From Dehalococcoidia bacterium (GTDB lineage Bacteria; Chloroflexota; Dehalococcoidia; UBA2979), in contig JADLFF010000037.1 of assembly GCA_020845735.1 (NCBI GenBank), forward strand, positions 2,615 through 66,614: 64,000 nucleotides of DNA. The letters run 5' to 3'. The notes under the pieces were generated by a model. That model was not told the DNA's origin. It did no database searches and worked only from the letters and a program-made list of their open reading frames with translations. Below, piece after piece: positions 1 to 64,000 of this stretch; position 1 is the stretch's first letter; the number at the start of each line of letters is the position of its first letter. The position numbers were made by a program, and so were the translations under genes.

Positions 1-2748
1 GAGGCACGCGCGCGCGTCGACATCGACAAGTCGCTGGAAGCCGCCGGCTGGGCTGTTCAGTCGCGTCGCGACATGAACCTCTTCGCGGGGCGGGGCGTGG
101 CTGTTCGCGAGTTCACGATGCAGGCCGGGCACGGGCGGGCCGACTACCTGCTCTTCGTGGATCGCGAGGTGGTCGGGACCATTGAGGCGAAGCCGGCCGG
201 GACCACACTCACGGGTGTCGAAGAGCAGTCGGCCAAGTACGGCACCGGGCTTCCCGACGGGATGCGCTCGCGCTTCGAGCGGCTGCCGTTCATCTACGAG
301 TCAACCGGCGTTGAGACGCGGTTCACGAATGGGCTCGAGCCTGAGCCCCGCTCGCGTCGGATGTTCTCGTTCCACCGTCCCGAGACCCTCGCACAGTGGG
401 TCGCTGAGACCGAGACGTATCCCGAGGCGCCGACGCTGCGCCACCGGCTGCGCGAACTCCCCACCCTCGACGAACGGGGCCTCTGGCCGTCCCAGGCCAT
501 GGCGGTGCGGAACCTGGAGCGATCGCTCGCCGACAACCGACCGCGAGCTCTCATTCAGATGGCGACAGGCTCGGGCAAGACGTTCACGGCCGCAAACATC
601 GCCTACCGCCTGATCAAGCACGCCCGCGCGACGCGCATCCTGTTCCTCGTTGACCGTGGGAACCTAGGTAGGCAAACGCTGAAGGAGTTCCAGCAGTTCT
701 CGACGCCCGACGACGGGCGTAAGTTCACCGAGCTCTACAACGTCCAGCACCTCACCTCGAACCAGTTCGACCCCGTTGCCAAGGTGACGATCTCGACCAT
801 TCAGCGCCTGTACTCGATGCTGCGTGGCGAGGAGCTCGAGGAGGTCGAGGACGAGAAGTCGGCATTCGAAATCGAGCCGGCCCGCCCCGTGGAGGTGGCC
901 TACAACCCCGATGTGCCCATCGAGGCGTTCGACTTCGTCGTCGTGGACGAGTGCCACCGCTCCATCTACGGGCTCTGGCGGCAGGTGCTCGAGTACTTCG
1001 ATGCCCACCTCATCGGGCTGACGGCGACGCCCTCGATGCAGACGTTCGGCTTCTTCAACCAGAACCTCGTGATGCAGTACGACCACGCGCAGGCGGTCGC
1101 CGACGGCGTGAACGTGGACTTCGACGTCTATCGCATCAACACGCGGATTACCGAGCAGGGCTCAAGGGTGGCGGCAGGCGAATATGTGGGGTTCCGAGAG
1201 CGTGCCACGCGTCGCGAGCGCTGGGAGCAGCTCGACGAGCCGCTCCAGTACGACGCCTCGGCCCTCGACCGTGCCGTGCTGGCGAAGGACCAGATTCGGA
1301 CGGTCATCCAGACGTTCCGTGACCGCCTCTTCACCGAGATCTTCGCCGGGCGCACCGAGGTGCCGAAGACCCTCATCTTCGCGAAGGACGACTCCCACGC
1401 CGATGACATCGTCCAGGTCGTGCGGGAGGAGTTCGGGCGCGGCAACGAGTTCGCACAGAAGATCACCTACCGCACGACCGAGGCGAAGCCCGAGGACCTC
1501 CTCGCGGCGTTCCGGAACTCATTCAACCCGCGCATCGTGGTCACTGTGGACATGATCGCAACGGGCACCGACATCAAGCCGCTCGAGTGCGTCTTCTTCA
1601 TGCGCGCGACGAAGTCGCGGACCTTCTTCGAGCAGATGAAGGGCCGCGGGGTGCGCGTCATCAACGACGCCGACTTCCAGGCCGTCACGCCCGACGCCGA
1701 GTCCAAGACGCACTTCGTCATCGTCGACGCGGTGGGCGTGACCGAGTCGCCCCTGAACGACACGCAGCCGCTCGAGCGCGCTCGGACCATCTCGCTGCAA
1801 AGTCTGCTCAACAGTGTCGCGGCCGGCCAGCTGACGACCGACATCGTGTCCTCGCTGGCATCGCGGCTGGCGAGGCTGGAGCGACAGTTGCCTCGGGAGG
1901 AACGCCAGGAGATCGAGGCGCTCGCCGGCGTCCCGCTCGGCGTGCTCACGCATCTGATGGTGGACTCGGTCGACCCCGACCGCCAGCTCGAGGTCGCTCG
2001 CGAGACGACTGGCAAAGTGGACCCCAGCGAGAAGGAGCTCGCCGCCGCAGCGCGGGCTCTCATGGAGGACGCGACACTTCCGCTGGCTGCGTATCCCGAA
2101 CTGCGGAGGCGCATCGTCGACGTGCGGCGGTCGCTCGAGCAGACCATCGATGAGGTCTCGAAGGACGAGGTGCTGTTCGCCGGCCCCGTCGGCCACGAGC
2201 GGGCGCGCCAGTATGTCGAGGGGTTCCGCGACTTCATTCGGGAGCACCGGGACGAGATCACGGCGCTGCAGCTGCTCTACAACGTGCCATGGAGGCAGCG
2301 CCCGACGTTCGCCGAGATACGCGAGCTCGCGCGCGCCATCGAACGTACGCCCGAGCGCTGGACGCCCGAGGGGCTGTGGCACGCCTTCGAGGCCCTCGAC
2401 CGCTCCAAGGTGCACGGCTCGACGCGGCGGGTACTGACCGACCTGGTCTCGATCGTGCGGTACGCGCTCGACCTGTCACCCGACCTCGTGGCGTACCCCG
2501 ACCTCGTGAACGAGCGCTTCGAGGGTTGGCTGGCCCAGCAGCAGCAGGCTGGACGTGACTTCAACGACGAGCAGCTGCGCTGGCTAGCGATGGTCCGGGA
2601 CCACATCGCGGCGTCGCTGGCGATCACGGCGGATGACTTCCAGTACACGCCGTTTTCGACGCACGGCGGTCTCGGGCGGGCGGCGCAGCTCTTCGGCGGT
2701 GAACTCGGCGGTCTGCTCGAGGAGCTGAACTCGGAGCTCGTGGCGTGA
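1..2748 (+). CDS. hsdR: Type I restriction enzyme R subunit (HsdR), 5'-partial; frame open back to nt 1
   Basis: Track ORF 73..2748. In-frame upstream residues IDKSLEAAGW continue a conserved HsdR N-terminal segment, so the gene starts outside the window. Seen motifs: GRADYLLFVD..VGTIEAK (HsdR_N nuclease-like), MATGSGKTFTA (helicase motif I), VVVDECHRS (DEAH box). Confidence 0.9.
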   Translation, partial: EARARVDIDKSLEAAGWAVQSRRDMNLFAGRGVAVREFTMQAGHGRADYLLFVDREVVGTIEAKPAGTTLTGVEEQSAKYGTGLPDGMRSRFERLPFIYESTGVETRFTNGLEPEPRSRRMFSFHRPETLAQWVAETETYPEAPTLRHRLRELPTLDERGLWPSQAMAVRNLERSLADNRPRALIQMATGSGKTFTAANIAYRLIKHARATRILFLVDRGNLGRQTLKEFQQFSTPDDGRKFTELYNVQHLTSNQFDPVAKVTISTIQRLYSMLRGEELEEVEDEKSAFEIEPARPVEVAYNPDVPIEAFDFVVVDECHRSIYGLWRQVLEYFDAHLIGLTATPSMQTFGFFNQNLVMQYDHAQAVADGVNVDFDVYRINTRITEQGSRVAAGEYVGFRERATRRERWEQLDEPLQYDASALDRAVLAKDQIRTVIQTFRDRLFTEIFAGRTEVPKTLIFAKDDSHADDIVQVVREEFGRGNEFAQKITYRTTEAKPEDLLAAFRNSFNPRIVVTVDMIATGTDIKPLECVFFMRATKSRTFFEQMKGRGVRVINDADFQAVTPDAESKTHFVIVDAVGVTESPLNDTQPLERARTISLQSLLNSVAAGQLTTDIVSSLASRLARLERQLPREERQEIEALAGVPLGVLTHLMVDSVDPDRQLEVARETTGKVDPSEKELAAAARALMEDATLPLAAYPELRRRIVDVRRSLEQTIDEVSKDEVLFAGPVGHERARQYVEGFRDFIREHRDEITALQLLYNVPWRQRPTFAEIRELARAIERTPERWTPEGLWHAFEALDRSKVHGSTRRVLTDLVSIVRYALDLSPDLVAYPDLVNERFEGWLAQQQQAGRDFNDEQLRWLAMVRDHIAASLAITADDFQYTPFSTHGGLGRAAQLFGGELGGLLEELNSELVA

Positions 2749-4184
2749 CGAAGGTGCCGGAGGGATGGGCCGAGACGACGATTGGTGATGTGGCTCGCTT
2801 CGAGCGATGTGTTACGTACAAGAAGGCTCAGGCACGCACTGAACCTGAAGGCGGCTACCTTCCGCTCCTCCGAGCAACGAATATTGACCACGGCGAACTG
2901 CTCCTCGACGAGGAGATGGTCTACGTCCCGGCGAGCGTTGTCAGTGCCGAGCAACGTCTCCGACCTGGAGACACTGTAATCGCGACATCGAGCGGGAGCG
3001 CGAGAGTCGTTGGGAAGTCAGCAAGGCTCACGATGCGTTGGGAGGGGACCTTCGGCGCTTTCTGTGGCGTTCTCCGCGCGGAATCCGTCGAGTCCTCCTA
3101 TCTCGGCTATTTCGTGCAGTCGGAGTCAGTGCGGACAACGTGGTCGGCCGCGGCCGGCGGAACGAACATCAACAATCTCAAACGCAGCGACATCGAGACC
3201 ACGCGCCTTCTCCTCCCGCCGGTACCCGAGCAGCATCGCATCGTGGCGGCCATCGAGGAGCAGTTCTCTCGCCTCGATGCTGGCGTGGCCTCCCTGCAGC
3301 GGGCGAAGCGCAACCTGCAGCGCATGCGCGCCTCGGTGCTGACGGTGGCCGTCGAGGGAAGGCTGGTCGAACCGGATGCAGATCCCGGTGCAGCGGCGGC
3401 GTTCATCGAAGCGATCCGCGGGGAACGCGCAGCTCGACCTCCGTCGCGCCGTCCTCCAGCTGCCACGACCGAAGACGACGACGCTGCTGCCCCCCCTGCA
3501 GGCTGGACGAGCGCAGCGTTGAGTGACCTGTCTGCCGTGGAGCCCCACGCGATCACTGACGGCCCGTTCGGCTCGAACCTAAAGACCGAGCATTACACCG
3601 AGAGTGGCCCGCGTGTGATTCGCCTGCAGAACATCGGGGACGGACGATTCGTCGATGACGAGGCGCACATCTCGCTGGAACACTTTCAGCGCCTGAGCGC
3701 GCACAACGTCGAAGCCGGAGACCTTCTCATCGCGCTACTCGGGAGCGAGTTGCCCCGATGCTGTCTGGTACCGCCGCACGTGCCACCCGCAATCGTCAAG
3801 GCGGATTGCGTCCGCTTCCGAATTCATCCAAGAGTGAACGGACGCTTCCTGAATCTGTTTCTGAACTCCCCACCCCTGCGGCGACGGGTGTCATCACGTC
3901 TTCACGGTGTGGGTCGCCCGCGTCTCAATTTGGGGGAGATTCGCTCGATCCAGATTCCTGTGCCGTCCGCGGCTGAACAGCAACGAATCGTTGAAGAAGT
4001 CGATCGCCAGTTCTCGGTCCTCGAGGCGATGGAAACTGCCCTTAACAGCGGGCTGGCACGCGCGGAAGGTCTGCGCCAGGCAATCTTGCGCGAGGCGTTT
4101 GCCGGACGACTCGTACCGCAGGACCCGTCCGACGAGCCTGCGTCGGCACTCCTCAAGAGCATTGGCAAGGAGGTCACCGAGTGA
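2745..4184 (+). CDS. hsdS: Type I R-M specificity subunit (HsdS)
   Basis: 479 aa. Two target-recognition-like halves separated by a conserved central helix (LQRAKRNLQRMRASVL) and a C-terminal LRQAILREAF helix, typical of HsdS. ATGA overlaps with both neighbours. Confidence 0.85.
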   Translation: MTKVPEGWAETTIGDVARFERCVTYKKAQARTEPEGGYLPLLRATNIDHGELLLDEEMVYVPASVVSAEQRLRPGDTVIATSSGSARVVGKSARLTMRWEGTFGAFCGVLRAESVESSYLGYFVQSESVRTTWSAAAGGTNINNLKRSDIETTRLLLPPVPEQHRIVAAIEEQFSRLDAGVASLQRAKRNLQRMRASVLTVAVEGRLVEPDADPGAAAAFIEAIRGERAARPPSRRPPAATTEDDDAAAPPAGWTSAALSDLSAVEPHAITDGPFGSNLKTEHYTESGPRVIRLQNIGDGRFVDDEAHISLEHFQRLSAHNVEAGDLLIALLGSELPRCCLVPPHVPPAIVKADCVRFRIHPRVNGRFLNLFLNSPPLRRRVSSRLHGVGRPRLNLGEIRSIQIPVPSAAEQQRIVEEVDRQFSVLEAMETALNSGLARAEGLRQAILREAFAGRLVPQDPSDEPASALLKSIGKEVTE

Positions 4185-5662
4185 GTGATGCACGGGCCCT
4201 CGTTGCCAAGCTCTGGAACTACTGTCAGATTCTCCGGGACGACGGGCTGTCCTACGGTGACTACGTCGAGCAGCTCACGTACCTGCTTTTCCTCAAGATG
4301 GCCGACGAGCAGGCGAGGCCGCCGTTCAACCGGCCTCGAATCGTGCCCGAAGGCCTCGACTGGCCCTCCCTCCTTGATCGTGAGGGCGAGGAGCTCGAGG
4401 CGCACTACCTCAAGGTCCTCAATGACCTCGGCCGCGAGCCAGGGATGCTCGGCGTCGTCTTCCGCAAGGCACAGAACCGCATCCAGGACCCTGCGAAGCT
4501 CCGCCGCCTCGTGAGCGACCTCATCGAGAACGAGCAGTGGATGATCCTCGACGCAGACGTGAAGGGCGACCTCTACGAGGGGCTGCTCCAGAAGAACGCC
4601 GAGGATGTGAAGAGCGGCGCCGGCCAGTACTTCACCCCGCGCCCCCTCATCAAGGCGATCGTCGAGGTGATGCGGCCCGGCCCTGCCGAGACCATTAACG
4701 ACCCCGCCTGCGGCACGGGCGGGTTCCTCATCGCCGCCCACGAGTTCATCTCGCGTGACCCCAATCTCGACCCTGACCAGAAGCAGCACCTCCAGTCCGG
4801 TGCCCTGAGCGGTACCGAGATCGTGGACAACACAGCGCGCCTCTGCGTGATGAATCTGCTGCTGCACGGCATCGGACGGCCCAACGGCGTCAGTCCGATC
4901 GACGGGGGCACGGATTCTCTCGCCGCCGATCCGGGCAAGCGCTACTCGATGGTGCTCACGAATCCGCCGTTCGGGAAGAAGTCATCGGTCACGGTCATCG
5001 GCGCTGACGGCGAGGCCGTCCGCGAGTCGCTCACGGTCGTGCGCGAGGACTTCTGGGCAAGCACGTCGAACAAGCAGCTGAACTTCATGCAGCACGTCAA
5101 GACCCTCCTCGAGATCCACGGTCGCGCTGCTGTGGTCGTCCCAGACAACGTGCTCTTTGAGGGCGGCGCCGGCGAGACTGTGCGCCGACGCCTGCTCCAC
5201 GAGTGTGACGTGCACACGCTGCTTCGCCTCCCGACGGGCGTCTTCTACGCCCAGGGCGTCAAGGCGAACGTGCTGTTCTTCGACCGCAAGCCCGCCTCCG
5301 AACGGCCATGGACCCAGGAACTGTGGGTCTACGACCTGCGCACCAACCAGCACTTCACGCTCAAGCAGAACCCGCTCACCCTCGAGCACCTGCGCGGCTT
5401 CATCGAGGCGTTCAACCCCGATAACCGTCACACCCGCAGCGAGTCCGAGCGCTTCCACCGCTTCACGTACGACGAGCTCATCGCGCGCGACAAGGCGAAC
5501 CTCGACATCTTCTGGCTGCGCGACGAGTCCCTGGAGGACGCGAGCACCCTCCCGACCCCCGAGGTCATCGCCGCCGAAATCGCCGAGGACCTCGAGGCAG
5601 CGCTCGCAGAGTTCGCGGAGATCGCGACATCCCTCGCAGAGCGCGATACGGCGGCCAGCTAG
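4181..5662 (+). CDS. hsdM: Type I R-M N6-adenine DNA methyltransferase subunit (HsdM)
   Basis: N-terminal HsdM_N-like region (DYVEQLTYLLFLKM). SAM-binding DPACGTGGFL and catalytic NPPFGKK motifs. Coupled to hsdS by a GTGA/ATGA overlap. Confidence 0.9.
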   Translation: MSDARALVAKLWNYCQILRDDGLSYGDYVEQLTYLLFLKMADEQARPPFNRPRIVPEGLDWPSLLDREGEELEAHYLKVLNDLGREPGMLGVVFRKAQNRIQDPAKLRRLVSDLIENEQWMILDADVKGDLYEGLLQKNAEDVKSGAGQYFTPRPLIKAIVEVMRPGPAETINDPACGTGGFLIAAHEFISRDPNLDPDQKQHLQSGALSGTEIVDNTARLCVMNLLLHGIGRPNGVSPIDGGTDSLAADPGKRYSMVLTNPPFGKKSSVTVIGADGEAVRESLTVVREDFWASTSNKQLNFMQHVKTLLEIHGRAAVVVPDNVLFEGGAGETVRRRLLHECDVHTLLRLPTGVFYAQGVKANVLFFDRKPASERPWTQELWVYDLRTNQHFTLKQNPLTLEHLRGFIEAFNPDNRHTRSESERFHRFTYDELIARDKANLDIFWLRDESLEDASTLPTPEVIAAEIAEDLEAALAEFAEIATSLAERDTAAS

Positions 5663-5692
5663 CCAAGTTCCCACCCCAAGGACTCAGCGGCC

Positions 5693-6799
5693 CTAGTACT
5701 TTGCGAGTCGCTCTAACGTTCGTCGGTACCTGTTGATGAACTCCGGAATCGCCTCGTCGCCGTTGTAGAACGCCAGGGAATCTACGCCGTCCCTTTCGGC
5801 GAGGTGTAATTCGCCGCGAATCCAGCGCACAACTGTCCGATCGAGCTCATCGCCATCGTTTCTCGCTCCGGCGACAGCTAGGTACTGGCCTCGTCTAATC
5901 GCGATGCTGTTCCCGGCGCGTTGCTCGAACGAACACCCATGCTCAGCGAGGACCCGGCGCAAGTCGCGCCACCGTATTCGGCGCTCTTCCCTTCTGATTG
6001 GCCGGCTGTGCCGGAGAATCCAGCGCGCAGATGCGAGCATCTCGGCGTCGCCCAGTGTGCTGTCTGCGATGTCGTGTTGTGCGAGAGCGAATGCGTGATC
6101 GAACAGATCGTCCTCTTCGGCGATCAAAACGTGATCATTCATGTCCAGGAACACGAGCAGTGACACAATGGCCGTCCGCTTGTTTCCGTTGACGAACGGG
6201 TGATCTTGGATCAGGGCGCCCAATAGCGCCGCCCCGGCCATCGGTGTCGTCGGGTACTTAAGGAGGCCACCCAGGGATGTGTGCGGCCGGCCAACCGCCG
6301 ACTCGAGGAGCTCGCCCCGATCCCGGGTTCCAGCGGGCTCGATAGGATCGGCACTACGTGCGAAATCCTCAACCAACTTGAAGTGAATACCTAGGACGGT
6401 GGCGGCGTCCATGTAGACGAGGTCGGTCGCGACTTGCCCGACGACTTCGACCGGGTCGCGCTCGACGCCGTCGCGGGGCTTTGGTGGAGAAACCACCGTC
6501 GACGGGATCGGACCAGAAGCGGAAGCAACCTCGGGGCGGTTGCGGTCGAGGCCTGCGTCGCCGCGGAGTCCCAGGGCGATTTCGGCTCGCACGATGGCGC
6601 TCCGCGCGATGAGGTTGTCTGGGGAGGCAGCCGGAACGCCGGCCTGTGTCAGCCGCCACAAGGCCTCGTCTATCCCCATCCCAGCGCGCGCAGCGAAGTG
6701 TCGAATTCTCCGGCCGGAAGACATTGCCCTAGAGTACTTCAGAATCGCCGATTGCTCGTGCCGGATGCGACCGTAAGAGGAGGGCGTCCGGCCAGCCAC
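5693..6799 (-). CDS. Fic/Doc family protein (Doc-type motif) with N- and C-terminal extensions
   Basis: Central HPFVNGNKRTA matches the Doc subfamily Fic motif HxFx(D/N)GNKR. Flanking IGRPHTSLGG...AALLGALIQ resembles the Doc core. 368 aa versus about 126 aa for Doc. GC visibly lower than surroundings. Confidence 0.7.
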   Translation of the reverse strand: MAGRTPSSYGRIRHEQSAILKYSRAMSSGRRIRHFAARAGMGIDEALWRLTQAGVPAASPDNLIARSAIVRAEIALGLRGDAGLDRNRPEVASASGPIPSTVVSPPKPRDGVERDPVEVVGQVATDLVYMDAATVLGIHFKLVEDFARSADPIEPAGTRDRGELLESAVGRPHTSLGGLLKYPTTPMAGAALLGALIQDHPFVNGNKRTAIVSLLVFLDMNDHVLIAEEDDLFDHAFALAQHDIADSTLGDAEMLASARWILRHSRPIRREERRIRWRDLRRVLAEHGCSFEQRAGNSIAIRRGQYLAVAGARNDGDELDRTVVRWIRGELHLAERDGVDSLAFYNGDEAIPEFINRYRRTLERLAKY

Positions 6800-6808
6800 G
6801 ATCAGCAG

Positions 6809-7102
6809 TTAGCCGACGCGGGACATCGCCAGGGGTTTGTAGTCGGCCGCCAGCAGGACCTCGTCGGTGTCCGGGATCGGAAGACCCATCCCGAACGCCA
6901 GGAGCAGGATGAGCGCGTCACGGCTCGGCCGTGTGCGCTCCCCTGAAAACAGCCGCGACACGTAGCTCTCGTCGAGCCAGGCATCACGGGCGATCTCTGC
7001 CTGCGACTTGTTGCATCGCTCCCGGTACCCCTGCAACGCCACAGTGAGTGGGTTAAAGGGAGCGGCGGAGTGCATGCTTCGGTAGATCACAGTCGCCTCC
7101 AT
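6809..7102 (-). CDS. XRE-family helix-turn-helix protein (putative antitoxin/regulator of the Fic/Doc gene)
   Basis: CNKSQAEIARDAWLDESYVSRLFSGERTRPSRDALILLLAFGM is an HTH_XRE-like helix-turn-helix. Ends 10 nt upstream of the Fic/Doc start on the same strand. Confidence 0.6.
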   Translation of the reverse strand: MEATVIYRSMHSAAPFNPLTVALQGYRERCNKSQAEIARDAWLDESYVSRLFSGERTRPSRDALILLLAFGMGLPIPDTDEVLLAADYKPLAMSRVG

Positions 7103-7409
7103 TCTTCGAATCTTCGATGAAGGCTGACCGGACCACCGCGACTACGTCGCCCTCCTCTCGCTGCACACGATATCTCCGATCGTCCGGCGGACATGTGACC
7201 CGCGGGCAACTCGCGATCTTGCCCGCGCGGCCGGGACGCGCGACGAGTCGCGCTCTAGCGTCGCAGGTGCTGCGGGAGGGCTGGACACGAGCGGGCCGCC
7301 AGCCTCGGGACGGGACCGGCGGGTCAGGGCAGTGCCAGTCGGATCGTCGCAAGCGTCGTGCTGTGCTCCTCGGCGAACTGACCCTCTCGCAGCGCCAGAG
7401 TCCCTGCTA

Positions 7410-7439
7410 TTGAAATGCGTATACCACTTATCATATAAT
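7410..7439 (+). promoter_or_regulatory. Near-consensus sigma70-type promoter TTGAAA-N18-TATAAT (leaderless transcript predicted)
   Basis: TTGAAA at 7410–7415 and TATAAT at 7434–7439, in an AT-rich island inside 70%-GC DNA. The -10 box overlaps the first ATG (7438); the second in-frame ATG (7453) lies about 7–8 nt past the predicted transcription start. Confidence 0.45.
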
Positions 7440-7452
7440 GGCGAGGTCGAGC

Positions 7453-8337
7453 ATGAAGTCCATCGCCATCACCCAACACAATTCAGCCCTCTCGATCACG
7501 CCGGCTGACGACTACATCCTGAAAGTCCTGCTGCGGTTCCGCTATCTGGCGGCCCGCCAGGTCTGCGCATTGCGCTACTCGGCGGGCTCGCTCACGCGCG
7601 TTCAGGCCATCCTCAAGCGGCTCACCGACTCCGGATACCTGCAGCGCATCTGGTTGCCGCGGCGCACACCGCGCGGGAGCGCGCCATCCGTCTACACGCT
7701 CGCACGCAAGGGCCTCAACTACCTGCGCGCCCAGGGGATTGACGTGCCGGCGCGCTACCACCCATCGGAACAGCGCGAGCGTACGTACCTCTTCCTTGCC
7801 CACACCCTCGCGGTGAACGATGTGCTCATCGCTGCCGAGCTCTTCTGCCGGCGGGAGCCGCGCTACGCGCTCGCCGCGAGTGTGCCTGAGCATCTGCTCA
7901 AACGCAGTCCAGCGCGGGTAGAGGACGAGGCCGGGCGCCCGATCACGGTCATCCCCGACGGCTGGATCGACCTTCGCGTTGACGGCGCCTACCAGATTTG
8001 CCTCGTCCTCGAGCTCGACCGTGGCACTGAAGAACAGAAGGCGTGGCGGAGGAAGGTGCGCGGCCTCCTCGCGTACGCCAACGGCCCCTACCAGGAGGCG
8101 TTTCAGACGCGGTCGCTGACGATCGCGGTCGTCACCACGGACGGGCCGCGCCGGCTCCTCGACCTCTTGCGCTGGACGGAACGGGAGTTGACCGCGGTGC
8201 GGGAGCAGGAGCGGGGCGACCTCTTCATCTTCACGGAGATCGTGCCCGAGGCGATCTTCCCGCATGTGCTGTTCACGAGCCCAATCTGGTACCGACCGTT
8301 CGCGAGCGACGAGATCGCGCTGGTCGACCTCCAATAG
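7453..8337 (+). CDS. Replication-relaxation family protein (plasmid/conjugative-element wHTH protein)
   Basis: N-terminal winged-helix-like region (LKVLLRFRYLAARQVCAL...LKRLTDSGYLQR) and a C-terminal region typical of Replic_Relax proteins. Track start is 7438; ATG 7453 is preferred because of the promoter geometry. Confidence 0.55.
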   Translation: MKSIAITQHNSALSITPADDYILKVLLRFRYLAARQVCALRYSAGSLTRVQAILKRLTDSGYLQRIWLPRRTPRGSAPSVYTLARKGLNYLRAQGIDVPARYHPSEQRERTYLFLAHTLAVNDVLIAAELFCRREPRYALAASVPEHLLKRSPARVEDEAGRPITVIPDGWIDLRVDGAYQICLVLELDRGTEEQKAWRRKVRGLLAYANGPYQEAFQTRSLTIAVVTTDGPRRLLDLLRWTERELTAVREQERGDLFIFTEIVPEAIFPHVLFTSPIWYRPFASDEIALVDLQ

Positions 8338-8341
8338 TCCT

Positions 8342-9775
8342 ATGCAACTGCCCTGGCGGCATCGCGGCCCGAGGCTCGACCTCGGGACGCACGGCGCCGC
8401 CTTCTTTCCACGCACGCTCGCGCTCGGCGCGGAGCACGTCGCGGCGCACAAGCACGTGATCGGACTGACCGGCCAGGGGAAGAGCAAGTTCCTCGCGAGT
8501 ATGTTCGTGCAGCTCGTGCGGCAGGGTGTCGGCTGCACGCTCATCGACCCGCACGCGGACCTCGCCACCGACATCCTGGCGCTGCTGCACGACGACGGAC
8601 TGTTCTCAAGGTCGACCTTTGCTGATCGACTGCTGTACGTCGACTTCGCCCGCCGTGACCGCTTCCTGCCATTCAACGTCCTGAGCCAGCCGTACGACGA
8701 CCACACCGCGGCGCGCAACGTGGTCGAGGCCTGTAAGCGTGCCTGGCCGGCGCTCGCCGACGGTTCGGCGCCCCAGTTCGAGAACATCCTCCTCGCGGGC
8801 GCGCTCGTGCTGATTCAAAACCAGCTTCCATTGACGGCGCTGCCGCGACTCCTCACGGACAAGCTGCATCGCGACTCGCTGCTCGAGCGCGTCTCCGACG
8901 AGGCGGTGGTGGACTTCTTCCGCGGGCGGTTCGATCACTGGGGGCGCGACGCACCGCTAATGATCGAGTCGACGCTGCGCCGGGTCTTCCTCCTGTCCTT
9001 CAGTCCCTCGCTTCGCCACTCGCTCGGGCAGCGCGAGAACGCGCTCAACTTCCGCGCGCTGATGGACCAGGGGGTGAGCGTCATCTTCAACCTCGGTGGC
9101 CTCGACGAGGACACTCAGCGCCTGCTGGGGTCGCTCGTGACGGTCGGCTACGAAGTGGCCGCGCTCTCGCGTGCCGACACGCCGCTGGCGCAGCGCCGCC
9201 CCCACCACCTGTTCATCGACGAGTTCTCGCAGTTTTCGGCACAGAGCGAAGAGGCGTTCGCGCGCGTCCTCTCGCTCGCCCGCAAGTACGGCCTGTTCCT
9301 CACGCTCGCTCACCAGACCTGGTCACAGGTGAATCGTCGCCTGCAGGGGGCGCTGCAGAACGCCGTCGAGGTGGCGTTCAAGCTCGGGCGCAGCGACGCC
9401 GAGTGGGCGGCTCCCCGCTTCGGCCGCTTCGACCCGTACGCGTTGAAGCACGAGGTCGCGGACCCGGCGCACGTCGAGCGCACACACCCCGTGTACTTCA
9501 ACGTCCAGGAGACGTTCGAGGGGTGGACGCAGGCTCTCACCGACCTCGCTCCGCGCGAGGCGTTCGTGCGTGTCGGCAACGAGACGACGCGATTCCGGTC
9601 GCGCGCCGTCCCCACTCCACGCTGCGGAGCGGAGGAACTGCGGAGCTTGACTGACGCCTATGCCCGACGCCTGCTGCGGCCCGCACCCCTTGCGCCTGGC
9701 GCTCCAGCTCGCCGGCCGAGCGAGACCCGCGCGGCGTTCCGACGCGTCGTCCTCCGACCGGAACCGGGCGTCTGA
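8342..9775 (+). CDS. TrwB/TraD-like (type IV coupling protein-like) AAA ATPase, soluble, paralog 1
   Basis: Walker A HKHVIGLTGQGKSKF followed by LIDPHADL (compare TrwB GATGTGKS...VDPNGDM). Walker B-like HHLFIDEFSQF then ARKYGLFLTLAHQ. No N-terminal TM segment. Track start 8264 overlaps the upstream gene; in-frame ATG 8342 is preferred. Confidence 0.65.
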   Translation: MQLPWRHRGPRLDLGTHGAAFFPRTLALGAEHVAAHKHVIGLTGQGKSKFLASMFVQLVRQGVGCTLIDPHADLATDILALLHDDGLFSRSTFADRLLYVDFARRDRFLPFNVLSQPYDDHTAARNVVEACKRAWPALADGSAPQFENILLAGALVLIQNQLPLTALPRLLTDKLHRDSLLERVSDEAVVDFFRGRFDHWGRDAPLMIESTLRRVFLLSFSPSLRHSLGQRENALNFRALMDQGVSVIFNLGGLDEDTQRLLGSLVTVGYEVAALSRADTPLAQRRPHHLFIDEFSQFSAQSEEAFARVLSLARKYGLFLTLAHQTWSQVNRRLQGALQNAVEVAFKLGRSDAEWAAPRFGRFDPYALKHEVADPAHVERTHPVYFNVQETFEGWTQALTDLAPREAFVRVGNETTRFRSRAVPTPRCGAEELRSLTDAYARRLLRPAPLAPGAPARRPSETRAAFRRVVLRPEPGV

Positions 9776-9783
9776 TGGTGCCC

Positions 9784-9840
9784 GGGACGGTCATGGGCCC
9801 GAGCGCAGCGAGCCGGGGGCGGGGAGGCCTTGACCGTCCC
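9784..9840 (+). terminator. GC-rich hairpin (9-bp stem GGGACGGTC/GACCGTCCC, long loop) just after the stop of the T4CP-like gene
   Basis: Inverted repeat read directly from the sequence. No U-tract, as is common in high-GC actinobacteria. Confidence 0.3.
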
Positions 9841-9922
9841 CGTCCGGATTACCCTCTTTCTCGGGTGGGGAAGGCAAGACGCTGGCCGCACCCCACCGTT
9901 CCCTGCGAGCCCCGGGGCGCTC

Positions 9923-9953
9923 GATTTGGTATACTGCATATACATTTGTTGGT
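9923..9953 (+). promoter_or_regulatory. AT-rich promoter/operator-like island (TTTGGTATACTGCATATACATTTGTTGGTATGG) immediately upstream of ORF 9954
   Basis: Striking AT-rich 31-mer in GC-rich DNA. Contains TATACT (-10-like), the GTATAC palindrome and the repeated half-sites TTGGTAT. Confidence 0.4.
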
Positions 9954-10466
9954 ATGGAACGGGACCCTGAAGATCATCCGCGACCGAGCGAGCGCTCGGA
10001 ACTGATCGCTTCTCAAGAGCGGGCGCTGACCGTGGCGGTGGTCATGCTGCTCGACGCGCTCGACCGCTGCGGGGGCCACGAGGCCGGCTGTCCCGAGTGC
10101 GGCCCGGCACGGGCACTCGCCTTTGAGACGCTCGCCTCCAGTCCGGGGCTGACTACCGCGCAGGAGCGGAAACCCGAACGTCTGCAGATCCGCGGGCGCG
10201 CGGGGGCGGCACCGGCTTTTGGGAGCACCCGGCGTGGCGCGGCAGTGGCGCGCTTCCCGCTTGCCGTGCACGACCAGACGGGTACGACGACGTGGCACAC
10301 CGTGGTGGCGTTCGGGGATCGAGCCGAGCGGCTGCGCGGCGCGGTCGGACGTGGAGATGCGCTCGAGGTCGTGGGCTACTTCCATGAGCGAGCCGTCCGC
10401 GCGCGCGGGGGTCGGCCCCGCCAGGTCCGTGAGCTCTACGCGGCGGCGGTGCGGCCGCTAGTGTGA
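9954..10466 (+). CDS. Hypothetical protein with C-terminal SSB-like OB-fold (ssDNA-binding-like)
   Basis: C-terminal ARFPLAVHDQTGTTTWHTVVAFGDRAERL...GDALEVVGYFHER...RPRQVRELYAAAVRP resembles the SSB core (RFSLAV...WHRVV.FGKLAE...G..V.VEG.L). The N-terminal half has no recognisable domain. Confidence 0.35.
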   Translation: MERDPEDHPRPSERSELIASQERALTVAVVMLLDALDRCGGHEAGCPECGPARALAFETLASSPGLTTAQERKPERLQIRGRAGAAPAFGSTRRGAAVARFPLAVHDQTGTTTWHTVVAFGDRAERLRGAVGRGDALEVVGYFHERAVRARGGRPRQVRELYAAAVRPLV

Positions 10467-10469
10467 CCG

Positions 10470-11138
10470 ATTGGTGCCCGTCAGGCACCGCCATCGTTCG
10501 CGACCGAGCGATCGGCCCGGCGGTGCTGTTCGCGACCGTCGCCACACCCGGAACGGGTGCCCGCGCGGAGCGCCTCTTCCTGCCTGCCGAGGGGGTCAAG
10601 GGGGAATCGGCAGGTGGTCGGCCCCCCGCCGGGGGGTGCCCTCTCGCCGCCGCGATGGCAGCACGTCGGATGAGTACAAACAGTGCTCAGTGGAGAGACA
10701 ACGTGGATGCAGAGGCGAGAGGGCGGGGGGAGTGGGCGGCAACGCCGCAGGCGTTAGGAGCGAGCTCCGGGCTGCCCACTCCCCCCGCCCGCAGGGCACC
10801 ATCCGAGGCCCAGCCTCGGACATCCCCCTTGCTTCTGTCCGTCAGGACCATCCGGCGGGTCGCGCCGACTAGGGTGTCGACTTCTAGTCGAGACTCTAGT
10901 CGGTCGGGGGGCGGTTCGGTGTTCCCCGCAACCTCCCTTCTCCTCTTGCTTTTGCATTGTCCCGGCTGGGTCTTCTTTCAATGAGTATGTTTCGTCTGTG
11001 TATTCTTCCGCACCGTCGCACGCGCGGATCAGCCCGTCGTCATCCGCCGATTCGAACCGTGCGGAAGTCGCGATTCCCGACTTCTGGACGTCGTGATTGC
11101 CGACATCTGGATGTCAAGAAATACGACATCAGCCTGGG
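10470..11138. other. About 670-bp non-coding region rich in inverted and direct repeats between convergent genes (candidate oriT / origin / ncRNA locus of the mobile-element-like module)
   Basis: 17-bp perfect stem 10721–10737 / 10774–10790 with a nested hairpin AACGCC-gcag-GGCGTT (10741–10755). Palindrome cluster CCGACTAG...GTCGAC...CTAGTCGG at 10865–10903. Two 16-bp palindromic sites CCGACTTCTGGACGTCG (11078–11093) and CCGACATCTGGATGTC (11100–11115) spaced 22 bp, plus a third half-site at 11123–11130. Track ORFs here are low-complexity and on both strands. Confidence 0.45.
10473..10489 (+). terminator. Stem-loop GGTGCC-cgtca-GGCACC 7 nt after the ssb-like stop
   Basis: Perfect 6-bp GC-rich inverted repeat directly downstream of the TGA at 10464–10466. 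Confidence 0.3.
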
Positions 11139-11489
11139 TCAGCGGTTGGGCGTGCTTTGAACGCGGAAGCGGAGGGTGTAGCGGTTCGTCTTGCCGAGGC
11201 CCAATCGCTTGACCTGCACGAAGCCGGCGCGTTCGAGTTGATGGATGAAGGCGACCACGCTCTGACGGCTCACACCGATGTCGCGCGCGAGGGTCTCTTG
11301 CCCGGGGAAGCAGAAGTCGTTGTGCCAGGCGTAGGAAAGGAACATCGCGTAGGTGAGCTTGGCGCCCATGCTCAGGCTGCTGCTGCGCAGAATGAAGTTC
11401 GGGACCTGAGTGAACCCCTCAGCGAGAACCGGGTCGTGCGCCTCGAGCACGATCGTGCGCTCGCGGAGCAGGTCGCCGATCGACTTCAC
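11139..11489 (-). CDS. Winged helix-turn-helix protein (phage/plasmid replication-initiator RepA_N/DnaD-like HTH)
   Basis: GFTQVPNFILRS...AKLTYAMFLSYAWH...CFPGQETLARDIGVSRQSVVAFIHQLERAGFV is the typical RepA_N-like wHTH pattern. GTG start; GTGA overlap with the upstream gene. Confidence 0.5.
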   Translation of the reverse strand: MKSIGDLLRERTIVLEAHDPVLAEGFTQVPNFILRSSSLSMGAKLTYAMFLSYAWHNDFCFPGQETLARDIGVSRQSVVAFIHQLERAGFVQVKRLGLGKTNRYTLRFRVQSTPNR

Positions 11490-11995
11490 GATCGGCCCTC
11501 CTCGTCGAGCACCTCGGTGGTCGCCGACCCGCGCACGAGCGTGCGGTAGACGACCGACTCTTCCCAGGCGCTCTCACAGTCGGCGCGGAGGAGGTCGAGC
11601 GCAACCTGAACGAGCGCGTTCGCAGTGATCCTGGCGCCGTAGCGCTCCTCCAGCTCGAGCTTGAGGTGGCTCATCCAGCGGGCTTGATCGACGTAGATGT
11701 CGTGGGAGTAGCGACGCGCGCGACGTGGCGTGGTGGCGCTGGGCGTGGCCTGACCCGTTCCAAGCTCCGGGCGTACGGGCGCACCGGCGTTCGGACCCAC
11801 GCCCGCACGAGTGCTCGAGGGTGCGGGCGTTCCAGCGAGCGAGGCAGCACGTCCACGGGTGAGCGTCGAGCCCAGTCTGGGTGCGGGCGAGCCTTCGACT
11901 GCCGGTTCCGTCGGTGATGGCTGGCTGAAGAGCCGTTGTTCGCGTCCCGGCGTCTGCGCGCTGAGCTTGAGGCCGGAGAAAACGCTATCGGACAT
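11486..11995 (-). CDS. Hypothetical protein (start trimmed to MSDSVF, preceded by a GGAGG RBS)
   Basis: The track ORF runs to 12205, but its first 70 residues are R/S-rich shadow sequence. ATG at 11995 has GGAGG 7 nt upstream. No recognisable domain. Confidence 0.3.
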   Translation of the reverse strand: MSDSVFSGLKLSAQTPGREQRLFSQPSPTEPAVEGSPAPRLGSTLTRGRAASLAGTPAPSSTRAGVGPNAGAPVRPELGTGQATPSATTPRRARRYSHDIYVDQARWMSHLKLELEERYGARITANALVQVALDLLRADCESAWEESVVYRTLVRGSATTEVLDEEGRS

Positions 11996-12839
11996 CGGCG
12001 GCCTCCTTCCTCGCGAGGTTCTCGCGTCGATCGTCGGCGACGCTCTGGACGATCGCTCGGCTGACGGTTCGGGATTGCCGGTGGAACGCGAGCAGGAGCG
12101 AATTGTCGGCGAGGATGTTCGCCTCGCGCGGCGTCCCTTCGGACTGCTCGAAGATCGTCGCGACCGCGTCTCGGCTGAACGGATGGTGTCCCCCGCCCGA
12201 GGCAACCTGCCAGCGGAAGCGCAGCATCGCGTGCAGCTCGTCGAGGGACAGCCGCTCGAGCGTGGAGGCCATCACGATCCGGCTGCGGAAGTTCCGCAGC
12301 GCCGGGCGCGCGAGCGTGTTGCGGAGCTCGTCCTGTGCGAAGAGCACGAGCTGCAGAAGCTTGCTGTCGTTCGTCTCGAAGTTGATGAGCTGCCGGAGCA
12401 GTTCGAGGAGTGGGGGGCGTAGGGCCTGCGCCTCGTCAATGATGAGCACGACCGTGCGTCGCTCGGTCGCCGCGGTCGACCACAGGTGGTCCTTCAGCGT
12501 GTCGAGCGTGCCCTTGAAGCTGCGGCTCGTCCTCGGCGTGCCGAGCTCCTGCGCGATCGTGCGCAGCAGGCTGTTGGGTGTGGGGTAGTTCGGGTTGACC
12601 AGCAGCGCGGACAGGAAACCCGCGTCGAGGAACTTCTGGTGGAGCAGGCGCGCGAGCGACGACTTGCCCGTGCCGGTGTCGCCGTGCACGACGGCGAGGC
12701 CCTTGTGCGCCGCCACGACGTACGCCGTCTTCTCAAGGGCGGTGGAGTGCATCGCGGTCAGGAAGAAGTAGCGCGGTGAAGGGACCGTGGAGAACGGTTC
12801 CTCCTTCAGACCGAAGTACGCGAGATGGGGCAAATCCAT
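11985..12839 (-). CDS. ExeA/GspA-like AAA ATPase (AAA_22 family)
   Basis: N-terminus MDLPHLAYFGLKEEPFS matches the ExeA-type YLxHFGLxExPF start. Walker A GDTGTGKSSL, Walker B VLIIDEAQAL. Track start 12953 trimmed to the ATG at 12839. Confidence 0.7.
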   Translation of the reverse strand: MDLPHLAYFGLKEEPFSTVPSPRYFFLTAMHSTALEKTAYVVAAHKGLAVVHGDTGTGKSSLARLLHQKFLDAGFLSALLVNPNYPTPNSLLRTIAQELGTPRTSRSFKGTLDTLKDHLWSTAATERRTVVLIIDEAQALRPPLLELLRQLINFETNDSKLLQLVLFAQDELRNTLARPALRNFRSRIVMASTLERLSLDELHAMLRFRWQVASGGGHHPFSRDAVATIFEQSEGTPREANILADNSLLLAFHRQSRTVSRAIVQSVADDRRENLARKEAADVR

Positions 12840-12922
12840 AGGTGAGGCGCCGAACTTGGGCCAGGTCGCGGAGCGAGGGGCCAGAGTTGGCGCAAATTCA
12901 TTGTATAGCACGGACGTGATGA

Positions 12923-13192
12923 TTGCAAGAAGTCCCGTGCGCCTCGTCCACACGGGGGTGCGCGACTAGATTCGGGGCTGACGGACAGGAGCAGGCCTCG
13001 AACGAGGAGTGGATCTCGCTCTCGGAGGCGGCCGAGCGCAGCGGTCTGAGCACGAGCTACCTTCGGCGGCTCTGCCGGCGGGAGGTCATCTTCGCCCGGA
13101 AGTTCGGGCAAGACTGGCTCACGACCTGGGACGCAGTGGCCGCCTACCTCGGGGACCCCGACAAGCGGAAGCGGGGACCCCGAGCTCGATAG
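12923..13192 (+). CDS. Small helix-turn-helix DNA-binding protein (excisionase/AlpA-like)
   Basis: ISLSEAAERSGLSTSYLRRLCRREVIFARKFGQDWL is an HTH_17/Xis-like pattern. TTG start in track; true start uncertain. Confidence 0.4.
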   Translation: MQEVPCASSTRGCATRFGADGQEQASNEEWISLSEAAERSGLSTSYLRRLCRREVIFARKFGQDWLTTWDAVAAYLGDPDKRKRGPRAR

Positions 13193-13317
13193 CCACCCTT
13201 GTATTTGTTCCGACACCGGACCTAATATACGCGGGCGTTGACGAGAGGAGGGCATCCATGGTCGGGGCCGGTGGTGGCAGCTGAACGGAAGGCGGGCTGG
13301 AGCCCGCCTTCTTCGTG

Positions 13318-13869
13318 CTACCAGTCCCACAGGATCGTGAAACGCTGCCCCAGTCGTGGGGCTTGCTCCGAGTATCCGATGCACTGGCGTCGATCGTCCG
13401 TCCAGGTGGGCGGGACCAGGACTCCTTCAGGTTCGTCGAGCGTCACGACACGCGCGAGCTTGACTGGTCGCTCGGCGGGAAGCAGCACCCCGAGGTCGAG
13501 CGAGTCGGTGGGGTGATAGAGCTCGGCCTCCAGCCACCACTCCGAGGGTGACTCGAATCCGCGCTGAACGAGGCGCTCAATCGTGAACGTGTGCACATCA
13601 CCTGCTCGTTGTCGGGCGGGCAGCGCCACTGTCGAGCGCAGCCGGGGACCGATCAAGTGCCTCGCCGTGAGTTTCCCAGGGTCGACATCGTGGTCCGCAA
13701 AGGCGATCCCGTCGCCCCACCCATAGTCGAAGATTTTGTCCGCATCCTTGAGGAACTCGACCGTCTCGGTTCGTGTGTAACGCGCTCGCTCTCCTGACAG
13801 GTCGAGGAGCTCTACACGCGCTGCATACCGCAACACACGGTAGGTGAAGGATGGTCGCGGTCGGTCCAT
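13318..13869 (-). CDS. Hypothetical protein (183 aa), divergent from the second T4CP-like gene
   Basis: Coding-like composition. No recognisable motif. Confidence 0.3.
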   Translation of the reverse strand: MDRPRPSFTYRVLRYAARVELLDLSGERARYTRTETVEFLKDADKIFDYGWGDGIAFADHDVDPGKLTARHLIGPRLRSTVALPARQRAGDVHTFTIERLVQRGFESPSEWWLEAELYHPTDSLDLGVLLPAERPVKLARVVTLDEPEGVLVPPTWTDDRRQCIGYSEQAPRLGQRFTILWDW

Positions 13870-14012
13870 AGCTCATTTTACCGGTCGCGGTCAGAGCGAT
13901 TTCACTTTGGCGCGCCACGGCGGGCTGCACGGGGCCTTGACAGCCTTCCGAATCGCCTCGGTCCGCCCCGCGATCGCTACGCTCTCGCCGAGACTGTTGT
14001 CCGGGACGAGGG

Positions 14013-16217
14013 ATGCATCCGGTGGCAGACGGCAAGATTGATCTCGGAGTTGAGCTGTTCAATGGAGAACCGGTGCGGCTCGGCCTCCGTGAACGTCAGC
14101 AAGGCACCTACATCCTCGGGAAGCCCGGCACGGGCAAGACGACACTGATAGAGCGCATGGTGCTGCAGGACATCGAAGCCGGGCACGGCGTCTGCGTGCT
14201 CGATCCCCACGGTGACCTCGTCGATGGCGTACTCGTCCAGATCCCAGCGCACCGCGAGCACGATGTGATCCTGCTCGACGCCGCGGACACGGACTTCCCG
14301 TTCGGCCTCAACCTCTTCGAGTGCCGCGACCTCACCGATCGGACTCTCGTCGGCCGAATCGCCGCCCAGGCCGTGGAGGTCTTCGAGAAGCTGTGGGGCG
14401 ATATTTCGTGGGGCCCGCAGCTGGCGCAGACGCTCCGTAACAGCGCCTACACGATGATTGAGAACGTGGGGTACACGCTCCTCGAGGTGCGGCGGCTGCT
14501 ACTTGATGAGGAGTTCCGGGCGCGACTGACGGCGAACCTCACGCTCGGCCAGGTGCGTGAGTTCTGGGAGCTCGAGTACAACCCCCTTCTACGCCGCGAA
14601 CAGCAGCAGCGTGTGAGTTCCACACTGAACAAGATTGATGAGTTCCTCACGCCGGCGGTCTACCCGATCGTGGGGCTCGGACGCACCACCGTCGACTTCC
14701 GGGCCGCAATGGACGCGGGCAAAGTCGTGCTCGTGAAGCTGCCGGTGGGTGTGCTCGGGGGCGATCCGGTCGCGCTGATCGGCTCGATGATCGTCGCGCA
14801 GATATTCAACGCCGCGCTTTCGCGCCAGGAACTCGACCCCGGCGCGCGCCGCCAATTCAATCTGTTCGCCGACGAGTACCACCGATTCGCGACGCCGACC
14901 TTCGCCGAGCTCCTCGCGGAAGCGCGCAAGTACGGCCTCGCTACCTTGCTCGCTCACCAGTTTCGGGACCAGCTCGACGAGCAGAACCGCGGCGCGACGC
15001 TGACCGCGGGGAACCTCCTCGTGTTCGGCGTGGGCGGCGGCGATGCCGAGGAGCTGGCGAAGCAGTTCGACCGCACGCCGCCCCCGCCAGACGTCGTGGG
15101 GCAACGGCCGAAGCTCACCGTGAACCAACGGCCGATCGAGCACCTGGTGAGACACGGACACGACAGCGACTTCGTACGCAGGGCGGTCGCCGCCTGGGTG
15201 CAACCGCTCGCGCATCGGGTGGAGACGATGCCCTCGGGCGGGGTGGCTGCCTCGACGCTACGCGTTCCAATCGAAGGACGCACCTCACCGATCGAGGTGG
15301 AATACGTCGCCGATGGCGGTTCGCTCCGGGCCGGCGCGGCGGCGATCGACGGCTTCTTGGTCAACGTGATGGAGCGGCGACTGAACCTTGGTACTGCGGC
15401 CGAGATCAGCGCGATCGCCCACGTGATTGCGCTCTTGCGAGCGCATATCTGCTTCGCGCCAGAACTGACCTTTTACGACGTTGATTACCCGTCTGTGCTC
15501 TCGGATCCCTCGCTGGAGTTGCCAGAGGCTACATCGCGCGCGCTGCTCGCATTCTTGACAGACTGGCTTCCCGATCGGGCGGCGCACCGGAACGCCGAGA
15601 GTCACACACGCGCGGGCGTTCTCGCACACCCAGCGGCGTCGCGGCTCGTCGAGGCGAGACTCTCTCACCTGAAATGGATCGACCAGCAAGAACAGGGCAT
15701 GGCGGAGTCCGAGGCGCTCAGGAATGCGGGGCCATTCACGACCGATCTCGCTCCGTTCGTCGATGAGGAACGACGAGAACGCGCGAGGGGTCATCCACAC
15801 CGCGCGGGCACCGAAACCTACGCCGCCGCGCGGCTCGCGTGGCAGTTGCACACGCTTGCCCTGGCTCTGCTGCGGGAGCCCATCTTTGTCGACAGCGGTC
15901 AGTGGGAGCCGATCTACGACCGTCCTCGCTCCTACGCGGACGTCGAGGGCGAGATTGCGTCGCGGTTGGTGAACTTACCGAAGTACCAAGCTCGAGGACG
16001 GCTGCTCGTCGACACCAACGTGCGCGAGGTCGACGTACAGACGCCAACCTTCGAGAACAGGCAGGCGACCGAGGAAGGCATCGCGCGCGCCGAGCGAATC
16101 CGAGCTCGCTCCCGGAGGGACTACTGCCTTCCGCTCGCGCGGGTCCTCGAGATCATCGCAGCGCGCGGGCGCGACGATCCACCACAAGAATCGACGCGGC
16201 GACGGGTTCCGATCTAG
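14013..16217 (+). CDS. TrwB/TraD-like (type IV coupling protein-like) AAA ATPase, soluble, paralog 2, with about 350-aa C-terminal extension
   Basis: Walker A YILGKPGTGKTTL then VLDPHGDL. Walker B-like FNLFADEYHRF then ARKYGLATLLAHQF, collinear with paralog 1 (8342–9775). No TM segment. C-terminal 350 aa without recognisable domain. Stop codon abuts the tRNA-like repeat A. Confidence 0.65.
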   Translation: MHPVADGKIDLGVELFNGEPVRLGLRERQQGTYILGKPGTGKTTLIERMVLQDIEAGHGVCVLDPHGDLVDGVLVQIPAHREHDVILLDAADTDFPFGLNLFECRDLTDRTLVGRIAAQAVEVFEKLWGDISWGPQLAQTLRNSAYTMIENVGYTLLEVRRLLLDEEFRARLTANLTLGQVREFWELEYNPLLRREQQQRVSSTLNKIDEFLTPAVYPIVGLGRTTVDFRAAMDAGKVVLVKLPVGVLGGDPVALIGSMIVAQIFNAALSRQELDPGARRQFNLFADEYHRFATPTFAELLAEARKYGLATLLAHQFRDQLDEQNRGATLTAGNLLVFGVGGGDAEELAKQFDRTPPPPDVVGQRPKLTVNQRPIEHLVRHGHDSDFVRRAVAAWVQPLAHRVETMPSGGVAASTLRVPIEGRTSPIEVEYVADGGSLRAGAAAIDGFLVNVMERRLNLGTAAEISAIAHVIALLRAHICFAPELTFYDVDYPSVLSDPSLELPEATSRALLAFLTDWLPDRAAHRNAESHTRAGVLAHPAASRLVEARLSHLKWIDQQEQGMAESEALRNAGPFTTDLAPFVDEERRERARGHPHRAGTETYAAARLAWQLHTLALALLREPIFVDSGQWEPIYDRPRSYADVEGEIASRLVNLPKYQARGRLLVDTNVREVDVQTPTFENRQATEEGIARAERIRARSRRDYCLPLARVLEIIAARGRDDPPQESTRRRVPI

Positions 16218-16272
16218 CCTCGGGAGACTTCTAATCCGAGAGCCGGAGGTTCGAATCCTCCCGGGGGCGCCA
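16217..16272 (+). repeat. 56-nt tRNA-like mini-element, copy A (acceptor-like 5' strand, T-arm GGAGG-TTCGAAT-CCTCC, acceptor 3' strand, G, CCA)
   Basis: GGTTCGAATCC T-loop plus CGGGGGC-G-CCA 3' end. The 5' GCCTCGG can pair with the 3' CGGGGGC (one G-G mismatch). No D-arm or canonical anticodon arm could be folded. About 85% identical to copy B at 20800–20855, with boundaries exactly at nt 1 and CCA. Confidence 0.45.
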
Positions 16273-16276
16273 GTAG

Positions 16277-16486
16277 CTAGAGTGTTAGGACCCGGCGAGC
16301 CCTTGCCAGCGCCTCTTCGAGCGCCGCTGCCTCGCCAGCGATCATGTCAGCTTCTCGCTCGAGTTCGGACCAGAAACGTTCGTGGAAGCTTCGCGCGGTG
16401 TCATCTCGCCAGTGCTCCGTCGCTGTTGCCCACTCCGCCTTGATCCGGCGGGCGTCGTCGGCCAACATCTCGGCCCCCCCTCCCAA
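16277..16486 (-). CDS. Small helical protein (69 aa), last gene of the FtsK/WXG-like operon
   Basis: Start 2 nt after the upstream stop. Helical, charged (AEWATATEHWRDDTARSFHERFWSELEREADMIAGEAAALEEALA). No database-level assignment possible. Confidence 0.35.
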   Translation of the reverse strand: MGGGAEMLADDARRIKAEWATATEHWRDDTARSFHERFWSELEREADMIAGEAAALEEALARARRVLTL

Positions 16487-16488
16487 CG

Positions 16489-17103
16489 TTAGTCCCCCTT
16501 CTCGCCGCGCCCCGATTCTTCGAGGCGCTCCGACGGGTTCGGGACGCGGAACACCGCATCCCGTCCGTATTTCCCTTGGGTGCCAATGCGCTCGCCTAGC
16601 GCCCTCTCGGCGTTGATGGCGCTGGGTGCGGGAACTCCAGCCGTCGTCGACACGACGAACGACTGGTACTGCTCGATGCTGGCCATCCGAGCGAGAAGGC
16701 CGTTCTGCATGGTCGAGATTGCGTGGCTCAGATATTCACGGTGGCGGACGGCACTGGGGCGGAAGAGGCGAGCTGCCTCGTCGACGGCGTTGGCGGCTCC
16801 CTCGACCGCGGCGAGGCGAACACCTGCGCGTTGCACCTCGTGCGCGAGACCGCTGCAGTCGGGGCCCTCTCCTCCTTCGGCCGCCAGGGCCGCTCGGATG
16901 CATGCAGCGTAGGCGGCCTCTGCCCGCGCGAGCACGCCTTGCGCCAGACGCCGAGCCTGCTCAATGTCCGACTTGGTACGGTCTAGATCGTTAATAGCGT
17001 TCCGTAACCCGGCGGTCTGGCGGTCGACGACCGAGAAAAGCTGCTGCCGAAGGCGGTCCAGAGCGCCGTAGGTGACCTCAACCTGGTCAGCCATCCGTCT
17101 CAA
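16489..17103 (-). CDS. Helical protein (204 aa) with WXG100/LXG-like N-terminal region, candidate secreted substrate/effector
   Basis: ATGA-type overlap with the upstream gene. N-terminus MADQVEVTYGALDRLRQQLFSV has the WXG100/LXG-style start (x-I-x-V-x-Y-x-x-L). The remainder is helical with a distinct C-terminal tail. Confidence 0.4.
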   Translation of the reverse strand: MRRMADQVEVTYGALDRLRQQLFSVVDRQTAGLRNAINDLDRTKSDIEQARRLAQGVLARAEAAYAACIRAALAAEGGEGPDCSGLAHEVQRAGVRLAAVEGAANAVDEAARLFRPSAVRHREYLSHAISTMQNGLLARMASIEQYQSFVVSTTAGVPAPSAINAERALGERIGTQGKYGRDAVFRVPNPSERLEESGRGEKGD

Positions 17104-17375
17104 GCCTCGAGGAACGCGCGTAGGCGTTCGATGAGTCGGAGGAGATGGCTTTCGTGGTCGTCGGTAACGGCGAGATAGCGTTCGATCCCCTTCCCGACTT
17201 CCTCTAGCGCCGTACCGAATTCCGCATACTTCTGGTCGGTCCAGGTTCCTCCGAGGTTCCGCCAGTCGGCGACCATGCCCCTGTACTCGGCCTCGAGCGT
17301 GTCATCGAAACGAATCAGATGGTTGCGAAAGTCGATGAGCGCTTGGACGCTCCCCACGCCAACGCGGTCACTCAT
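17100..17375 (-). CDS. WXG100-like small helical protein (91 aa)
   Basis: Trimmed from track ORF 17100..17612 to the ATG at 17375 (GAAGGAGA RBS 5 nt upstream; ATGAGTGA overlap with the FtsK-like stop). Helix-turn-helix hairpin layout with central DWRNLGGTWTDQKYAEF. About 90–100 aa, the size of ESAT-6-like proteins. Confidence 0.4.
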   Translation of the reverse strand: MSDRVGVGSVQALIDFRNHLIRFDDTLEAEYRGMVADWRNLGGTWTDQKYAEFGTALEEVGKGIERYLAVTDDHESHLLRLIERLRAFLEA

Positions 17376-20300
17376 GCGCGTCTCCTTCAGCTGGAAGCAG
17401 GTCGTTGAGTCCGGCTGCTCCCAGCAATCGATACGGCTTGAACTTTTCCGTGCGCCCCAGCGCCCACTCTTCGTGGCGGAACAGGGCGCGGTTGTCCGCG
17501 AGCCGGCTGGCGACAGGTGAGTCGAAGAGCGAGTTGGAGTCGGCCTCGGGTACCCGGAGGGATGCCCGTAGGTCGAATCGCGACGTTCCCTGGCGGCCGA
17601 GAACGCGTTCAACGGCAGTCAGGCCATCCGTCCATGCGATCACGTGCCACCCTTGGTCCGGACCCTCGTCCGCGAGGCGTAACAAAGAGGTCGCCTCGGG
17701 TGTCTGCTGGTATGCATCGGGACCGCGGAGCTCGCGCCAGCGCTGGAGGCCAGTCACGACCAGGTAGCGAGGGCCGCGGGTTGCGTCGCTCGCGGCGAGG
17801 CGTGCATCGAGGTCCTCGAGGGCCGCGCCTAGCGCGGACCCAGCCTCGCGTGGCCCCGCGACCGAAACCTGGTTCGGGATGCGCTGCTGAAGCGCTGCCA
17901 TGACGCTGGACAGTGGACCGGTGCGTGCGAAGTCGAGGACGTAGAACGCAGCATCGGGCTGTTCGAGCGCGAGCGACACGACCACGGCTTCGAGGAGACC
18001 GTAGGCGTCAAGCTCGTCCGGGCCCGCGATCAGAAGGTTATTGCGAGGGAAGCGCTCAAAGCGTGCCGCTGTCGGCCCTTTGACTTCGACGGGTTCACCG
18101 AGGAACGCCTCGGCGGTGTCAGGGTCGGGTCGCCAAGCGCCGATCCGCAGCTCCTGCAACCTGGGATTTCCGGTCAACGAGGCCGGCGTCGTGCCCTCAA
18201 AGGTCGCGGGTGGAGGGTGTGCGCCGCCGTCACGGTCGGCGATCGCGGTGACTCTGGCCCGATGCTCGTCGCCAGGAAGTAGGGCCACGCGGATCCGGTG
18301 GTTCGCCGCGGTGTGACCAAAGTCCTCGTTGAGGATCGCCTCCCCCGGCTCTTCGAGCCGGGATGCAGCAACGTTTCCGTCTCCGAGGATTGCAGTCGAC
18401 GTCGCGTCCGAACTCTTGAACGCGACTCTTAACGGCATCTGTTCGTAGACGCGAGTAAGGTATCCCGACACGCCGGCCGGGGTTTGCGACGCCAGCAAGA
18501 CGTGGATCCCGAAGCCGCGGCCACGTCGGACCAAGTCCTCGAGAATCGCCCCGGCCTCGCGGCCGAGTTGGTCCTCGTCTGAGACGAGGACCTGGAACTC
18601 GTCCACGACCAGAAGGAGGCGAGGCATCGTGCCACCACGTGCACGGAACTCCGTGTATTGCGAGGCCCCAGCTTCTCGGAAGCGGCTCCCCCGGGCCTCG
18701 ATCTGAGCACGGAGGTCGCGAAGCACGCTGAGCGCGAACTCCCGATCGGTAGCCTGAGTAACCGCGCGAGCGTGCGGAAGCGCGAGGTAGTCGACGAACG
18801 AGACTCCTTCTTTGAGGTCAAGGAGGTAGAGGCCTAGCTCATCCGGCGAGTACCGAGACGCCAGTTGATCGATGAGGAGAAGGAGAAGGTTGGTCTTGCC
18901 TGACCCGACCATGCCGCCGACGAGGGCGTTGTGGATTGTGCCGGTGCCGAGGTGGAAGCTAGTGCTCTCGCCTTCGAGTGCCATTCCGATGGGCACCGAT
19001 AGGCCGTCGGCCGTGCTTGCGGCCCAGTCAATTGGGACAAGTACATCCGAAGAATCGAGCGCTCGGGGCCGCCCGAAGGCAGCGCGAACCCCGTCGAGCG
19101 CCGATTCGACGGTCGCTGCGTCCGGAATCTTCGACGGTACCAACGGAAAGTCCCCTAACAGGGCGCCGGGCAAATGCACGACGCCGACCTCGTTGACCTC
19201 CAAACGGCCCCACGGTCGGAAGGCATCGGCCAGCTTCATGTCGCGTGGCATTGGTGCGGCGGGGTCGAGTGTGGCTACGACGTGGAATCCTGCCCGCGGC
19301 CCGTTCCGGGCAAGGCGCGCAAGCAAATCGAGTGCCCGCTCGGTCCAGCCACCTGCAGGCAGTCTCAAGATCGCAACCAGGCGGTGCGGCTGCGCTAGCG
19401 CTGGGTTCGCTGCGTTGTACTCGTGGATCGTCGAGAAGCGCGCACCGAGCCGCGTCTGAAGCACGTCCTCACACTCCCGAGCGAGCGTCTCGAGCTCACG
19501 CTCGATTTCGTTTGAGCTCGTCAGGACGCGCTCCCCACGGATCGCGGGCGGGAGAGACAAGAAGGCGGATAAACCTTGGCCGGCGCCTACGGGATCAATC
19601 AAGGTCAGCCGAATAGCACCGGATGCGCTACCGGTGACCAGCTGGAACACGGTGGCACGAAGTAGGTCATCGCGATAAGCAGCGGGTCCGCCGTCGATGC
19701 CGAGGTGCCTTTGAGATAGCAGGAAGAACACCGCCAATGGGCCGAGGTCGTTCTGGAAGTCGATTGCTCCGATTCGTGCCGTGACCCCGTGGCGCAGAGG
19801 ATCTCCCGCAAGCGCGTCGAGCATGACGCGGATGATCGGCGGCGCACCACCCCCCAGCATCCGGACCATCTCTTCGAACGCTGCGACCGCCTCCTCGTGC
19901 CGTCCGAGTTGCGTGAGCTGGATCGCGCTGCTCATCAGAGTCCGGTCAGGCTGTTTGCGTCCTGCAACCGCAGGGTCCTGGACAGCCGCGATGACCGCAG
20001 GCGGCGGTGCAGCGACTCGAACGCCACCTTTCGCCTCAACCGCCCACGTCCCACTTAGCGAATCGTGCCAAGTGCGCTTTTCTGGGTGCCAAGCTGCCCA
20101 GACGTAGCCCAATCCGAGCGAGAGTAGGCTTAGAAATGAGGCGAGAAGCCGACCAAGCGCGCGCCCAGCACCGGGCCGATTGCCCTCTGAGTCGACTAGG
20201 CGAACGCCCACGAGCATGTGGCCCAGCGTTTGGCCACGTGCCCAGAAGAACCAGAAGTAGGCTACGAACACGACATTGCTGATGAGCTGTCGTGCTTGAT

Positions 20301-20499
20301 CGTTTTGGCCGAGGATCGCGCTGACGACTGAGATCAGGACACCGTCGATGATGTGACCGATCGCACGAGCCCAAAAGCCAGCGTAGACGCGGTCAGTCGG
20401 CGTCGCCGTTGATGGACGCACGTTCTGAGCTGCGCCGCAATGCGTGCAGAACGCCGCGCCTGCGGCAACCTCACGACTACAACTCGGGCAAGACGCCAT
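17368..20499 (-). CDS. FtsK/SpoIIIE-family ATPase with three P-loop domains (EccC/EssC-like) fused to N-terminal zinc-ribbon + RDD membrane domain
   Basis: N-terminus: CPSCSREVAAGAAFCTHCGA (Zn-ribbon), then an RDD pattern (YAGFWARAIGHIIDGVL...GQTLGHMLVGVRLVD...RTWHDSLSGTWAV). Domain 2 has canonical Walker A GGMVGSGKTNLLL and Walker B LLLVVDEFQVL. Domains 1 (VGAGQGLS) and 3 are degenerate, as in EccC D2/D3. Confidence 0.75.
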   Translation of the reverse strand: MASCPSCSREVAAGAAFCTHCGAAQNVRPSTATPTDRVYAGFWARAIGHIIDGVLISVVSAILGQNDQARQLISNVVFVAYFWFFWARGQTLGHMLVGVRLVDSEGNRPGAGRALGRLLASFLSLLSLGLGYVWAAWHPEKRTWHDSLSGTWAVEAKGGVRVAAPPPAVIAAVQDPAVAGRKQPDRTLMSSAIQLTQLGRHEEAVAAFEEMVRMLGGGAPPIIRVMLDALAGDPLRHGVTARIGAIDFQNDLGPLAVFFLLSQRHLGIDGGPAAYRDDLLRATVFQLVTGSASGAIRLTLIDPVGAGQGLSAFLSLPPAIRGERVLTSSNEIERELETLARECEDVLQTRLGARFSTIHEYNAANPALAQPHRLVAILRLPAGGWTERALDLLARLARNGPRAGFHVVATLDPAAPMPRDMKLADAFRPWGRLEVNEVGVVHLPGALLGDFPLVPSKIPDAATVESALDGVRAAFGRPRALDSSDVLVPIDWAASTADGLSVPIGMALEGESTSFHLGTGTIHNALVGGMVGSGKTNLLLLLIDQLASRYSPDELGLYLLDLKEGVSFVDYLALPHARAVTQATDREFALSVLRDLRAQIEARGSRFREAGASQYTEFRARGGTMPRLLLVVDEFQVLVSDEDQLGREAGAILEDLVRRGRGFGIHVLLASQTPAGVSGYLTRVYEQMPLRVAFKSSDATSTAILGDGNVAASRLEEPGEAILNEDFGHTAANHRIRVALLPGDEHRARVTAIADRDGGAHPPPATFEGTTPASLTGNPRLQELRIGAWRPDPDTAEAFLGEPVEVKGPTAARFERFPRNNLLIAGPDELDAYGLLEAVVVSLALEQPDAAFYVLDFARTGPLSSVMAALQQRIPNQVSVAGPREAGSALGAALEDLDARLAASDATRGPRYLVVTGLQRWRELRGPDAYQQTPEATSLLRLADEGPDQGWHVIAWTDGLTAVERVLGRQGTSRFDLRASLRVPEADSNSLFDSPVASRLADNRALFRHEEWALGRTEKFKPYRLLGAAGLNDLLPAEGDAHE

Positions 20500-20799
20500 G
20501 TCGGCAGTTATACGTGGTTGCGCGACATCGATCGAGGAAAATCCAGAAATCGATCCGGTCCGCCAAACACACCTGTTGGGAGCCCAGCCGCGGAGGCGAC
20601 CGGCGCCGGGTGAAGACTACACGCGCTACCCGGCGTGATGAAGTCCCCGCCGCGCGCTGGGCAGCAGCGCCGAGCGCGGTAGAATCCCCAGGTCCGTTGT
20701 CGTTCGGGCATGACCGGAGGACTCGTTCACCTGCCCTGCAGGCAGGGCTGCCTCATCAGATTCGGCCCGGCACCTCGAGGCGCGATTCGCGGGCGAGTT

Positions 20800-20855
20800 G
20801 CCTCGGGAGACTTCTAATCCGCAGGTCCCAGGTTCGAATCCTGGCGGGGGCGCCA
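20800..20855 (+). repeat. 56-nt tRNA-like mini-element, copy B (T-arm CCAGG-TTCGAAT-CCTGG, acceptor CGGGGGC-G-CCA)
   Basis: Same architecture as copy A. The T-stem differs from copy A by compensatory changes on both strands (GGAGG/CCTCC versus CCAGG/CCTGG). Preceded by palindrome CCCTGCAGGCAGGG (20731–20744). Confidence 0.45.
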
Positions 20856-21026
20856 GCTGTCCGACCACCCACCCCCGTCGAGGGCAGCCCAACGCGATCC
20901 CACAGGCGATCCCGACGCGCATCCCTCGCGGCCACCTCCGGCCGCGCCGAACCTGACAGCGCTTCACGGCGCCCACAAAACGCGTATATAGTCCCGAGGC
21001 ATTACGCCCGCATTCCCGGAGGGCTC

Positions 21027-21605
21027 ATGTCCCACCGCACCTGGATGACCGCAACGTTCGCGACGTGGTGCCTGCTCGTCGCAGCGTGCGGAGGCGAGAC
21101 CGCGCCCACCGTCGACAGGACCGACGTCGCCACCAAGGGCGTCACCGACAAGACCGGCTCAGGGTCGAGTTCGTCCAGCGGATCGACCGCGAGCAAGGCG
21201 GCCACCGGCAAGAAGCTCCCCGGAGGCGTGTGCCAGCTCCTCACGGTCGCCGAGGTCGAGGCCGTGGTGAAGTCGGGCCAGACGCTCACGACGGTGGAGA
21301 GTGCGCCCGATCCCACCAGCGAGCGGAGCTGCATCTTCGTGGTAGCCGGTGCGGCGCCGATCGTGGCCCTGTCGCTCCAGGGTGAGCTCGAGCCACTCGA
21401 CTGGCCCGCGATCAAGGCGCTGCCCGGGGCGAAGACCGTGTCAGCCCGGGGTGGCGAAGCCGTGTTCTGGCCGACGACCAACGTGCTGTACGTGCAGAAG
21501 AACGGCCTGGCGGTGACCGTCCAGGTCGTCGTTGCACCCAGCGGCGAGACCGTCGAGTCCGCCTCGAGCAAGCTGGCGCAGCCCATCGTCGACCGGCTGC
21601 CATGA
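21027..21605 (+). CDS. Lipoprotein (signal peptide + LVAAC lipobox), paralog 1
   Basis: MSHRTWMTATFATWCLLVAACGG lipoprotein signal, then S/T-rich linker and CQLLTVAEVEAVV core. Track ORF 20409.. trimmed to ATG 21027. Confidence 0.55.
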   Translation: MSHRTWMTATFATWCLLVAACGGETAPTVDRTDVATKGVTDKTGSGSSSSSGSTASKAATGKKLPGGVCQLLTVAEVEAVVKSGQTLTTVESAPDPTSERSCIFVVAGAAPIVALSLQGELEPLDWPAIKALPGAKTVSARGGEAVFWPTTNVLYVQKNGLAVTVQVVVAPSGETVESASSKLAQPIVDRLP

Positions 21606-21637
21606 CCCGGAGTCGCGAGTACGAGCGGGAGGTTCGA

Positions 21638-22210
21638 ATGAAGGCGATGAGCTGGCTGGTGTCCGGGGCGCTGCTGCTGCTCGCCTCGTGCGGGGGTACC
21701 GAGGTGGCACCGTCGTCCAGCGCGACGACGGCGGCCACCAGCGCCGCGAAGTCCGCATCGACGGCCGGCGCTGCTGCCACCGCGGTGAAGGCCGCCTCGA
21801 CGGCCGCGGCGACAGCCGCCGCCAAGGCCGGGGCCACCGCCGCCGACGCCTGTGCCCTGCTCACCGTCGAGGAGGTGGGCCGCGTCATGGGCGCCACCGG
21901 CGTGAAGGCCGAGGGCCAACCCGAGCTCGCGGGCGCCACGTACTGCACGTACCGCGACGCCAGCGGCAACCCGATCGTCGCCACGTCCTACCTCAAGGCC
22001 GGCGCGGCGGCGTTCAACGCCGTCTCGTCGGGGATGCAGGCCCAGTCGGGGATTGGTGACAGGGCCCAGTGGGACGACAACAGCGCGACGCTGCAGGTCC
22101 TCAAGGGCCAGACCGTCCACGCGATCACCGCCGGTGATGGCCGGATGGCCAACCCGCAGCGCCTCGATCTGGCGAAGCAGCTCGGCCAGATCGCCGCCGC
22201 GCGCCAGTAA
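21638..22210 (+). CDS. Lipoprotein (LLLLASCGG lipobox), paralog 2
   Basis: MKAMSWLVSGALLLLASCGG, then an Ala/Thr-rich linker and CALLTVEEVGRVM core, paralogous to 21027–21605. Start uncertain (21602 or 21638). Confidence 0.55.
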   Translation: MKAMSWLVSGALLLLASCGGTEVAPSSSATTAATSAAKSASTAGAAATAVKAASTAAATAAAKAGATAADACALLTVEEVGRVMGATGVKAEGQPELAGATYCTYRDASGNPIVATSYLKAGAAAFNAVSSGMQAQSGIGDRAQWDDNSATLQVLKGQTVHAITAGDGRMANPQRLDLAKQLGQIAAARQ

Positions 22211-22247
22211 CGCCCGAGGCGTTCGGGACGAGAGGAGCAGGCGCCGC

Positions 22248-24317
22248 ATGTCAGGTCTCGCTCGACTGGCAGCGGCCGGTGCGGCCGCGGCGATCGTCGC
22301 CGGGGCTGTGTACGTGCTGCTCCCGTTCGTCGCGCCCGACCCCCTCGATGGCTGCGCGATCGGTGGGCAGTTGCGCGACGCCGGGTTCTCCGACGACTTC
22401 GCGCAGATCATCTGCAGCTCGTCCACCGAGGTCTCGGCGGAGGGCGATCTGATCCGCATCGCACATCGAGTGCCCGCGCTGTCACTGCGCGAGGACACCC
22501 TCGTGGGCGTGCACCCGCAGCAGGCCGTGAGCGCGATCGACGGTCCGCGCCTCGATCTGGGATCGGGGCTGACGGGCTACGCCATCCACCATTCGGTTCA
22601 GCCGCTGCAGGGCGGCTATGACCGCTACGAGGCCATCTTCATCCCCTACGAGGGCAATCCGCCGGCCGTCATCGAGGAGTTGACGGGGCGACGGCAGAGC
22701 TCGAGGGCGGGTGGCGCGATTCCCATCGCGTTCACGCACGCCGCTGCCGAGACAGGGGGCGTGATCGTCTCGTCCGTGACGACGACCTCGGACGCGGCCG
22801 GGACCGCCGACACGAGTCCCAACCTCAACTCAGGCGGGGACGATCTTGGCAAGACCGCTCCGCGGCTGGACGACCCGAAGCTGGATGAAGTCCGCCGCGA
22901 GTTCGCCAACAACCCACAGAAGGCCGAGCTGCGCACCGCGATGACGCCCGAGGAGTCCGAGGCGCTCCGGCGCTATCTCGAGTCACCGGCGGGCCAGGAC
23001 CTGACTCGCAGGCAGGAGGCGTTCACCCGTGAGCTCGAGTCGCGGCGCGCGGCCTACGAGCTGGGACGCTACGGCGAGACCACGGAGCAGGCGGTGGAGC
23101 GCGTGATGGCCGAGCGCTCTCGCCAGTCCTCGAACCGCGCCACAGGGCGGGTCAATGTCGCCCTCTCGGGGCTGCAGGCGATCGCCGAGTGGATGCAGCA
23201 GGGACTCGACTACTTCGAGAATGACGCGGCGCTCCAGGCCGCCGAGGACTGCCACAACAACCCGACCAACCCGGTGGCTCAGAACGCCCAGCGGAATGAC
23301 CCGGAGAACTACAACCGGGCCCGCGAGCAGATCCGGGAAGCACGTTCCGAGAACAACTGGGACACGGGCGTCCGCGGGCTCGACACGGCTCGCGGGCTGG
23401 GCACGGCCGCGATCCCCGGGACCGCGGGACTCGCAGCAGGCGTGATGTCGACCGGCGCCCAGGGGACCCTGAGGCAACTGCAGCAGCAACGCACGCAGCA
23501 GGCCGTCTCGGGTGTCACCCCGTGCGATGAGCAGGCGACCGGCGGGGGCTCCAGCGCATCGAATCGAGGCCAGGGCTCGACGACTCCTCCGACGCCCACG
23601 CAGCCGACTCCTCCGCCCGGCACACCCACCGCCGAGGCCACGTCGCGCTCTCCCGGGCCGTCGGTGATCATCACGGTGACCGCGACTGCGACGGCCACCC
23701 CGCGCGCGCGGAACAGCGCCACGGTCCGTGTCGAGTACCTCCACCGTTTCGAGGGCTCCGACCACCACATCACCTACGTCGCCACCGCCGACCTCTCGAA
23801 CCTCCTCCCAATCCGGGATGCGACGGGGCGCACGATCGCCGAGTACCCCGATGTGTCGTTCCGGGGTGAGGGGGTGGGCGCCTACGATGAGCAGGGCACG
23901 GCGACTGACGGGAGCGGCGCGCGATGTGGCGTCGCACGTGATGGCTTCGTTCCGATGAAGCTCGAGGTGTGGGTGGAGAGTCGCACAGTCAACGTCCATA
24001 TTGCGGGACCCGTCCGTCGAGGCGAGATCGGCGACGTGACGTACTGTCCCCACAATGTGAGCGACGGTACCAACGCCAGCGTCTCCTGCACCTTCGAGAA
24101 CGTCGACTTCCCGCCGGCCGGTGCCTTCCCGTATCGCGCAACGGTCGGCGAGGCGTCGAGCGGCCCCGGGTTCGTCAACCAGGAGCTCTGCACCCTCGAG
24201 TTGGCGCCGCTGTTCTGGCACGACGGTCGGATCGTGACGCGTCCGCGGGAGCCCGAGGGGTTCGGCGTCGCAGCGCCGACGCAGGTACCCATCCCGGCGC
24301 AGACCCCCGGGCCCTGA
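22248..24317 (+). CDS. Large membrane-anchored hypothetical protein (N-terminal TM helix; Pro/Thr-rich linker; Cys-containing C-terminal domain)
   Basis: ATG at 22248 with GAGGAG RBS. N-terminal hydrophobic helix AAAAIVAGAVYVLLPFVA. PTPTQPTPPPGTPT linker. No recognisable catalytic motif. Confidence 0.5.
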   Translation: MSGLARLAAAGAAAAIVAGAVYVLLPFVAPDPLDGCAIGGQLRDAGFSDDFAQIICSSSTEVSAEGDLIRIAHRVPALSLREDTLVGVHPQQAVSAIDGPRLDLGSGLTGYAIHHSVQPLQGGYDRYEAIFIPYEGNPPAVIEELTGRRQSSRAGGAIPIAFTHAAAETGGVIVSSVTTTSDAAGTADTSPNLNSGGDDLGKTAPRLDDPKLDEVRREFANNPQKAELRTAMTPEESEALRRYLESPAGQDLTRRQEAFTRELESRRAAYELGRYGETTEQAVERVMAERSRQSSNRATGRVNVALSGLQAIAEWMQQGLDYFENDAALQAAEDCHNNPTNPVAQNAQRNDPENYNRAREQIREARSENNWDTGVRGLDTARGLGTAAIPGTAGLAAGVMSTGAQGTLRQLQQQRTQQAVSGVTPCDEQATGGGSSASNRGQGSTTPPTPTQPTPPPGTPTAEATSRSPGPSVIITVTATATATPRARNSATVRVEYLHRFEGSDHHITYVATADLSNLLPIRDATGRTIAEYPDVSFRGEGVGAYDEQGTATDGSGARCGVARDGFVPMKLEVWVESRTVNVHIAGPVRRGEIGDVTYCPHNVSDGTNASVSCTFENVDFPPAGAFPYRATVGEASSGPGFVNQELCTLELAPLFWHDGRIVTRPREPEGFGVAAPTQVPIPAQTPGP

Positions 24318-24439
24318 TTCGCGTCGCCCCTCGAGGCGTGCCACGGGCATGCCAGCGACATATGCGAATGTTTGCAACAGCACCGGTGGTTGCTAGGCTG
24401 CGCCGCGAACCAGCGGATTGCACCGAGAGGAGCACGGAC

Positions 24440-24829
24440 ATGGCATCCGCACGAGAGCTGCGCGAGACGATTGCGAAGAACCGCCAGGCGCTCGTCGAGG
24501 CGGTCGAGGCGGCCGGGGGCAACTGGGATGCCGGCGGCGACACCGGTGCTCGGGCCGTCGCGGCCGGCGTCATGCGCGCCGAGGCCGAGCGCGCCTCGCA
24601 GGCCGCCGCCATCCTCGGCGGGAACCCCGTCGCGACGCAGGACTGGCCCCGAGGCACCGCGGCAGAGGCCGCCGAGGCGATTCGGCAGCTGGGCGCGGAA
24701 GCGGACAAGCGGTTCAGCTGGGCCGAGGACCGCGACCTGGGGAAGGCTCAGGGTGGCGTGACCCTGGAGCAGGTGCTGCAGGCGCATGCGTCCGCACTGA
24801 CCGAGGCGGCTGCCCAGCTCCGAGGCTAG
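24440..24829 (+). CDS. Hypothetical protein (129 aa, helical)
   Basis: ATG with GAGAGG RBS. Track ORF 23969.. is trimmed because its upstream part is Arg-rich shadow sequence. Confidence 0.4.
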   Translation: MASARELRETIAKNRQALVEAVEAAGGNWDAGGDTGARAVAAGVMRAEAERASQAAAILGGNPVATQDWPRGTAAEAAEAIRQLGAEADKRFSWAEDRDLGKAQGGVTLEQVLQAHASALTEAAAQLRG

Positions 24830-24884
24830 CTCGGGGAGCGCGGCGCGACCGTTGGCGTGCCGGCATCTCGCTCAGCGGTAGGCG

Positions 24885-24908
24885 GCGGAGCGCAGGATTG
24901 CGAGGTCC
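24885..24908. terminator. Bidirectional terminator-like hairpin GCGCAGGA-ttgcgagg-TCCTGCGC between convergent genes
   Basis: 8-bp perfect inverted repeat in the 105-bp gap between 24829 (+) and 24935 (-). Confidence 0.25.
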
Positions 24909-24934
24909 TGCGCTCCCATCGTCCGACCGACACG

Positions 24935-26200
24935 TCACTCCGCGCGCAGGGCCGCGATCGGGTCGAGCTGGCTCGCGTGCCACGCGGGGTAGATCCCGCT
25001 CAGCACGCCGATCGTGACGGCCACCGCAAAGGCGAGCAGCGCGCTCCACGCCTGCACCGACGTCGTGATCTCCTGGCCCGAGATGGTGCGGCCATCGAGC
25101 CAGAGCGCCGTGCCGACACCGACGGCGACCCCCAGGATGCCGCCGCCGATCGTGAGCGCCAGCGCCTCGGCGATGAACTGCTCCACGATGTCGGCGCTGG
25201 ACGCACCGACAGCCAGCCGGATCCCGATCTCCCTCGTCCGTTCCGTGACGCTTACCAGCATGATGTTCATCACCCCGATCGCGCCGACGACGAGCGAGAT
25301 GCCCGCGATGCTGCCGAGGAGGATCGACATCGTCGTCGTCACCTCGCTCACCGTCCCGAGCAGGTCGTCCTGCGTCTGCACCGTGAAGTCGGCGGTCGCC
25401 ACCGCGTGCTTCACCGTCAGCAGGTCGGAGATCGCGAGCTTCACCTGTTCCTGGTCGGTGCCGGCGGTCGTGCGGACGTTGATCTGGTTCACCGAGACCT
25501 GGCCCGTGGGATTGCGCACGAAGGTCATCAGCCGCGCTTGCACCGTCGAGATCGGCACGAACACGTAGTCGTCCACCGAGCCGGTGCTCGTGCCGCCCTG
25601 CGAGGCCATCACGCCCACGACCTTGAAGTCGAAGCCCAGGCCCCCGCTCGGCCCGCCGAAGGCCATGCGGATGCTCTCACCCACCGCGCCGCCGTACGGG
25701 AACAGGGACTCCGAGACGTTGGCGCCGAGGACCACCGTGAGCGCTCGGCTGTCCACGTCCTGGTCGGAGATGAACGCGCCGTCGGCGACCGCGGCCGACC
25801 GGACATCCGGGTAGGCAGCCGTCGTGCCGATCATCTCCACGCGCTGGTTGGTGCTCCCCGACACCAGCTGAGCGCCGAAGCTGAGCTGAGGCGCCACCGC
25901 CTCGACGCCCGTGATCCCCGCGGACGCGATGGCCTCCGCGTCGTCGAGCGTGAGGGTGACCGCGGAGCCCGCGCCGCCGCCCGCGCCTCCACTCTGCGTG
26001 GTGCCCGGCCTGACGAACACCAGGTCCGAGCCGAGCCCTCGGATCTGCGACTCGACCCCCTTCTGCGTGCCCTGCCCCACCGCGACGAGGACGATCACCG
26101 AGCCCACCCCGATGACCATGCCCAGCGTCGTGAGGAGACTGCGCAGGCGGTTGCTCGAGAGGGCGCGGAGCGCGATGCGGGTCGCCGCAAGCGCGCTCAC
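24935..26200 (-). CDS. ABC transporter permease (MacB/FtsX-like)
   Basis: N-terminal TM helix, large periplasmic loop, three C-terminal TM helices. IALRALSSNRLRSLLTTLGMVIGVGSVI start typical of MacB-like permeases. Confidence 0.85.
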   Translation of the reverse strand: MSALAATRIALRALSSNRLRSLLTTLGMVIGVGSVIVLVAVGQGTQKGVESQIRGLGSDLVFVRPGTTQSGGAGGGAGSAVTLTLDDAEAIASAGITGVEAVAPQLSFGAQLVSGSTNQRVEMIGTTAAYPDVRSAAVADGAFISDQDVDSRALTVVLGANVSESLFPYGGAVGESIRMAFGGPSGGLGFDFKVVGVMASQGGTSTGSVDDYVFVPISTVQARLMTFVRNPTGQVSVNQINVRTTAGTDQEQVKLAISDLLTVKHAVATADFTVQTQDDLLGTVSEVTTTMSILLGSIAGISLVVGAIGVMNIMLVSVTERTREIGIRLAVGASSADIVEQFIAEALALTIGGGILGVAVGVGTALWLDGRTISGQEITTSVQAWSALLAFAVAVTIGVLSGIYPAWHASQLDPIAALRAE

Positions 26201-28290
26201 CTCACGCCTCCGGGGATGTCACTCGACCCACCGCCGCTGGGTGGCCCGCCCTGGCTCGAGGTGGTCGTGCCGGTCGCGCTGGCGGTCGCCGTCGCGGTGA
26301 CCGACACGGTGCCGATGAGGACCGTCTCGCCCTCGGCCAGGCCGGAGGTCACGATGGTGTTCGTGCCGTCGCTGCCACCGATGGCGATGACGCGCCGCTC
26401 CGGGTTGCCGTCGGTGCCGCGGACGAAGACGAAGGTCTGCTGACCCTGCCGCCGGACGGCCCCCGTGGGCACGAGGATGGCATCCTTCACCACCTGCTGG
26501 ACGACTGTCACCGTCCCGTTCATGCCGGGGGTGGGCAGGCTCTGGGCGCTCAGCCGCTCGATGGCGGCATCGACGTCGTTGGCTGCGCCGAGCGACGCTC
26601 CGGCGCGGGAGGACAGCAGCTCCTCGAGGCGCGCGCGGCGGCTGCGCAGGTTGTCTCCCGTGAGGATTTGCGCCTGCACCGGGTAGGTCACCACCCCCGA
26701 GGTCAGCGTCGGCACGTTGCTCACCCCAACCACCTCGATGACGTACGCCTGCTGACTCAGCGCCGTGAACGTCACGATGCCGATCTGCCCGGCCGCGAGG
26801 CCCGGGAGGTCCGTCTCCGAGATCGTGAGCTGCACGCCGATCGCCGTCGGATCCGTGAGCGTGAACGCCTGCGTGCTCGGCCCGACGAGGTCGCCGGGGC
26901 TGATCGAGATGGCGCCGATGATCCCCGCGAACGGGGCCGTCAGGACGGTGTCGTCCACCGCATCCTGCGCCTGCTGCAACGCCACCTGGGCGTTGTTGAC
27001 CTGGAGCTCCTGGAGCAGGACATCGCTGTTCGTCCCGGAGGCCGTCTGGCGGGCAAGCACCGTGTTGAGGTTGGCCTGCGCCGTGGAGACTGCGTCGCGG
27101 CTGGTCTGGAGCTCGGCGCTCGTGGCGCCCTCGATGAGCGTCTGGTAGCGCGCCTGGGCGGCCGTCAACGCCGCTGCGGCGGCCTCGCGCGCGCGGGCAG
27201 CGGTGAGCATCTCGTCCGAGGTAGGCGTGCCGTAGTTGCTCACGTTGTAGATCAGCGCGTCGCGCTCCGCATTGAGGCCGGGGAGCATCGCCGTGGCCTG
27301 GAGCTGGTGCCACGCCGCCTGCTGGAAGTCGACGCTCTGGGTCGCAGCCGCCGTGTTGAACGCACGCGCGAGCTGGGTGAGGTCGCCACTGCCCGACGCC
27401 CGGGCATCGATGGCGGCGGCCAGCCCTGCGATGTCACTCGACGACTCCGCCACCGAGAGGCAGGGCGCGGGGTTGCCGGTGCCGCGGCAGCGCAGATCGA
27501 CGGCCTTCACGAGGTCGTTCAGCGTCGCACGGAGCAGCATGCCGCCCCCGCCCAGCTCGTCGGTGACCGCGCGAGTGACCTGCTCGGCGGCGCTCAGCTG
27601 CTGGCTTGTCGTGTCGATGTGGGCCTGCACGGTCTGGACGTCGCCACCGATCTGGACTCGCCGTTGGAGGTCCCCCAGGCTCGTCTGTGTCGTCGCGAGG
27701 TTGCTCTCGGCAGTGGTGACCGCCTGGCGTGCGGAGGCCGCGTCGGCGTTCGACGCGCCCTTCTGCAGCTCGACGAGGTCATTCTGCGCCTTCGTGAGCT
27801 GGGCTCGCGCGCTCACCACCGACTGGACCACCGTCGCCCGGTCCTCCGGGAGCGACGCGAGCAACTGGTCGAGTCGCAGCTGCGCGCTCTCGAGGTTGGT
27901 CTCGGCCTGCTGGAGCGCCCTCGACACGTTCCGTGAATCGAGCGTCGCCAGTTGCTGCCCGGCGGTCACCGTCTCACCGACCTTCACATCGACGGTCTTC
28001 ACCAGTCCGGTGACGGTCGTCGCCCCCGAGGCGTTGAAGGTGAGCTTCGACTGCAGCACCGCGTACGCGGAACCCGAGGCGCTGAACGTGGTCGCGAGCT
28101 GGCCCTGAGTCACGGTCGCGGCCTGCACCGTGGGCGTCGCCACCGGCGTCGACTCGAACCACGTGCTGTACGCCAGCCAGCCACCCACGCCCAGCACTGC
28201 GAGGAGCAGCAGGAGCGGAGGGAGCCAGCGCGACCGCGACGGTGCGAGCCGCGTGATCTCCTTCACGCTAGTCCGAGTGCTAGACATCAC
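26197..28290 (-). CDS. HlyD/MacA-like periplasmic adaptor subunit, unusually long (697 aa) coiled-coil region
   Basis: N-terminal TM anchor. Long coiled-coil segments (RALQQAETNLESAQLRLDQLL...). C-terminal beta-barrel-like region. ATGA/GTGA overlaps with both ABC genes. Confidence 0.8.
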   Translation of the reverse strand: MMSSTRTSVKEITRLAPSRSRWLPPLLLLLAVLGVGGWLAYSTWFESTPVATPTVQAATVTQGQLATTFSASGSAYAVLQSKLTFNASGATTVTGLVKTVDVKVGETVTAGQQLATLDSRNVSRALQQAETNLESAQLRLDQLLASLPEDRATVVQSVVSARAQLTKAQNDLVELQKGASNADAASARQAVTTAESNLATTQTSLGDLQRRVQIGGDVQTVQAHIDTTSQQLSAAEQVTRAVTDELGGGGMLLRATLNDLVKAVDLRCRGTGNPAPCLSVAESSSDIAGLAAAIDARASGSGDLTQLARAFNTAAATQSVDFQQAAWHQLQATAMLPGLNAERDALIYNVSNYGTPTSDEMLTAARAREAAAAALTAAQARYQTLIEGATSAELQTSRDAVSTAQANLNTVLARQTASGTNSDVLLQELQVNNAQVALQQAQDAVDDTVLTAPFAGIIGAISISPGDLVGPSTQAFTLTDPTAIGVQLTISETDLPGLAAGQIGIVTFTALSQQAYVIEVVGVSNVPTLTSGVVTYPVQAQILTGDNLRSRRARLEELLSSRAGASLGAANDVDAAIERLSAQSLPTPGMNGTVTVVQQVVKDAILVPTGAVRRQGQQTFVFVRGTDGNPERRVIAIGGSDGTNTIVTSGLAEGETVLIGTVSVTATATASATGTTTSSQGGPPSGGGSSDIPGGVR

Positions 28291-29048
28291 GCGCCTCCTT
28301 CGAGCGCGTGCGCCACATCGGAGTCACGGAGGTCTTCGATGACCTGTCCGTCCTGCATCCGGATGAGGCGGCGCGCATATGCAGCCACCAACGGCTCGTG
28401 CGTAACAATGACGAGGGTGATCCCCTGCTCCTCGGCGAGCCCGAGAAAAAGCTCCATGATCTCGCGGCTGGTCCGCGTATCGAGGGCGCCCGTCGGCTCA
28501 TCGGCGAGGATGATCCGAGGATTCACCACCAGCGAGCGCGCGATCGCGACCCGCTGCTGCTGCCCGCCGGAGAGCTGCGAGGGGGAGTGGCGGGCGCGCT
28601 CTCCCATGCCCACCGCCTCGAGGGCGGCGAGCGAACGCTCGTTGATATCGCGCGCGCCCTGGTAGAGCAGCGGCAGCCCCACCTGCTCGACGGCTGCCAT
28701 ACGCGCGATCAGGTTGTAGGACTGGAACACGAAGCCGAAGACGTGATTGCGCAGCAGCGCCCGCACCCGGTTGCTCTCGCGTCCCACGTCCACACCTTCG
28801 AGGAGGTACGTGCCGTCCGTCGGCCGGTCGAGGCAGCCGATCACGTTCATCAACGTGCTCTTGCCGGAGCCCGACGCGCCCATCACCGCCACGACTTCGC
28901 CCGTGTCGATGCGGAGGCTGACGCGGTCGAGCGCCCGGATCAGTTGCTCGCCCTCGCCGTAGGTCCGTTCGACCTCCACGAGCTCCACCAGGGGAGCCTC
29001 GGCGGACGGTGTGGGCTGAGCCGGTGTGATCGCCTGTGTGTGGGCCAT
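28287..29048 (-). CDS. ABC transporter ATP-binding protein (MacB-type ATPase)
   Basis: Walker A GASGSGKST, signature LSGGQQQRVAIARSL, Walker B ILADEPTGALD. Confidence 0.9.
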   Translation of the reverse strand: MAHTQAITPAQPTPSAEAPLVELVEVERTYGEGEQLIRALDRVSLRIDTGEVVAVMGASGSGKSTLMNVIGCLDRPTDGTYLLEGVDVGRESNRVRALLRNHVFGFVFQSYNLIARMAAVEQVGLPLLYQGARDINERSLAALEAVGMGERARHSPSQLSGGQQQRVAIARSLVVNPRIILADEPTGALDTRTSREIMELFLGLAEEQGITLVIVTHEPLVAAYARRLIRMQDGQVIEDLRDSDVAHALEGGA

Positions 29049-29229
29049 CGGGCCGGGTCCTCTCCCTTGGCCATCGCCCGTTTCGAGCCGCCTCGGCGGT
29101 CCGTCGCGATCGCCGCGAAGGGTTTCGCCGAGGCGAGACTCGGGGCCAGGGCCAGCAATCAGATCAAGGTGAACCGCGAGGCGGCTCGCCTGTGCGCAGG
29201 ATGTGAGTCGCGCGCCGCGACGCTGCCCG

Positions 29230-30117
29230 CTACGTGATCTGCAGCCCCAGCGCGAAGGAGGCGTCGTACCCGGCCGCGGTCTTCACGGGCGCGAGCAGGA
29301 GCTGGCTGCCACCGTTGCCGAAGATGCCATCGTTCGTGTTCAACGTGCTCCGCCGCCCCTTCTGGCTGTACGGCGCGAGGGCAAACACCTGGTCCGAGAG
29401 CGCATCGTCGAAGTACAGCTGCGACGTGAACTCCTGCGCCTTCCCCGCGGAGTCGCGGGCGCGGACCTTGAAGTGAATGTGCACCGTGCGGCCCTGGTAC
29501 CAGCCCGGGTAGATCGTGGTGAACTTCGCCGCCCCCAGGTTGTCCGTCACCTGGAAGCCCCGCAGGAACTGCTTCCCGACCGAGTTGAAGTTGCCCGCCG
29601 CCGTGTCGCGGACGTCCGAGTACACACCGAGCGCGTCGCACTGCCAGATGTCGACCATCGCTCCCGCCAGCGGCTCACACGCCGAGGCGTTCATCCGCAT
29701 CACTCGGAACGTCAGGTCGAGGGGCACACCATCGCTCAGCGCCCCGCTCGCGGGGTCGGAGCGGATGTCGCTGCGATTGAGCCCCTCATCGACGAAGTAC
29801 GGGCCCTCCGTCTGCTCGGGCCGCACCACGCACTGCACCACCGCCGGAGTCGCGGCTCCCGAGGCGGCACTCGCGCTCGTCGATGCCGCGGTGGCCGCGA
29901 CGGTGGCTGCGCTCGACCCGCCTGAGCCGCTGGCGCCGGCCGCGGTGCCCGTCGCCCCCGGGACCACCTCGACCACGTCGTCACCACATCCCACGATCGC
30001 CGCAATGCCGGCGGCCCCCAGGAATGCGATGGCCTCGCGCCGGCTGAGCAGTCGCCCGACCTGTGCGTCGTCGTTGTCCACGTCTGTCTCCTGTTCTGCG
30101 AGGGGAGCCACGGTCAC
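29230..30117 (-). CDS. Intradiol ring-cleavage dioxygenase-like protein, Tat-signal secreted
   Basis: Tat-like RREAIAFLGAAGIAA. TEGPYF and GRTVHIHFKV motifs of the intradiol dioxygenase fold. Confidence 0.7.
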   Translation of the reverse strand: MTVAPLAEQETDVDNDDAQVGRLLSRREAIAFLGAAGIAAIVGCGDDVVEVVPGATGTAAGASGSGGSSAATVAATAASTSASAASGAATPAVVQCVVRPEQTEGPYFVDEGLNRSDIRSDPASGALSDGVPLDLTFRVMRMNASACEPLAGAMVDIWQCDALGVYSDVRDTAAGNFNSVGKQFLRGFQVTDNLGAAKFTTIYPGWYQGRTVHIHFKVRARDSAGKAQEFTSQLYFDDALSDQVFALAPYSQKGRRSTLNTNDGIFGNGGSQLLLAPVKTAAGYDASFALGLQIT

Positions 30118-30168
30118 CGGGCTCCCCTCGCGCTATCCGAGGCGTTGCGTACGGTTCGAGTTGTACGC

Positions 30169-30942
30169 CTAGGCGTTCTGGCGCTCGAACGCGAGCTGAA
30201 TCTCCAGCGTCGCCTTGTCGGCCACCGAGAGCACCGCCGCCGCCCGAGGCTGCGCGATGCCGTAGTCGGCGAACGCGATCTCCGTCGTGCCGACCACCAC
30301 CACGCGCCCGCTCGTCAGCTGCCCCTCGAGCGGGATGGTCACCGTGCGCTCGACGCCGTGCACGTTGAGGACGCCCGTCGCCGTGGCCTTGATCACCGTG
30401 CCCTCGCTCGGGATCGAGTCGAGCTTGATCGGGCTGGTGAGCTCGAAGCTCGCCGTCGGGTACTTCGAGGTCTCCAGCGCCTGCTGGCGCAGCGCCATGT
30501 CGCGTCGCGACTGGTCACTCTGCAGCTGCGACACGTCAGCATCGAGGTCCACGGCAGTGATCTGGCTGCCGTCGAACGCCAGGGTCCCGGTCACCGCCGT
30601 CGTCCGGCCGACGGCCGTCGTGGCGCCGATGCCCGCGAGCTCCTCCTCGACGCGGTAGCCCACGAACGAGGCCCCGCCACCCACCACCGACCACGTCCCC
30701 TCGAGGCCGCTCGTGGCGCTCCCCGAGGTGCTGCTCGTGCTGCTGGTGCCGCTCGAGCTGGCGGTCCCCACGGAGGCCACCGCACTCTCGAGGCTGACCG
30801 TCGCCGGGTCACTGCCCCCCGCCATCACCATCACACCACCGACGATTGCCGAGACCGCGACCACCGCGGCTCCGACCATGCTCAGAAGGGTCCTGTTGCC
30901 TGCCATCTGCTTCCACCTTTCGTCCGCCCACTGGAGGCGCAA
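30169..30942 (-). CDS. YceI-like domain protein (membrane-anchored, S/T-rich linker)
   Basis: FVGYRVEEELAGIGATTAVGRT..VTGTL and GVLNVHGVERTVTIPLEGQ match YceI-like beta-barrel signatures. N-terminal TM helix. Confidence 0.7.
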   Translation of the reverse strand: MRLQWADERWKQMAGNRTLLSMVGAAVVAVSAIVGGVMVMAGGSDPATVSLESAVASVGTASSSGTSSTSSTSGSATSGLEGTWSVVGGGASFVGYRVEEELAGIGATTAVGRTTAVTGTLAFDGSQITAVDLDADVSQLQSDQSRRDMALRQQALETSKYPTASFELTSPIKLDSIPSEGTVIKATATGVLNVHGVERTVTIPLEGQLTSGRVVVVGTTEIAFADYGIAQPRAAAVLSVADKATLEIQLAFERQNA

Positions 30943-31289
30943 TCAACGTACGAGGGGGCGCCGGGGCGTCGCGTCCGCTCGGCGGCTCAACCTGCGCGCA
31001 CACCCCCGGGCCGAGGCGCGCGCACCCCGTACTCCCCCGGGCGTACGCCCCCTCGAGGGCGCTGCGCCCGCCGCACTCCGCGCCTCGTTCAGGCCTGCCC
31101 GGCGGGACCCGCGAGGAGTCGCGCGGCCCGGTGGCGTACTCCCGCGGGATGACGCCCGCCTGCACCCCGGCGATGACGACGGGATGCGCCCGGGCTGTGA
31201 TACTTGGCGACACGCGGCCAGACCCCGAGGAGCGCAGAGGGCGCACGGGGCGCACGAGCAGCGGCGGGCAACGGACGAGGAGCGCACGC

Positions 31290-32489
31290 ATGTCGGCATC
31301 CCTCGCCAGTCGCAGCGGACTGGCGCTCCGCTGGGCCCACCGAGTGCCGCCGTGGGCCTTCGATGCCACGCTCGCCGTGGCCCTCTTCGCCGTCGGTCTC
31401 TTCCAGGTCCTCGAGCCACGGCCGGGACCCGATGCCGTCATCACGCCCTGGTGGCACGTCGCGCTGCTTGCCATCGCGGCCGGGAGCGGCGCCGTGCGCT
31501 CCCGATGGCCGCTCGTCACGCTGGGCGTCGTGGTCCTCAGCGCCGCGCCCTACTGGGTCGCCGACCCGCGCCAGCTCGCGATGCTGCCGATGGTGCTCGT
31601 GGCCCTGTACTCAGTGGTCGCCCAGTCAGAGGTGCCCAGGCTGCAGGCGTGGACGTTCGCGCTCGGGGCAGCCGCCCTGCTCGGGGCCGCGCTGGTCTCC
31701 GGAGGGCGGCCCGGCGTCGATCCCATCCAGACGGCGATGCTGATGTCGATGCTGGGCGCGGTGCTCCTCGGCGACGCGACACGCAGCCGCCGCGCGCTGG
31801 TCGAGGAGGCCGAGCGACGCGCCATCGAGGCCGAGCGGTCTCGCGAGGAGCACGCGCTCCGCCGCGTCTCCGAGGAGCGCCTCCAGATCGCGCGTGAGCT
31901 GCACGATGTCGTGGCGCACAACATCTCGCTGATCAACGTGCAGGCGGGCGTCGCTGCGCACCTCCGCGAACGCGACCCCGATCGCGTGCAGGAGGCGTTC
32001 GAGACGATCAGGCGCGTCAGCCACTTGACCCTCGATGAGATGCGCGCCCTCGTGGGCGTCCTCCGCGAGCCCGTCGAGTCGGCCCCGGTCGCGCCCATGA
32101 CCGGCCTCGAGGGGATCGACGCCCTCGTCCAGTCGCTCGAGGAAGCGGGCGTCGAAGTGGACGTCGCCATCGAGGGCGAGCGGCCCGGCCTCCCCTCGAC
32201 CGTGAGTCTCTCCGCGTACCGTGTCCTCCAGGAGGCCCTCACGAACGCGCTGCGCTACGGCGACGGCCAGCGCGTCACCCTGCGCCTCGCCTATCGCGAG
32301 GACGGCGTGGAGATCGAGGTGGTGAACGGGATGCCGCAGCAGCGGCGCGCACCATCCGAGGGCGGCCACGGCCTCGAGGGCATGCGCGAACGCGTGACGG
32401 CGCTCGGCGGCAGGCTCCAGGCGGGCCCGTCGAGGGACGGGCGCTTCCGCGTTCACGCGGTCCTGCCGATCAGGCGCGACGAGCCATGA
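31290..32489 (+). CDS. Sensor histidine kinase (NarL-type, HisKA_3)
   Basis: Four N-terminal TM helices. H-box ELHDVVAHNISLINVQAG. HATPase_c C-terminus (EALTNALRYG...G.GLEGMRERV). Track ORF 30846.. trimmed to ATG 31290. Confidence 0.8.
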   Translation: MSASLASRSGLALRWAHRVPPWAFDATLAVALFAVGLFQVLEPRPGPDAVITPWWHVALLAIAAGSGAVRSRWPLVTLGVVVLSAAPYWVADPRQLAMLPMVLVALYSVVAQSEVPRLQAWTFALGAAALLGAALVSGGRPGVDPIQTAMLMSMLGAVLLGDATRSRRALVEEAERRAIEAERSREEHALRRVSEERLQIARELHDVVAHNISLINVQAGVAAHLRERDPDRVQEAFETIRRVSHLTLDEMRALVGVLREPVESAPVAPMTGLEGIDALVQSLEEAGVEVDVAIEGERPGLPSTVSLSAYRVLQEALTNALRYGDGQRVTLRLAYREDGVEIEVVNGMPQQRRAPSEGGHGLEGMRERVTALGGRLQAGPSRDGRFRVHAVLPIRRDEP

Positions 32490-33154
32490 TCCGCGTGGCC
32501 ATCGTCGACGACCAGGCGCTGGTCCGAGCAGGCTTCGCCGCGCTCCTCAGTGCCGAGCCGGACATCGAAGTGGTGGGGCAGGCCGAGGACGGAGCCGGCG
32601 CGGTGGCCCTCGCTGGCGAGGCCGCCCCCCACGTGATCCTCATGGACATCCGCATGCCGGGCATGGACGGCATCGAGGCGACCCGCCGGATCCTGGGCGC
32701 ACCGGGCTCCGAGGACACGCGCGTCCTCGTGCTCACCACGTTCGACCTCGATGAGTACGTCTACGAGGCGCTCGGCGCCGGCGCCAGCGGCTTCCTCCTG
32801 AAGGACACGGACCCCGCCGATCTCATCGCGGCCGTGCGCGTGATCGCGGCGGGCGATGCCCTGCTCGCGCCCTCCGTCACGCGCCGGCTCATCGCCGAGT
32901 TCGCGAGTCGCCCCGCCAGCACGCGCCAGGTGCCGGCCTCCCTCGGTGACCTCACCGATCGCGAGCGGGAGGTGCTGGTGCTCGTCGCGGGCGGCTTGAA
33001 CAACGAGGAGATCGCCGACCGGCTGGTCATCAGCCCGGCAACGGCGAAGACGCACGTGAGCCGCATCATGGGAAAGCTGGACGTCCGCGACCGCAGCCAG
33101 CTGGTGGTGATCGCGTACGAGTCGGGCCTCGTGAGGGCGCGCCCGGCGAGCTGA
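32486..33154 (+). CDS. Response regulator, NarL/LuxR family
   Basis: REC domain (IRVAIVDDQALVRAGF...ILMDIRMPGMDG). LuxR HTH (LTDREREVLVLVAGGLNNEEIADRLVISPATAKTHVSRIMGKL). ATGA overlap with the kinase. Confidence 0.85.
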   Translation: MIRVAIVDDQALVRAGFAALLSAEPDIEVVGQAEDGAGAVALAGEAAPHVILMDIRMPGMDGIEATRRILGAPGSEDTRVLVLTTFDLDEYVYEALGAGASGFLLKDTDPADLIAAVRVIAAGDALLAPSVTRRLIAEFASRPASTRQVPASLGDLTDREREVLVLVAGGLNNEEIADRLVISPATAKTHVSRIMGKLDVRDRSQLVVIAYESGLVRARPAS

Positions 33155-33400
33155 GCGCCCGCCACGGCGGACCGCCGAGGCGGCCTCGGCCCTACTTTGC
33201 CCGGCCGAGATTCAGGTAGAACCCGCCGCCCACGAGGAGGCGCCGGAACTCGCCGCGCCAGAACACGTCATGTACGCCGGGACCGATGTGCCGCCAGGGC
33301 GTGCGCGAGAGCCGGCCAACGAGCGGTGCCATCCTCGACCTCCCACTGACTCCCGACTGCGATGCGATGAAGTCTAGTAACTCGATAAGAGAAGTCAAGT

Positions 33401-36079
33401 TTGAGGGGGTGGAATCCCCTAGGGGTGCTCGCCGATTCTGAACTCCCCGGCGAGGGCGATCATGAGGCGACACCTCACGCCCCCGTCAGGATTGGTCGGT
33501 CGCGAGTGACGCTCCCCCGTGTGCACCCCTCCCGAACTCCGCGTCGAGGTCACGCACCGCTGGTCTCCGCGCTCGCGGCGGCCGCCGTCGTGCTCGCGCT
33601 CACCGCATCCGCCGCGATCATCCACGCCGACACGCCACCCCTCGAGGTGACCGCCACCGAGTACCAGCCCGCCACGGGCGAGCTCGTCGTCGACTACTCC
33701 GGCTCGGACGCTGCCCTCCCCCGCATCGAGGTGGACGGGCGCGAGGTCGCCGTCTCGGACGCCCAGCGGACCGTCACCGGTGCCTCGGGCACGGTCGTCC
33801 TCGTGATCGAGGCGAGCTCGAGCACGGCCGGGTCCCTGCTCGACCAGGAGCTCCGGTACGCCCGCGCCTTCGTCGAGGGGTTGCGCCCCGGCGTGGCCGT
33901 CGGCGTGGTCTTCTTCGGCGACGCCGTCAAGGAGGAGGCGCCCACCACCGACCGGGCCGTCGTGCTCCACGCCCTCGACAATCCGCCGGTGGGCACCGCC
34001 GCCGTCCTCTACGACGGTGTGGCAAGCGCCGCCGATATGCTGCGCAGCGCGCCGGCCCCTCGCACCATGGCAGTGCTCACCTTCGGGTGGCACTTCGGTG
34101 CCCAGGGTGTCTCGCGCGGGCAGAGCGCCGAGGCGACTCGGGCCACCGGTGCCGCCGTCCATGCGGTCGCCGTCGGCGCCGACTACGACGTCACCTACCT
34201 GCGCGACCTGGCGGGCAGCACCGGCAGCTTCGAGGCAGGGGCGAACCCTGCCCACGCAAGCACGATCGCGCTCGGGGCCGGCTCCGCTGCCTATCGCCTG
34301 CGCGTGCCCGTCGAGTTGACCGGCGGCCAGCACACCGTCCGAGTCGGCTCCGGGACCGCGACGGTGGAGCGCACCGTCACGAGTCCGACCGCACCGGCCG
34401 CTCCCGCCACGTCCTCGACGGCCGCGAGCAGCCCGGCAACCGGTTCCGCGACCGGCTCTGCGACCGGCTCTGCGCCTGCCCCGGGGCAGGCCGCGCCCGA
34501 GGGCGGTTCGAGCGGCGGTTGGTCCGTGGTCACCGCGACGCTGATCGCTCTCCTCGCGGCCGGCGCCGCGTTCCTCGGCTGGCGCAAGTTCTCTGCCTCG
34601 CCCGCGCTCGATGACGCGTTCGCAGCATCCGAGGAAGCCACCGACCCGGCGACCGCAACGACCGCGACACTCACCGACGCGCCCGTCGAGACCCCGCTGG
34701 CGCCTCAGGCTCTGCCTCAGTGGGAGCCCGCCGAGGTGCTCACGCCGCTCCCCGCCCTCGACGCCGTCGCCGAGCTCGCCGATGCGCTCATCGAGCCTCC
34801 CGTCGCCACGGCCACCAACGAGGTCCCGGCGGACCTCGAGGCGGCGTCGGACGCGGACGACGTGGACGAGTTGGACGAGCTGGACGAGCTGGGGCGCATC
34901 GCCCCGACGCCGATCCGCATCGAGCCGCTCGAACCACTCTCACCGCTCGCCTCGGCAACCCCCGAGGTCGAGCCGTCGCTCGCGGCCCTGATCGAGTCCT
35001 TCGAGCGCGCCGCGCCCACCGTCGTGGATCAGGGCGACGCGCCCGACCCGCTCGCCACCCTCGAGGAGCGCGCGTCCACGGCGACACCCGCCGAGTCACC
35101 CGAGCCCGCGCCCGTCCCGCGCACCGCCGAGGTCATGGCCTCGGTCACCTCCGCACTTGGGTCGGCCCGCGCGACGCTCGCCGCACGCCTCAGCGGCATG
35201 TCGCTGCCCGGCGTCTCGCTGCGCCGCTCCGGCACCGCCTCGAACCTCCGCCCGGGACTCGCCAGCACCGTCGAGTCGCGCATCCGCAGCGCCCTGCAGC
35301 GCCACGCCCTCGCCGTCCTCTACCAGCCGGTGTGCGATGGCACCACGGGCACGCTCGTCGGTGGCGAGGCACTCCTGCGCACGGAAGGCATCCTCGAGGT
35401 GGGCGCGGCGCGTAGTGTCGTGCGCGAGGCCTCCGCCCTCGGACGCATGCCCGAGATCACCGCGTTCGTCATCCCCGAGGCGTGCCGTACCGCGGCAGCC
35501 GTGGCCGCGGCAGGCTCGACCATCCCCGTCTCCCTGAACCTCAGCGCCGAGCAGATCCTCGACCGCGACTTCATGCGCGTCCTGACCAGCGCCCTGCTCG
35601 AGTACGGGGTGCCCATCGGCCAGCTCGCCCTCGAGGTGCCCGAGCACGCCCTGATCGGCAACGCTTCGGCGATTGGCGTGCTCCACGACGCCTCCCGACT
35701 CGGGGTGCGCATCATCGTCGATGACTTCTGGGCGAGCACGAGCGAGCTCCTCGGGCAGCTCCCTCCGCTGTACGCGGTGAAGGTCGACGTCTCACACGGC
35801 AGCGGCAGCGCGCGCGCCGAGCAGGAGCTCCGCCGCGTCGTGGTCGCCGCTCGCGAGGCGACCGTCGATGTCATCGCCAAGCGCGTGGAAACCGAGGCGG
35901 ATCGCGCCTTCGCCGCCTCCCTGGGCTGCGAGATGATGCAGGGCAACGAGTTCTCGCGCCCCGTCACCGCCGAGGAGTTCGTGGCGATGCGCGACGGCGT
36001 CCAGGTCTCGCCGCCCAACGGCGGTGAGACGCACGGGCCGCCGGCCACCTGGGAGCGCGACCGGCGCAACGTCGCCTAG
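33401..36079 (+). CDS. Extracytoplasmic vWA-like domain – TM – cytoplasmic EAL domain protein (c-di-GMP phosphodiesterase)
   Basis: Signal/TM LVSALAAAAVVLALTASA. vWA-like region with degenerate MIDAS (IEASSST). TM WSVVTATLIALLAAGAAFLGW. EAL motifs YQPV...GEALLR, IVDDFWASTSEL, EMMQGNEFSRP. True start probably an internal GTG near 33500. Confidence 0.7.
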   Translation: MRGWNPLGVLADSELPGEGDHEATPHAPVRIGRSRVTLPRVHPSRTPRRGHAPLVSALAAAAVVLALTASAAIIHADTPPLEVTATEYQPATGELVVDYSGSDAALPRIEVDGREVAVSDAQRTVTGASGTVVLVIEASSSTAGSLLDQELRYARAFVEGLRPGVAVGVVFFGDAVKEEAPTTDRAVVLHALDNPPVGTAAVLYDGVASAADMLRSAPAPRTMAVLTFGWHFGAQGVSRGQSAEATRATGAAVHAVAVGADYDVTYLRDLAGSTGSFEAGANPAHASTIALGAGSAAYRLRVPVELTGGQHTVRVGSGTATVERTVTSPTAPAAPATSSTAASSPATGSATGSATGSAPAPGQAAPEGGSSGGWSVVTATLIALLAAGAAFLGWRKFSASPALDDAFAASEEATDPATATTATLTDAPVETPLAPQALPQWEPAEVLTPLPALDAVAELADALIEPPVATATNEVPADLEAASDADDVDELDELDELGRIAPTPIRIEPLEPLSPLASATPEVEPSLAALIESFERAAPTVVDQGDAPDPLATLEERASTATPAESPEPAPVPRTAEVMASVTSALGSARATLAARLSGMSLPGVSLRRSGTASNLRPGLASTVESRIRSALQRHALAVLYQPVCDGTTGTLVGGEALLRTEGILEVGAARSVVREASALGRMPEITAFVIPEACRTAAAVAAAGSTIPVSLNLSAEQILDRDFMRVLTSALLEYGVPIGQLALEVPEHALIGNASAIGVLHDASRLGVRIIVDDFWASTSELLGQLPPLYAVKVDVSHGSGSARAEQELRRVVVAAREATVDVIAKRVETEADRAFAASLGCEMMQGNEFSRPVTAEEFVAMRDGVQVSPPNGGETHGPPATWERDRRNVA

Positions 36080-36097
36080 CGTCGTCGCGAACGAACT

Positions 36098-37210
36098 GTG
36101 CAGGCGTGTACGCACCTGCGCGGGTATGAGAGAATCCACAGGCCAGCGGTCGAGGCGGCACGCCCTCGGGCGGTGTCGCGAGGAGGCCGGCCCGCGGTGG
36201 GTGCCTACGCGTTCCGATCTGCCCCGTCCCGTCTCAGTGCACTGAGCTCGCTCCAGCCGAGGCAGCTCGCACTCGTCCTCGGCCTGTCGAGCGTCCTCGC
36301 CGTTGCGGCCGCCGCCGCTCCCTCTACCCTCGCGGCCCCCGAGGTCGAGCGTCGCGTCGAGTCCAGCACCGAGGCCCAGCCGTGGAGTGACCTGCTCGCC
36401 CGCATCGTCCCACCCCCATCGAGGCGGCCCCCACCCCACGCACGCTTCAACCAGACCCAGGTCGTCTCGCTGTACGGCTTCCCCGGGGTCCCGGTCATGG
36501 GCGCCCTCGGCGAGTCTTCCCCCGAGGACGCCGCGCGCCGTGCCCAGCGCCTCGCCCGCGAGCACCAGGCGGCCGCGCCCGGCACCCGGGTCGTCGGCGC
36601 CCTCCACCTCATCGTCGGTGTCGCCGAGGTGGCGCCGGGGGCTGACGGGACCTACCTCAGCCGCCTCGATGCAGAAGTCATCGAGCGCTACCTCGCAGCC
36701 GCGCGCGCCCACGACCTCCTGCTCTTCCTCGACGTGCAGGTGGGCTGGGCCGACCCGCTCACCGAGGTGCAGCGGCTCGAACGCTTCCTCGTCGACCCCG
36801 ATGTGCAGGTCGCCCTCGACCCCGAGTTCGCCACCCGCGCCGCGAACGTGGCGCCCGGCAAGGTCATCGGCACGCTCCAGCCTGACGATGTGAACCGCGT
36901 CCAGCACTACCTGGCCGGGCTCGTCCGCGAGCACGGGATTCCGCCCAAGCTCCTCGTCCTCCACCAGTTCCTTGACTCGATGCTCGCCCGCCCCGCCGAG
37001 TACGACGACGTCTCCGAGGTCGAGATCGCCATCGACATGGACGGCTACGGCAGCGCCGGCTCCAAGCTCGATCACTACAACGAGTTCGCGCTCGCGCCCT
37101 ACGCAGAACGCCCGGGCATCAAGCTCTTCTACAAGTGGGACGTCCCCCTGCTGACCCCGGCGGACTTCGCCGGCCTCGCGCGCCGGCCCGGGCTCGTGAT
37201 CTACCAGTAG
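36098..37210 (+). CDS. Secreted hypothetical protein, possible TIM-barrel glycoside-hydrolase-like fold
   Basis: Signal peptide LALVLGLSSVLAVAAAAA. Alternating beta-strand/acidic patterns (LLLFLDVQ, VALDPE, KLLVLHQF, VEIAIDMDGYG). No definitive motif. Confidence 0.35.
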   Translation: MQACTHLRGYERIHRPAVEAARPRAVSRGGRPAVGAYAFRSAPSRLSALSSLQPRQLALVLGLSSVLAVAAAAAPSTLAAPEVERRVESSTEAQPWSDLLARIVPPPSRRPPPHARFNQTQVVSLYGFPGVPVMGALGESSPEDAARRAQRLAREHQAAAPGTRVVGALHLIVGVAEVAPGADGTYLSRLDAEVIERYLAAARAHDLLLFLDVQVGWADPLTEVQRLERFLVDPDVQVALDPEFATRAANVAPGKVIGTLQPDDVNRVQHYLAGLVREHGIPPKLLVLHQFLDSMLARPAEYDDVSEVEIAIDMDGYGSAGSKLDHYNEFALAPYAERPGIKLFYKWDVPLLTPADFAGLARRPGLVIYQ

Positions 37211-37361
37211 CCGCCCACGATCTCGCCCCAACCTGCCGAGGCGGGATGGCCCTCGAGATGCCCGCTACGATGTCGGCCGCTCCTCGAACGCCGCTCGAGC
37301 AGGTCGAGTCGGCGAGCAGCGCACCGAGTAGCCACGAGCAGCCCCCGGAGTCGAGGTCCAC

Positions 37362-38264
37362 ATGCGTGCCGTCCTGGTTGACCCATCTGTCGAGGGCGGA
37401 CTCCGCCTCGGTGAAGCGCCCGACCCGGAACCCCGTCCCGACCAGGTCCTCGTCCGCGCGCAGCACCTTGCGCTGAACTACGGCGACCTCAACGGCGCGA
37501 AGAGCCGGCCGGCCGGCTTCATCCCCGGCTGGGACGCCTCGGGCGTGGTGGTGCGCGCCGCATCGAGTGGCAACGGACCTGCCGAGGGCGCGCGCGTCGT
37601 CACGACCATGGGCACGCAGGCAGGCTGGGCCGAGCTGCGCGCCGTGGACCTCGATGAGCTGGCCGTGGTGCCGGCCGACATCGACCTCGCCGCGGCCTCC
37701 ACCCTCCCGATCGCGGGCGTCACCGCCCTCCGAGCGCTGACCCGCAGCGGTGCGCTGCTCGGCCGCCGCGTGCTGGTGACCGGCGCGTCGGGTGGCGTGG
37801 GCCGGTTCGCCGTGCAGCTCGCCGCGCTCGGCGGTGCACACGTGATCGCGAGCGTCGGCTCGGTGGCGCGTGGCGAGGGCCTGCGCGAGCTGGGGGCCAC
37901 CGAGGTCGCGGTCGGCCTCGAGGGCGTCACGTCGCCCATCCATGTCGTGATCGACAACGTCGGTGGCCCGCAGCTCGCCGCCGCGTGGCGCCTCCTGGGC
38001 GAGAACGGCGTCATCCAGTGCATCGGCACCACCTCCGGGCAGGAGGCGTCGTTCGCCTCGCTCGTCGGCATGCGGCGTAGCATCGAGGCGTTCACGAAGG
38101 GCCCGCGCTCCGGCGCCGACCTCGAGTTCCTGTTGCGCCTCCTCCAGGCCGGGAGGCTGCAGGTCGACATCGGCTGGCGTGGCTCCTGGACGCGCATCAC
38201 CGAGGCGGGGGCGGCCCTCTTCGGACGGCAGGTCGCCGGCAAGGCCGTGCTCGACGTCGACTAG
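37362..38264 (+). CDS. Zinc-independent MDR-family quinone oxidoreductase / alcohol dehydrogenase-like
   Basis: Rossmann VLVTGASGGVGRFAVQLAALGGAHV. N-terminal GroES-like region. Confidence 0.8.
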   Translation: MRAVLVDPSVEGGLRLGEAPDPEPRPDQVLVRAQHLALNYGDLNGAKSRPAGFIPGWDASGVVVRAASSGNGPAEGARVVTTMGTQAGWAELRAVDLDELAVVPADIDLAAASTLPIAGVTALRALTRSGALLGRRVLVTGASGGVGRFAVQLAALGGAHVIASVGSVARGEGLRELGATEVAVGLEGVTSPIHVVIDNVGGPQLAAAWRLLGENGVIQCIGTTSGQEASFASLVGMRRSIEAFTKGPRSGADLEFLLRLLQAGRLQVDIGWRGSWTRITEAGAALFGRQVAGKAVLDVD

Positions 38265-38329
38265 CAGCTCCGCGAGGCGTAGCCACCCTCGCACGAACGA
38301 CGGACGGAACCGAACGGAGCGACCGCCGT

Positions 38330-39622
38330 ATGGCCGCACACAGACCCGGGCTCGCCGAGGCGTTCAGCGCGCTCGGCTTCCCCGCGTACCGGCAGTTCGC
38401 CATCTCGCTGCTGCTCACCTCGCTCGGCGCGCAGCTCCTCCAGGTCGCGATCTTCTGGCAGGTTTACGAGCTCACCGGGAGCGCGCTGCTCCTCGGCCTG
38501 ACGGGCCTCGCGAGGGCGCTCCCGCACATGGTCCTCTCGCTCGTCGGCGGAGTCGTCGCCGACCGCTGGGATCGAGTGCGACTCATCCAGATCGGCCAGG
38601 TCGGCAACGGCCTCCTCGTCTTTGGCCTCGCCGCCGTGACCGTGACCGGCAGCGTCGAGGTCTGGCACCTCTACGCGATCACCGTGCTGAACAGCGCGCT
38701 CACCGCCGTCACGCAGCCGGCGAGGACGGCGATCATCCCCCGGCTCGTGCCGGGCGCCAACCTCGTCAACGCGATCGCGCTGAACGCCACCATCCAGCAG
38801 GTCTCACAGATCGTCGGGCCGGCCCTCGGAGGCGTCGCGATCGGCGCGCTTGACCTCGGGCCGACGTACGCCATCAACGGCGCGATCTACGTCGTCGCGA
38901 TGCTGGCCATCCTCGGCATCCGCGTGCCGAGGTCGGTTGCCGCCGTGGAGGAAGGACCGTGGCAGAGCTTCCTCGAGGGGATGCGCTTCGTGCGAGCGCG
39001 TCCCGCGATCATCTCGCTGCTCGCCCTCGATGTCGGTGCGACGCTCCTCGGGAGCTACCGCGCGCTGCTCCCGCTCTTCTCCGAGGCGCTGGGCGTGGGC
39101 CCGACGGGGTACGGCGTGCTGAGCGCGGCACCGGGCGTCGGGAGCCTCGTCGGGGCGGCCTGGATCATGTCCCGCGGCGACATGCGCTACAAGGGCCTCT
39201 ACACGGTCGCGGGCGTGCTCGGCTACAGCGTGTCGCTGGTCCTCCTCGCCGTGTCGCCGTCGTTCTGGCTGGCCGCGGTGGCCTCGGCGCTGCTGGGCGC
39301 CACCAACTCGATCCAGATGATCCCGAGGAACAGCGCGATCCTTGGCATCTCGCCGGATGCGCTGCGCGGGCGCGTCGAGGCGTTCCGCAGCATGCTCGCA
39401 GGTGGCGCGCCGCCCCTCGGCTACACCTTGAGCGGAGCCGTGGCCGCCGCCATCGGCGCGCCGCTGGCCGTCTTCTGGGGCGGCGTCGCGTGTGCGCTGT
39501 TCACCGTGGGGGTCGCGATGACGCGGCGCGAGCTGCGCGACCCCGACCTCGGCGTGCCGATCGAGGTGCCGGCTACCCGTCGAGGCGCGCCCAGCGCCAG
39601 TCGGACGGCGCGAACACGATGA
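38330..39622 (+). CDS. MFS transporter (EntS-like exporter family)
   Basis: 12 predicted TM helices. GGVVADRWDR motif in loop 2–3. Confidence 0.8.
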   Translation: MAAHRPGLAEAFSALGFPAYRQFAISLLLTSLGAQLLQVAIFWQVYELTGSALLLGLTGLARALPHMVLSLVGGVVADRWDRVRLIQIGQVGNGLLVFGLAAVTVTGSVEVWHLYAITVLNSALTAVTQPARTAIIPRLVPGANLVNAIALNATIQQVSQIVGPALGGVAIGALDLGPTYAINGAIYVVAMLAILGIRVPRSVAAVEEGPWQSFLEGMRFVRARPAIISLLALDVGATLLGSYRALLPLFSEALGVGPTGYGVLSAAPGVGSLVGAAWIMSRGDMRYKGLYTVAGVLGYSVSLVLLAVSPSFWLAAVASALLGATNSIQMIPRNSAILGISPDALRGRVEAFRSMLAGGAPPLGYTLSGAVAAAIGAPLAVFWGGVACALFTVGVAMTRRELRDPDLGVPIEVPATRRGAPSASRTARTR

Positions 39623-39980
39623 GCGTCGGCTCACCGGGCTGGCTCCCGTTGCCCGGCGCCTCCCCGAGGTAGGCCTCCGCCTCGGCGCCCTGGAGGAGCC
39701 GCGCCTCGCCGTAGACCACGACGCACGTCGGGCCGTCCGTGACGGCGAGCGAGACGTTCGGGTTCTTGCGCGCGTTCTTCACCTTGGCCGCAGAGTCCGC
39801 CGAGGAGATCACGACGTCACCGTCGTCGCGGAAGGCGTACCGCAGGATCGACTGCTGCGGACCGCCGCTCTTCCGTCCCGTCGCGAACACGCCGAGCGTG
39901 TGGCTGCGGAGGAACTCCTCGGCCTGGGCCTTCCGCTCCGCATACGTCTTGCGCGGCTGCGCGGGAGGTTGAGTCGTCAT
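39573..39980 (-). CDS. PPOX-class (pyridoxamine 5'-phosphate oxidase-like) F420/FMN-binding split-barrel protein
   Basis: HTLGVFATGRKSGGPQQSILRYAF...VISSADSAAKVKNARKNPNVSLAV pattern. Trimmed to MTTQPP. Confidence 0.6.
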   Translation of the reverse strand: MTTQPPAQPRKTYAERKAQAEEFLRSHTLGVFATGRKSGGPQQSILRYAFRDDGDVVISSADSAAKVKNARKNPNVSLAVTDGPTCVVVYGEARLLQGAEAEAYLGEAPGNGSQPGEPTLIVFAPSDWRWARLDG

Positions 39981-40173
39981 CGAGCGCCCTTTCCGTCGGC
40001 GGCGCACCGCCCTCTCGAGGTGTGATCGGGCCGCAGCCTAGCCCGGCTGCCGCACCGCGTCGAGAACGGCGGCCACGAGGACGGCGAACGTGAGGACGCG
40101 CTGCCCGCGGGACATCGAGGCACTGCGTGGATGTCGGGGTGCGAACGGGCCGGCGACGGCCGGCCCTCGAGGC

Positions 40174-40380
40174 CTAGGCGACCGCCTCGATCGACGCGCG
40201 CTGCCACACCAGGCGGCCGCGCTCGTCACGCACGAGCTCCGCGTAGCCGCGCTCGCGCAGCTGCTGCAACGCGCGTGCCGCGGCCCACTCGGAGCACCCG
40301 ACGGCGCCCGCCACATCCGCCGAGGTCATCCCGCCCGCATCCAGGGTCGAGAGGACGATGTCGTACGAAGGTCGGCTCAC
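40174..40380 (-). CDS. Small winged-helix DNA-binding protein (MarR/ArsR-like), low confidence
   Basis: SYDIVLSTLDAGGMTSADVAGAVGCSEWAAARALQQLRERGYAELV wHTH pattern. GTG start inferred. Confidence 0.25.
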   Translation of the reverse strand: MSRPSYDIVLSTLDAGGMTSADVAGAVGCSEWAAARALQQLRERGYAELVRDERGRLVWQRASIEAVA

Positions 40381-40578
40381 GTCGGACTCCGCTCGAGGCC
40401 ACAGGCTCGGGGTGTTCGGACCCCCGAGGTGCGCGGCCGGTTCTGTACGAACGGCGCCGCCCTTCCCTGGCGTTTCACCAATTCGTACACAGGCGATTGT
40501 TCTGATGCGTCTGGCGTCAGGATGTATGGATTTGTGACGGGGCACTCTGACGTCTCACTGACAGATGCCAGCGGAACC

Positions 40579-40848
40579 TCAAGATCCACCACCAATTGGG
40601 GGTACGAGGTAGATCTCGGCGTCTGCCGCCACCACCTGCACGAGCTCGCCGCCCTCGAGGATCGACCCGTCGATGGCGATCGCCATGTCCTCGCGGACCG
40701 CGCCGTCCTCGATCACCCGCGCCACGAGGTCGGGACACTCGCGTGCGACCGCCGCGAACACCTGGCCGATCGTGCCGCCCTCGACCTCGAACGCGGCGCG
40801 CCCCCCGGTCAGGGCGCGCAGCGAGGACGGCACGTGCAACGTCGGCAT
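40579..40848 (-). CDS. MoaD/ThiS-family small sulfur-carrier-like protein
   Basis: 89 aa beta-grasp pattern ending ...LVPPIGGGS. Immediately downstream of the molybdopterin-binding subunit gene. Confidence 0.55.
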   Translation of the reverse strand: MPTLHVPSSLRALTGGRAAFEVEGGTIGQVFAAVARECPDLVARVIEDGAVREDMAIAIDGSILEGGELVQVVAADAEIYLVPPIGGGS

Positions 40849-40865
40849 CGAGGGCGCTCCGAGGG

Positions 40866-43169
40866 CTACGCGCCGCCCGCCTGCTCGTCGAGCAGCTCGA
40901 GGATCACGCGCGGCGACGCTGGCAACGAGGTGACCCGCACGCCGATGGCATCGTGGATCGCGTTCGCGATCGCGCCCAGCGGCGGGATGATCGGCACCTC
41001 GCCCACGCCTCGGACGCCGTACGGGTGACCCGGGTTCGGCACCTCGACGAGCACCGTGTCGATCATCGGGAGGTCGTTCGCGACGGGCATGCGGTAGTCG
41101 AGGAAGGACGCGTTCAGCATCCGCCCGTTCGAGTCGTACACATACTCCTCGTTCAGCGCCATGCCGATGCCCTGCACCGCGCCACCCTGGATCTGCCCCT
41201 CGACGTACGCCGGGTGGATCGCCTTGCCGACGTCCTGCACCGCGGTGTAGCGCAGGACGGTGACCTTGCCCGTCTCGCGGTCGACGTGCACGTCCGCGAT
41301 GTGCGCACCGAAGCAGGCGCCCACCTTGCCGACGTTCGTGCTCACGATGTCCGCCTGGCCCTGGATCATCCCGCCCGTGCCCGGGAGGCGGCGGGCCGCC
41401 TCCTTGAAGGTCATCACCTTGCCATCGGGTCCGTGCAGGGCGGCGTCCGAGGGGTCGTACGCCACCTCATCAGCCGCGCACTCCCAGATCCGCGCCGCGC
41501 GCTGCTCGAGTTGCTCGCGCACGTCCATCGCCGCCTGGTAGACCGCCCAGCCCGTCGCAAACGTCGTGCGACTGCCGCCCGTGTTGCCCGTGAACCCGAT
41601 CGTGTCCGTGTCGCCGACGAGGGAGTTGATGTCCTCGTAGGCGATGCCCATCGCCTCCGCGAACTGCATCGCGAGGGCGGCACGCTGGCCCCCGATGTCC
41701 ACCGAGCCGGTCACGAGGGTGACCCGGCCATCGGCGTGCACCATCGCGTACGCCGAGGACTCGCCGCCGCCGTTCTGCCAGAAGCCCATGGCCACGCCAC
41801 GTCCGATGTCGGCGCCCACCGTCTCGGAGCGGTAGTGCGGATGCGAGATCACCGCCTGCATCACCTCGCGCGCCCCGATGTTGCCCTGCACCGCCCCGTC
41901 CGAGCGCGGCATGCCCAGCGCCGTGCAGTTCCGCAGCCGCAGCTCCATCGGGTCGATGTCCAGCTGCTCCGCCAGCTCATCGAGGATCGACTCGACGGGG
42001 AACTCGCCCGCGGGGGCGCCGGGCGCGCGGTAGGCGGCCGTCTTCGGCCGGTTGAGCACCACGTCGAGGCCCACGACGCGCTGGTTCGGCACCACGTAGG
42101 GCCCGAGGGCGCATCGCGCGCCGCCGGCCACGGGCGAGCCCGGGTAGGCGCCCGCCTCGAACTCGAGGCGCACGTCCGCGGCGAGGAGCTTGCCTTCCTT
42201 CGTCGCGCCGACCTTGATCCAGGACCGCGTGCCCGAGGTGGGGCCGGTGGCCTCGAGGACCTCGGTGCGGTTCATCGTGAGCTGCACCGGCCGCCCGGTC
42301 TTCCTCGAGAGGAGCGCAGCGATCGGTTCGAGGTAGACGACGTTCTTGGCGCCGAAGCCGCCGCCGATCTCGGCGGGGATCACGCGCAGATCGCCGAGCG
42401 GCAGGTTGAGGACGCGCGCCACGTTCTGCCGGATCCCGAAGGCGCCCTGCGTGCTCGTCCAGATCGTGACCTTGCCGTCGCGGTTCCAGACCGCCGTGGC
42501 GTTGTGCGGCTCGATGTAGCCCTGGTGGTACATCGCGGTCTCGTACTGGCGCTCCAGCACGATGTCCGCCTGCGCGAACCCCGCCTCGAGGTCGCCGAAG
42601 CCGAGGGTGAACTGGCGCGCAATGTTCGAGGGCTTCCCGTCCACCGGGTCGAACAGCCCGTCAACCAGCGAGGCGAGACCGTCGTCGTGGAGGATGGGCG
42701 CGTCCGGCGCCAGCGCGTCGTCGAGCGTCGCGACCGCCTGCAGCACCTCGTACTCCACCTCGATCAGCGCCGCGGCGTCCTCGGCGACGTGTGGGTCGGT
42801 CGCGCAGACGGCGGCCACGGGGTGGCCTCGGAAGAGCACCTTGCGCCCCGCGAGGATGCGCTCGGTGTCCCACCGCGTCGGCTGTGGGCCGCGCACCGTC
42901 TGCATCACCGGCTCGAGGGGTTCCGGGAAGTCGGCGTTGGTCAGGACGGCGTGCACGCCGGGCAGCGCCAGCGCCTTCGAGGCGTCGACGCGCTTCACGA
43001 GGGCGTGCGCGTGCGGGCTCCGCAGCACCTTGCCGTAGAGCATCCCCGGCAGGCGCACGTCGGCGCCGTAGACCGCGCGTCCCGTGACCTTGTCCACGCC
43101 GTCGGGGCGCACCGGGTTCGTGCCGATGACGCGGTACTCGGTGGAGGGTGCGCTCTCGGTGGTGGTCAT
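40866..43169 (-). CDS. Xanthine dehydrogenase / aldehyde oxidase / CoxL-family molybdopterin-binding large subunit
   Basis: 767 aa. YRVIGTNPVRPDGVDKVTGRAVYGADV N-terminus, GGGFG motif and large Mo-binding domains. Trimmed to the ATG at 43169; upstream track residues lie in repeat DNA. Confidence 0.85.
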   Translation of the reverse strand: MTTTESAPSTEYRVIGTNPVRPDGVDKVTGRAVYGADVRLPGMLYGKVLRSPHAHALVKRVDASKALALPGVHAVLTNADFPEPLEPVMQTVRGPQPTRWDTERILAGRKVLFRGHPVAAVCATDPHVAEDAAALIEVEYEVLQAVATLDDALAPDAPILHDDGLASLVDGLFDPVDGKPSNIARQFTLGFGDLEAGFAQADIVLERQYETAMYHQGYIEPHNATAVWNRDGKVTIWTSTQGAFGIRQNVARVLNLPLGDLRVIPAEIGGGFGAKNVVYLEPIAALLSRKTGRPVQLTMNRTEVLEATGPTSGTRSWIKVGATKEGKLLAADVRLEFEAGAYPGSPVAGGARCALGPYVVPNQRVVGLDVVLNRPKTAAYRAPGAPAGEFPVESILDELAEQLDIDPMELRLRNCTALGMPRSDGAVQGNIGAREVMQAVISHPHYRSETVGADIGRGVAMGFWQNGGGESSAYAMVHADGRVTLVTGSVDIGGQRAALAMQFAEAMGIAYEDINSLVGDTDTIGFTGNTGGSRTTFATGWAVYQAAMDVREQLEQRAARIWECAADEVAYDPSDAALHGPDGKVMTFKEAARRLPGTGGMIQGQADIVSTNVGKVGACFGAHIADVHVDRETGKVTVLRYTAVQDVGKAIHPAYVEGQIQGGAVQGIGMALNEEYVYDSNGRMLNASFLDYRMPVANDLPMIDTVLVEVPNPGHPYGVRGVGEVPIIPPLGAIANAIHDAIGVRVTSLPASPRVILELLDEQAGGA

Positions 43170-43339
43170 GGCGCGATCCTTCCCGCAGGAGGCGTGCGTG
43201 GGTTCGAGGTGCGCCGCGCAGCCGAGGCGCGCGCGTGGCGCCGATAATACAAGCCCCATCGAGCGCTGCGTCGCGCCCTCGCCGCTGCCATTCCCCCCTC
43301 GGACCTCCCACCCCCACACCCCACCATCTCCCCATGCCG

Positions 43340-43740
43340 CCCCACCTTCCGAGGCACGCCCCGTCCACCCGAGGCGCACCAACGTCCGCCGTCCCCCGTT
43401 CGTGGTGAGCCTGGCGAACCACACCCGCCATCCTCGGGAGTGCGAATCGAGGTGCCCCTCATGTCAGAGTCGAGCCCTCCACCTCCCGAGGCGCACCAAT
43501 GTCCGCCGTCCCCCGTTCGTGGTGAGCCTGGCGAACCACCCCGCCGTCCAAACAAGTGCGAATCGGGGTGTCCCCCCGTCCGAGGCACGCCGTCAACGCC
43601 GTCCCCCGTTCGTGGTGAGCCTGTCGAACCACCCCGCCATCCAAACAAGTGCGAATCGAGGCGCCCCTCCTCCCGAGGCACGACCGTCATCCCGTCCGAT
43701 CCACGCCGTCCTCGGGAGTGCGAATCGAGGTCCCACCCCC
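43340..43740. repeat. Degenerate tandem array (3 full + 1 partial units of about 95–118 bp) in the divergent promoter region of the cox-like genes
   Basis: Core GTCCCCCGTTCGTGGTGAGCCTGGCGAACCAC at about 43391, 43508 and 43601. GTGCGAATCG(A/G)GG at about 43437, 43555, 43649 and 43718. Each unit carries the inverted repeats GTTCG...CGAAC and GTGGT...ACCAC. Confidence 0.6.
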
Positions 43741-43756
43741 TCCGCACACCGAACCG

Positions 43757-43822
43757 AAACAATCAAGACAATCAAGCCCCGAATCTGGAGCACCCCCGTC
43801 AATCAAGAACAATCAAGTCTGC
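43757..43822. repeat. CAATCAAG-rich element (4 direct copies at 43760, 43769, 43800, 43810), reverse-complement homolog of the transposon insertion site at 55717–55777
   Basis: The reverse complement reads ...GACTTGATTGTTCTTGATTGACGG...AGATTCGGGGCTTGATTGTCTTGATTG, about 75% identical to the reconstructed pre-insertion target flanking the IS1595-type transposon. Confidence 0.5.
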
Positions 43823-43937
43823 TAGCCTCCCCGGGATTCGCCGGACGCGGCACAATGTCGCCGCGCACGGCCACCCTCGACCCGACCGCTCGCCCGCACC
43901 TGCCGAGGCGCGGACAGCCACCGAGAATGGAGCGCGG

Positions 43938-44855
43938 ATGCAGGCCCTGAAGTACGCGCGGGCTGCCAGCGTCGACGACGCCATCCGCCTGTTGCGCGAC
44001 GGCGGCGAGGCCGCACGCGTGCTCGCCGGCGGCACCGACCTCATCGTCCAGGCCCGCGAGCGCCGTCGTGAGGTGCACCTCCTCGTCGACATCAAGCGGC
44101 TGGCCGAGACCATGGTGCTGGCATACCACGCGCCGACGCCGCCGGACGCACCGCCGGGCTTCTACATCTACCCGGGCCTCGAGGTGGGGGCCGCCGTGCC
44201 GCTCTACCGGGTGTATGGCGACCCCGACGTGCAGCGCCACTACCGCGCGCTCGTCGAGGCGTCCCACGTCATCGGCGGCACCGCGATCCAGGGGCGCGCG
44301 ACGCTCGGGGGGAACCTCGCGAACGCATCGCCCGCCGCCGACTCCATCCCCGCGATGATGGCCCTCGGCGGGGTGGCCCGCGTCGTCGGTGCCGGCGGGA
44401 CGCGCGAGATCCCGGTCGCCGAGTTCTGCACGGGACCGGGCCGGAGCGCGCTCCAACCCACCGAGTTCATCGTGTCGCTCTACTTCCCCCCACCTGCCTC
44501 GAGGAGCGGCTCGGCGTGGGAGCGCTTCATCCCGCGCAACGAGATGGACATCGCCGTCGTCAACGCCGCCGCGTACCTCGCCTTCGAGGGCGACACGGTC
44601 TCCGAGGCGCGGCTCGCCCTCGGTGCCGTTGCCCCCACGCCGCTCGCGCTCCCCGATGTCGCCGCGGCACTCGTCGGGCGCCCGCTGGACGACGCGGCCA
44701 TCGATCGCGCATCGGCAGCGGCATCGGCGGCGGCGCGCCCGATCTCGGACATGCGCGGCACCGAGGCGCAGCGCCGGCGCCTCGTGGGCGTGCTCGTCGG
44801 CCGAGTGCTGAGGAAGGCCGCCGCCCGCGCGCGCGGCGAGGAGGTGCCCGCATGA
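43938..44855 (+). CDS. FAD-binding subunit of the xanthine dehydrogenase/CoxM family
   Basis: VLAGGTDLIVQARERRREVHLLVDIKRL FAD-binding PCMH pattern. Trimmed from track ORF 43440.., whose N-terminus lies in the repeat array. Confidence 0.8.
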   Translation: MQALKYARAASVDDAIRLLRDGGEAARVLAGGTDLIVQARERRREVHLLVDIKRLAETMVLAYHAPTPPDAPPGFYIYPGLEVGAAVPLYRVYGDPDVQRHYRALVEASHVIGGTAIQGRATLGGNLANASPAADSIPAMMALGGVARVVGAGGTREIPVAEFCTGPGRSALQPTEFIVSLYFPPPASRSGSAWERFIPRNEMDIAVVNAAAYLAFEGDTVSEARLALGAVAPTPLALPDVAAALVGRPLDDAAIDRASAAASAAARPISDMRGTEAQRRRLVGVLVGRVLRKAAARARGEEVPA

Positions 44856-45457
44856 CCACCGAGACCGGCCGCCCTGCCCTCGAGGCACGGGACGCGCTCG
44901 ACGAGCGCATCGTCGTCACCGCCACGATCAACGGCGACGAGCGCTCGTGGCTCTCGTCGTCGCGCGATTCGCTCCTCGAGGCCCTGCGTGAGCGCCTCCA
45001 GCTCACGGGGTCCAAGGAGGGCTGCAACAACGGCAACTGCGGCGCGTGCTCGGTCATCCTCGATGGCCGGCTCGTGAACTCCTGCCTCGTCATGGCCGCC
45101 GAGGTCGAGGGCGCGAGCGTCACCACCGTCGAGGGGCTGGCCCGGCCCGAGGCGCTGCACCCGCTGCAGACCGCCTTCCTCGAGAACGCGGCGCTGCAGT
45201 GCGGCATCTGCACCCCGGGCTTCCTCGTCGCCTCGAGCGCCCTGCTCGCCCAGAACACGGCCCCCTCCGAGGAGGAGATCCGCTTCTGGCTCGCGGGCAA
45301 CCTCTGCCGCTGCACCGGCTACGACAAGATCATCCGTGCCGTGCAGCAGGCCGCCGAGGAGGTGCGCACCGGCGTGCACCGCTCGCCGATCGCGGGGACC
45401 GGCACGCACGGCGCCGAGGCTGGAGTCGAGTCCAACACCGCCATCGAGGGCGAGTGA
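44852..45457 (+). CDS. (2Fe-2S)-binding small subunit (CoxS family)
   Basis: CNNGNCGACSV and CGICTPGF...CRCTGY cysteine clusters. ATGA overlap with the FAD subunit. Confidence 0.85.
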   Translation: MTTETGRPALEARDALDERIVVTATINGDERSWLSSSRDSLLEALRERLQLTGSKEGCNNGNCGACSVILDGRLVNSCLVMAAEVEGASVTTVEGLARPEALHPLQTAFLENAALQCGICTPGFLVASSALLAQNTAPSEEEIRFWLAGNLCRCTGYDKIIRAVQQAAEEVRTGVHRSPIAGTGTHGAEAGVESNTAIEGE

Positions 45458-45554
45458 GGAAGGGACTGCGCGCCCGACGCGGGCGACGAGACTGAGCGCC
45501 CAACGAGGGCGAGGAGACTGAGTGCCCGACCACGTCGGGAGAGGGAGGGGACCG

Positions 45555-46367
45555 ATGGGATCACTCGACGGGAAAGTGGCGCTCGTCGCCGGCGCAAGCC
45601 GGGGCATCGGCGCCGACATCGCGAAGTACCTCGGGGCCGCGGGCGCGAAGGTCGCCGTCGGCGCGCGCACCGAGCAGCAGCGTGACCCGCGCCTGCCCGG
45701 CACCATCCACTCGGTGGTGCAGGAGATCAAGGACGCGGGCGGCGAGGGCATGCCGGTCGTCCTCGACATGCGCCAGTCCGAGAGCATCCAGAACGCGATC
45801 AAGCAGGTCGTCGACGCCTACGGCAAGCTCGACATCCTGGTGAACAACGCGGCGATCTTCGTCCCCGGCAACCTCGAGACCGTCGAGGAGCGCCACATCA
45901 ACCTCAGCCTCGAGGTCAACGTGCGCTCGTACATCCTCGCAATGCGGTACGCGGTGCCGGAGATGCGCAAAGCCGGAGGCGGCCACATCATCAACATCTC
46001 CTCGAGGGGTGCGTTCCCCCTCGGACCCGGCCCCTACACCGAGGACCAGCAGAAGCGCGGCGGCGACATCTTCTACGGCGGCGAGAAGATCGGCCTCGAG
46101 CACTTCTCGCAGCGCATGGCCGCGATGTACCAGGCCGAGAACATCTCGGTGAACGTGCTGTCGCCGGACACCGGCGTGCGCACGCCGGGCAACCGCATGG
46201 CCTCGAACAGCCGCGAGAACCCGGACCTCAACTTCGAGACCGCCGACGACATGGGCCAGGCGACCGTGTGGATCTGCGAGCAGCCCGGCACCTACACGGG
46301 CAACATCCTCTTCGACAAGATCGTGCTGCACGCGGCGGGCATCCCGCTCAAGGGCCCCTTCCGCTAG
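45555..46367 (+). CDS. SDR-family oxidoreductase
   Basis: GKVALVAGASRGIGADIA glycine-rich NAD(P) motif. YxxxK region present. Confidence 0.8.
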   Translation: MGSLDGKVALVAGASRGIGADIAKYLGAAGAKVAVGARTEQQRDPRLPGTIHSVVQEIKDAGGEGMPVVLDMRQSESIQNAIKQVVDAYGKLDILVNNAAIFVPGNLETVEERHINLSLEVNVRSYILAMRYAVPEMRKAGGGHIINISSRGAFPLGPGPYTEDQQKRGGDIFYGGEKIGLEHFSQRMAAMYQAENISVNVLSPDTGVRTPGNRMASNSRENPDLNFETADDMGQATVWICEQPGTYTGNILFDKIVLHAAGIPLKGPFR

Positions 46368-46439
46368 GCGCGCTGCAGCAGGACTCGCGGGTCCCGAGGC
46401 GCATCCCTCGAGGCCCGCGAGCGGACGCCGGAGCGCAGG

Positions 46440-47204
46440 ATGACCACCTTCGCGAGGGGTGCCGAGGCGTACGAGCACTACATGGGCCGGTGGTCCGAGC
46501 GCCTCGTCGCGCCGTTCGCCAGCGCGGCCGGCATCGAGGCCGGCGCCCGCGCCCTCGATGTGGGGTGCGGACCCGGAGCGCTGACCGCCGAGCTCGTCGC
46601 GCGCCTCGGGGCCGCCATGGTCTCGGCGGTGGAGCCGAACCCCGGGTTCCTCGCCGCGGCGAGGGCTCACCAGCCGGACGTCGACATCCGCGAGGCGCTG
46701 GCCGACGACCTGCCGTTCGAGGACAACGAGTTCGACGCCGCGCTCGCGCAGCTCGTCGTCCACTTCATGCCGGATCCCGTCGCCGGCCTGCGCGAGATGG
46801 CGCGCGTGACGCGCTCGGGAGGCGTGGTCGCCGCGTGCGTGTGGGACTACCCCGGCGGCCGAGGCCCGCTCGGTCCCTTCTGGGACGCCGCTCGCGCGCT
46901 GGACCCGGCCGTCGAGGACGAGTCGGGGCTTCCCGGCGTCCGTGACGGTCACCTCGTGGCGCTCCTCGCCGCCGCCGGTCTCATCGATGTGGTCCAGTCT
47001 GAGATCACCGTCAGCCGCGAGTACCCGACCTTCGAGGCGTGGTGGCAGCCGTTCACCCTCGGCATGGGGCCGGGCGGGGTCTACGTCGCTGGCCTGGACG
47101 AGGGGCGGACCGTGGCCCTCCGCGAGCGGTGTCGCTCGCTCCTGCCAGGCGGGCCGTTCGCCCTCGAGGCGACTGCGTGGGCTGCTCGAGGCGTCGTGCG
47201 CTAG
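46440..47204 (+). CDS. Class I SAM-dependent methyltransferase
   Basis: ALDVGCGPGALTAEL motif I. LPFEDNEFD post-I acidic motif. Confidence 0.7.
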   Translation: MTTFARGAEAYEHYMGRWSERLVAPFASAAGIEAGARALDVGCGPGALTAELVARLGAAMVSAVEPNPGFLAAARAHQPDVDIREALADDLPFEDNEFDAALAQLVVHFMPDPVAGLREMARVTRSGGVVAACVWDYPGGRGPLGPFWDAARALDPAVEDESGLPGVRDGHLVALLAAAGLIDVVQSEITVSREYPTFEAWWQPFTLGMGPGGVYVAGLDEGRTVALRERCRSLLPGGPFALEATAWAARGVVR

Positions 47205-47225
47205 TCCTCGAGCGGTGGGGCCGCC

Positions 47226-48536
47226 TCAGTCCTTGCGTTCGCCGATCGCGAGGACGTGCCCATCGCCACCCTCCGAGGCGTCACGCAGCGTCGCGCCCAG
47301 CCCGTCCGGCATCGGAGCCGCGAGCTTCGCCCAGAAGTCGGGGAAGGTCTTCGACACACACGAGGGGTTGCGAATCAGCATGCCGGGGACGAACAGGCCC
47401 AGCGTGCCGAAGCACATCGCGACGCGGTGGTCCTCGTAGGTCTCGATCGTGGCGCCGTGCAGGAGGTCGCGCGAGGGGTGCACGAGCAGGTCGTCGCCCA
47501 GCATCTCGATGCGCGCGCCACACCTCGAGAGCCCCTCGTAGAGGGCCTCGACGCGGTCGCACTCCTGGACGCGCAGCCTCGCGAGGTCCACGAAGCGCGT
47601 CGGGCGGTCGAAGAGGGGCGCGAGCACGATCGCGGTCATGATGCTGTCCCCGAGGTCCGTGGTGCGCGAGACCACCTCGGGTGCGCGGCCCGCGACGACC
47701 TCGTCGCAGTAGCGCGCGAACCGCTCGTCGAACTGCCAGCCTGACGAGGGCCAGTTCGCCACCTCGACGGGGTGCGCGCGCTCGTCGCCGCGGAGGCGTG
47801 CCGCGAGGTCGGCCCCGACGAAGTAGCTCCCGCTCGACGTGTCGCCCTCGATGGCGTACTCGCCGGCCTCGGGGAAGACGCCGAGCATCTGCTCCGTCAT
47901 CGCGACGTACGGCGACTCGTCGGCGTTGGCGTCGGTGACCTCGATCTCCCAGCCGCCCTGCCTCGAGGAGAGCAGCAGCGCCGAGGCGAACTGCGAGCTC
48001 TCGGCGATGCTCACCGTGCACCGACCCGGCCTCGGACCGGCGGCGTGGACCACGGCCGGGAGACGGTCACCCGGCGCGTCGACCTCGTAGCCGAGCTGGC
48101 GGAGCGAGTCGAATAGCGCCGCCTGCGGGCGCTCGTGCATCCTCGCGGTGCCGTGCAGCCGGTAGGCGCCGCTGCCGAGGGCCACGAACGCCATGAGGAA
48201 TCGCGCAGCCGTGCCCGCGTTGCCCACGTACAGATCGAGCGGCGCCTCAGGGGTGCCGCCTGGCCCGAGGTGTCCCCCGCCGCTGACCTCGATCGTGCAG
48301 TTGGAGGGCTCGGCGGGGTCATCCTCGACGGTCACGTCCATGCCGAGGGCGCGCAGGGCGTCGACCATCACCTGTGTGTCATCGGACCAGAGGGCGCCGC
48401 GCAGCGTGATCGGACCGGGTGCGTGGGCCGCGAGGATCAGCGCGCGGTTGGTCTCGCTCTTCGAGCCCGGGACGGTCATCCGAGCGCGCAGCAACCCCTG
48501 GGGTGGCACGATCTCGATGGTTGCTGGGAGTGCCAT
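47226..48536 (-). CDS. aroA: 3-phosphoshikimate 1-carboxyvinyltransferase (EPSP synthase)
   Basis: VPGSKSETNRALILAA and LWSDDTQVMVDALRALG match EPSP-synthase signatures. 436 aa after trimming track ORF 47226..49175. Confidence 0.85.
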   Translation of the reverse strand: MALPATIEIVPPQGLLRARMTVPGSKSETNRALILAAHAPGPITLRGALWSDDTQVMVDALRALGMDVTVEDDPAEPSNCTIEVSGGGHLGPGGTPEAPLDLYVGNAGTAARFLMAFVALGSGAYRLHGTARMHERPQAALFDSLRQLGYEVDAPGDRLPAVVHAAGPRPGRCTVSIAESSQFASALLLSSRQGGWEIEVTDANADESPYVAMTEQMLGVFPEAGEYAIEGDTSSGSYFVGADLAARLRGDERAHPVEVANWPSSGWQFDERFARYCDEVVAGRAPEVVSRTTDLGDSIMTAIVLAPLFDRPTRFVDLARLRVQECDRVEALYEGLSRCGARIEMLGDDLLVHPSRDLLHGATIETYEDHRVAMCFGTLGLFVPGMLIRNPSCVSKTFPDFWAKLAAPMPDGLGATLRDASEGGDGHVLAIGERKD

Positions 48537-48541
48537 TCGAC

Positions 48542-48925
48542 TTACCCTCGGCGCGCCGGGCTGGGTGCCCCGGCGCGTTCGCGCACCACCTCGGCGAGGA
48601 TGTCGCGGTGGCACGGATCGTGCGAGCTGCAGAGGAGCACGACGCCGGTCGTCGAGGCCATGCGCACCACCCAGTCGAGGAGCTCCGGTCGTGCCTCGAC
48701 CTGCGCGCGGTAACGCGAGGCGAACTCGTCCCAGTCGATGGCCTCCGACTGGTACTCCTTGAGGAGCTCGGTGGATGGTCCGAGTTCGCGCTCCCACTGG
48801 TCGACAGCACCCTTCGCGATCCCACGAGGCCAGCGCCGCATGATGAGGAGGCGCGGGTACGCCTCGTCGGGTGGGTGATAGACCGAGCCGGTCGCGAGCT
48901 GCAAGACAGGAGTGGCGTTGCTCAT
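48542..48925 (-). CDS. DUF488-like small protein
   Basis: YHPPDEAYPRLLIMRRWPRG...WERELGPSTELLKEY pattern. Trimmed to MSNATP. Confidence 0.45.
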   Translation of the reverse strand: MSNATPVLQLATGSVYHPPDEAYPRLLIMRRWPRGIAKGAVDQWERELGPSTELLKEYQSEAIDWDEFASRYRAQVEARPELLDWVVRMASTTGVVLLCSSHDPCHRDILAEVVRERAGAPSPARRG

Positions 48926-49998
48926 GCCCCGGCGCCCCCGGTCCACGCGATCGTGTGCGCCATCGTCCGAGGCAGGTCGGGGTCCTCGCCACCCGCGAGC
49001 GACGAGATGGCGGCAAGCTCCCCGGCGAGGGCGTAGAGGTGCGTGCCCTGGAGGAGCAGCAGGTCCTGCACACGCTGGTCGCCGCGCTCGGGGATGCGAG
49101 AGCGGCGGACGACCTCGGCGAGGCGTTCCGCCGTGAGGCTCTCGAGGTAGGGCGTGCCGCGCGCGAGGGCTGCACGCAGGGCCGCCAGCGCCTCGGGGTA
49201 CGGGGGCTGCGAGGCGGGGTCGCCGAAGCGGACGTGGGCCTCGGCGAGCCACGGGTCGGCCTCGAGGAGCTGGGCGTGGACGCTCCAGTACTGGTCCTCC
49301 TGCTCGGCGATGTGGGCCACGATCCAGCCGCCCGAGTTCAGGCGGTCGAACGCGCCTCGCTGGGCCGGGACCGGCACGCCCTCGGCGACCACGAGGAAGG
49401 CCTCGCGGGCGTCGAGGACGAAGCGCGCCAGGATCGGGAGGCCGGCGTCGCCCGCCTCGGCAGGGCCGAGCGGCGCGCCGTAGGCGCCGGGGAGTGCCCC
49501 CGGCAGTCCGAGGTCGGCGCGGCGGAGCAGTGAGGAGGTCACCGAGAGCTCACCGGCGTGCGCGAAGAGGTGCGCCACCGCGCGGATGAGGAGGTGGCCG
49601 ACACGCTGTCCCTCGAGGAAGGAGTCCGGGCGGACCGGCGCCACCCGCGCGAGGTCGCCCTCGGCGAGGTTCACGACATAGTCCTCGGCGCGGGCGCGCA
49701 CCCGCTCGAAGGCGGCCTGCGCGTCGAGGAACGCCACGGGCGCCGAGTGCGGCTGCGCCTCGAAGTCCGCGCACCACGGGTCGCGCTCCGCGGCGGCGCA
49801 GTAGGCGTTGACCCACTTGTCGAGTGTGGCCGCGCCGTGGGCCGCCGTCCATGCCGCGTTGCTGAGTCGACCGACCGGGCCGCCTCGACCGGGGGGCGGG
49901 ACGTTCTCGATGTGCCGCCCGTACTCATGGAGTGCGTCCCGGAAGAGGCGGACGACGACCGGGGTCGAGGGCTGGGCGTCGGGACGGACGTCTGGCAT
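48922..49998 (-). CDS. DinB-like (DinB_2) four-helix-bundle family protein, possibly duplicated domain
   Basis: Two helical halves with His-containing motifs (LFAHAGEL...; HLYALAGEL). Low-confidence family call. Confidence 0.4.
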   Translation of the reverse strand: MPDVRPDAQPSTPVVVRLFRDALHEYGRHIENVPPPGRGGPVGRLSNAAWTAAHGAATLDKWVNAYCAAAERDPWCADFEAQPHSAPVAFLDAQAAFERVRARAEDYVVNLAEGDLARVAPVRPDSFLEGQRVGHLLIRAVAHLFAHAGELSVTSSLLRRADLGLPGALPGAYGAPLGPAEAGDAGLPILARFVLDAREAFLVVAEGVPVPAQRGAFDRLNSGGWIVAHIAEQEDQYWSVHAQLLEADPWLAEAHVRFGDPASQPPYPEALAALRAALARGTPYLESLTAERLAEVVRRSRIPERGDQRVQDLLLLQGTHLYALAGELAAISSLAGGEDPDLPRTMAHTIAWTGGAGA

Positions 49999-50446
49999 CG
50001 GGTGCTCCTGCCCGAATCATACGACCGCCGTCGCCCAGCCCTGCGCCCAGCCCTCGGGCCGGGCGCGCCTACCGAGGGGAAGCGACCTGCCTCGGTGGCG
50101 GCGCCGCGGGCCGTGCCCCTGCTAGGCGGCGCGCCGGCCCTCGAGGCGTGGCGCGGACTCCAGCAGGGAGCCGGCGACACCCCGAGGGCGGGCGACCGTG
50201 GGACGGGGGAGCGGGGCGCGCTCGGTGGGTGCGATGAGCACGCCGCTGCGCCACTGCTGCACGAGGACGACCGAGACGGCGCCAAGCATTGCGCCGAGGA
50301 CCAGGACGAGCAGCATTCGAGCCCCCTCTCGCGCCTCGGCGGGGAGCCGAGGCGACCGTGCCAGCGTTCGAACGGATGTACGTTCCGAACAAGGAGAGGG
50401 TAGAACGGGCGTGCGGATTGTTCAAGCCTCGGATGGCACGGGGTGG

Positions 50447-51778
50447 CTACGGCTGGCCGGTCTGCGGACCAATCGACGTCTGGCCGCTGAGGTAGGGGCG
50501 GAGGGGCGGGGGCACCTCGATGGAGCCGTCCTCGAGGCGGTACTGCTCGAGGACGGTGGCGAGCACCCTCGGGAGGGCCGTGCCGGAGCCGTTCAGCGTG
50601 TGGAGGTGCCGGACGGTGCCGGTGGCATCTCGATAGCGGAGGTTGGCGCGGCGGGCCTGGAACGCCTCGAAGTTGGAGACCGAGGAGACCTCGAGCCACT
50701 CTGCGGCGCCGGGCGCCCACACCTCGATGTCGTAGGTCATGGCGGAGGAGAAGGTGAGGTCGGCGGTGGCGAGGCGGATCACGCGGTAGCGGAAGCCGAG
50801 GCGGCGGACCACCTCGAGGGCGTCCGTGAGGAGGCGGTCGAGGGCGGCCCACGATTCGCCCTCGGGGGTGAAGTGGACGAGTTCGACCTTGTCGAACTGC
50901 CAGCCGCGCTTGATGCCGCGCACCTCGCGGCCGGCGCTGAACTGCTCGTGGCGGAAGGAGGGGGAGTAGGCGCAGTAGTGAAGGGGGAGGTCGGCCTCGG
51001 CGAGGATCTCGTCGCGGTACATGTTGGTGACGGGCACCTCGGCGGTGGGGATGAGCCAGAGGTCCGTGCCTTCGAGGTGGAACATGGTGTCGGCGAACTT
51101 TGGGAGCTGGCCGGTGCCGACGAGGCTGTCCGAGCGGACGAGGGCCTGCGGGTAGACCTCGGTGTAGCCGTGGGAGCGGTGCAGGTCGAGCATCCACGCG
51201 ATGAGGGCACGCTGGAGGCGGGCGCCGTCGCCGCGGAGGAGGTAGAACGACGAGCCTGCGAGCTTCGTGCCGCGTGTGAAATCGATGAGGCCGAGCTCCT
51301 CGCCGATCTCCCAGTGCGGCTTGCGCGCCGACGCGACCTCGGGAGTGGGTTCGTCGGCGACGCGCCGCGGGGGATCGGGGCGGCGCTCCCAGCCGGCTGT
51401 GCCGTCGCCCTCGATCACGATGACCGCGTCCTCCTCGAGGCCGACCGGGACGTCGGGGTGGGGCAGGTTGGGGACCTGGAGGAGCAGCGCGTCGAGCTCG
51501 GCTTCGAACTCACGGAGGCGGCCCTCCAGCTCGTCGAGCCTGCCGCCGACCGCGCGCTGTGCCTCGATCAGACGCTGGCGCTCCTCGGGATCCCTGGCGC
51601 CGCCGATCGCCTTGCTGGCCGTGTTGCGCTCGGCGCGCATGGCCTCGACGTCCTGGAGGAGGGCGCGGCGGTAGGCGTCGAGCTCGAGGATGCGGTCGAG
51701 GGGAGCCTCGGTGTGCCGTTGCTGGAGGGCGCGGCGGACGTCCTCGGTGCGTTCGCGGAGGGTCTGGATCGACAGCAT
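50447..51778 (-). CDS. serS: Seryl-tRNA synthetase
   Basis: N-terminal coiled-coil arm. Class II motifs (FRHEQFSAGREVRGIKRGWQFDKVE; GSGTALPRVLATVLE). Confidence 0.9.
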   Translation of the reverse strand: MLSIQTLRERTEDVRRALQQRHTEAPLDRILELDAYRRALLQDVEAMRAERNTASKAIGGARDPEERQRLIEAQRAVGGRLDELEGRLREFEAELDALLLQVPNLPHPDVPVGLEEDAVIVIEGDGTAGWERRPDPPRRVADEPTPEVASARKPHWEIGEELGLIDFTRGTKLAGSSFYLLRGDGARLQRALIAWMLDLHRSHGYTEVYPQALVRSDSLVGTGQLPKFADTMFHLEGTDLWLIPTAEVPVTNMYRDEILAEADLPLHYCAYSPSFRHEQFSAGREVRGIKRGWQFDKVELVHFTPEGESWAALDRLLTDALEVVRRLGFRYRVIRLATADLTFSSAMTYDIEVWAPGAAEWLEVSSVSNFEAFQARRANLRYRDATGTVRHLHTLNGSGTALPRVLATVLEQYRLEDGSIEVPPPLRPYLSGQTSIGPQTGQP

Positions 51779-51836
51779 CGCGGTCCCTATCGGTCTGCAG
51801 CGAGGACGGGCCGTCCGCCCTCGGGGTCAGTGCCAG

Positions 51837-52334
51837 TCAGACGGCCGTCGTCGCAGCGGCGGCGGCCGCGGCGATGGCGGCGAGGCCGAGGCGGCGCACG
51901 TCGTCCGGGATGGGCGTGGGTGGGCCGTCGGGCGGGGTGAGCGTGGCGCCCTCGCGGAGCTGTTGCTCGTCGACCCAGGTCCAGCCCAGCACCTCGGGAA
52001 GCTGGAGGGAGGAGCCGGGGAGGGGGCGCGTGAAGTAGACGAAGTCGATGTGCTGGTGGGGCCCGTCCGTGCGGCTGTCGCGCGGGATGTCGTAGACGCC
52101 GATGGTGACGGGCGGCGGGAGCTGGGGCGGCTCGGTGATGCCGAGGGGGATCTGCCCGAGGACCTGGACGTGGAGCTCGGTCTCCTCGAGGACCTCGCGG
52201 ATGACGGCCTGCACCGGGTCTTCGTCGCGCTCGATGTGTCCGCCGGGCGGGAGCCAGAGGCCGTGGCGGTGCCAGTGGAGGGCGGTGCGGCCGCCCTCGC
52301 TGACGAAGCCGCTGACGGTGAAGTGGCGCTCCAT
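51837..52334 (-). CDS. NUDIX hydrolase
   Basis: Nudix box GGHIERDEDPVQAVIREVLEETEL. Confidence 0.8.
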   Translation of the reverse strand: MERHFTVSGFVSEGGRTALHWHRHGLWLPPGGHIERDEDPVQAVIREVLEETELHVQVLGQIPLGITEPPQLPPPVTIGVYDIPRDSRTDGPHQHIDFVYFTRPLPGSSLQLPEVLGWTWVDEQQLREGATLTPPDGPPTPIPDDVRRLGLAAIAAAAAAATTAV

Positions 52335-52494
52335 CGAGGGAGCCTACGTCCGCATCGACGCGCGGGCAACGCGCCTGGGTGGGGCCTCGGTGGGTGGGGC
52401 GTGACCGGACGGCGCGGCCGGCGAGGTGGGTGCGACTTGATTGTTCCGGAACTATCGGCTTGACACACCCAGCGTGCATCACTAAGATTGCGCC

Positions 52495-53469
52495 ATGCAC
52501 AACGAACCGACGCGCAAGGGCTCCCTCGTATCGCTGACGGACGGCACTCTCACTGAGGCCGAGGCGCGCGCGATGCTTGAGCGAATAAGGTGGCCCGAAC
52601 GCGTCCGGTGCATTTTCGAAGACTGCGGCGGGGCAGACGTGTACCGCGTTGAGGTCGCCGCCAAGACGTACCCAGCCACGGCGACGCGCAAGGGGCGGAC
52701 GGTCGGCGCGCGGTCGCTCTACAAGTGCAAGTCCTGTCGGCGACAGTTCAGCGTTACCAAGGGCACCATCTTCGAGGACAGCAAGATTCCTCTGCGGACG
52801 TGGATAGTCGTCATGTACCGCATGTGCTCCTCGAAGAAGGGCGTCTCGGCGCTACAGATCCAGCGCGAGTTCGGGCTGTCGTACGAGTCCGCCTGGTTCA
52901 TGTGCCACCGCATCCGCTACGCCATGCAGGACAAGTCCCCAAAACTGCTGTCGGGCACCGTCGAGGCTGACGAGACCTACGTCGGCGGGAAGGTCCGTGG
53001 GCGCGGTCACGGGTACCGCAAGAACAAGACGATCGTCTTTGGCATGGTCGAGCGCGACGGCAACGCGCGGACGCACGTCGTGCCCGACAACTCGGGGCCG
53101 ACGCTCAAGCCGCTGCTGCACGCTGCTATCGACACCAAGAACGCACGCCTGATGACTGACGAGTGGCGAGCCTACAACGGCATAGAGAAGTCCCTGCCGC
53201 ACGGGGTAATCCGACACAAGTCCGAATACGCCCGGGGCGACATTCACACGAACACAATCGAGTCGTACTGGGCGATCCTCAAGCGTGGCTTGATAGGCGT
53301 CTACCACAACGTGGATGCAGGCTATCTCCCCATGTACGCGAGCGAGTTCGAGTTCCGGTACAACCGGCGGAAGGTCAAGGACGCGGAGCGTTTCGCTTCG
53401 CTGCTCGGGCAGGTCGAGGGCCGCCTTGACTGGTACCTTCCCGCGCCGGAGTCGCCTTCGACTTCTTAG
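52495..53469 (+). CDS. IS1595-family transposase (zinc-ribbon + DDE)
   Basis: CKSCRRQFSVTKGTIFEDSKIPLRTW zinc-ribbon/HTH N-terminus. DDE core (VEADETYVGGK...; ...NTIESYWAILKRG). Confidence 0.8.
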   Translation: MHNEPTRKGSLVSLTDGTLTEAEARAMLERIRWPERVRCIFEDCGGADVYRVEVAAKTYPATATRKGRTVGARSLYKCKSCRRQFSVTKGTIFEDSKIPLRTWIVVMYRMCSSKKGVSALQIQREFGLSYESAWFMCHRIRYAMQDKSPKLLSGTVEADETYVGGKVRGRGHGYRKNKTIVFGMVERDGNARTHVVPDNSGPTLKPLLHAAIDTKNARLMTDEWRAYNGIEKSLPHGVIRHKSEYARGDIHTNTIESYWAILKRGLIGVYHNVDAGYLPMYASEFEFRYNRRKVKDAERFASLLGQVEGRLDWYLPAPESPSTS

Positions 53470-53566
53470 GCATCGGCCCAGCCTCTATCGCCCTGCGGAG
53501 CGCCTCCTCGATGGTCATGCCGTCGAGGGAGATGCGTGTGTCCTCGGGCTTCTTGCGGTCGGGCAT
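53375..53566 (-). CDS. Small ORF overlapping the transposase 3' end on the opposite strand (doubtful)
   Basis: MPDRKKPEDTRISLDGMTIEEALRRAIEAGPMPKKSK. Overlaps the transposase by about 95 nt; may be a shadow ORF. Confidence 0.15.
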   Translation of the reverse strand: MPDRKKPEDTRISLDGMTIEEALRRAIEAGPMPKKSKATPAREGTSQGGPRPARAAKRNAPRP

Positions 53567-53966
53567 CTTGTCCCCCTGAGATCTGCTCACACACCTACTC
53601 TGAGACACCATCACTAGCGTGATCGATGCACAGCCTGTAGAGTGCGAAACAGCCGCCCGGAGGCGGCTGCGTGTGAGCGGCTGACGCCGCGACCGAGGGG
53701 TTCTGCTGGTGTGGCAGCCGCAGAGTATTCCCCCTCGATCAAACCGTCAACCGACTCGCCGCCTTGGTTTCGTGTTGCCGTTTCCCGGCTCGATGCCGGT
53801 CATGGATCGCGCGTTCCGCATGGACGCGGAGTTGAAGGCGGAGGGAACGTTGACGGTCCGGTGTCGCGAAACTGTCCCGCCAACGTCCCCCCTCAGGGAG
53901 GGTTGGTCCCCGTGCGGTTCATAGTCGCACGCACAACAGCGTGTCGTCATTAGGGACTAGCGCGGG

Positions 53967-55583
53967 CTAGATCGCTCGCAGCCGTGGCCGCGTCTCCGCT
54001 CGAGACGCGGCCACGGGCAGTTGCGGGCGGACTCCTGCGAACAGGTCCGCGACTGTCACGAGCTGGAGCCGTGGGATGCCGTCCTCACTCACCCCAGCAT
54101 CGACGGCGGCACGTCGCATTGGTCCAGTCGGCTCGTGCAATGACACGAACACGCCGGTTTCGGCGTTCTCCCGCGTCACCGTGCCGTGGAGGTCGCGTAG
54201 GTCGCTTGGCTTGATGCCGCCACCCTTGACCGACACCAACGCCTTCCAGGTATCGCCGTTGTCGTACACGCCGACGATCTCCCCGTCGATACCGCGGTCT
54301 GCACCACGGCGCATCTCGCCGGGTATGCCGAGCCGCGCACGTACCCACTGCTGAAACTCGTTCTTGTCCTTGCGTGCCAGCGCTACCGCTTCGTCGATCG
54401 TGGTCGGTTCGATCAGGAATGTGTATTCGACCGCACCGTGTTGATCGCGAATGCGCTCCTCGATGATGTCGGTGGCGAGCCTCGTCACGTCGATGCCGAT
54501 CCACCGGCGGTTCAGCTTGATTGCCGCGTCCATCGCTGTACCGCATCCACAGAATGGGTCAAGAACCACATCGCCCTCGTTGCTCGACATTTCGAGGATG
54601 CGCTCAAGGAGCGCCAGCGGCTTCTGTGTCGGATACCCCAGCCGCTCTGCATCGTGGGCTTGGAGTGGCGAGATATCGTCCCAGATCGTGCCAACCGGCA
54701 TCCCGGGCATTTCGTCTAGGTATCGTTTCTGACGAGGCACGCGACCGGGTTTAGTCTGAACAATGCGGCCTGCCACGTGGAGTTCACGCATCCGATCACG
54801 ACTGAACCGCCAGTACCGAGTCACGCCCAGGAACTCGTAGTGCGGGTTTCGCTTCTCCGGACTCGCTCCACCTGGGGCGGTGATGTCGTATAAGCCGTAG
54901 CGCCGACCTGATGGGACTTCCGTGAATCGATAGAAGCGATCAACGTAGGACTGGTCGTACGGTCGGTACGGCTGATGCCACGTGCGCTTTTCGGATGCAC
55001 CATAGAACAAGAGCACGTCGTGAATTCGCCCTAGGTGCCTCGCTCCCTGAGCCGCGTCGTTGTGAGATGACTGGCGCTTCCAGATGATCTCATTGACGAA
55101 GTTCGATGGGCCAAAGATGGCGTCAAGCAACATCTTCAGGTAGTGACTCGCGGTCGGATCGCAGTGCAGGTAGAGGCTGCCAGTCGGCTTGAGAACACGC
55201 CGTAGTTCGATCAGCCGTGGAGCCATCATCGTCAGGTACGCCAGCATGTCGCTGCCGCTGTTCGTGCCGCTGCCACCAAGGAACTCATGGAAGGCGCGCA
55301 GCACGCGCGACACGTCCCCGCCGAGGGCCACTACCTCGCGGTAGAGTGCCGCCGATGCCTGGTCCCAGCGCCACGTGTCATCGAACGCCTTGGCCTGCGC
55401 GGCGGGCAGGCGACCATCCTGATGCTTGAACAGCAGGTTATAACTGCGGTTCGAGTTGAACGGCGGATCGAGATAGACGAGATCAACCGACTCGTCAGCG
55501 ACGTGATGACGCAGCACGTCAAGGTTATCCCCGAGGTACAACCTCCCCGCTGGCTCGAATCGCAACTGTCCACGACGGTTCAT
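53967..55583 (-). CDS. Beta-class amino-DNA methyltransferase (N6A/N4C) fused to C-terminal Mrr-like restriction endonuclease domain
   Basis: Motif IV LDPPFNS precedes motif I VLDPFCGCGTAMDAA, the beta-class order. C-terminal ADRGIDGEIV...VSVKGGG matches the Mrr_cat pattern (D..GIDG, ...K). Trimmed to ATG 55583 (MNRRGQ). Confidence 0.75.
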   Translation of the reverse strand: MNRRGQLRFEPAGRLYLGDNLDVLRHHVADESVDLVYLDPPFNSNRSYNLLFKHQDGRLPAAQAKAFDDTWRWDQASAALYREVVALGGDVSRVLRAFHEFLGGSGTNSGSDMLAYLTMMAPRLIELRRVLKPTGSLYLHCDPTASHYLKMLLDAIFGPSNFVNEIIWKRQSSHNDAAQGARHLGRIHDVLLFYGASEKRTWHQPYRPYDQSYVDRFYRFTEVPSGRRYGLYDITAPGGASPEKRNPHYEFLGVTRYWRFSRDRMRELHVAGRIVQTKPGRVPRQKRYLDEMPGMPVGTIWDDISPLQAHDAERLGYPTQKPLALLERILEMSSNEGDVVLDPFCGCGTAMDAAIKLNRRWIGIDVTRLATDIIEERIRDQHGAVEYTFLIEPTTIDEAVALARKDKNEFQQWVRARLGIPGEMRRGADRGIDGEIVGVYDNGDTWKALVSVKGGGIKPSDLRDLHGTVTRENAETGVFVSLHEPTGPMRRAAVDAGVSEDGIPRLQLVTVADLFAGVRPQLPVAASRAETRPRLRAI

Positions 55584-55697
55584 CACACACGAGCGTGTAT
55601 GGCAAAGGTGGATAAACCGTCGTGTACGTGTGGGTAGGGCTGGTGACGGAAAGCGGACGCCTGCTCCAGCCATCATCCACCTGAACTTGTGGGTGTG

Positions 55698-56048
55698 TCA
55701 AGCCGATAGTTCCGGATTGTTCTTGATTGAGGGTCCGTCGGCAGATTCGGGAGTTGATTGACTTGATTGATCTGGTGCGGTGGTGAGGGGTGGTGGTTCC
55801 TCGAGCCACGGGCGGAGGGTGCGGACCGCCGAGGCCTCGCGCTGGTCGCGGCTGCGTTGGACCGCGCCCCACGAGTCCATGAAGGCGACGAAGAGCGCCT
55901 GGCACCCGTGCGCGCCGGCGCGCCGCGCCTCGCGGTTGACGTCTGCGGGGTCCATCCCCTCGGTGGTGCGTTTCGCCTGGTGGAGGGCGCGGTCGATCGT
56001 GCGCTTGAGGGCCATCGAGAGCAGTTCGCCCATGGCAGGCGGGAGCAT
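55698..56048 (-). CDS. Hypothetical protein whose last 6 codons and stop lie inside the transposon right IR (probable insertion-altered 3' end)
   Basis: The stop TGA at 55698–55700 and the codons for ...NNPELSA are encoded by IR/flank sequence. Confidence 0.3.
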   Translation of the reverse strand: MLPPAMGELLSMALKRTIDRALHQAKRTTEGMDPADVNREARRAGAHGCQALFVAFMDSWGAVQRSRDQREASAVRTLRPWLEEPPPLTTAPDQSSQSTPESADGPSIKNNPELSA

Positions 56049-56390
56049 TCTGATCGGGACGGCGAAGGCCTCGCCGCTTCAGACGGCGAGCGCCTCGTCG
56101 CGCACCACCTCGTGGATGGTCCGCTTCGCGGCGTTGCGATTGCCCTTCGGGGCACCGGCGCCCGGCCGGGCGCCACCCCACGAGGTTGGCGTTGCCTCGG
56201 ATCCGGTGGCGCTGGGGCGGGAGACGTCCATCGAGGGAGTGTGCGGGGCCCCGCAGCGAGGTCCGAGGGGACAATGGCAGTACGGCGGTGGTCCCGCGAG
56301 CCCGATGGATTCACTCCTCCTCGGTGGTGTGGAGACACCCCGTGACGGTGGCGAGGATACTGGTCACGCCACCAGACAGGCGATGCAAGA

Positions 56391-56951
56391 GTGAGCGTCC
56401 GCCGGGTACTGCTGCCGGTCGCGGTTGCGGCCTTGATGGGCGCGTTCCTGGTGTTGCGTTCGTCAGCCGGTCCGCCGTCTGCTTCGGAAGCGGCTGCGCT
56501 GGTCAGCCCGTTCGGGGTGCTCGTCGCGTACGACGCCACGGGCGAGCGACCGCGGGTGCTGGTGAGCACCAGCAGCGGTCTCCGGTACGACGCCCTGAGG
56601 CGTGGAGGGAGGTCGGGTGGCCTCTGGTTCCGCGCGAGCTGGCAACTGACTGGTGGCTGGTATCGGATGCCCGCTACCGACGCACCGGCGAGCGCCGGCG
56701 TGCTGATCACGTGCGCCACAGCGCCCTCGGATGCCTGTTCGCCCATCGAGGTAGTGGGCGAGATCAAGGCGGCTGACGTCGTGGCCATCGAGATCGAGTG
56801 CGGAGGGGCGGTCAGTCGAGTGGCAGTCTCGGCACCGGGGTACATCGTGCGCCTGGAACGCTGCGATCGCGTCCCCGACTCGATCCGCTGGCTGGACCAA
56901 CGCGGGGGCGTCGTCTGGAGCCAGGAGGGAGCGATTCCACTGAGGGGCTGA
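56391..56951 (+). CDS. Secreted hypothetical protein (signal peptide, Cys-containing)
   Basis: VLLPVAVAALMGAFLVLRSSAG signal-like N-terminus. Confidence 0.4.
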   Translation: MSVRRVLLPVAVAALMGAFLVLRSSAGPPSASEAAALVSPFGVLVAYDATGERPRVLVSTSSGLRYDALRRGGRSGGLWFRASWQLTGGWYRMPATDAPASAGVLITCATAPSDACSPIEVVGEIKAADVVAIEIECGGAVSRVAVSAPGYIVRLERCDRVPDSIRWLDQRGGVVWSQEGAIPLRG

Positions 56952-56977
56952 CCGGCAAGCCCCCGGTGGCAGGCCGG

Positions 56978-57451
56978 TTACTCCTCCTCGGTGGTGTGGA
57001 GGCACTCCGTGACGGTGGCCGGAATGAGCGTGCCCGAGGCGTGTGCGCGAGCGAAGGGGTTGGACGGGCGGGCGAGGAGGGCGAGCAGCAGATCCTCGGT
57101 GCGCACCGTGTGACCGCCTCGAGCGGCGGCCTGTTGCAGGGCTCCCGCCAGGGCGGCCTTGAACTGCGCGGTCATCGCCTCAGTCGGCTGCTCATCCGAG
57201 TCAGTCGCACGTAGCTCGTGACCGAGCGTGTCCAACTCGATCAGCCCGCGCGCCGAGATCCGATCGAGGCACGTGCCAGCGGTCGCCAGGAGGGCGCTGG
57301 CGAGGTCGTCGGCCGTGGTGTACGGGCGTCCCGAGGCAGCAGCCGCGTCGCTCGCGCGGCGCAGGACGTGGACCATGACTCGCGTGAAGGGCAGGACGAT
57401 GGCCGAGTCGCTCACCGCCTGAGCGTAATTGCTCCGCCAGACCACGTTCAC
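56978..57451 (-). CDS. Clp N-terminal (Clp_N) repeat domain protein
   Basis: Two repeats of the Clp_N pattern, including GHTVRTEDLLLALLAR. Confidence 0.55.
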   Translation of the reverse strand: MNVVWRSNYAQAVSDSAIVLPFTRVMVHVLRRASDAAAASGRPYTTADDLASALLATAGTCLDRISARGLIELDTLGHELRATDSDEQPTEAMTAQFKAALAGALQQAAARGGHTVRTEDLLLALLARPSNPFARAHASGTLIPATVTECLHTTEEE

Positions 57452-57592
57452 CGTCGAAGGTCACGCGTGGCGCCTCGTGGCTCCCGTGGTTGCCTCGTGG
57501 GTTGCGGTTGCCCTCGGTGCGGTCGACGGGAACAGCGACTGCGTGCGTTGTAGGATGGCCAACCTACGTACAGGTCAGCGGGAGGTGATCAC

Positions 57593-58726
57593 GTGGCAAC
57601 GCAGGCGGCGACCGACTGGGTCGCGATTGCGAGTGAGCTGGGCGGTGGGTTCGAGGAAGGGGCGGCGGAGCGGGACGAGCAGGACACGTTCGTCGGCGAG
57701 CACTACGAGCTGTTGAAGGACCGCGGGATGCTCTCGGCGCTGGTGCCTGCCGAGTTCGGGGGTGGGGGCGCCTCGTACGGCGCGATGGCCGAGGTGCTGC
57801 GTGTGCTCGGGCGCTGCGAGCCCTCGACGGCGCTTGCGCTCTCGATGCACCAGCACCTCGTGGCGTTCCAGCTCTACAACCACCGCCACGGCCGTCCGGC
57901 GCCGCTGCTGCCCCGAGTCGTGGGGGAGCGCCTGGTGCTGGTGAGCACCGGTGCGCGCGACTGGCTGGAGTCGAACGGGAGCACCGTACGGGTCGAGGAC
58001 GGCTTTCGAGTCACCGCGCGGAAGGCGTTCGCGAGCGGCAGTCCGGCGGGGAACCTGCTCCTGACCAGCGCCCCATACGAGGACCCATCGGCCGGCTGGC
58101 AGGTCCTCCATTTTGCGGTGCCGCTGACGGCGGCGGGCGTGAGCGTGGGTGACGACTGGCGTGTGCACGGGATGCGCGCGACCGGCTCGCAGACCGTGTC
58201 GCTGGACGATGTGTTCGTGCCCGACGCGGCCGTGTCGCTGCGCCGTCCTCGAGGGGCGTGGCACGACGTGTGGAGCACCATCGCGACGGTCGCGCTGCCG
58301 CTGGTGATGGGGGTGTACGTGGGCGTCGCTGAGCGTGCGTCGGAGCTGGCGCTGAGCTTCGCGCGTTCGAACCCCTCGGCGCCGGAGCTGCAGTGGACCG
58401 TGGGCGAGATGCGATCGAGCCTGGCGGTGGCGCGCGTGTGCTGGTCGCGCATGGTGGAGCTCGTGGAGGAGCTGGAGTTCGAGCCTTCGCTCGAGCGGAC
58501 CGACGAGACGCTGATGATGAAGTCGCAGGTGGCGGCGCAGACGCTGCGGACCGTTGAGCGTGCGATGGAGGCGTCGGCCGGGCGTGGCTTCTATCGTCGG
58601 AGCGGCATCGAGCGGTTGCTCCGGGACGTGCGTGCGGCACACTACCACCCGCTGCCGGAGAAGGAGCAGGTGCGCTTCAGCGGGCGCTTTGCCCTCGGGC
58701 TGGACCCGGTTGAGATCCCGGGTTGA
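57593..58726 (+). CDS. Acyl-CoA dehydrogenase family protein
   Basis: ACAD N/M/C domain layout. GGGFEEGAAERDEQDTFVGEHYELLKDRGMLSALVP N-terminus; FASGSPAG middle-domain motif. Confidence 0.8.
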   Translation: MATQAATDWVAIASELGGGFEEGAAERDEQDTFVGEHYELLKDRGMLSALVPAEFGGGGASYGAMAEVLRVLGRCEPSTALALSMHQHLVAFQLYNHRHGRPAPLLPRVVGERLVLVSTGARDWLESNGSTVRVEDGFRVTARKAFASGSPAGNLLLTSAPYEDPSAGWQVLHFAVPLTAAGVSVGDDWRVHGMRATGSQTVSLDDVFVPDAAVSLRRPRGAWHDVWSTIATVALPLVMGVYVGVAERASELALSFARSNPSAPELQWTVGEMRSSLAVARVCWSRMVELVEELEFEPSLERTDETLMMKSQVAAQTLRTVERAMEASAGRGFYRRSGIERLLRDVRAAHYHPLPEKEQVRFSGRFALGLDPVEIPG

Positions 58727-58741
58727 CGCGTTGACCTTCGA

Positions 58742-59185
58742 GTGGCTCGAAGGTCTAGGGTTGCGGGCATGAGAGTCTCCGAGCTGTCTCGACGGGTTGG
58801 GCTGGCGGCGAGTGCGATTCGCTTCTACGAGGCGTCGGGCGTGCTGCCTCGGCCGTCCCGTGGGGCGAACGGGTACCGCGAGTACGGCGAGCCGGACGTG
58901 ACGCGGCTGCGCGTGTTCGCCTCGTTGCGGGGTCTTGGCATCGACCTGGCTGAGTGCGCGCGGCTGGCGAGCCTGTGTGCGGCGGGTGAGTGCGACGCGA
59001 TGGACATCGAGCTGCTCCCGCAGGTCGCGAGCCGGCGCGCGGAGGTGGCTGCCGCGCGACGCGAGCTCGACCACCTGGACGTGCAACTGGCCGGCCTCGA
59101 GGCTGCGATTCGAGGCGGCCGGTTTCGCGAGCACGCGTGTGGAAGCGAGGAAGGAGGGACGCCTTGCGAGAGCTGCCAGTGCTGA
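58742..59185 (+). CDS. MerR-family transcriptional regulator with C-terminal Cys-rich tail
   Basis: MRVSELSRRVGLAASAIRFYEASGVLP MerR HTH. Coiled-coil dimerisation helix. C-terminal CGSEEGGTPCESCQC, plus CAAGEC earlier. Confidence 0.8.
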   Translation: MARRSRVAGMRVSELSRRVGLAASAIRFYEASGVLPRPSRGANGYREYGEPDVTRLRVFASLRGLGIDLAECARLASLCAAGECDAMDIELLPQVASRRAEVAAARRELDHLDVQLAGLEAAIRGGRFREHACGSEEGGTPCESCQC

Positions 59186-59659
59186 CGTGTTGCGACGGCG
59201 CCTGCTGCTAGGCGGGTAGTCGTGCGGGGGTCGGTGGGCGCCCACCGGCTCCGGCGTACCTGACGTTCCTCGGATGCCCGGGGTGCCCTCGGGGTGCCGA
59301 GGTGCGCTGCGGGCGTGCGTTCGTGGTGTGTTTTGCCTCGGGTGTGGATGGTTCCTGGACGAGTCGTTTTCTACACGGCCGTCGGACGTGACGTAATCAT
59401 ATCGAGATGACTTTTACATATTCGGTCTGCTGATCCGTCGGCAGGCGGGTTCAGGGCGTTTTATGATTCGCAGGTCGGTGTCAGAGAACGCCGAGATGCT
59501 TCTGTTATGGTTTACAACGTCGAGGCGGGGGGCCCGGCCGCGTTGGTCGGGAGCCGAGGCGATCGCACCTGTGGCTGGGGACCCAGCCCGCGCTGATGCC
59601 GAGGTAGATGCTCTCCACCTCGCAGGTTCCGGGTTGCGGCCCGGCATTGCGAGTCGTAG

Positions 59660-60652
59660 ATGGCAGTTCGTGACAGCCGTGACAGCGTGCCGCGCGAGAC
59701 CGCACTGCCGGTGGACGAGCGGCGTCTGCGGGAGGCGCTGGCGCAGCTCGACGGGATGCATCGAGCGCTGACGACGCTCCTCGGACGGCCGAGCGGCGAG
59801 GACGCCGGTGATGCGATTCGCGCCGCGATCGCCGAGCTGCCCGAGGCGCGCCCCGCGATCCGCCTCCTGGGGGCGTTCTCCGTGGAGTTCAACGGACGGC
59901 CGGTCACCCTCAGTGCCGGGGGGAAGTCCGTGGCGGTGCTCAAGTTCCTTGCGGCGTCCGGGACGCAGACCGTGCCGCGCGACCGCATCCTCGATGCGCT
60001 GTGGCCCGAGGTGCCGGCGAGCGTGGCGGCGAGCCGCCTGCGCTCGGCGTTGCACGCGCTGCGCCGGGTGTTCGCGGACCAGGGTGGGGTGCAAGGGACG
60101 CGCGGCGGTGAGGTGGTGGCGTACGACCACGGCCAGTACCTCCTCTTTCCCGGGACGCTCCTCGTGACCGACGTGGACCTCTTCGAGGATGCGTGGGCAC
60201 GGGGGCAGGAGTACGACCGCGCGGGTGAGCGCGGGCTCGCGGTCGCCTCGTACGAGCGTGCGGAGCGCCTCTATCGCGGGGACTTCCTCGAGCAGGACGC
60301 CTACCTCGACTGGACGTCGGTGCGTCGGGAGCAGTTGCGCGACGCGTACCTCACGCTGCTGGCGCGGCTGGCGCACCTCTATATCGAGCGGGGTGAGGAC
60401 ATGGCGGCGATCTCGTGCTGCCACAAGCTGCTGCGTCGTGACGACTGCAACGAGGAGGCGTACCGCCTGCTCATCGAGGCGCACGGGCGTCGTGGGGACC
60501 GCAACGCGGCGCTGCGCTGGTACGACATCTGCGAGCGCGAGCTGGCTCGGGTGCTGGGGATGCCGCCCTCGGAGGGGACGCGCGCGGCTCGGGAGGCGGT
60601 GCTGAGTGCGACCGGTGGAACGGAGCCGGTGCGCCTGGCGACGGCGGGCTAG
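59660..60652 (+). CDS. SARP (AfsR/DnrI/RedD)-family transcriptional activator (OmpR-type wHTH + BTAD)
   Basis: IRLLGAFSVEFNGRPVTL..KSVAVLKFLAASGTQTVPRDRILDALWP is the SARP DNA-binding domain. BTAD TPR-like helices (YERAERLYRGDFLEQDAYLDW...EEAYRLLIEAHGRRGDRNAAL). Confidence 0.75.
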   Translation: MAVRDSRDSVPRETALPVDERRLREALAQLDGMHRALTTLLGRPSGEDAGDAIRAAIAELPEARPAIRLLGAFSVEFNGRPVTLSAGGKSVAVLKFLAASGTQTVPRDRILDALWPEVPASVAASRLRSALHALRRVFADQGGVQGTRGGEVVAYDHGQYLLFPGTLLVTDVDLFEDAWARGQEYDRAGERGLAVASYERAERLYRGDFLEQDAYLDWTSVRREQLRDAYLTLLARLAHLYIERGEDMAAISCCHKLLRRDDCNEEAYRLLIEAHGRRGDRNAALRWYDICERELARVLGMPPSEGTRAAREAVLSATGGTEPVRLATAG

Positions 60653-60653
60653 G

Positions 60654-61205
60654 GTGCGGGGCTACCTCGGGAGGTGGGGACGACTCGGGCGCCGTGGCGA
60701 GCGGGGCCAGGCGATCATCGAGACGGCGCTGCTGATGCCGTTCATCTTTCTCCTGATCCTGCTGGTCATCGAGTTTGGCTTCTTCCTCTGGATGAACCTC
60801 AACATCAACAACGCCGCTCGCGAGGGCGCGCGCTACGCCGCCATCGGCAAGGCCGCTGCGCCCGACTCGGGGACCTGTGTGGGCACGCAGACCGTGGCCG
60901 GGCGCGCCGTTGCCGTGGGTGGCGCGCGCATCGAGTGCGGCGAGGTGCAGGTCTGGTACGAGGAGCTGGCGCTGCCGGGGACCAGCGGGAGCCCCGTGGC
61001 AAGCGGTGGTGACGGCGTCGTGGTGCTGATCAACCATCCGTACCAGCCGATCACGCCCGGGTTCGGGATTCTCGGGCTGGGGGACACGATTGCGATGTGC
61101 GCTCGGGTGGAGGCGCGCGTCGAGGTGCCACCGGCGAGTGGGTCGCCCTCGTTCACGGCGGGCGCGTGTCCGAGCGCGAGTCCCAGTCCGACGCCGAGTC
61201 CGTGA
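60654..61205 (+). CDS. TadE-like pilus-assembly protein
   Basis: ERGQAIIETALLMPFIFLLILLVIEFGFFLWM is a TadE/TadG N-terminal signature. GTG start inferred, 2 nt after the SARP stop. Confidence 0.6.
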   Translation: MRGYLGRWGRLGRRGERGQAIIETALLMPFIFLLILLVIEFGFFLWMNLNINNAAREGARYAAIGKAAAPDSGTCVGTQTVAGRAVAVGGARIECGEVQVWYEELALPGTSGSPVASGGDGVVVLINHPYQPITPGFGILGLGDTIAMCARVEARVEVPPASGSPSFTAGACPSASPSPTPSP

Positions 61206-62575
61206 TCGTGGGGGGCGCCATCCGACGCCTGGTTGCGGACGAGCGTGGGCAAACGCTGCCCCTGCTGATGTTGATCATGGCGATGGCCATGTTCGCGTCG
61301 GCGTTCATCATCGACATGGGGATGCTGTACCGGGAGCGCGGGCTGGCCCAGACCGCGGTGGACATGGCCGTGCTCGCGGCGGTGCAGGAGCTGCCGGACG
61401 CCTCGGCGGCCGCGACGACCGCCATCGATGTGGCGCGGGCGAACGGCTTCGACGATGCGGACGCGACGATCGACGTGGCCGTGACCGTGGACGTCGATGG
61501 GCCGGACGTGGACGTCGACGGATTGAACTGCGCGACGCCTCAGTTCTGCGTGCGGGTGACGATCACGAACGACCACGCCTGGTTGTTCGCGAACGTGCTG
61601 TCGCTGACGACGGCGACGGGGCTGACCTCGACGGCAAGTGCGGAGAAGGCGCGTGAGCCTCGGGAGGTCGTGTTCATCCTCGACCGGTCGGGGTCGTTGA
61701 GCACGTCGCTCGACGGGATCCTGTACGAGATGCAGTACTTCAGCGGCGACACGCACCTGCTGCCGACGCCGGGCAGTGACCGCCTCGGGTTGATGCTGTT
61801 CGACTACGCGGGGAACTTTCCCGGGACGAGCATCGCGCGTGAGAATCCCCAGGATGACGAGCCGCAGGTGTTGCTGGCGCTCTCCGGGAGCTTCGGCAGC
61901 GGGGGCCCCGACTTCAGTGACGCGCTGGTGCTCCCGAGCACGGTCAACGACGCGGCTGCGACGACGACCGGCTTCGTGACCGCGCTCCCGAGCGCTGTGG
62001 ACGACTTCTATCGAGGGAGGATCCTCGAGTTCACCTCGGGCGCGCTGAACGGGGAGCGGGCGTTCATCACCGGCTACGTTGGCGCGACCAAGCGCGTGAC
62101 GGTGGCCCGAGAGAGTGACGGGAGCCCCCTGCCGAGCGCACCCACGAACGGGGATGGCTTCCACGTGGAGCCCGGCGCGACGAACTCCGACATCGGCACG
62201 GGGCTGTGGCGGTCGCTGGAGCAGTTTGGCGCGAGCCCGTTGCCCTCCGGCGTCCGGCGGGCGGTCGTCCTCGTGTCCGATGGCCAACCGACCACGCCGG
62301 CCGGGCCGGCGTGCGGGGGCGCCAATGGGGCGAACTGTGCTCGAAACGCCGCGCAGGCGGCGGGTGCGGCCGGGATCCCGATCTACGCGGTGTGGGTCCT
62401 GCCGAGCAACGGGAGCACGAGCGGGCAGGCGTTGATGGCCGAGATCGCCGCGCTCAGCGGGGGCAGCTACATCAACGCCGGCGCGACGTGCGCCGCACCC
62501 CCCGGCTCGTGCGCCGCGTTCCGCGCGCAGCTGACGGCGATCGCGCGGTCGCTGGGGATTGAGCTCATCGAGTAG
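61202..62575 (+). CDS. TadG-like N-terminus + vWA domain protein (Tad pilus-associated)
   Basis: GQTLPLLMLIMAMAMFASAFIIDMGMLY Tad-like TM/N-terminus. vWA MIDAS VVFILDRSGSLS. GTGA overlap with the TadE-like stop; track start 61097 is less likely. Confidence 0.6.
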   Translation: MIVGGAIRRLVADERGQTLPLLMLIMAMAMFASAFIIDMGMLYRERGLAQTAVDMAVLAAVQELPDASAAATTAIDVARANGFDDADATIDVAVTVDVDGPDVDVDGLNCATPQFCVRVTITNDHAWLFANVLSLTTATGLTSTASAEKAREPREVVFILDRSGSLSTSLDGILYEMQYFSGDTHLLPTPGSDRLGLMLFDYAGNFPGTSIARENPQDDEPQVLLALSGSFGSGGPDFSDALVLPSTVNDAAATTTGFVTALPSAVDDFYRGRILEFTSGALNGERAFITGYVGATKRVTVARESDGSPLPSAPTNGDGFHVEPGATNSDIGTGLWRSLEQFGASPLPSGVRRAVVLVSDGQPTTPAGPACGGANGANCARNAAQAAGAAGIPIYAVWVLPSNGSTSGQALMAEIAALSGGSYINAGATCAAPPGSCAAFRAQLTAIARSLGIELIE

Positions 62576-62590
62576 GAGCCCTCACCCCTG

Positions 62591-62611
62591 CCCTCTCCCA
62601 GGGGGAGAGGG
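62591..62611 (+). terminator. Terminator-like hairpin CCCTCTCCC-agg-GGGAGAGGG after the TadG/vWA stop, followed by direct repeat GAGAGGGTGGCCGGA x2 (62605–62643)
   Basis: 9-bp perfect GC-rich inverted repeat 16 nt after the TAG at 62573–62575. Confidence 0.3.
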
Positions 62612-62762
62612 TGGCCGGACTCCGGACGGAGAGGGTGGCCGGAAGTCCGAGTCCGTCTCGCGGCTTCACTCACTCTCCCCTCACTCACCACCAACAGGCA
62701 CTTTCTTATGGTTCGCCGACGTCAGGGGTGCCTTTCGTAAAAGGCCATCCGGGAGGACACGG

Positions 62763-64000
62763 TTGCGCCTGACCACCTCGAGCGTTGGGAGTGCCCTTGG
62801 GCCGGTCCGGCGCTGGTCCTTTGCGTTGCTGGTGACGGGAATCGGGTTGCTGATCACCGTGGCGAATGGGAACTCGGCCGCGCAGACACCTCCATCGGGG
62901 GCGATGGTGCGGATGCAGCACGACCCGGCGGGCCGCATCACCGTGGCCGTGACCGCCTCGGAGCAGGCGTTGCTGGCGGCGGGGAACGTGTCCGTGCTCG
63001 TGGACGGCGTGCCGAGGACGGCGAAGGTGACGCCTCCGGCGGACCGCGACCCGCTGCCGATCGTCCTCGCGATTGACGCCAGCGGATCGATGGCCGGGGC
63101 GGCGCTGGCCTCGGCGAAGAGCGCGGCAAACCAGCTGATCACCGGCGTGCGCGACCGGGACCCCGTGGGCGTCGTGTCGTTCTCGGACACCGCCGTGGTG
63201 CGGACGCGCCCGGCCGTGAACCGTGCCGCCGCCTCGACCGCTGTCGCCGACATCGCGGCGACCGGTGACACCTCGTTGTACCGGGCCGTGGACGTGGCGA
63301 CCGAGCTGGCGAGCGGCGGATCCGGTGGGGGCGCCACGCGAGGCGTCGTCGTGCTGCTCTCCGACGGCGAGGACACGACCGGGGACATCGAGGCGCGGCG
63401 GGTGAGCATCGAGAATGCCGCTGCGCGCGGCGTGCCCGTGTTCGCGTTCGGCCTCGGGAGCGCGATTGACGCGGGGTACCTCCAGCAGCTCGCCGACGCG
63501 ACCCACGGCAGCTTCGTGCCGGTCGCGAACCCGAACACCCTCGGGACGCTGTACAGCCAGCTCGGGCTGGAGCTGTCGCGGGCGACCACCCTCGAGGTGA
63601 GCGTGCCGCCGCTGGCGCAGGGTGTGCACGACGTCACCGTGCAGCTCGGGCAGCGGGGGGGCCGTGGTGTGACCCTCACGGGCCGCATCGAGGTGGACAA
63701 CACCGGCCTCCTGCGGCTGAGCGTGGCGAACAAGGGTGGCCCCACGGCCGCGATCGCCGTGAGTGCGGAGTCGGTGGGGGCGCCGAAGCAGCTCGAGGTG
63801 CGGTACGCCGTCGATGGGGCGGCCGTGCAGACCCCGGGTGGAGCGCCGTTGCAGATCGACCCGTGGCGTCGCAGCCCGGGCGCGGCGGTCATCGAGGCGA
63901 GCGCCTACGTCGATGGGCAGCTGCTGGCGACCGCGAGCACGACTGTGACGATCCCGAGGCTTGAGCCGCTGTTTGCCGTCGAGACAGCGGCCGCCTCGGG
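62763..64000 (+). CDS. Secreted vWA-domain protein, 3'-partial (runs off window end)
   Basis: TTG start with GGGAGGA RBS 5 nt upstream. Signal peptide RRWSFALLVTGIGLLITVANGNSAAQ. MIDAS IVLAIDASGSMAG...TGDTSLY...LLSDGEDT. No stop before 64000. Not in the track because it is partial. Confidence 0.65.
   Translation, partial: MRLTTSSVGSALGPVRRWSFALLVTGIGLLITVANGNSAAQTPPSGAMVRMQHDPAGRITVAVTASEQALLAAGNVSVLVDGVPRTAKVTPPADRDPLPIVLAIDASGSMAGAALASAKSAANQLITGVRDRDPVGVVSFSDTAVVRTRPAVNRAAASTAVADIAATGDTSLYRAVDVATELASGGSGGGATRGVVVLLSDGEDTTGDIEARRVSIENAAARGVPVFAFGLGSAIDAGYLQQLADATHGSFVPVANPNTLGTLYSQLGLELSRATTLEVSVPPLAQGVHDVTVQLGQRGGRGVTLTGRIEVDNTGLLRLSVANKGGPTAAIAVSAESVGAPKQLEVRYAVDGAAVQTPGGAPLQIDPWRRSPGAAVIEASAYVDGQLLATASTTVTIPRLEPLFAVETAAAS

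Follow-up and report, generated by a model that had tools for sequence, protein, structure and literature searches.

Two 56-nucleotide tRNA-like repeats in a Dehalococcoidia genome as probable attachment sites of mobile elements inserted at a tRNA-Arg(UCU) gene

The stretch of DNA analyzed here (the window, 64,000 nucleotides from a Dehalococcoidia bacterium) begins within a genomic island, termed island A, of approximately 17.6 kb and a GC content of 0.65. Its genes and the other features of the locus are compiled in Table 1. Among those typical of mobile elements are Replic_Relax, two TraD/TrwB-like ATPases, SSB and a type I restriction-modification system. The left end of the island is accessible through an assembled sequence, L144, that extends the window by 1,380 nt to the left and whose positions 1381-2132 match window positions 1-752 at 100%. 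The records place the tyrosine integrase P0190 encoded there, together with P0001 (T4CP-like) and the permease P0241, on a single contig of 102,708 nt. The gene backbone of island A, together with an integrase, recurs in the relatives L139, L141, L143 and L146; a tblastn search with 19 island proteins against 120 tRNA-Arg loci yielded no relatives. Island A is followed by segment B, which has an island-like GC content and in which none of the four genes encodes an integrase or recombinase.

Table 1. Features of the island array and its borders in window coordinates (negative values lie to the left of the window).
Feature	Position	Strand	Remarks
Third tRNA 3' end	-1379..-1352		On L144
Tyrosine integrase P0190	-1198..-143		PF00589; Xer-like by NCBIfam; 351 aa
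Island A body	1..16216, starting 1,379 nt left of window	.	Integrative mobilizable or conjugative element
hsdR	-41..2748		Pfam
hsdS, hsdM, Fic	Island A, after hsdR		Pfam
XRE-type HTH gene	6809-7102	minus	Pfam
Replic_Relax	7438-8337		Pfam
T4CP-like	8264-9775		Pfam
SSB	9954-10466		Pfam
HTH_36	11139-11489	minus	Pfam
AAA_22	~11985-12839	minus	Pfam
T4CP-like	14013-16217		Pfam
Copy 1	16217-16272	+	56 nt, ends in CCA
Left arm of copy 1 (GCCTCGGGAGA)	16217..16227	+	Element-derived; same as copy 2 arm
tRNA-Arg(UCU) 3' part T1	16228..16272	+	CTTCTAA to CCA; acceptor 3' strand CGGGGGC, G73
Segment B	16273..20799	-	~4.5-4.6 kb between the two putative att sites
63-aa protein	16277-16468		Segment B
201-aa protein	16489-17094		Segment B
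91-aa protein	17100-17375		Segment B
1043-aa protein	17368-20499		Zinc ribbon, RDD domain, one FtsK/SpoIIIE ATPase domain
Copy 2	20800-20855	+	56 nt, ends in CCA
Left arm of copy 2 (GCCTCGGGAGA), right end of segment B	20800..20810	+	Element-derived
Native tRNA-Arg(UCU) 3' part T2 (putative)	20811..20855	+	With its left arm, predicted attR and right border of array
Chromosomal flank downstream of tRNA gene	20856..21605	+	Same sequence follows uninterrupted tRNA in L154
First chromosomal gene	21027-21605		192 aa; GC3 0.90

Segment B is bracketed by two copies of a 56-nt repeat, whose location and terminal CCA are just as the original prediction had described them. The copies are identical at 48 of 56 positions and share their initial 22 nt, a 22-mer that occurs at no other place (none expected in shuffles). 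G16217, with which copy 1 begins, also completes the TAG that terminates the T4CP-like gene lying before it. Both copies possess the canonical T arm that had been claimed for them, built around TTCGAAT, and the two paired differences between the T stems, GGAGG/CCTCC in copy 1 and CCAGG/CCTGG in copy 2, are indeed compensatory. The accompanying statement that neither a D arm nor an anticodon arm can be folded overlooked the anticodon loop at positions 12-18 of each copy, CTTCTAA (anticodon UCU, Arg), behind which come the anticodon-stem 3' strand and a variable loop of 5 nt. The order in both copies is thus CTTCTAA, TCCG, variable loop, T arm, CGGGGGC, G and CCA, and because loop, stem strand and variable loop are present, 45-47 of the 56 nt are plain tRNA-Arg(UCU) 3' part, the remaining 9-11 nt being mobile-element DNA.

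In a search with a degenerate pattern, the copies proved collinear with about 100 intact tRNA-Arg(UCU) genes of actinobacterial and Chloroflexota origin, while 15 more matches in other genomes are fragments in which identity to the tRNA begins exactly at CTTCTAA. The matches to this pattern stem mostly from Solirubrobacterales. A reference case for the arrangement is provided by L089, where tRNA-Arg(tct) is followed by a tyrosine integrase (PF00589, 1.9e-29) and then by a fragment. With regard to the two 3' parts in the window, T arm, acceptor and CCA of T1 are the same as in a Dehalococcoidia tRNA in L059, and the T2 half is the same as that of an intact tRNA-Arg(UCU) of L031.

The left arm GCCTCGGGAGA is not tRNA sequence, as the uninterrupted gene of L154 (attB) and the complete tRNA of L059 show. 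Since the left-arm 20-mer CCTCGGGAGACTTCTAATCC has no exact match in IMG/VR, GTDB representative genomes or JGI metagenomes, the arm is not a widespread motif. A 23-mer specific for copy 1 likewise has no exact match in the JGI metagenomes, nor was the source tRNA of the T1 half found there. In view of these empty scans, support for the left arm at the level of an element family comes from one sister element.

This sister (L146/L143) consists of an intact tRNA-Lys(UUU), the integrase P0135 (60% identical to P0190), the same gene backbone and an attR 21.8 kb downstream. The tRNA at its attL position is complete, and L143 carries a single attR, which reads GCCTCAGGAGC followed by 45 nt matching the tRNA-Lys from CTTTTAA to CCA. 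The leftmost gene of L143 encodes a DnaJ-domain protein, the integrase lying one gene further left. Across the elements the left arm is conserved as GCCTCRGGAG, while the acceptor 3' strand is wholly different in L143; the block conserved in copy 1, copy 2 and the L143 attR opens abruptly at GCCTC and closes 0-2 nt past CCA.

These comparisons bear directly on the proposal that the copies encode a structured small RNA in the form of a tRNA-like minihelix or tRNA mimic, in which a GCCUCGG-CGGGGGC acceptor stem would be stacked on the T arm and which could be recognized by the CCA-adding enzyme, RNase P, EF-Tu or a synthetase. The terminal CCA of both copies and the compensatory T-stem differences are in line with such an RNA, as is the fact that the Rfam models for tRNA (RF00005) and mascRNA (RF01684) can be aligned with each copy over its full length, giving a T arm and an acceptor stem with a single mismatch. 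A scan for promoters and terminators near the copies gave weak consensus matches, including a promoter-like site 115 nt upstream of copy 2 and facing it. The model scores, however, amount to 16.6-19.6 bits (16.6 and 17.7 bits for the tRNA model), far under the gathering scores of 29 and 42.5, with E values of 0.1-0.9 in a 300-nt search; at the gathering threshold Rfam returned no matches to the copies, and ARAGORN reported no tRNA genes at either of them. Folding energies are no better than those of shuffles (z = -1.0 and +0.7), and the minimum-energy folds are unlike between the copies, that of copy 1 even being devoid of the T arm. GCCTCGG does pair with CGGGGGC at 6 of 7 positions, but 3.7% of all 7-mers in the GC-rich window pair equally well, so that the acceptor-like stem that the starting G was thought to open does not rise above chance. 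The overlap of copy 1 with the stop codon of a protein gene is a further point against an RNA gene. The decisive one is provided by the sister element, in which the arm is kept (GCCTCAG) although the acceptor strand has changed from CGGGGGC to CGGGCCT, leaving 4 of 7 pairs. This is the opposite of the covariation expected from a minihelix; with an arm that persists next to a different acceptor strand, we regard the acceptor-like pairing as coincidence and a small structured RNA as very improbable.

Still less credence is given to the possibility that the copies are decayed tRNA-Arg pseudogenes, unconnected with integration, that lost the D arm by internal deletion. GCCTCGG shares 5 of 7 bases with GCCCCCG, the acceptor 5' strand of the real tRNA, and is placed by the tRNA model as positions 1-7, yet the 11-nt arm also stands before the tRNA-Lys fragment of L143, where the real acceptor 5' strand is GGGCCTG and unrelated to it. 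The same deletion would moreover be needed in both copies, and such decay would account neither for the integrase and third tRNA copy at the opposite end of the island nor for the state of the gene elsewhere, since copy 2 is the exact 3' end of a gene that is intact in L154, with the flank shared.

The latter contig (sample SRR6032603) contains the unoccupied site, i.e., the 5' part of the tRNA, the T2 3' half and 1 kb of the same flank. Its positions 12-1094 correspond to window positions 20809-21891 with 100% identity. It reads ACAGAGCAACGGA directly followed by CTTCTAATCCGCAGGTCCCAGGTTCGAATCCTGGCGGGGGCGCCA and then the flank of 1 kb; genuine tRNA sequence, ACAGAGCAACGGA, thus stands where copy 2 has the bases of its arm, and identity to the window sets in at 20809. 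The 5' bases match the intact Dehalococcoidia tRNA in L059; 13 nt of the 5' part are visible because the contig begins inside the gene. On this basis, T2 appears to be the native 3' half of the chromosomal tRNA-Arg(UCU), displaced by integration. The GC content is 0.65 until about position 21000 and 0.71 beyond, a step that coincides with copy 2, and the junction of segment B, copy 2 and chromosome was found in five further samples. A synteny search for an empty site was uninformative because synteny was lost: the closest permease homologue was 65% identical and had no tRNA nearby.

At the opposite border, L144 begins with 30 nt equal to window positions 16245-16274, i.e., T1 matches the tRNA 3' end before the integrase at 30 of 30 nt, including 2 nt past CCA. 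Between this tRNA 3' end and P0190 there are 153 nt. The final 28 nt of this leftmost tRNA copy are seen, from the T arm to CCA; L144 does not reach beyond the T stem, since every Logan contig breaks at the common block of 29-30 nt, as expected of a repeat. The leftmost copy is predicted to represent a complete tRNA rather than a third fragment, and attL would be positioned 1.35 kb left of the window. The original prediction had named an intact parent tRNA together with a cognate integrase at one boundary as the hallmark of plain att remnants, and both were largely found: L154 has the same 3' half and flank along with 13 nt of the 5' part, and P0190 is located in L144 behind the third tRNA 3' end.

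Taken together, it is very probable that the two 56-nt repeats are att sites, left behind when mobile elements integrated site-specifically into a tRNA-Arg(UCU) gene in the region of its anticodon loop, a model that covers every feature of the copies, the unoccupied site included. The array consists of island A and the integrase-less segment B (about 4.6 kb) at this gene. In a suggested course of events, the Xer-like P0190, encoded 1.2 kb left of the window, would recombine the attP of the element with the tRNA gene (attB). The attP is predicted to comprise an 11-nt half-site, GCCTCGGGAGA, then CTTCTAA, then a tRNA-like 3' half ending in CCA; we propose that the recombinase uses this 11-nt arm as its half-site on the P side of the att core. 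The crossover would take place within or beside GA-CTTCTAA-TCCG. An exchange in the T loop had also been considered and was discarded, as the assembly breakpoints predicted from it do not fit and the identity blocks put the exchange at the anticodon loop. The 3' half brought by the element would restore a working tRNA at the left end (attL), for which a 5' half of approximately GCCCCCGTAGCTCAGTGGACAGAGCAACGGA is expected, while the original 3' half would be moved to the right end, behind the left arm of the element (attR).

Insertion at the tRNA locus would have occurred at least two times. It would have resulted in the chromosomal order attL (outside the window), integrase, island A, copy 1, segment B, copy 2 and chromosome. 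Copy 2 would hold the native 3' half, whereas copy 1 would hold a foreign one, apparently delivered by the attP of a mobile element, that once completed the tRNA; left arm and T1 together would form an internal att site separating island A from segment B. Both copies thus look like attR-type junctions, each composed of an element left arm and a tRNA 3' part, in a tandem array. The earlier suggestion of attL/attR remnants was therefore right about att remnants, with 45-47 nt of tRNA in each, and wrong in pairing the copies as attL and attR of one insertion. The compensatory changes that separate the T stems are explained by the origin of the 3' halves, each of which derives from a functional tRNA-Arg or has to restore one; selection on RNA structure had been deduced correctly, but it acted on the complete tRNAs that each half was once part of or has to reconstitute and not on a 56-nt RNA.

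The origin of the array allows for a variant of the att interpretation, in which A and B were acquired whole as one composite element and copy 1 is an attP-like site retained inside it for a second recombination, through which the island could lose or swap its distal cargo module. Segment B lacks an integrase, and there is hardly any room for a P' arm in it because a gene ends 4 nt past copy 1. Copy 1 combines the element left arm with a 3' half of the element type and looks like a complete attP core, since 30 nt, reaching 2 nt past CCA, are common with the pre-integrase site; furthermore, whole accreted composites are known to transfer (PMC5704250). On the other hand, nothing separates this scenario from sequential insertion followed by decay, no sample features A alone or B alone, with assemblies breaking at the repeat, and the relative L143 has one attR. 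We consider single acquisition rather unlikely, though well ahead of the non-integration readings. With sequential insertion, segment B, having att sites at both sides (copy 1 and copy 2) and no integration genes, is probably a decayed or integrase-less, CIME-like element that was once independent, and it could still be excised by the integrase via copy 1 and copy 2. Products of excision, such as attP circles or alternative A-B junctions, did not turn up.

The att-site phenomenon as such is already known, while the element family in Dehalococcoidia is probably undescribed. The family may use a compact Xer-like core made up of the 11-nt half-site GCCTCRGGAGM and an exchangeable 45-nt tRNA cassette, with sister integrases of 60% identity retargeted between tRNA-Arg(UCU) and tRNA-Lys(UUU), the anticodon loops of which differ by one base. 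Segment B may at the same time be a live integrase-less satellite, with an FtsK-type ATPase and WXG100-like proteins, that has a complete att core and is moved by the integrase of island A. That both parts of this proposal apply together is a speculative notion to which we assign a low likelihood.

The main value of these results lies in correct annotation, i.e., the repeats are to be labeled as att sites or tRNA fragments and not as RNA genes; att scars at a tRNA are common and well understood and do not constitute a new small RNA. The repeats bound a polymorphic island array of about 22 kb with type I restriction-modification, Fic and conjugation- or mobilization-type genes in an uncultured representative of the Dehalococcoidia, a group in which mobile elements are poorly catalogued. 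They also call for caution, as compensatory changes in a tRNA-like repeat can stem from two functional parent tRNAs instead of selection on the repeat.

Displaced 3' tDNA fragments are established marks of island ends, and in one survey 2,083 of 3,919 islands had anticodon-centered sites while 125 were tandem arrays (PMC4383910); attR sites are also known to give rise to tRNA-like fragments (PMC9897764). The array resembles tRNA-integrated islands, ICEs, IMEs and prophages (Reiter, 1989; Williams, 2002, PMC100330; Islander, PMC4383910) in the integrase beside a tRNA 3' end, the replacement 3' half supplied by the element, the original half (anticodon loop to 3' end) directly repeated at the distal end of the island, the empty target site in a different population and the composition step at the border. 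Nothing differs in principle from these systems; the present case involves an uncultured high-GC MAG of the Dehalococcoidia (Chloroflexota) and a short (351 aa), Xer-like integrase, with site conservation confined to a compact core of about 58 bp. Accretion and CIMEs have been described (PMC5704250), and ICESt1/ICESt3 of Streptococcus thermophilus and Streptomyces pathogenicity islands (PMC5704250; ICEberg 2.0, PMC6323972) share with the present array tandem accretion, two modules in series at one tRNA gene and an internal att site. As in ICESt1/ICESt3-type CIMEs, the distal module is att-flanked and has no integrase. A CIME also has no transfer genes, stems from a decayed ICE or IME and is mobilized in cis by its neighbor; segment B retains an FtsK/SpoIIIE-type ATPase and is thus not clearly free of transfer-type genes. 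Strict Islander tandem arrays require an integrase of its own for each member, whereas segment B comes with a fragment of its own, copy 2, but codes for four proteins of which none is an integrase.

The repeats can be drawn with a T arm and a CCA-terminated, acceptor-like 3' end in the manner of mascRNA (RF01684), viral tRNA-like structures and minihelices, but they differ from such tRNA-like small RNAs in sub-threshold scores, unstable folds and the absence of acceptor covariation, and all bases are explained by an att origin. In pSAM2, an integrative and conjugative element of actinomycetes, the att identity segment measures about 58 bp and covers a tRNA-Pro gene between its anticodon loop and 3' end. 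The apparent likeness to pSAM2 comprises the approximate length of the identity segment and its position in the tRNA as well as Replic_Relax and FtsK/SpoIIIE-type genes, while host phylum, integrase lineage and gene backbone, which here includes two TraD/TrwB-like ATPases, SSB and AAA_22, set the two elements apart.

Both copies of the 56-nt repeat were recovered on the plus strand at the positions originally predicted, and they are identical at 48 of 56 positions. Their common 22-nt start, GCCTCGGGAGACTTCTAATCCG, occurs at just these two sites in the window, with none expected from shuffled sequences. In each copy, positions 12-18 (CTTCTAA) are an anticodon loop whose anticodon is UCU (Arg). 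Next come 5 nt of the anticodon stem (3' strand), a variable loop of 5 nt, the T arm, the 3' strand of the acceptor stem, the discriminator G and CCA. The original prediction had correctly recognized the T arm while overlooking this loop and stem strand. Six of the eight differences between the copies fall in the variable loop and the 5' T-stem region and two in the 3' T stem, and, as had been noted, the T stems (GGAGG/CCTCC in copy 1 vs. CCAGG/CCTGG in copy 2) differ by paired changes, i.e., by two compensatory pairs. The copies are an ordinary feature, namely the att sites of islands arrayed in tandem in a tRNA-Arg(UCU) gene.

Features of the island array and its surroundings (window coordinates; negative values lie left of window base 1)
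Feature	Position	Strand	Remarks
Third tRNA 3' end	-1379..-1352		On contig L144
Tyrosine integrase P0190	-1198..-143		On contig L144
Island A cargo	1-6799		Complete type I R-M system (hsdR, hsdS, hsdM) and Fic-domain gene
Genes left of copy 1			Type I R-M genes, Fic, XRE-type HTH, Replic_Relax, TraD/TrwB-like ATPase, SSB, HTH_36, AAA_22, second TraD/TrwB-like ATPase
Copy 1	16217-16272	+	
Segment B genes (n = 4)	within 16277-20499	-	1043-aa protein: zinc ribbon, RDD domain, one FtsK/SpoIIIE ATPase domain; 91-aa and 63-aa proteins: weak WXG100 similarity (E = 0.016 and 0.046)
Sigma-70-like match	20658-20685	+	TGGGCA, 16 nt, TAGAAT
Hammerhead (type II) match	20742-20767	-	
Copy 2	20800-20855	+	
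Second sigma-70-like match	20963-20992		
Acceptor 3' strand		+	CGGGGGC, precedes discriminator G and CCA in both copies

A scan of GTDB species representatives with a degenerate pattern built on the tRNA blocks of the copies gave at least 120 matching loci. About 100 among the matches listed are intact tRNA-Arg(UCU) genes of identical layout from Actinomycetota and Chloroflexota. The 3' half of an intact gene in locus L031 equals that of copy 2, and the T arm and acceptor of a Dehalococcoidia gene (L059) equal those of copy 1. Fifteen hits in 14 loci, again among the matches listed, are fragments resembling the copies, with a non-tRNA left flank and tRNA identity that begins precisely at CTTCTAA. 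In L089, 2.6 kb separate the fragment from an intact tRNA-Arg(tct) upstream of it, and a tyrosine integrase is encoded immediately behind that tRNA (PF00589, E = 1.9e-29). Such a layout is what integration into a tRNA gene at the anticodon-loop sublocation typically leaves. Islander lists a 3' tDNA fragment in 3,760 and an anticodon-centred site in 2,083 of 3,919 islands (PMC4383910), and attR sites are a recognised source of tRNA-like fragments (PMC9897764).

Four Solirubrobacterales MAGs (L048, L089, L106, L117) have a homologous left arm, …AATCTGGCTCAAC[CA]AAGCCAAA…ACGC[CG]T, immediately before the tRNA-Arg(UCU) fragment. This points to another family of small elements that is widespread at this tRNA; the 2.6-kb element of L089 encodes a PIN-domain protein besides the integrase. 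An Acidimicrobiales MAG (L124) contains two tRNA-Arg(UCU) 3' fragments on the minus strand (3001-3041 and 4735-4775), 1.7 kb apart, with left arms closely alike over at least 40 nt, and its 8-kb block lacks an intact tRNA; it is a further case of att sites in tandem at this tRNA species.

Proteins related to the T4CP-like protein are encoded in elements that share the gene backbone, and in one of these (L139) a tyrosine integrase is encoded at the left end. A search with this integrase retrieved P0190, a 351-aa Xer-like tyrosine recombinase that scores under the XerC and XerD cut-offs and is encoded on Logan contig L144. As L144 is 100% identical to window positions 1-752 over the overlap, it adds 1,380 nt on the left. 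It starts with GGAGGTTCGAATCCTCCCGGGGGCGCCAGT, the same as bases 16245-16274 of copy 1, and continues with 151 nt more, the integrase gene and hsdR; the 5' part of the attL tRNA lies beyond the contigs covered. A cognate integrase at one boundary, which had been named as a mark of plain att remnants, is thus found beside a third tRNA 3' end. All contigs with the T4CP-like gene (12/12) end at 16273 and those coming from the right end at 16245, because assembly graphs treat the 29-30-nt block as a repeat.

A look-up of the first chromosomal gene right of copy 2 gave five contigs, four of them with the occupied junction. The fifth, L154, stems from another sample, begins with ACAGAGCAACGGA directly joined to CTTCTAATCCGCAGGTCCCAGGTTCGAATCCTGGCGGGGGCGCCA, and then matches window positions 20809-21891 over 1 kb (100% identity). 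Instead of the element arm, it opens with D-stem (3' strand) and anticodon-stem (5' strand) bases of a real tRNA, which equal those of L059. L154 thus supplies, before the 3' half of copy 2, 13 nt of the tRNA 5' part that the original prediction had proposed to look for elsewhere. Copy 2 is therefore the gene's native 3' end, which the insertion displaced, and populations differ in whether they carry the island. The GC content is ~0.65 from base 1 to ~21000 and ~0.71 beyond, so that copy 2 lies on the GC step.

A sister element on contig JADEYI010000469 (L146, L143) consists of an intact tRNA-Lys(ttt), 163 nt, an integrase (P0135) 60% identical to P0190, the same backbone and, 21.8 kb downstream, GCCTCAGGAGC followed by 45 nt equal to tRNA-Lys from CTTTTAA to CCA. 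The 11-nt left arm of the copies (GCCTCRGGAGM) is therefore conserved beside a different tRNA. Among copy 1, copy 2 and this site of the sister element, conservation starts sharply at GCCTC and stops at most 2 nt past CCA. The arm was found in this one other element only, exact scans of IMG/VR, GTDB representative genomes and JGI metagenomes yielding no hits. We infer from sequence that it most likely serves as the half-site on the element side of a compact core for recombination; the arms of Xer-type sites are also 11 nt long.

Alternatively, the copies had been proposed to form a tRNA-like minihelix with an acceptor-like stem. GCCTCGG and CGGGGGC can indeed pair at six of seven positions, but 3.7% of all 7-mers in the window do equally well, and in the sister element, where the arm is kept while the acceptor 3' strand is changed to CGGGCCT, pairing drops to 4/7. 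ARAGORN detected no tRNA anywhere in the window, Rfam gave no match at the gathering threshold, with the tRNA and mascRNA models scoring just 16-20 bits, and folding of either copy was no better than that of shuffles, the folds of the two copies being different. Together with the sharp conservation edges, these results identify the acceptor-like stem as a coincidence.

In L141, a related element (T4CP-like protein 58% identical) is followed by two tRNA-Lys(UUU)-like 3' fragments (~18130-18195 and ~20170-20235) ~2 kb apart, with a DinB_2 gene and a 310-aa gene between them. Their left arms are ~70% alike and differ from GCCTCRGGAG, and the anticodon loop of the second is degenerate (CGTTGAG); the pair is possibly another tandem array or a decayed site. 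The Arg-targeting and the Lys-targeting element both have the motif GTCCTCAGGT ~30-50 nt before the start codon of the integrase gene (L144, 140-150; L146, 9946-9956). It resembles the left arm GCCTCRGGAG and may be another site in the P' arm to which the integrase or a regulator binds.

In island A, which extends from the third tRNA 3' end to copy 1, the last base of the TAG stop codon of the second TraD/TrwB-like ATPase gene is also the G with which copy 1 begins. The R-M and Fic cargo is located between integrase and conserved backbone, hsdR starting 41 nt before the window. In segment B, between the copies, no recombinase is present among the four genes, and the 201-aa protein has no matches. 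The 1043-aa protein shows partial NCBIfam matches to EccCa, EccCb and EssC, far under the cut-offs; the cargo looks like a minimal type VII-secretion-like module. Two sigma-70-like promoter matches were observed vs. 0.5 expected. The first, 115 nt upstream of copy 2 and facing copy 2 and the chromosome, could be an outward-reading promoter at the element end or due to chance, while the second lies ahead of the first chromosomal gene. The hammerhead ribozyme match just upstream of copy 2 is weak (16.8 bits, gathering score 37; E = 0.63 when 300 nt were searched) and most likely a chance match.

In the attP of this element family, the 11-nt arm would be followed by the anticodon-loop region and a tRNA-like 3' half. 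Integration into a tRNA gene would create attL, composed of the native 5' half and the element 3' half beside the integrase, and attR, composed of the arm and the displaced 3' half. In this model, attL and the integrase come first, followed by island A, which measures 17.6 kb between repeats, then copy 1, the 4.6 kb of segment B, copy 2 and the chromosome. No excision junctions were observed. Copy 2 carries the native half and copy 1 an element-type half, which has T arm, acceptor, CCA and the following GT in common with attL. The compensatory T-stem changes had been taken to suggest selection on RNA structure; they are better explained by working parent tRNA-Args than by the repeat itself, because each 3' half derives from, or must complete, a working tRNA-Arg. 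The proposal of att remnants at a tRNA 3' end agrees with the integrase and third 3' end on L144, the unoccupied site on L154 and the layout of the sister element. In the simplest history, insertion of a B-type element would have rebuilt the tRNA, and an A-type element whose core was near-identical would have entered that tRNA later, segment B having lost its integrase afterwards or never having had one. This is a known phenomenon in a little-studied host lineage, and the proposed history fits the scheme of accretion and CIMEs that PMC5704250 reviews.

Follow-up and report, generated by a model that had tools for sequence, protein, structure and literature searches.

Our results revealed that a 3268-bp segment (52447-55714) of the 64,000-nt window analysed herein, the whole stretch of DNA taken from a Dehalococcoidia bacterium (GCA_020845735.1, JADLFF010000037.1:2615-66614), is an IS1595-family (ISNwi1-group) transporter insertion sequence (tIS) that carries a DNA methyltransferase gene as cargo. 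We put the probability that this identity is correct, and that the element inserted as one unit, at about 0.85. An IS1595-type transposon with such a cargo had been proposed for positions 52436-55731 in an earlier note made from the sequence alone, and the proposal was borne out, with the ends now set by 25-nt inverted repeats and an 8-bp duplication. Specifically, the left repeat (IRL; 52447-52471, plus strand), CGGAACTATCGGCTTGACACACCCA, is complementary at 25 of 25 nt to the right repeat (IRR; 55690-55714, minus strand), and perfectly matching copies of the target-site duplication GATTGTTC flank them at 52439-52446 and 55715-55722. The repeats had been described as perfect, which they are, and as 27 bp long, which they are not: the apparent arms (52445-52471 and 55690-55716) are 100% complementary over 27 nt because their outer 2 nt, GA...TC, are self-complementary and part of the duplication. 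Likewise, the TTGT reported at both ends is present there but represents only a portion of the 8-bp duplication. Duplications of 8 bp are the rule in the IS1595 family (PMC8101967, PMC10045372) and were also seen in relatives L041, L043, L057, L061, L066, L180, and L166. No further copy of the repeat occurs in the 64-kb window with up to 3 mismatches allowed (0 expected by chance), and GC content is, as previously remarked, lower inside the element (0.58-0.66) than in the flanks (0.69-0.75).

The target of the insertion is the disordered 3' tail of a Dehalococcoidia host gene that adjoins a NUDIX gene. The 5' part of the host gene lies at 55723-56048 (minus strand; ORF 55698-56048, with a homologue in the related contig L091), its frame now stopping at 55698, 5 codons inside the element, and the displaced 3' tail of ~31 codons lies at 52347-52438 (minus strand), ending with a TAG that closely precedes the NUDIX start. 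Reconstruction of the empty site yields a 142-aa ORF that is colinear with L091 over the junction. In L091, the target is single-copy and uninterrupted (…TCAATCAAGAACAATCAAGT…), and the homologous gene, 67% identical and continuing …PSIKNNQV…RRVARASVRT*, leads directly to the NUDIX gene with neither transposase nor methyltransferase between them; this intact homologue confirms that the 3' end of gene 55698–56048, described earlier as replaced, was displaced by the insertion. Further, contig L002 (8 samples) corresponds to 52417-55744, namely the element with exactly 30 nt on either side, while contigs L003 and L004 begin at 52417, and contig L010 stops at 55744. These 30-nt overhangs fit a k=31 assembly graph in which filled and empty alleles coexist, and the break points are thus as expected if an empty allele persists alongside the filled one. 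A search of JGI contigs for the precise empty site of this lineage gave 0 matches, and no second copy of the exact element was found, all public contigs with an identical transposase or methyltransferase sharing the same flanks. Given this single genomic context in public contigs, the mobility of the element is a prediction from its structure.

One potential alternative is that a one-gene IS1595 element landed beside a resident methyltransferase, with the right repeat being coincidental or solo. The closest methyltransferase homologues have no transposase nearby, and the family is usually solitary, which is what this alternative has in its favor, but the 8-bp duplication brackets the full 3268-bp unit rather than the transposase alone, enclosing both genes as in a tIS, and the window scan found no repeat copy in the interval between the two genes. 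The contigs also break at both outer ends together, the GC3 of the methyltransferase (0.73; transposase, 0.85) is far from that of the adjacent host NUDIX gene (0.96), and the L091 empty site joins the flanks directly without a methyltransferase. The earlier note had recognized that a methyltransferase resident at this locus in relatives without the transposase would speak against it; L091 is without both. Taken together, these observations refute a resident methyltransferase beside a plain insertion sequence for practical purposes, leaving it barely credible. An immobile relic, fixed in the lineage with its methyltransferase in effect a domesticated host gene, is an improbable explanation of another kind: identical proteins appear in one genomic context only, across many samples, and the 64-kb window lacks a second copy, yet neither the repeats nor the duplication contain a mismatch, the transposase ORF is unbroken and retains all of its catalytic and zinc-binding residues, and the contig break points, whose pattern recurs in the sister element L184, indicate presence/absence polymorphism.

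Assignment of the mobile unit to the ISNwi1 group comes from its 324-aa DDE transposase (52495-53469, plus strand), as classified with Pfam, NCBIfam, and ISfinder references. The protein matched PF12762 (DDE_Tnp_IS1595; E=1.8e-38, 132 bits, cut-off 27), PF12760 (Zn_ribbon_IS1595; E=2.8e-7, 30.8 bits, cut-off 25.4), and NCBIfam transpos_IS1595 (201 bits, cut-off 75), and its Cys39/44/78/81 and D159, D222, E256, and K263 are invariant across 26 relatives. The N-terminal zinc finger Zn_Tnp_IS1595 is found in all IS1595 groups but IS1016 (PMC8101967). When the DDE domain was compared with 21 ISfinder reference DDE domains (PMC8101967 S2 File) and these were ranked by score, the top three, ISNwi1 (110 bits), ISPepr2 (104), and ISSpo8 (93), were all of the ISNwi1 group; the IS1016 group came next, at 87 bits. 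The ends of relatives read GGCAATTAT or GGGAATTAT, with remoter relatives showing a common end pattern, (C)GG..ATTAT..CTTGACA..CCC, and 8-bp duplications. The ends of the element itself, C-GGAACTAT, fit GGnnatTAT, which we take to be the ISNwi1-group end consensus in the ISfinder table. Cargo-carrying IS1595 elements have already been described, with tIS of the ISNwi1 group attributed to Siguier, Gagnevin & Chandler 2009 in later accounts (PMC3129680, PMC8101967; TnCentral, 10.1101/2021.05.26.445724); the concept is not new, and the element is a clean example of it. Like those tIS, it combines a zinc-ribbon and DDE_Tnp_IS1595 transposase, inverted repeats, and an 8-bp duplication with a passenger gene unrelated to transposition (53967-55583) inside the repeats. 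Unlike the ISNwi1-group references, it has a DDE domain only 36-41% identical to those of ISNwi1, ISPepr2, and ISSpo8, falls in a Chloroflexota/Dehalococcoidia clade, with 70-75% identity to the nearest members, and possesses both a methyltransferase/REase-fold cargo and a conserved small antisense ORF. A tIS with a methyltransferase passenger is also represented by an IS1380-family example, as cited in PMC11891212; both move a methyltransferase gene between repeats, and their transposase families differ.

The earlier description of a one-gene insertion sequence does not strictly hold because the backbone also includes the conserved small antisense ORF. This 63-aa ORF (53375-53566, minus strand; MPDRKKPEDTRISLDGMTIEEALRRAIEAGPMPKK…) is oriented convergently to the transposase gene, the last 95 nt of which it overlaps. 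Homologues of 54-75 aa occupy the same position in 17 relatives (genome scan), the ORF is also kept in the three closest transposase relatives, and it has a conserved motif outside the transposase ORF and a codon-position entropy of 1.16/0.95/1.54. It had no match in Pfam, PHROG, NCBIfam, or PADLOC, and no description of it was found in the later literature on these elements. The spacer that follows, up to the methyltransferase stop codon (53567-53966), contains nothing recognisable, with no nucleotide match among the fetched loci and no Rfam match, and an ORF within it (53642-53953, plus strand) had neither a family match nor a relative at any of the loci fetched. Across 52300-55900, just two promoter-like sites were found; each is a 10/12 consensus match, and both are embedded in the repeats. 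The left one, TTGACA-17-TAAGAT (52460-52488, plus strand), has its -35 within IRL and stops 6 nt short of the transposase ATG, while the right one, TTGACA-18-GATGAT (55672-55701, minus strand), has its -35 within IRR and reads inward to the methyltransferase. Under a stringent rule, the IRL site is present in 24/47 elements and in 12/14 of the nearest (that of the window together with L011-L032, with L025 and L017 falling short of the full rule), and the inward site at IRR is present in 14/47 and 10/14, respectively. As judged from consensus, the left TTGACA box would serve for transcription of the transposase, and its right counterpart for that of the cargo; transcripts from the latter box would begin downstream of the ATG at 55676, favoring a methyltransferase start at 55583. 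The backbone consists of the 25-nt repeats, the zinc-ribbon/DDE transposase, and the small antisense ORF, and the interval from that ORF to the right repeat forms the cargo slot. The transposase would bind the repeats and move all of the DNA between them.

The cargo gene (53967-55583, minus strand) encodes a 538-aa protein, as counted from the gene callers' start (the ORF is open as far as 55676), in which a beta-class DNA methyltransferase is joined to a C-terminal PD-(D/E)XK-fold domain. The methyltransferase domain (approx. 54459-55487, minus strand) matched N6_N4_Mtase (PF01555) at E=2.8e-42, and its motifs DPPF (residues 39-42) and DPFCGCGT (342-349) are conserved in 30 homologues, with motif IV preceding motif I. 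The closest solved structure to the protein is a Type III Mod: the best solved-structure sequence matches are to 6k0w and EcoP15I Mod 4zcf, with which it shares the PF01555 core, DPPF, and FxGxG. Unlike Type III systems, the cargo lacks a Res (helicase-nuclease) partner, since no other ORF in the element besides the transposase had any family match, and no conserved neighbor or linked restriction gene was found in 80 homologous methyltransferase loci; unlike Type III Mod proteins, it has a small PD-(D/E)XK domain fused at its C terminus. The family is large, as the homologue search returned at least 8000 scored matches, and nearly all of the 120 matches listed share the methyltransferase and REase-like domain matches. 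Judging by its DPPF motif and its core, which resembles that of Type III Mod, the protein is most likely an N6-adenine methyltransferase, predicted to function independently of a separate restriction partner. On landing in a genome, the element would give its host a new methylation pattern. Within the ORF, close to its 3' end, is a perfect 15-bp stem with a 5-nt loop (53982-54016, minus strand), and the RNA fold of 53940-54030 (minus strand) reached -49.9 kcal/mol (z = -5.0), with 0/200 shuffles as stable. The hairpin has no U-tract, and no terminator was called by the consensus scan; it is possibly a transcript-end or stabilising structure.

For the supposed methyltransferase–Mrr fusion, the methyltransferase and the PD-(D/E)XK fold stood, while a nuclease or restriction-modification label would be premature, Ser replacing the Gln/Glu of (Q/E)xK. 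The C-terminal domain (approx. 54102-54356, minus strand), which was recognized by fold, is a weaker match to Mrr_cat (22.6 bits, cut-off 21) and a slightly better one to the "inactive REase" family NA-iREase1, below that family's cut-off (24.4 bits, cut-off 27). It contains the motif G-x-D-x-G-I-D-G … x-V-K, with D429, D433, and K453 being invariant, but it departs from the canonical D…(D/E/Q)-x-K triad in that position 451 is Ser (S-V-K). Of 79 loci, 61 have Ser at this position and 18 have Gln, and the fetched proteins have Ser in 102 cases and Gln in 16; Glu never occurs there, and Ser accounts for ~80% of the family. E472, 19 residues past Lys453, is nearly invariant. In its fold and its invariant Asp and Lys, the domain is similar to the cleavage domains of the Mrr/MspJI/AspBHI and FokI types; unlike in Mrr and MspJI (Gln/Glu), the residue in question is Ser, and unlike in all of these types, the domain has a methyltransferase as its fusion partner instead of a modification- or sequence-reading domain. 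The S-V-K motif is shared with Cfr10I, which is active with S188-V-K190, E204 substituting for the missing acid (PMC3479162).

As read from sequence, the domain may either cut DNA or only bind it. If it cuts, the protein is a one-polypeptide restriction-modification enzyme, self-contained and either Type IIG/IIS-like or akin to a helicase-less Type III, in which the Mod-like part would recognise and methylate the site and the PD-(D/E)XK domain would cleave unmodified DNA; the element would in that case provide, in one mobile gene, a module for defense or addiction. We hold this to be a serious possibility, albeit at less than even odds: D429, D433, and K453 never vary, position 451 is limited to Ser or to the Gln that is canonical in Mrr/MspJI, E472 could act as E204 does in rescuing the S-V-K of Cfr10I (PMC3479162), a separate restriction gene is never linked in the 80 loci, and the cargo of sister elements is of conflict types, toxin-antitoxin among them. 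Conversely, Ser is a poor metal ligand, the top Pfam match of the domain is to a family described as inactive, albeit below cut-off, and the PADLOC restriction-enzyme models gave no match to it. Nor is the architecture that of known Type IIG enzymes, in which an N-terminal PD-ExK nuclease is followed by a gamma-class methyltransferase and a target-recognition domain; here, a beta-class methyltransferase comes first, and the nuclease fold is C-terminal. We lean slightly toward a nuclease-fold domain with no free-standing restriction activity, and we consider it an even bet that the cargo is a solitary methyltransferase and not an enzyme that cuts.

The relatives of the element show the backbone with other cargo. 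The three closest transposases (75, 71, and 70% identity) are accompanied by near-identical repeats (GGAACTATCGGCTTGACACACCCA), with IRL positions 2-25 being identical in L184 and L180, and a lack of conservation of the repeats in other copies, which had been named as grounds for refutation, was thus not seen. The cargo of these three is NYN in one, PemK and two ORFs in another, and DUF3800 in another. Cargo measures 0.8-3.5 kb in 46/46 repeat-bounded relatives, and that of sister elements includes TumE, PemK, PIN, HipA-like, and SocA/Panacea. Further, three other elements captured the methyltransferase family independently, two of them IS1595-type (L043, with the duplication AAGACGGT, and L166, with CTCGACAG) and one IS1-like (L120, with CCTGCGTC). 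The last, 4049 bp long, is bounded by perfect repeats of 21 nt (GGTAGTG…) and by an 8-bp duplication, and it holds a homologue of the window methyltransferase along with an IS1-like transposase; its transposase family is different though related, and its gene order differs, and its interest here is confined to showing that the cargo family was captured independently.

A more speculative reading, which we think unlikely as it stands, is that the Dehalococcoidia/Chloroflexota ISNwi1-like lineage is a dedicated cargo-swapping shuttle with a fixed backbone and one slot for conflict genes. The fixed part would comprise the repeats with their inward promoters, the transposase, and an undescribed antisense protein of 55-75 aa, and the slot would exchange toxin-antitoxin pairs, NYN, DUF3800, and the methyltransferase-nuclease fusion. 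The fusion could itself constitute a minimal restriction-modification or epigenetic module made of one polypeptide, and its repeated capture by IS1595-type and IS1-like elements would be explained by its needing no partner gene. Dam methylation regulates the transposition of IS10 and IS50, and, by analogy, transposition of the present element may also be under the control of the methyltransferase it carries.

Our results show that a whole IS1595-family unit of 3268 bp, carrying a transposase and a 538-aa methyltransferase gene, inserted into the 3' tail of a host gene and made an 8-bp target duplication. The element occupies positions 52447-55714, with its ends set by the register of relatives' repeats. 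Perfect 25-nt terminal inverted repeats (CGGAACTATCGGCTTGACACACCCA) bound it, and the octamer GATTGTTC is directly repeated without mismatch on either side (52439-52446 and 55715-55722). Deleting 52447-55722 in silico joined the flanks as …GACTTGATTGTTCTTGATTGAGGG… and restored a 142-aa minus-strand ORF, for which a protein search returned one full-length homologue, 67% identical; the intact target protein of the same lineage was not in the protein collection, which held only the truncated form and this homologue. The contig encoding the homologue (L091) shares 77% DNA identity and stays colinear through the junction, where it reads an uninterrupted TCAATCAAGAACAATCAAGT. Its target gene ends …PSIKNNQV…RRVARASVRT-stop and is followed directly by a NUDIX gene (MERHFTVSG…), and both the transposase and the methyltransferase are absent from the junction. 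In the window, by comparison, the target gene has lost its final 31 codons and has 5 element-derived codons in their place. The claim of an earlier, sequence-only note that the insertion displaced the 3' end of this gene is thus borne out by the colinear, intact homologue. That note also reasoned that a methyltransferase found at this locus in relatives without the transposase would imply an IS inserted beside a resident gene; L091 carries neither. The lower GC content that it described is also seen, at 0.58-0.66 inside the element versus 0.69-0.75 in the flanks, and GC3 is 0.85 in the transposase and 0.73 in the methyltransferase versus 0.96 in the adjoining NUDIX gene.

The host gene has a second peculiarity. 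Its codon at 56079-56081 (minus strand) is an in-frame TGA, whereas Trp is encoded at this position in the L091 homologue (939-1538; …AV and a stop versus …KLW…). The stop, which is common to all of the public contigs of the lineage, breaks up a 199-aa protein into ORFs of 50 aa and 116 aa. The interrupted gene was perhaps a pseudogene already, or it may be read as two genes.

The ends of the element had initially been read as 27-bp repeats with a duplicated TTGT. Both features are present: an inverted-repeat search of the window finds perfectly complementary 27-nt arms at 52445-52471 and 55690-55716, with no further copy elsewhere in the window even at 3 mismatches (0 expected by chance). The register of relatives' repeats, however, gives 25-nt repeats with an 8-bp duplication as the real structure, and the apparent 27-nt repeat and TTGT-only duplication arise because the duplication starts with GA and ends with TC, which are mutually complementary. 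Specifically, the repeats of elements fetched from genomes follow the pattern (C)GG..ATTAT..CTTGACA..CCC, and 8-bp duplications flank the relatives with unambiguous ends (L041, L043, L057, L061, L066, L180, and L166), as is the norm for the IS1595 family (PMC8101967, PMC10045372). Given that the relatives all have 8 bp, a 4-bp (TTGT) or 6-bp (ATTGTT) duplication is ruled out. The target region also holds three copies of another octamer, CTTGATTG (52436-52443, 55722-55729, and 55762-55769), with the element lying between two of them; on the coding strand it reads CAATCAAG and encodes a Q/S/N-rich low-complexity tail. As a candidate duplication, CTTGATTG was rejected, as it is not repeat-adjacent on both sides and leaves the break points of public contigs unpredicted, whereas GATTGTTC predicts them.

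Wherever the identical transposase or methyltransferase turns up in public contigs, its flanks are the same. One of these contigs (L002, in 8 samples) spans exactly 52417-55744, two others (L003 and L004) start at 52417, and another (L010) ends at 55744; these break points are the first element base minus 30 nt and the last plus 30 nt. Breaks 30 nt outside the ends are what a filled-allele path would produce on leaving a coexisting empty allele in a k=31 assembly graph, while additional copies elsewhere would break contigs at the element ends proper, unlike the observed offset. Hence, we infer from the break points that an empty allele coexists with the filled one. The exact empty-site sequence had 0 matches in the JGI metagenome contigs; in an assembly graph, an empty allele would be only a ~60-nt path. 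The element's closest relative (L184, the whole of a 2713-bp Logan contig from SRR22868752) extends ~30 nt to the left and ~28 nt to the right past its repeats, a break pattern close to that of the window element, which suggests that its insertion is polymorphic as well.

The transposase (52495-53469, plus strand, 324 aa) comprises an IS1595 zinc ribbon and a DDE domain, matches NCBIfam transpos_IS1595 at 201 bits, and retains Cys39/44/78/81 and D159/D222/E256/K263, which are invariant among 26 relatives. The identical transposase and methyltransferase proteins in NCBI are products of a Dehalococcoidia MAG (102.7-kb contig). The family features described in PMC8101967, namely, the zinc finger, the DDE_Tnp_IS1595 domain, and the 8-bp duplication, are all present, as are terminal inverted repeats. 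Among 21 ISfinder reference DDE domains, rebuilt from the supplementary alignment of that study, the top three matches are exactly the three ISNwi1-group references (ISNwi1, 110 bits; ISPepr2, 104; ISSpo8, 93), followed by the IS1016 group (87). Plasmid records label relatives only as “IS1595 family transposase”, with no subgroup. The element is a transporter IS of the IS1595 family, ISNwi1 group. Cargo-carrying IS are an already described class: a passage of PMC3129680, citing Siguier et al. 2009, describes transporter IS, and a passage of PMC11891212 places methyltransferases among the passengers of another IS family. Once the ends are corrected, the initial reading of an IS1595-type transposon with cargo is supported by the domains, the reference matches, and the L091 empty site.

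The nearest other transposases share only 75, 71, and 70% identity with that of the element. Their three contigs have near-identical repeats, in agreement with the end conservation that the earlier note proposed checking. DNA homology begins at the left repeat, fades shortly after the stop codon of the transposase gene, and returns only at the right repeat. The intervening cargo, always convergent with the transposase, is an NYN-domain protein in L184 (75%), a PemK toxin with two ORFs in L180 (71%), and a DUF3800 protein in L181 (70%), showing that close relatives exchange cargo. In a wider survey of 80 genome loci, all 46 of the repeat-delimited elements had 0.8-3.5 kb beyond the transposase; cargo carriage is the rule, not the exception, in the clade. 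The Pfam matches in these 46 cargos are mostly of toxin-antitoxin or conflict type (TumE, SocA/Panacea, PemK, PIN, HipA-like, DUF433, DUF3800, NYN, and HTH regulators). In these cargos (within L011-L090), DUF3800 occurs three times, Trypsin_2 is also found, a thymidylate kinase occurs in one, and most ORFs have no Pfam match. The DUF3800-carrying relative (L181, 1-6000) has as neighbors a Peptidase_M23 gene and a long series of small ORFs, all on one strand, surroundings that resemble a prophage or some other mobile region.

The element is not strictly the “one-gene IS” of the earlier description, which omits a conserved 63-aa ORF (53375-53566), antisense to the 3' end of the transposase gene, that we treat as a putative backbone gene. 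Seventeen relatives from a genome scan have this small ORF at the same position, as do the three closest relatives. Its conserved motif (…ISLxG/PMTIEEALKxAIxAGPMPKK…) falls beyond the part that overlaps the transposase ORF, and its codon-position entropies (1.16/0.95/1.54) make third positions the most variable; searches including Pfam and PHROGs matched it to no known family. Another ORF (53642-53953, plus strand), with no family and no relatives, was treated as non-coding. The spacer between the small ORF and the methyltransferase contains an imperfect 23-nt inverted repeat (53743-53765 and 53835-53857, 78% complementary, 69 nt apart). Within the element, an Rfam search gave no match, and no consensus terminators were found. 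The only two promoter-like sites in 52300-55900 are inward-facing TTGACA boxes within the left and right repeats, each with a -10-like hexamer 17-18 nt downstream. The inward site at the right repeat is present in 10 of the 14 nearest elements (the window element and L011-L032), suggesting that the right repeat may drive the cargo.

The methyltransferase gene (minus strand, start at 55583 by gene callers) encodes a PF01555 DNA methyltransferase core, and its C-terminal region matches Mrr_cat and NA-iREase1 weakly. In the core, motif IV (DPPF) comes before motif I (DPFCGCGT), and both are conserved. Among solved structures, it is most similar to beta-class enzymes, including Type III Mod subunits. 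DPPF, as opposed to SPPF, is a mark of N6-adenine methylation, which the motif suggests as the probable activity here. The C-terminal 150 residues are confidently modeled (pLDDT 83.8); a profile search against PDB sequences gave chance-level matches only, the PD-(D/E)XK fold being assigned by a fold search, and PADLOC gave one marginal, uninformative match. This domain has the motif G-x-D429-x-G-I-D433-G … S451-V-K453, in which D429, D433, and K453 are invariant and position 451 is Ser in ~80% of the family, Gln in the remainder, and never Glu. Gln is the usual Mrr/MspJI residue at the equivalent position. Judged from these residues, Ser451 could denote an inactivated nuclease, consistent with the NA-iREase1 match. 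Cfr10I is fully active with S188-V-K190, E204 supplying the missing acid (PMC3479162); the cargo domain likewise has S-V-K, and its family has a nearly invariant Glu (E472) 19 residues after Lys453 that could act similarly. Of the methyltransferase-Mrr fusion originally proposed, the methyltransferase core stands, and the Mrr-like part is a PD-(D/E)XK-fold domain with Ser at 451, a possible nuclease.

The methyltransferase family is very large (at least 8000 scored matches), and nearly all of the 120 matches listed have both methyltransferase and restriction endonuclease-like domain matches. No conserved gene neighbor or partner was found in 80 metagenome loci, and the closest members reside in unrelated contexts without transposases. 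Members of this partner-less methyltransferase/nuclease-fold family have become cargo on at least four occasions, in elements of two related transposase families, the captures being counted as separate because gene order and transposase family differ between cases. Two further IS1595 elements with 25-nt repeats carry family members: L043 (2660 bp, duplication AAGACGGT) and L166 (4525 bp, duplication CTCGACAG), the latter with a PIN-like gene too. At L120, an IS1-like transposase and a methyltransferase homologue lie together between perfect 21-nt repeats (GGTAGTG…) flanked by the 8-bp duplication CCTGCGTC, forming a 4049-bp cargo-carrying IS1-family element (2570-6618). An IS1-like transposase gene also lies directly beside a methyltransferase homologue at two other loci (L114 and L165), where no bounding repeats were found. 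The match to the L043 homologue (8982-10417) is broken into two segments that lie in different frames, and the N-terminal motif IV region is missing from the called ORF; either this cargo gene has decayed, or the long-read assembly contains a frameshift error.

In the mechanism we propose, the transposase would act on the 25-nt repeats, both of which would supply inward promoters, and the cargo would methylate adenine at some motif, changing the methylome of its host once the element has arrived. A methyltransferase that needs no partner would fit a one-slot carrier, as it would be harmless, or even protective, alone. Neither the element nor the survey overturns current ideas. Rather, they offer a clean case of an IS-sized element bringing a DNA-modification gene into a chromosome, with its ends, duplication, and natural empty site visible, and they bear on the spread of defense and epigenetic genes and on IS annotation in metagenome-assembled genomes. 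A methylation pattern, and possibly restriction activity, could thereby arise in an uncultivated lineage in one step.
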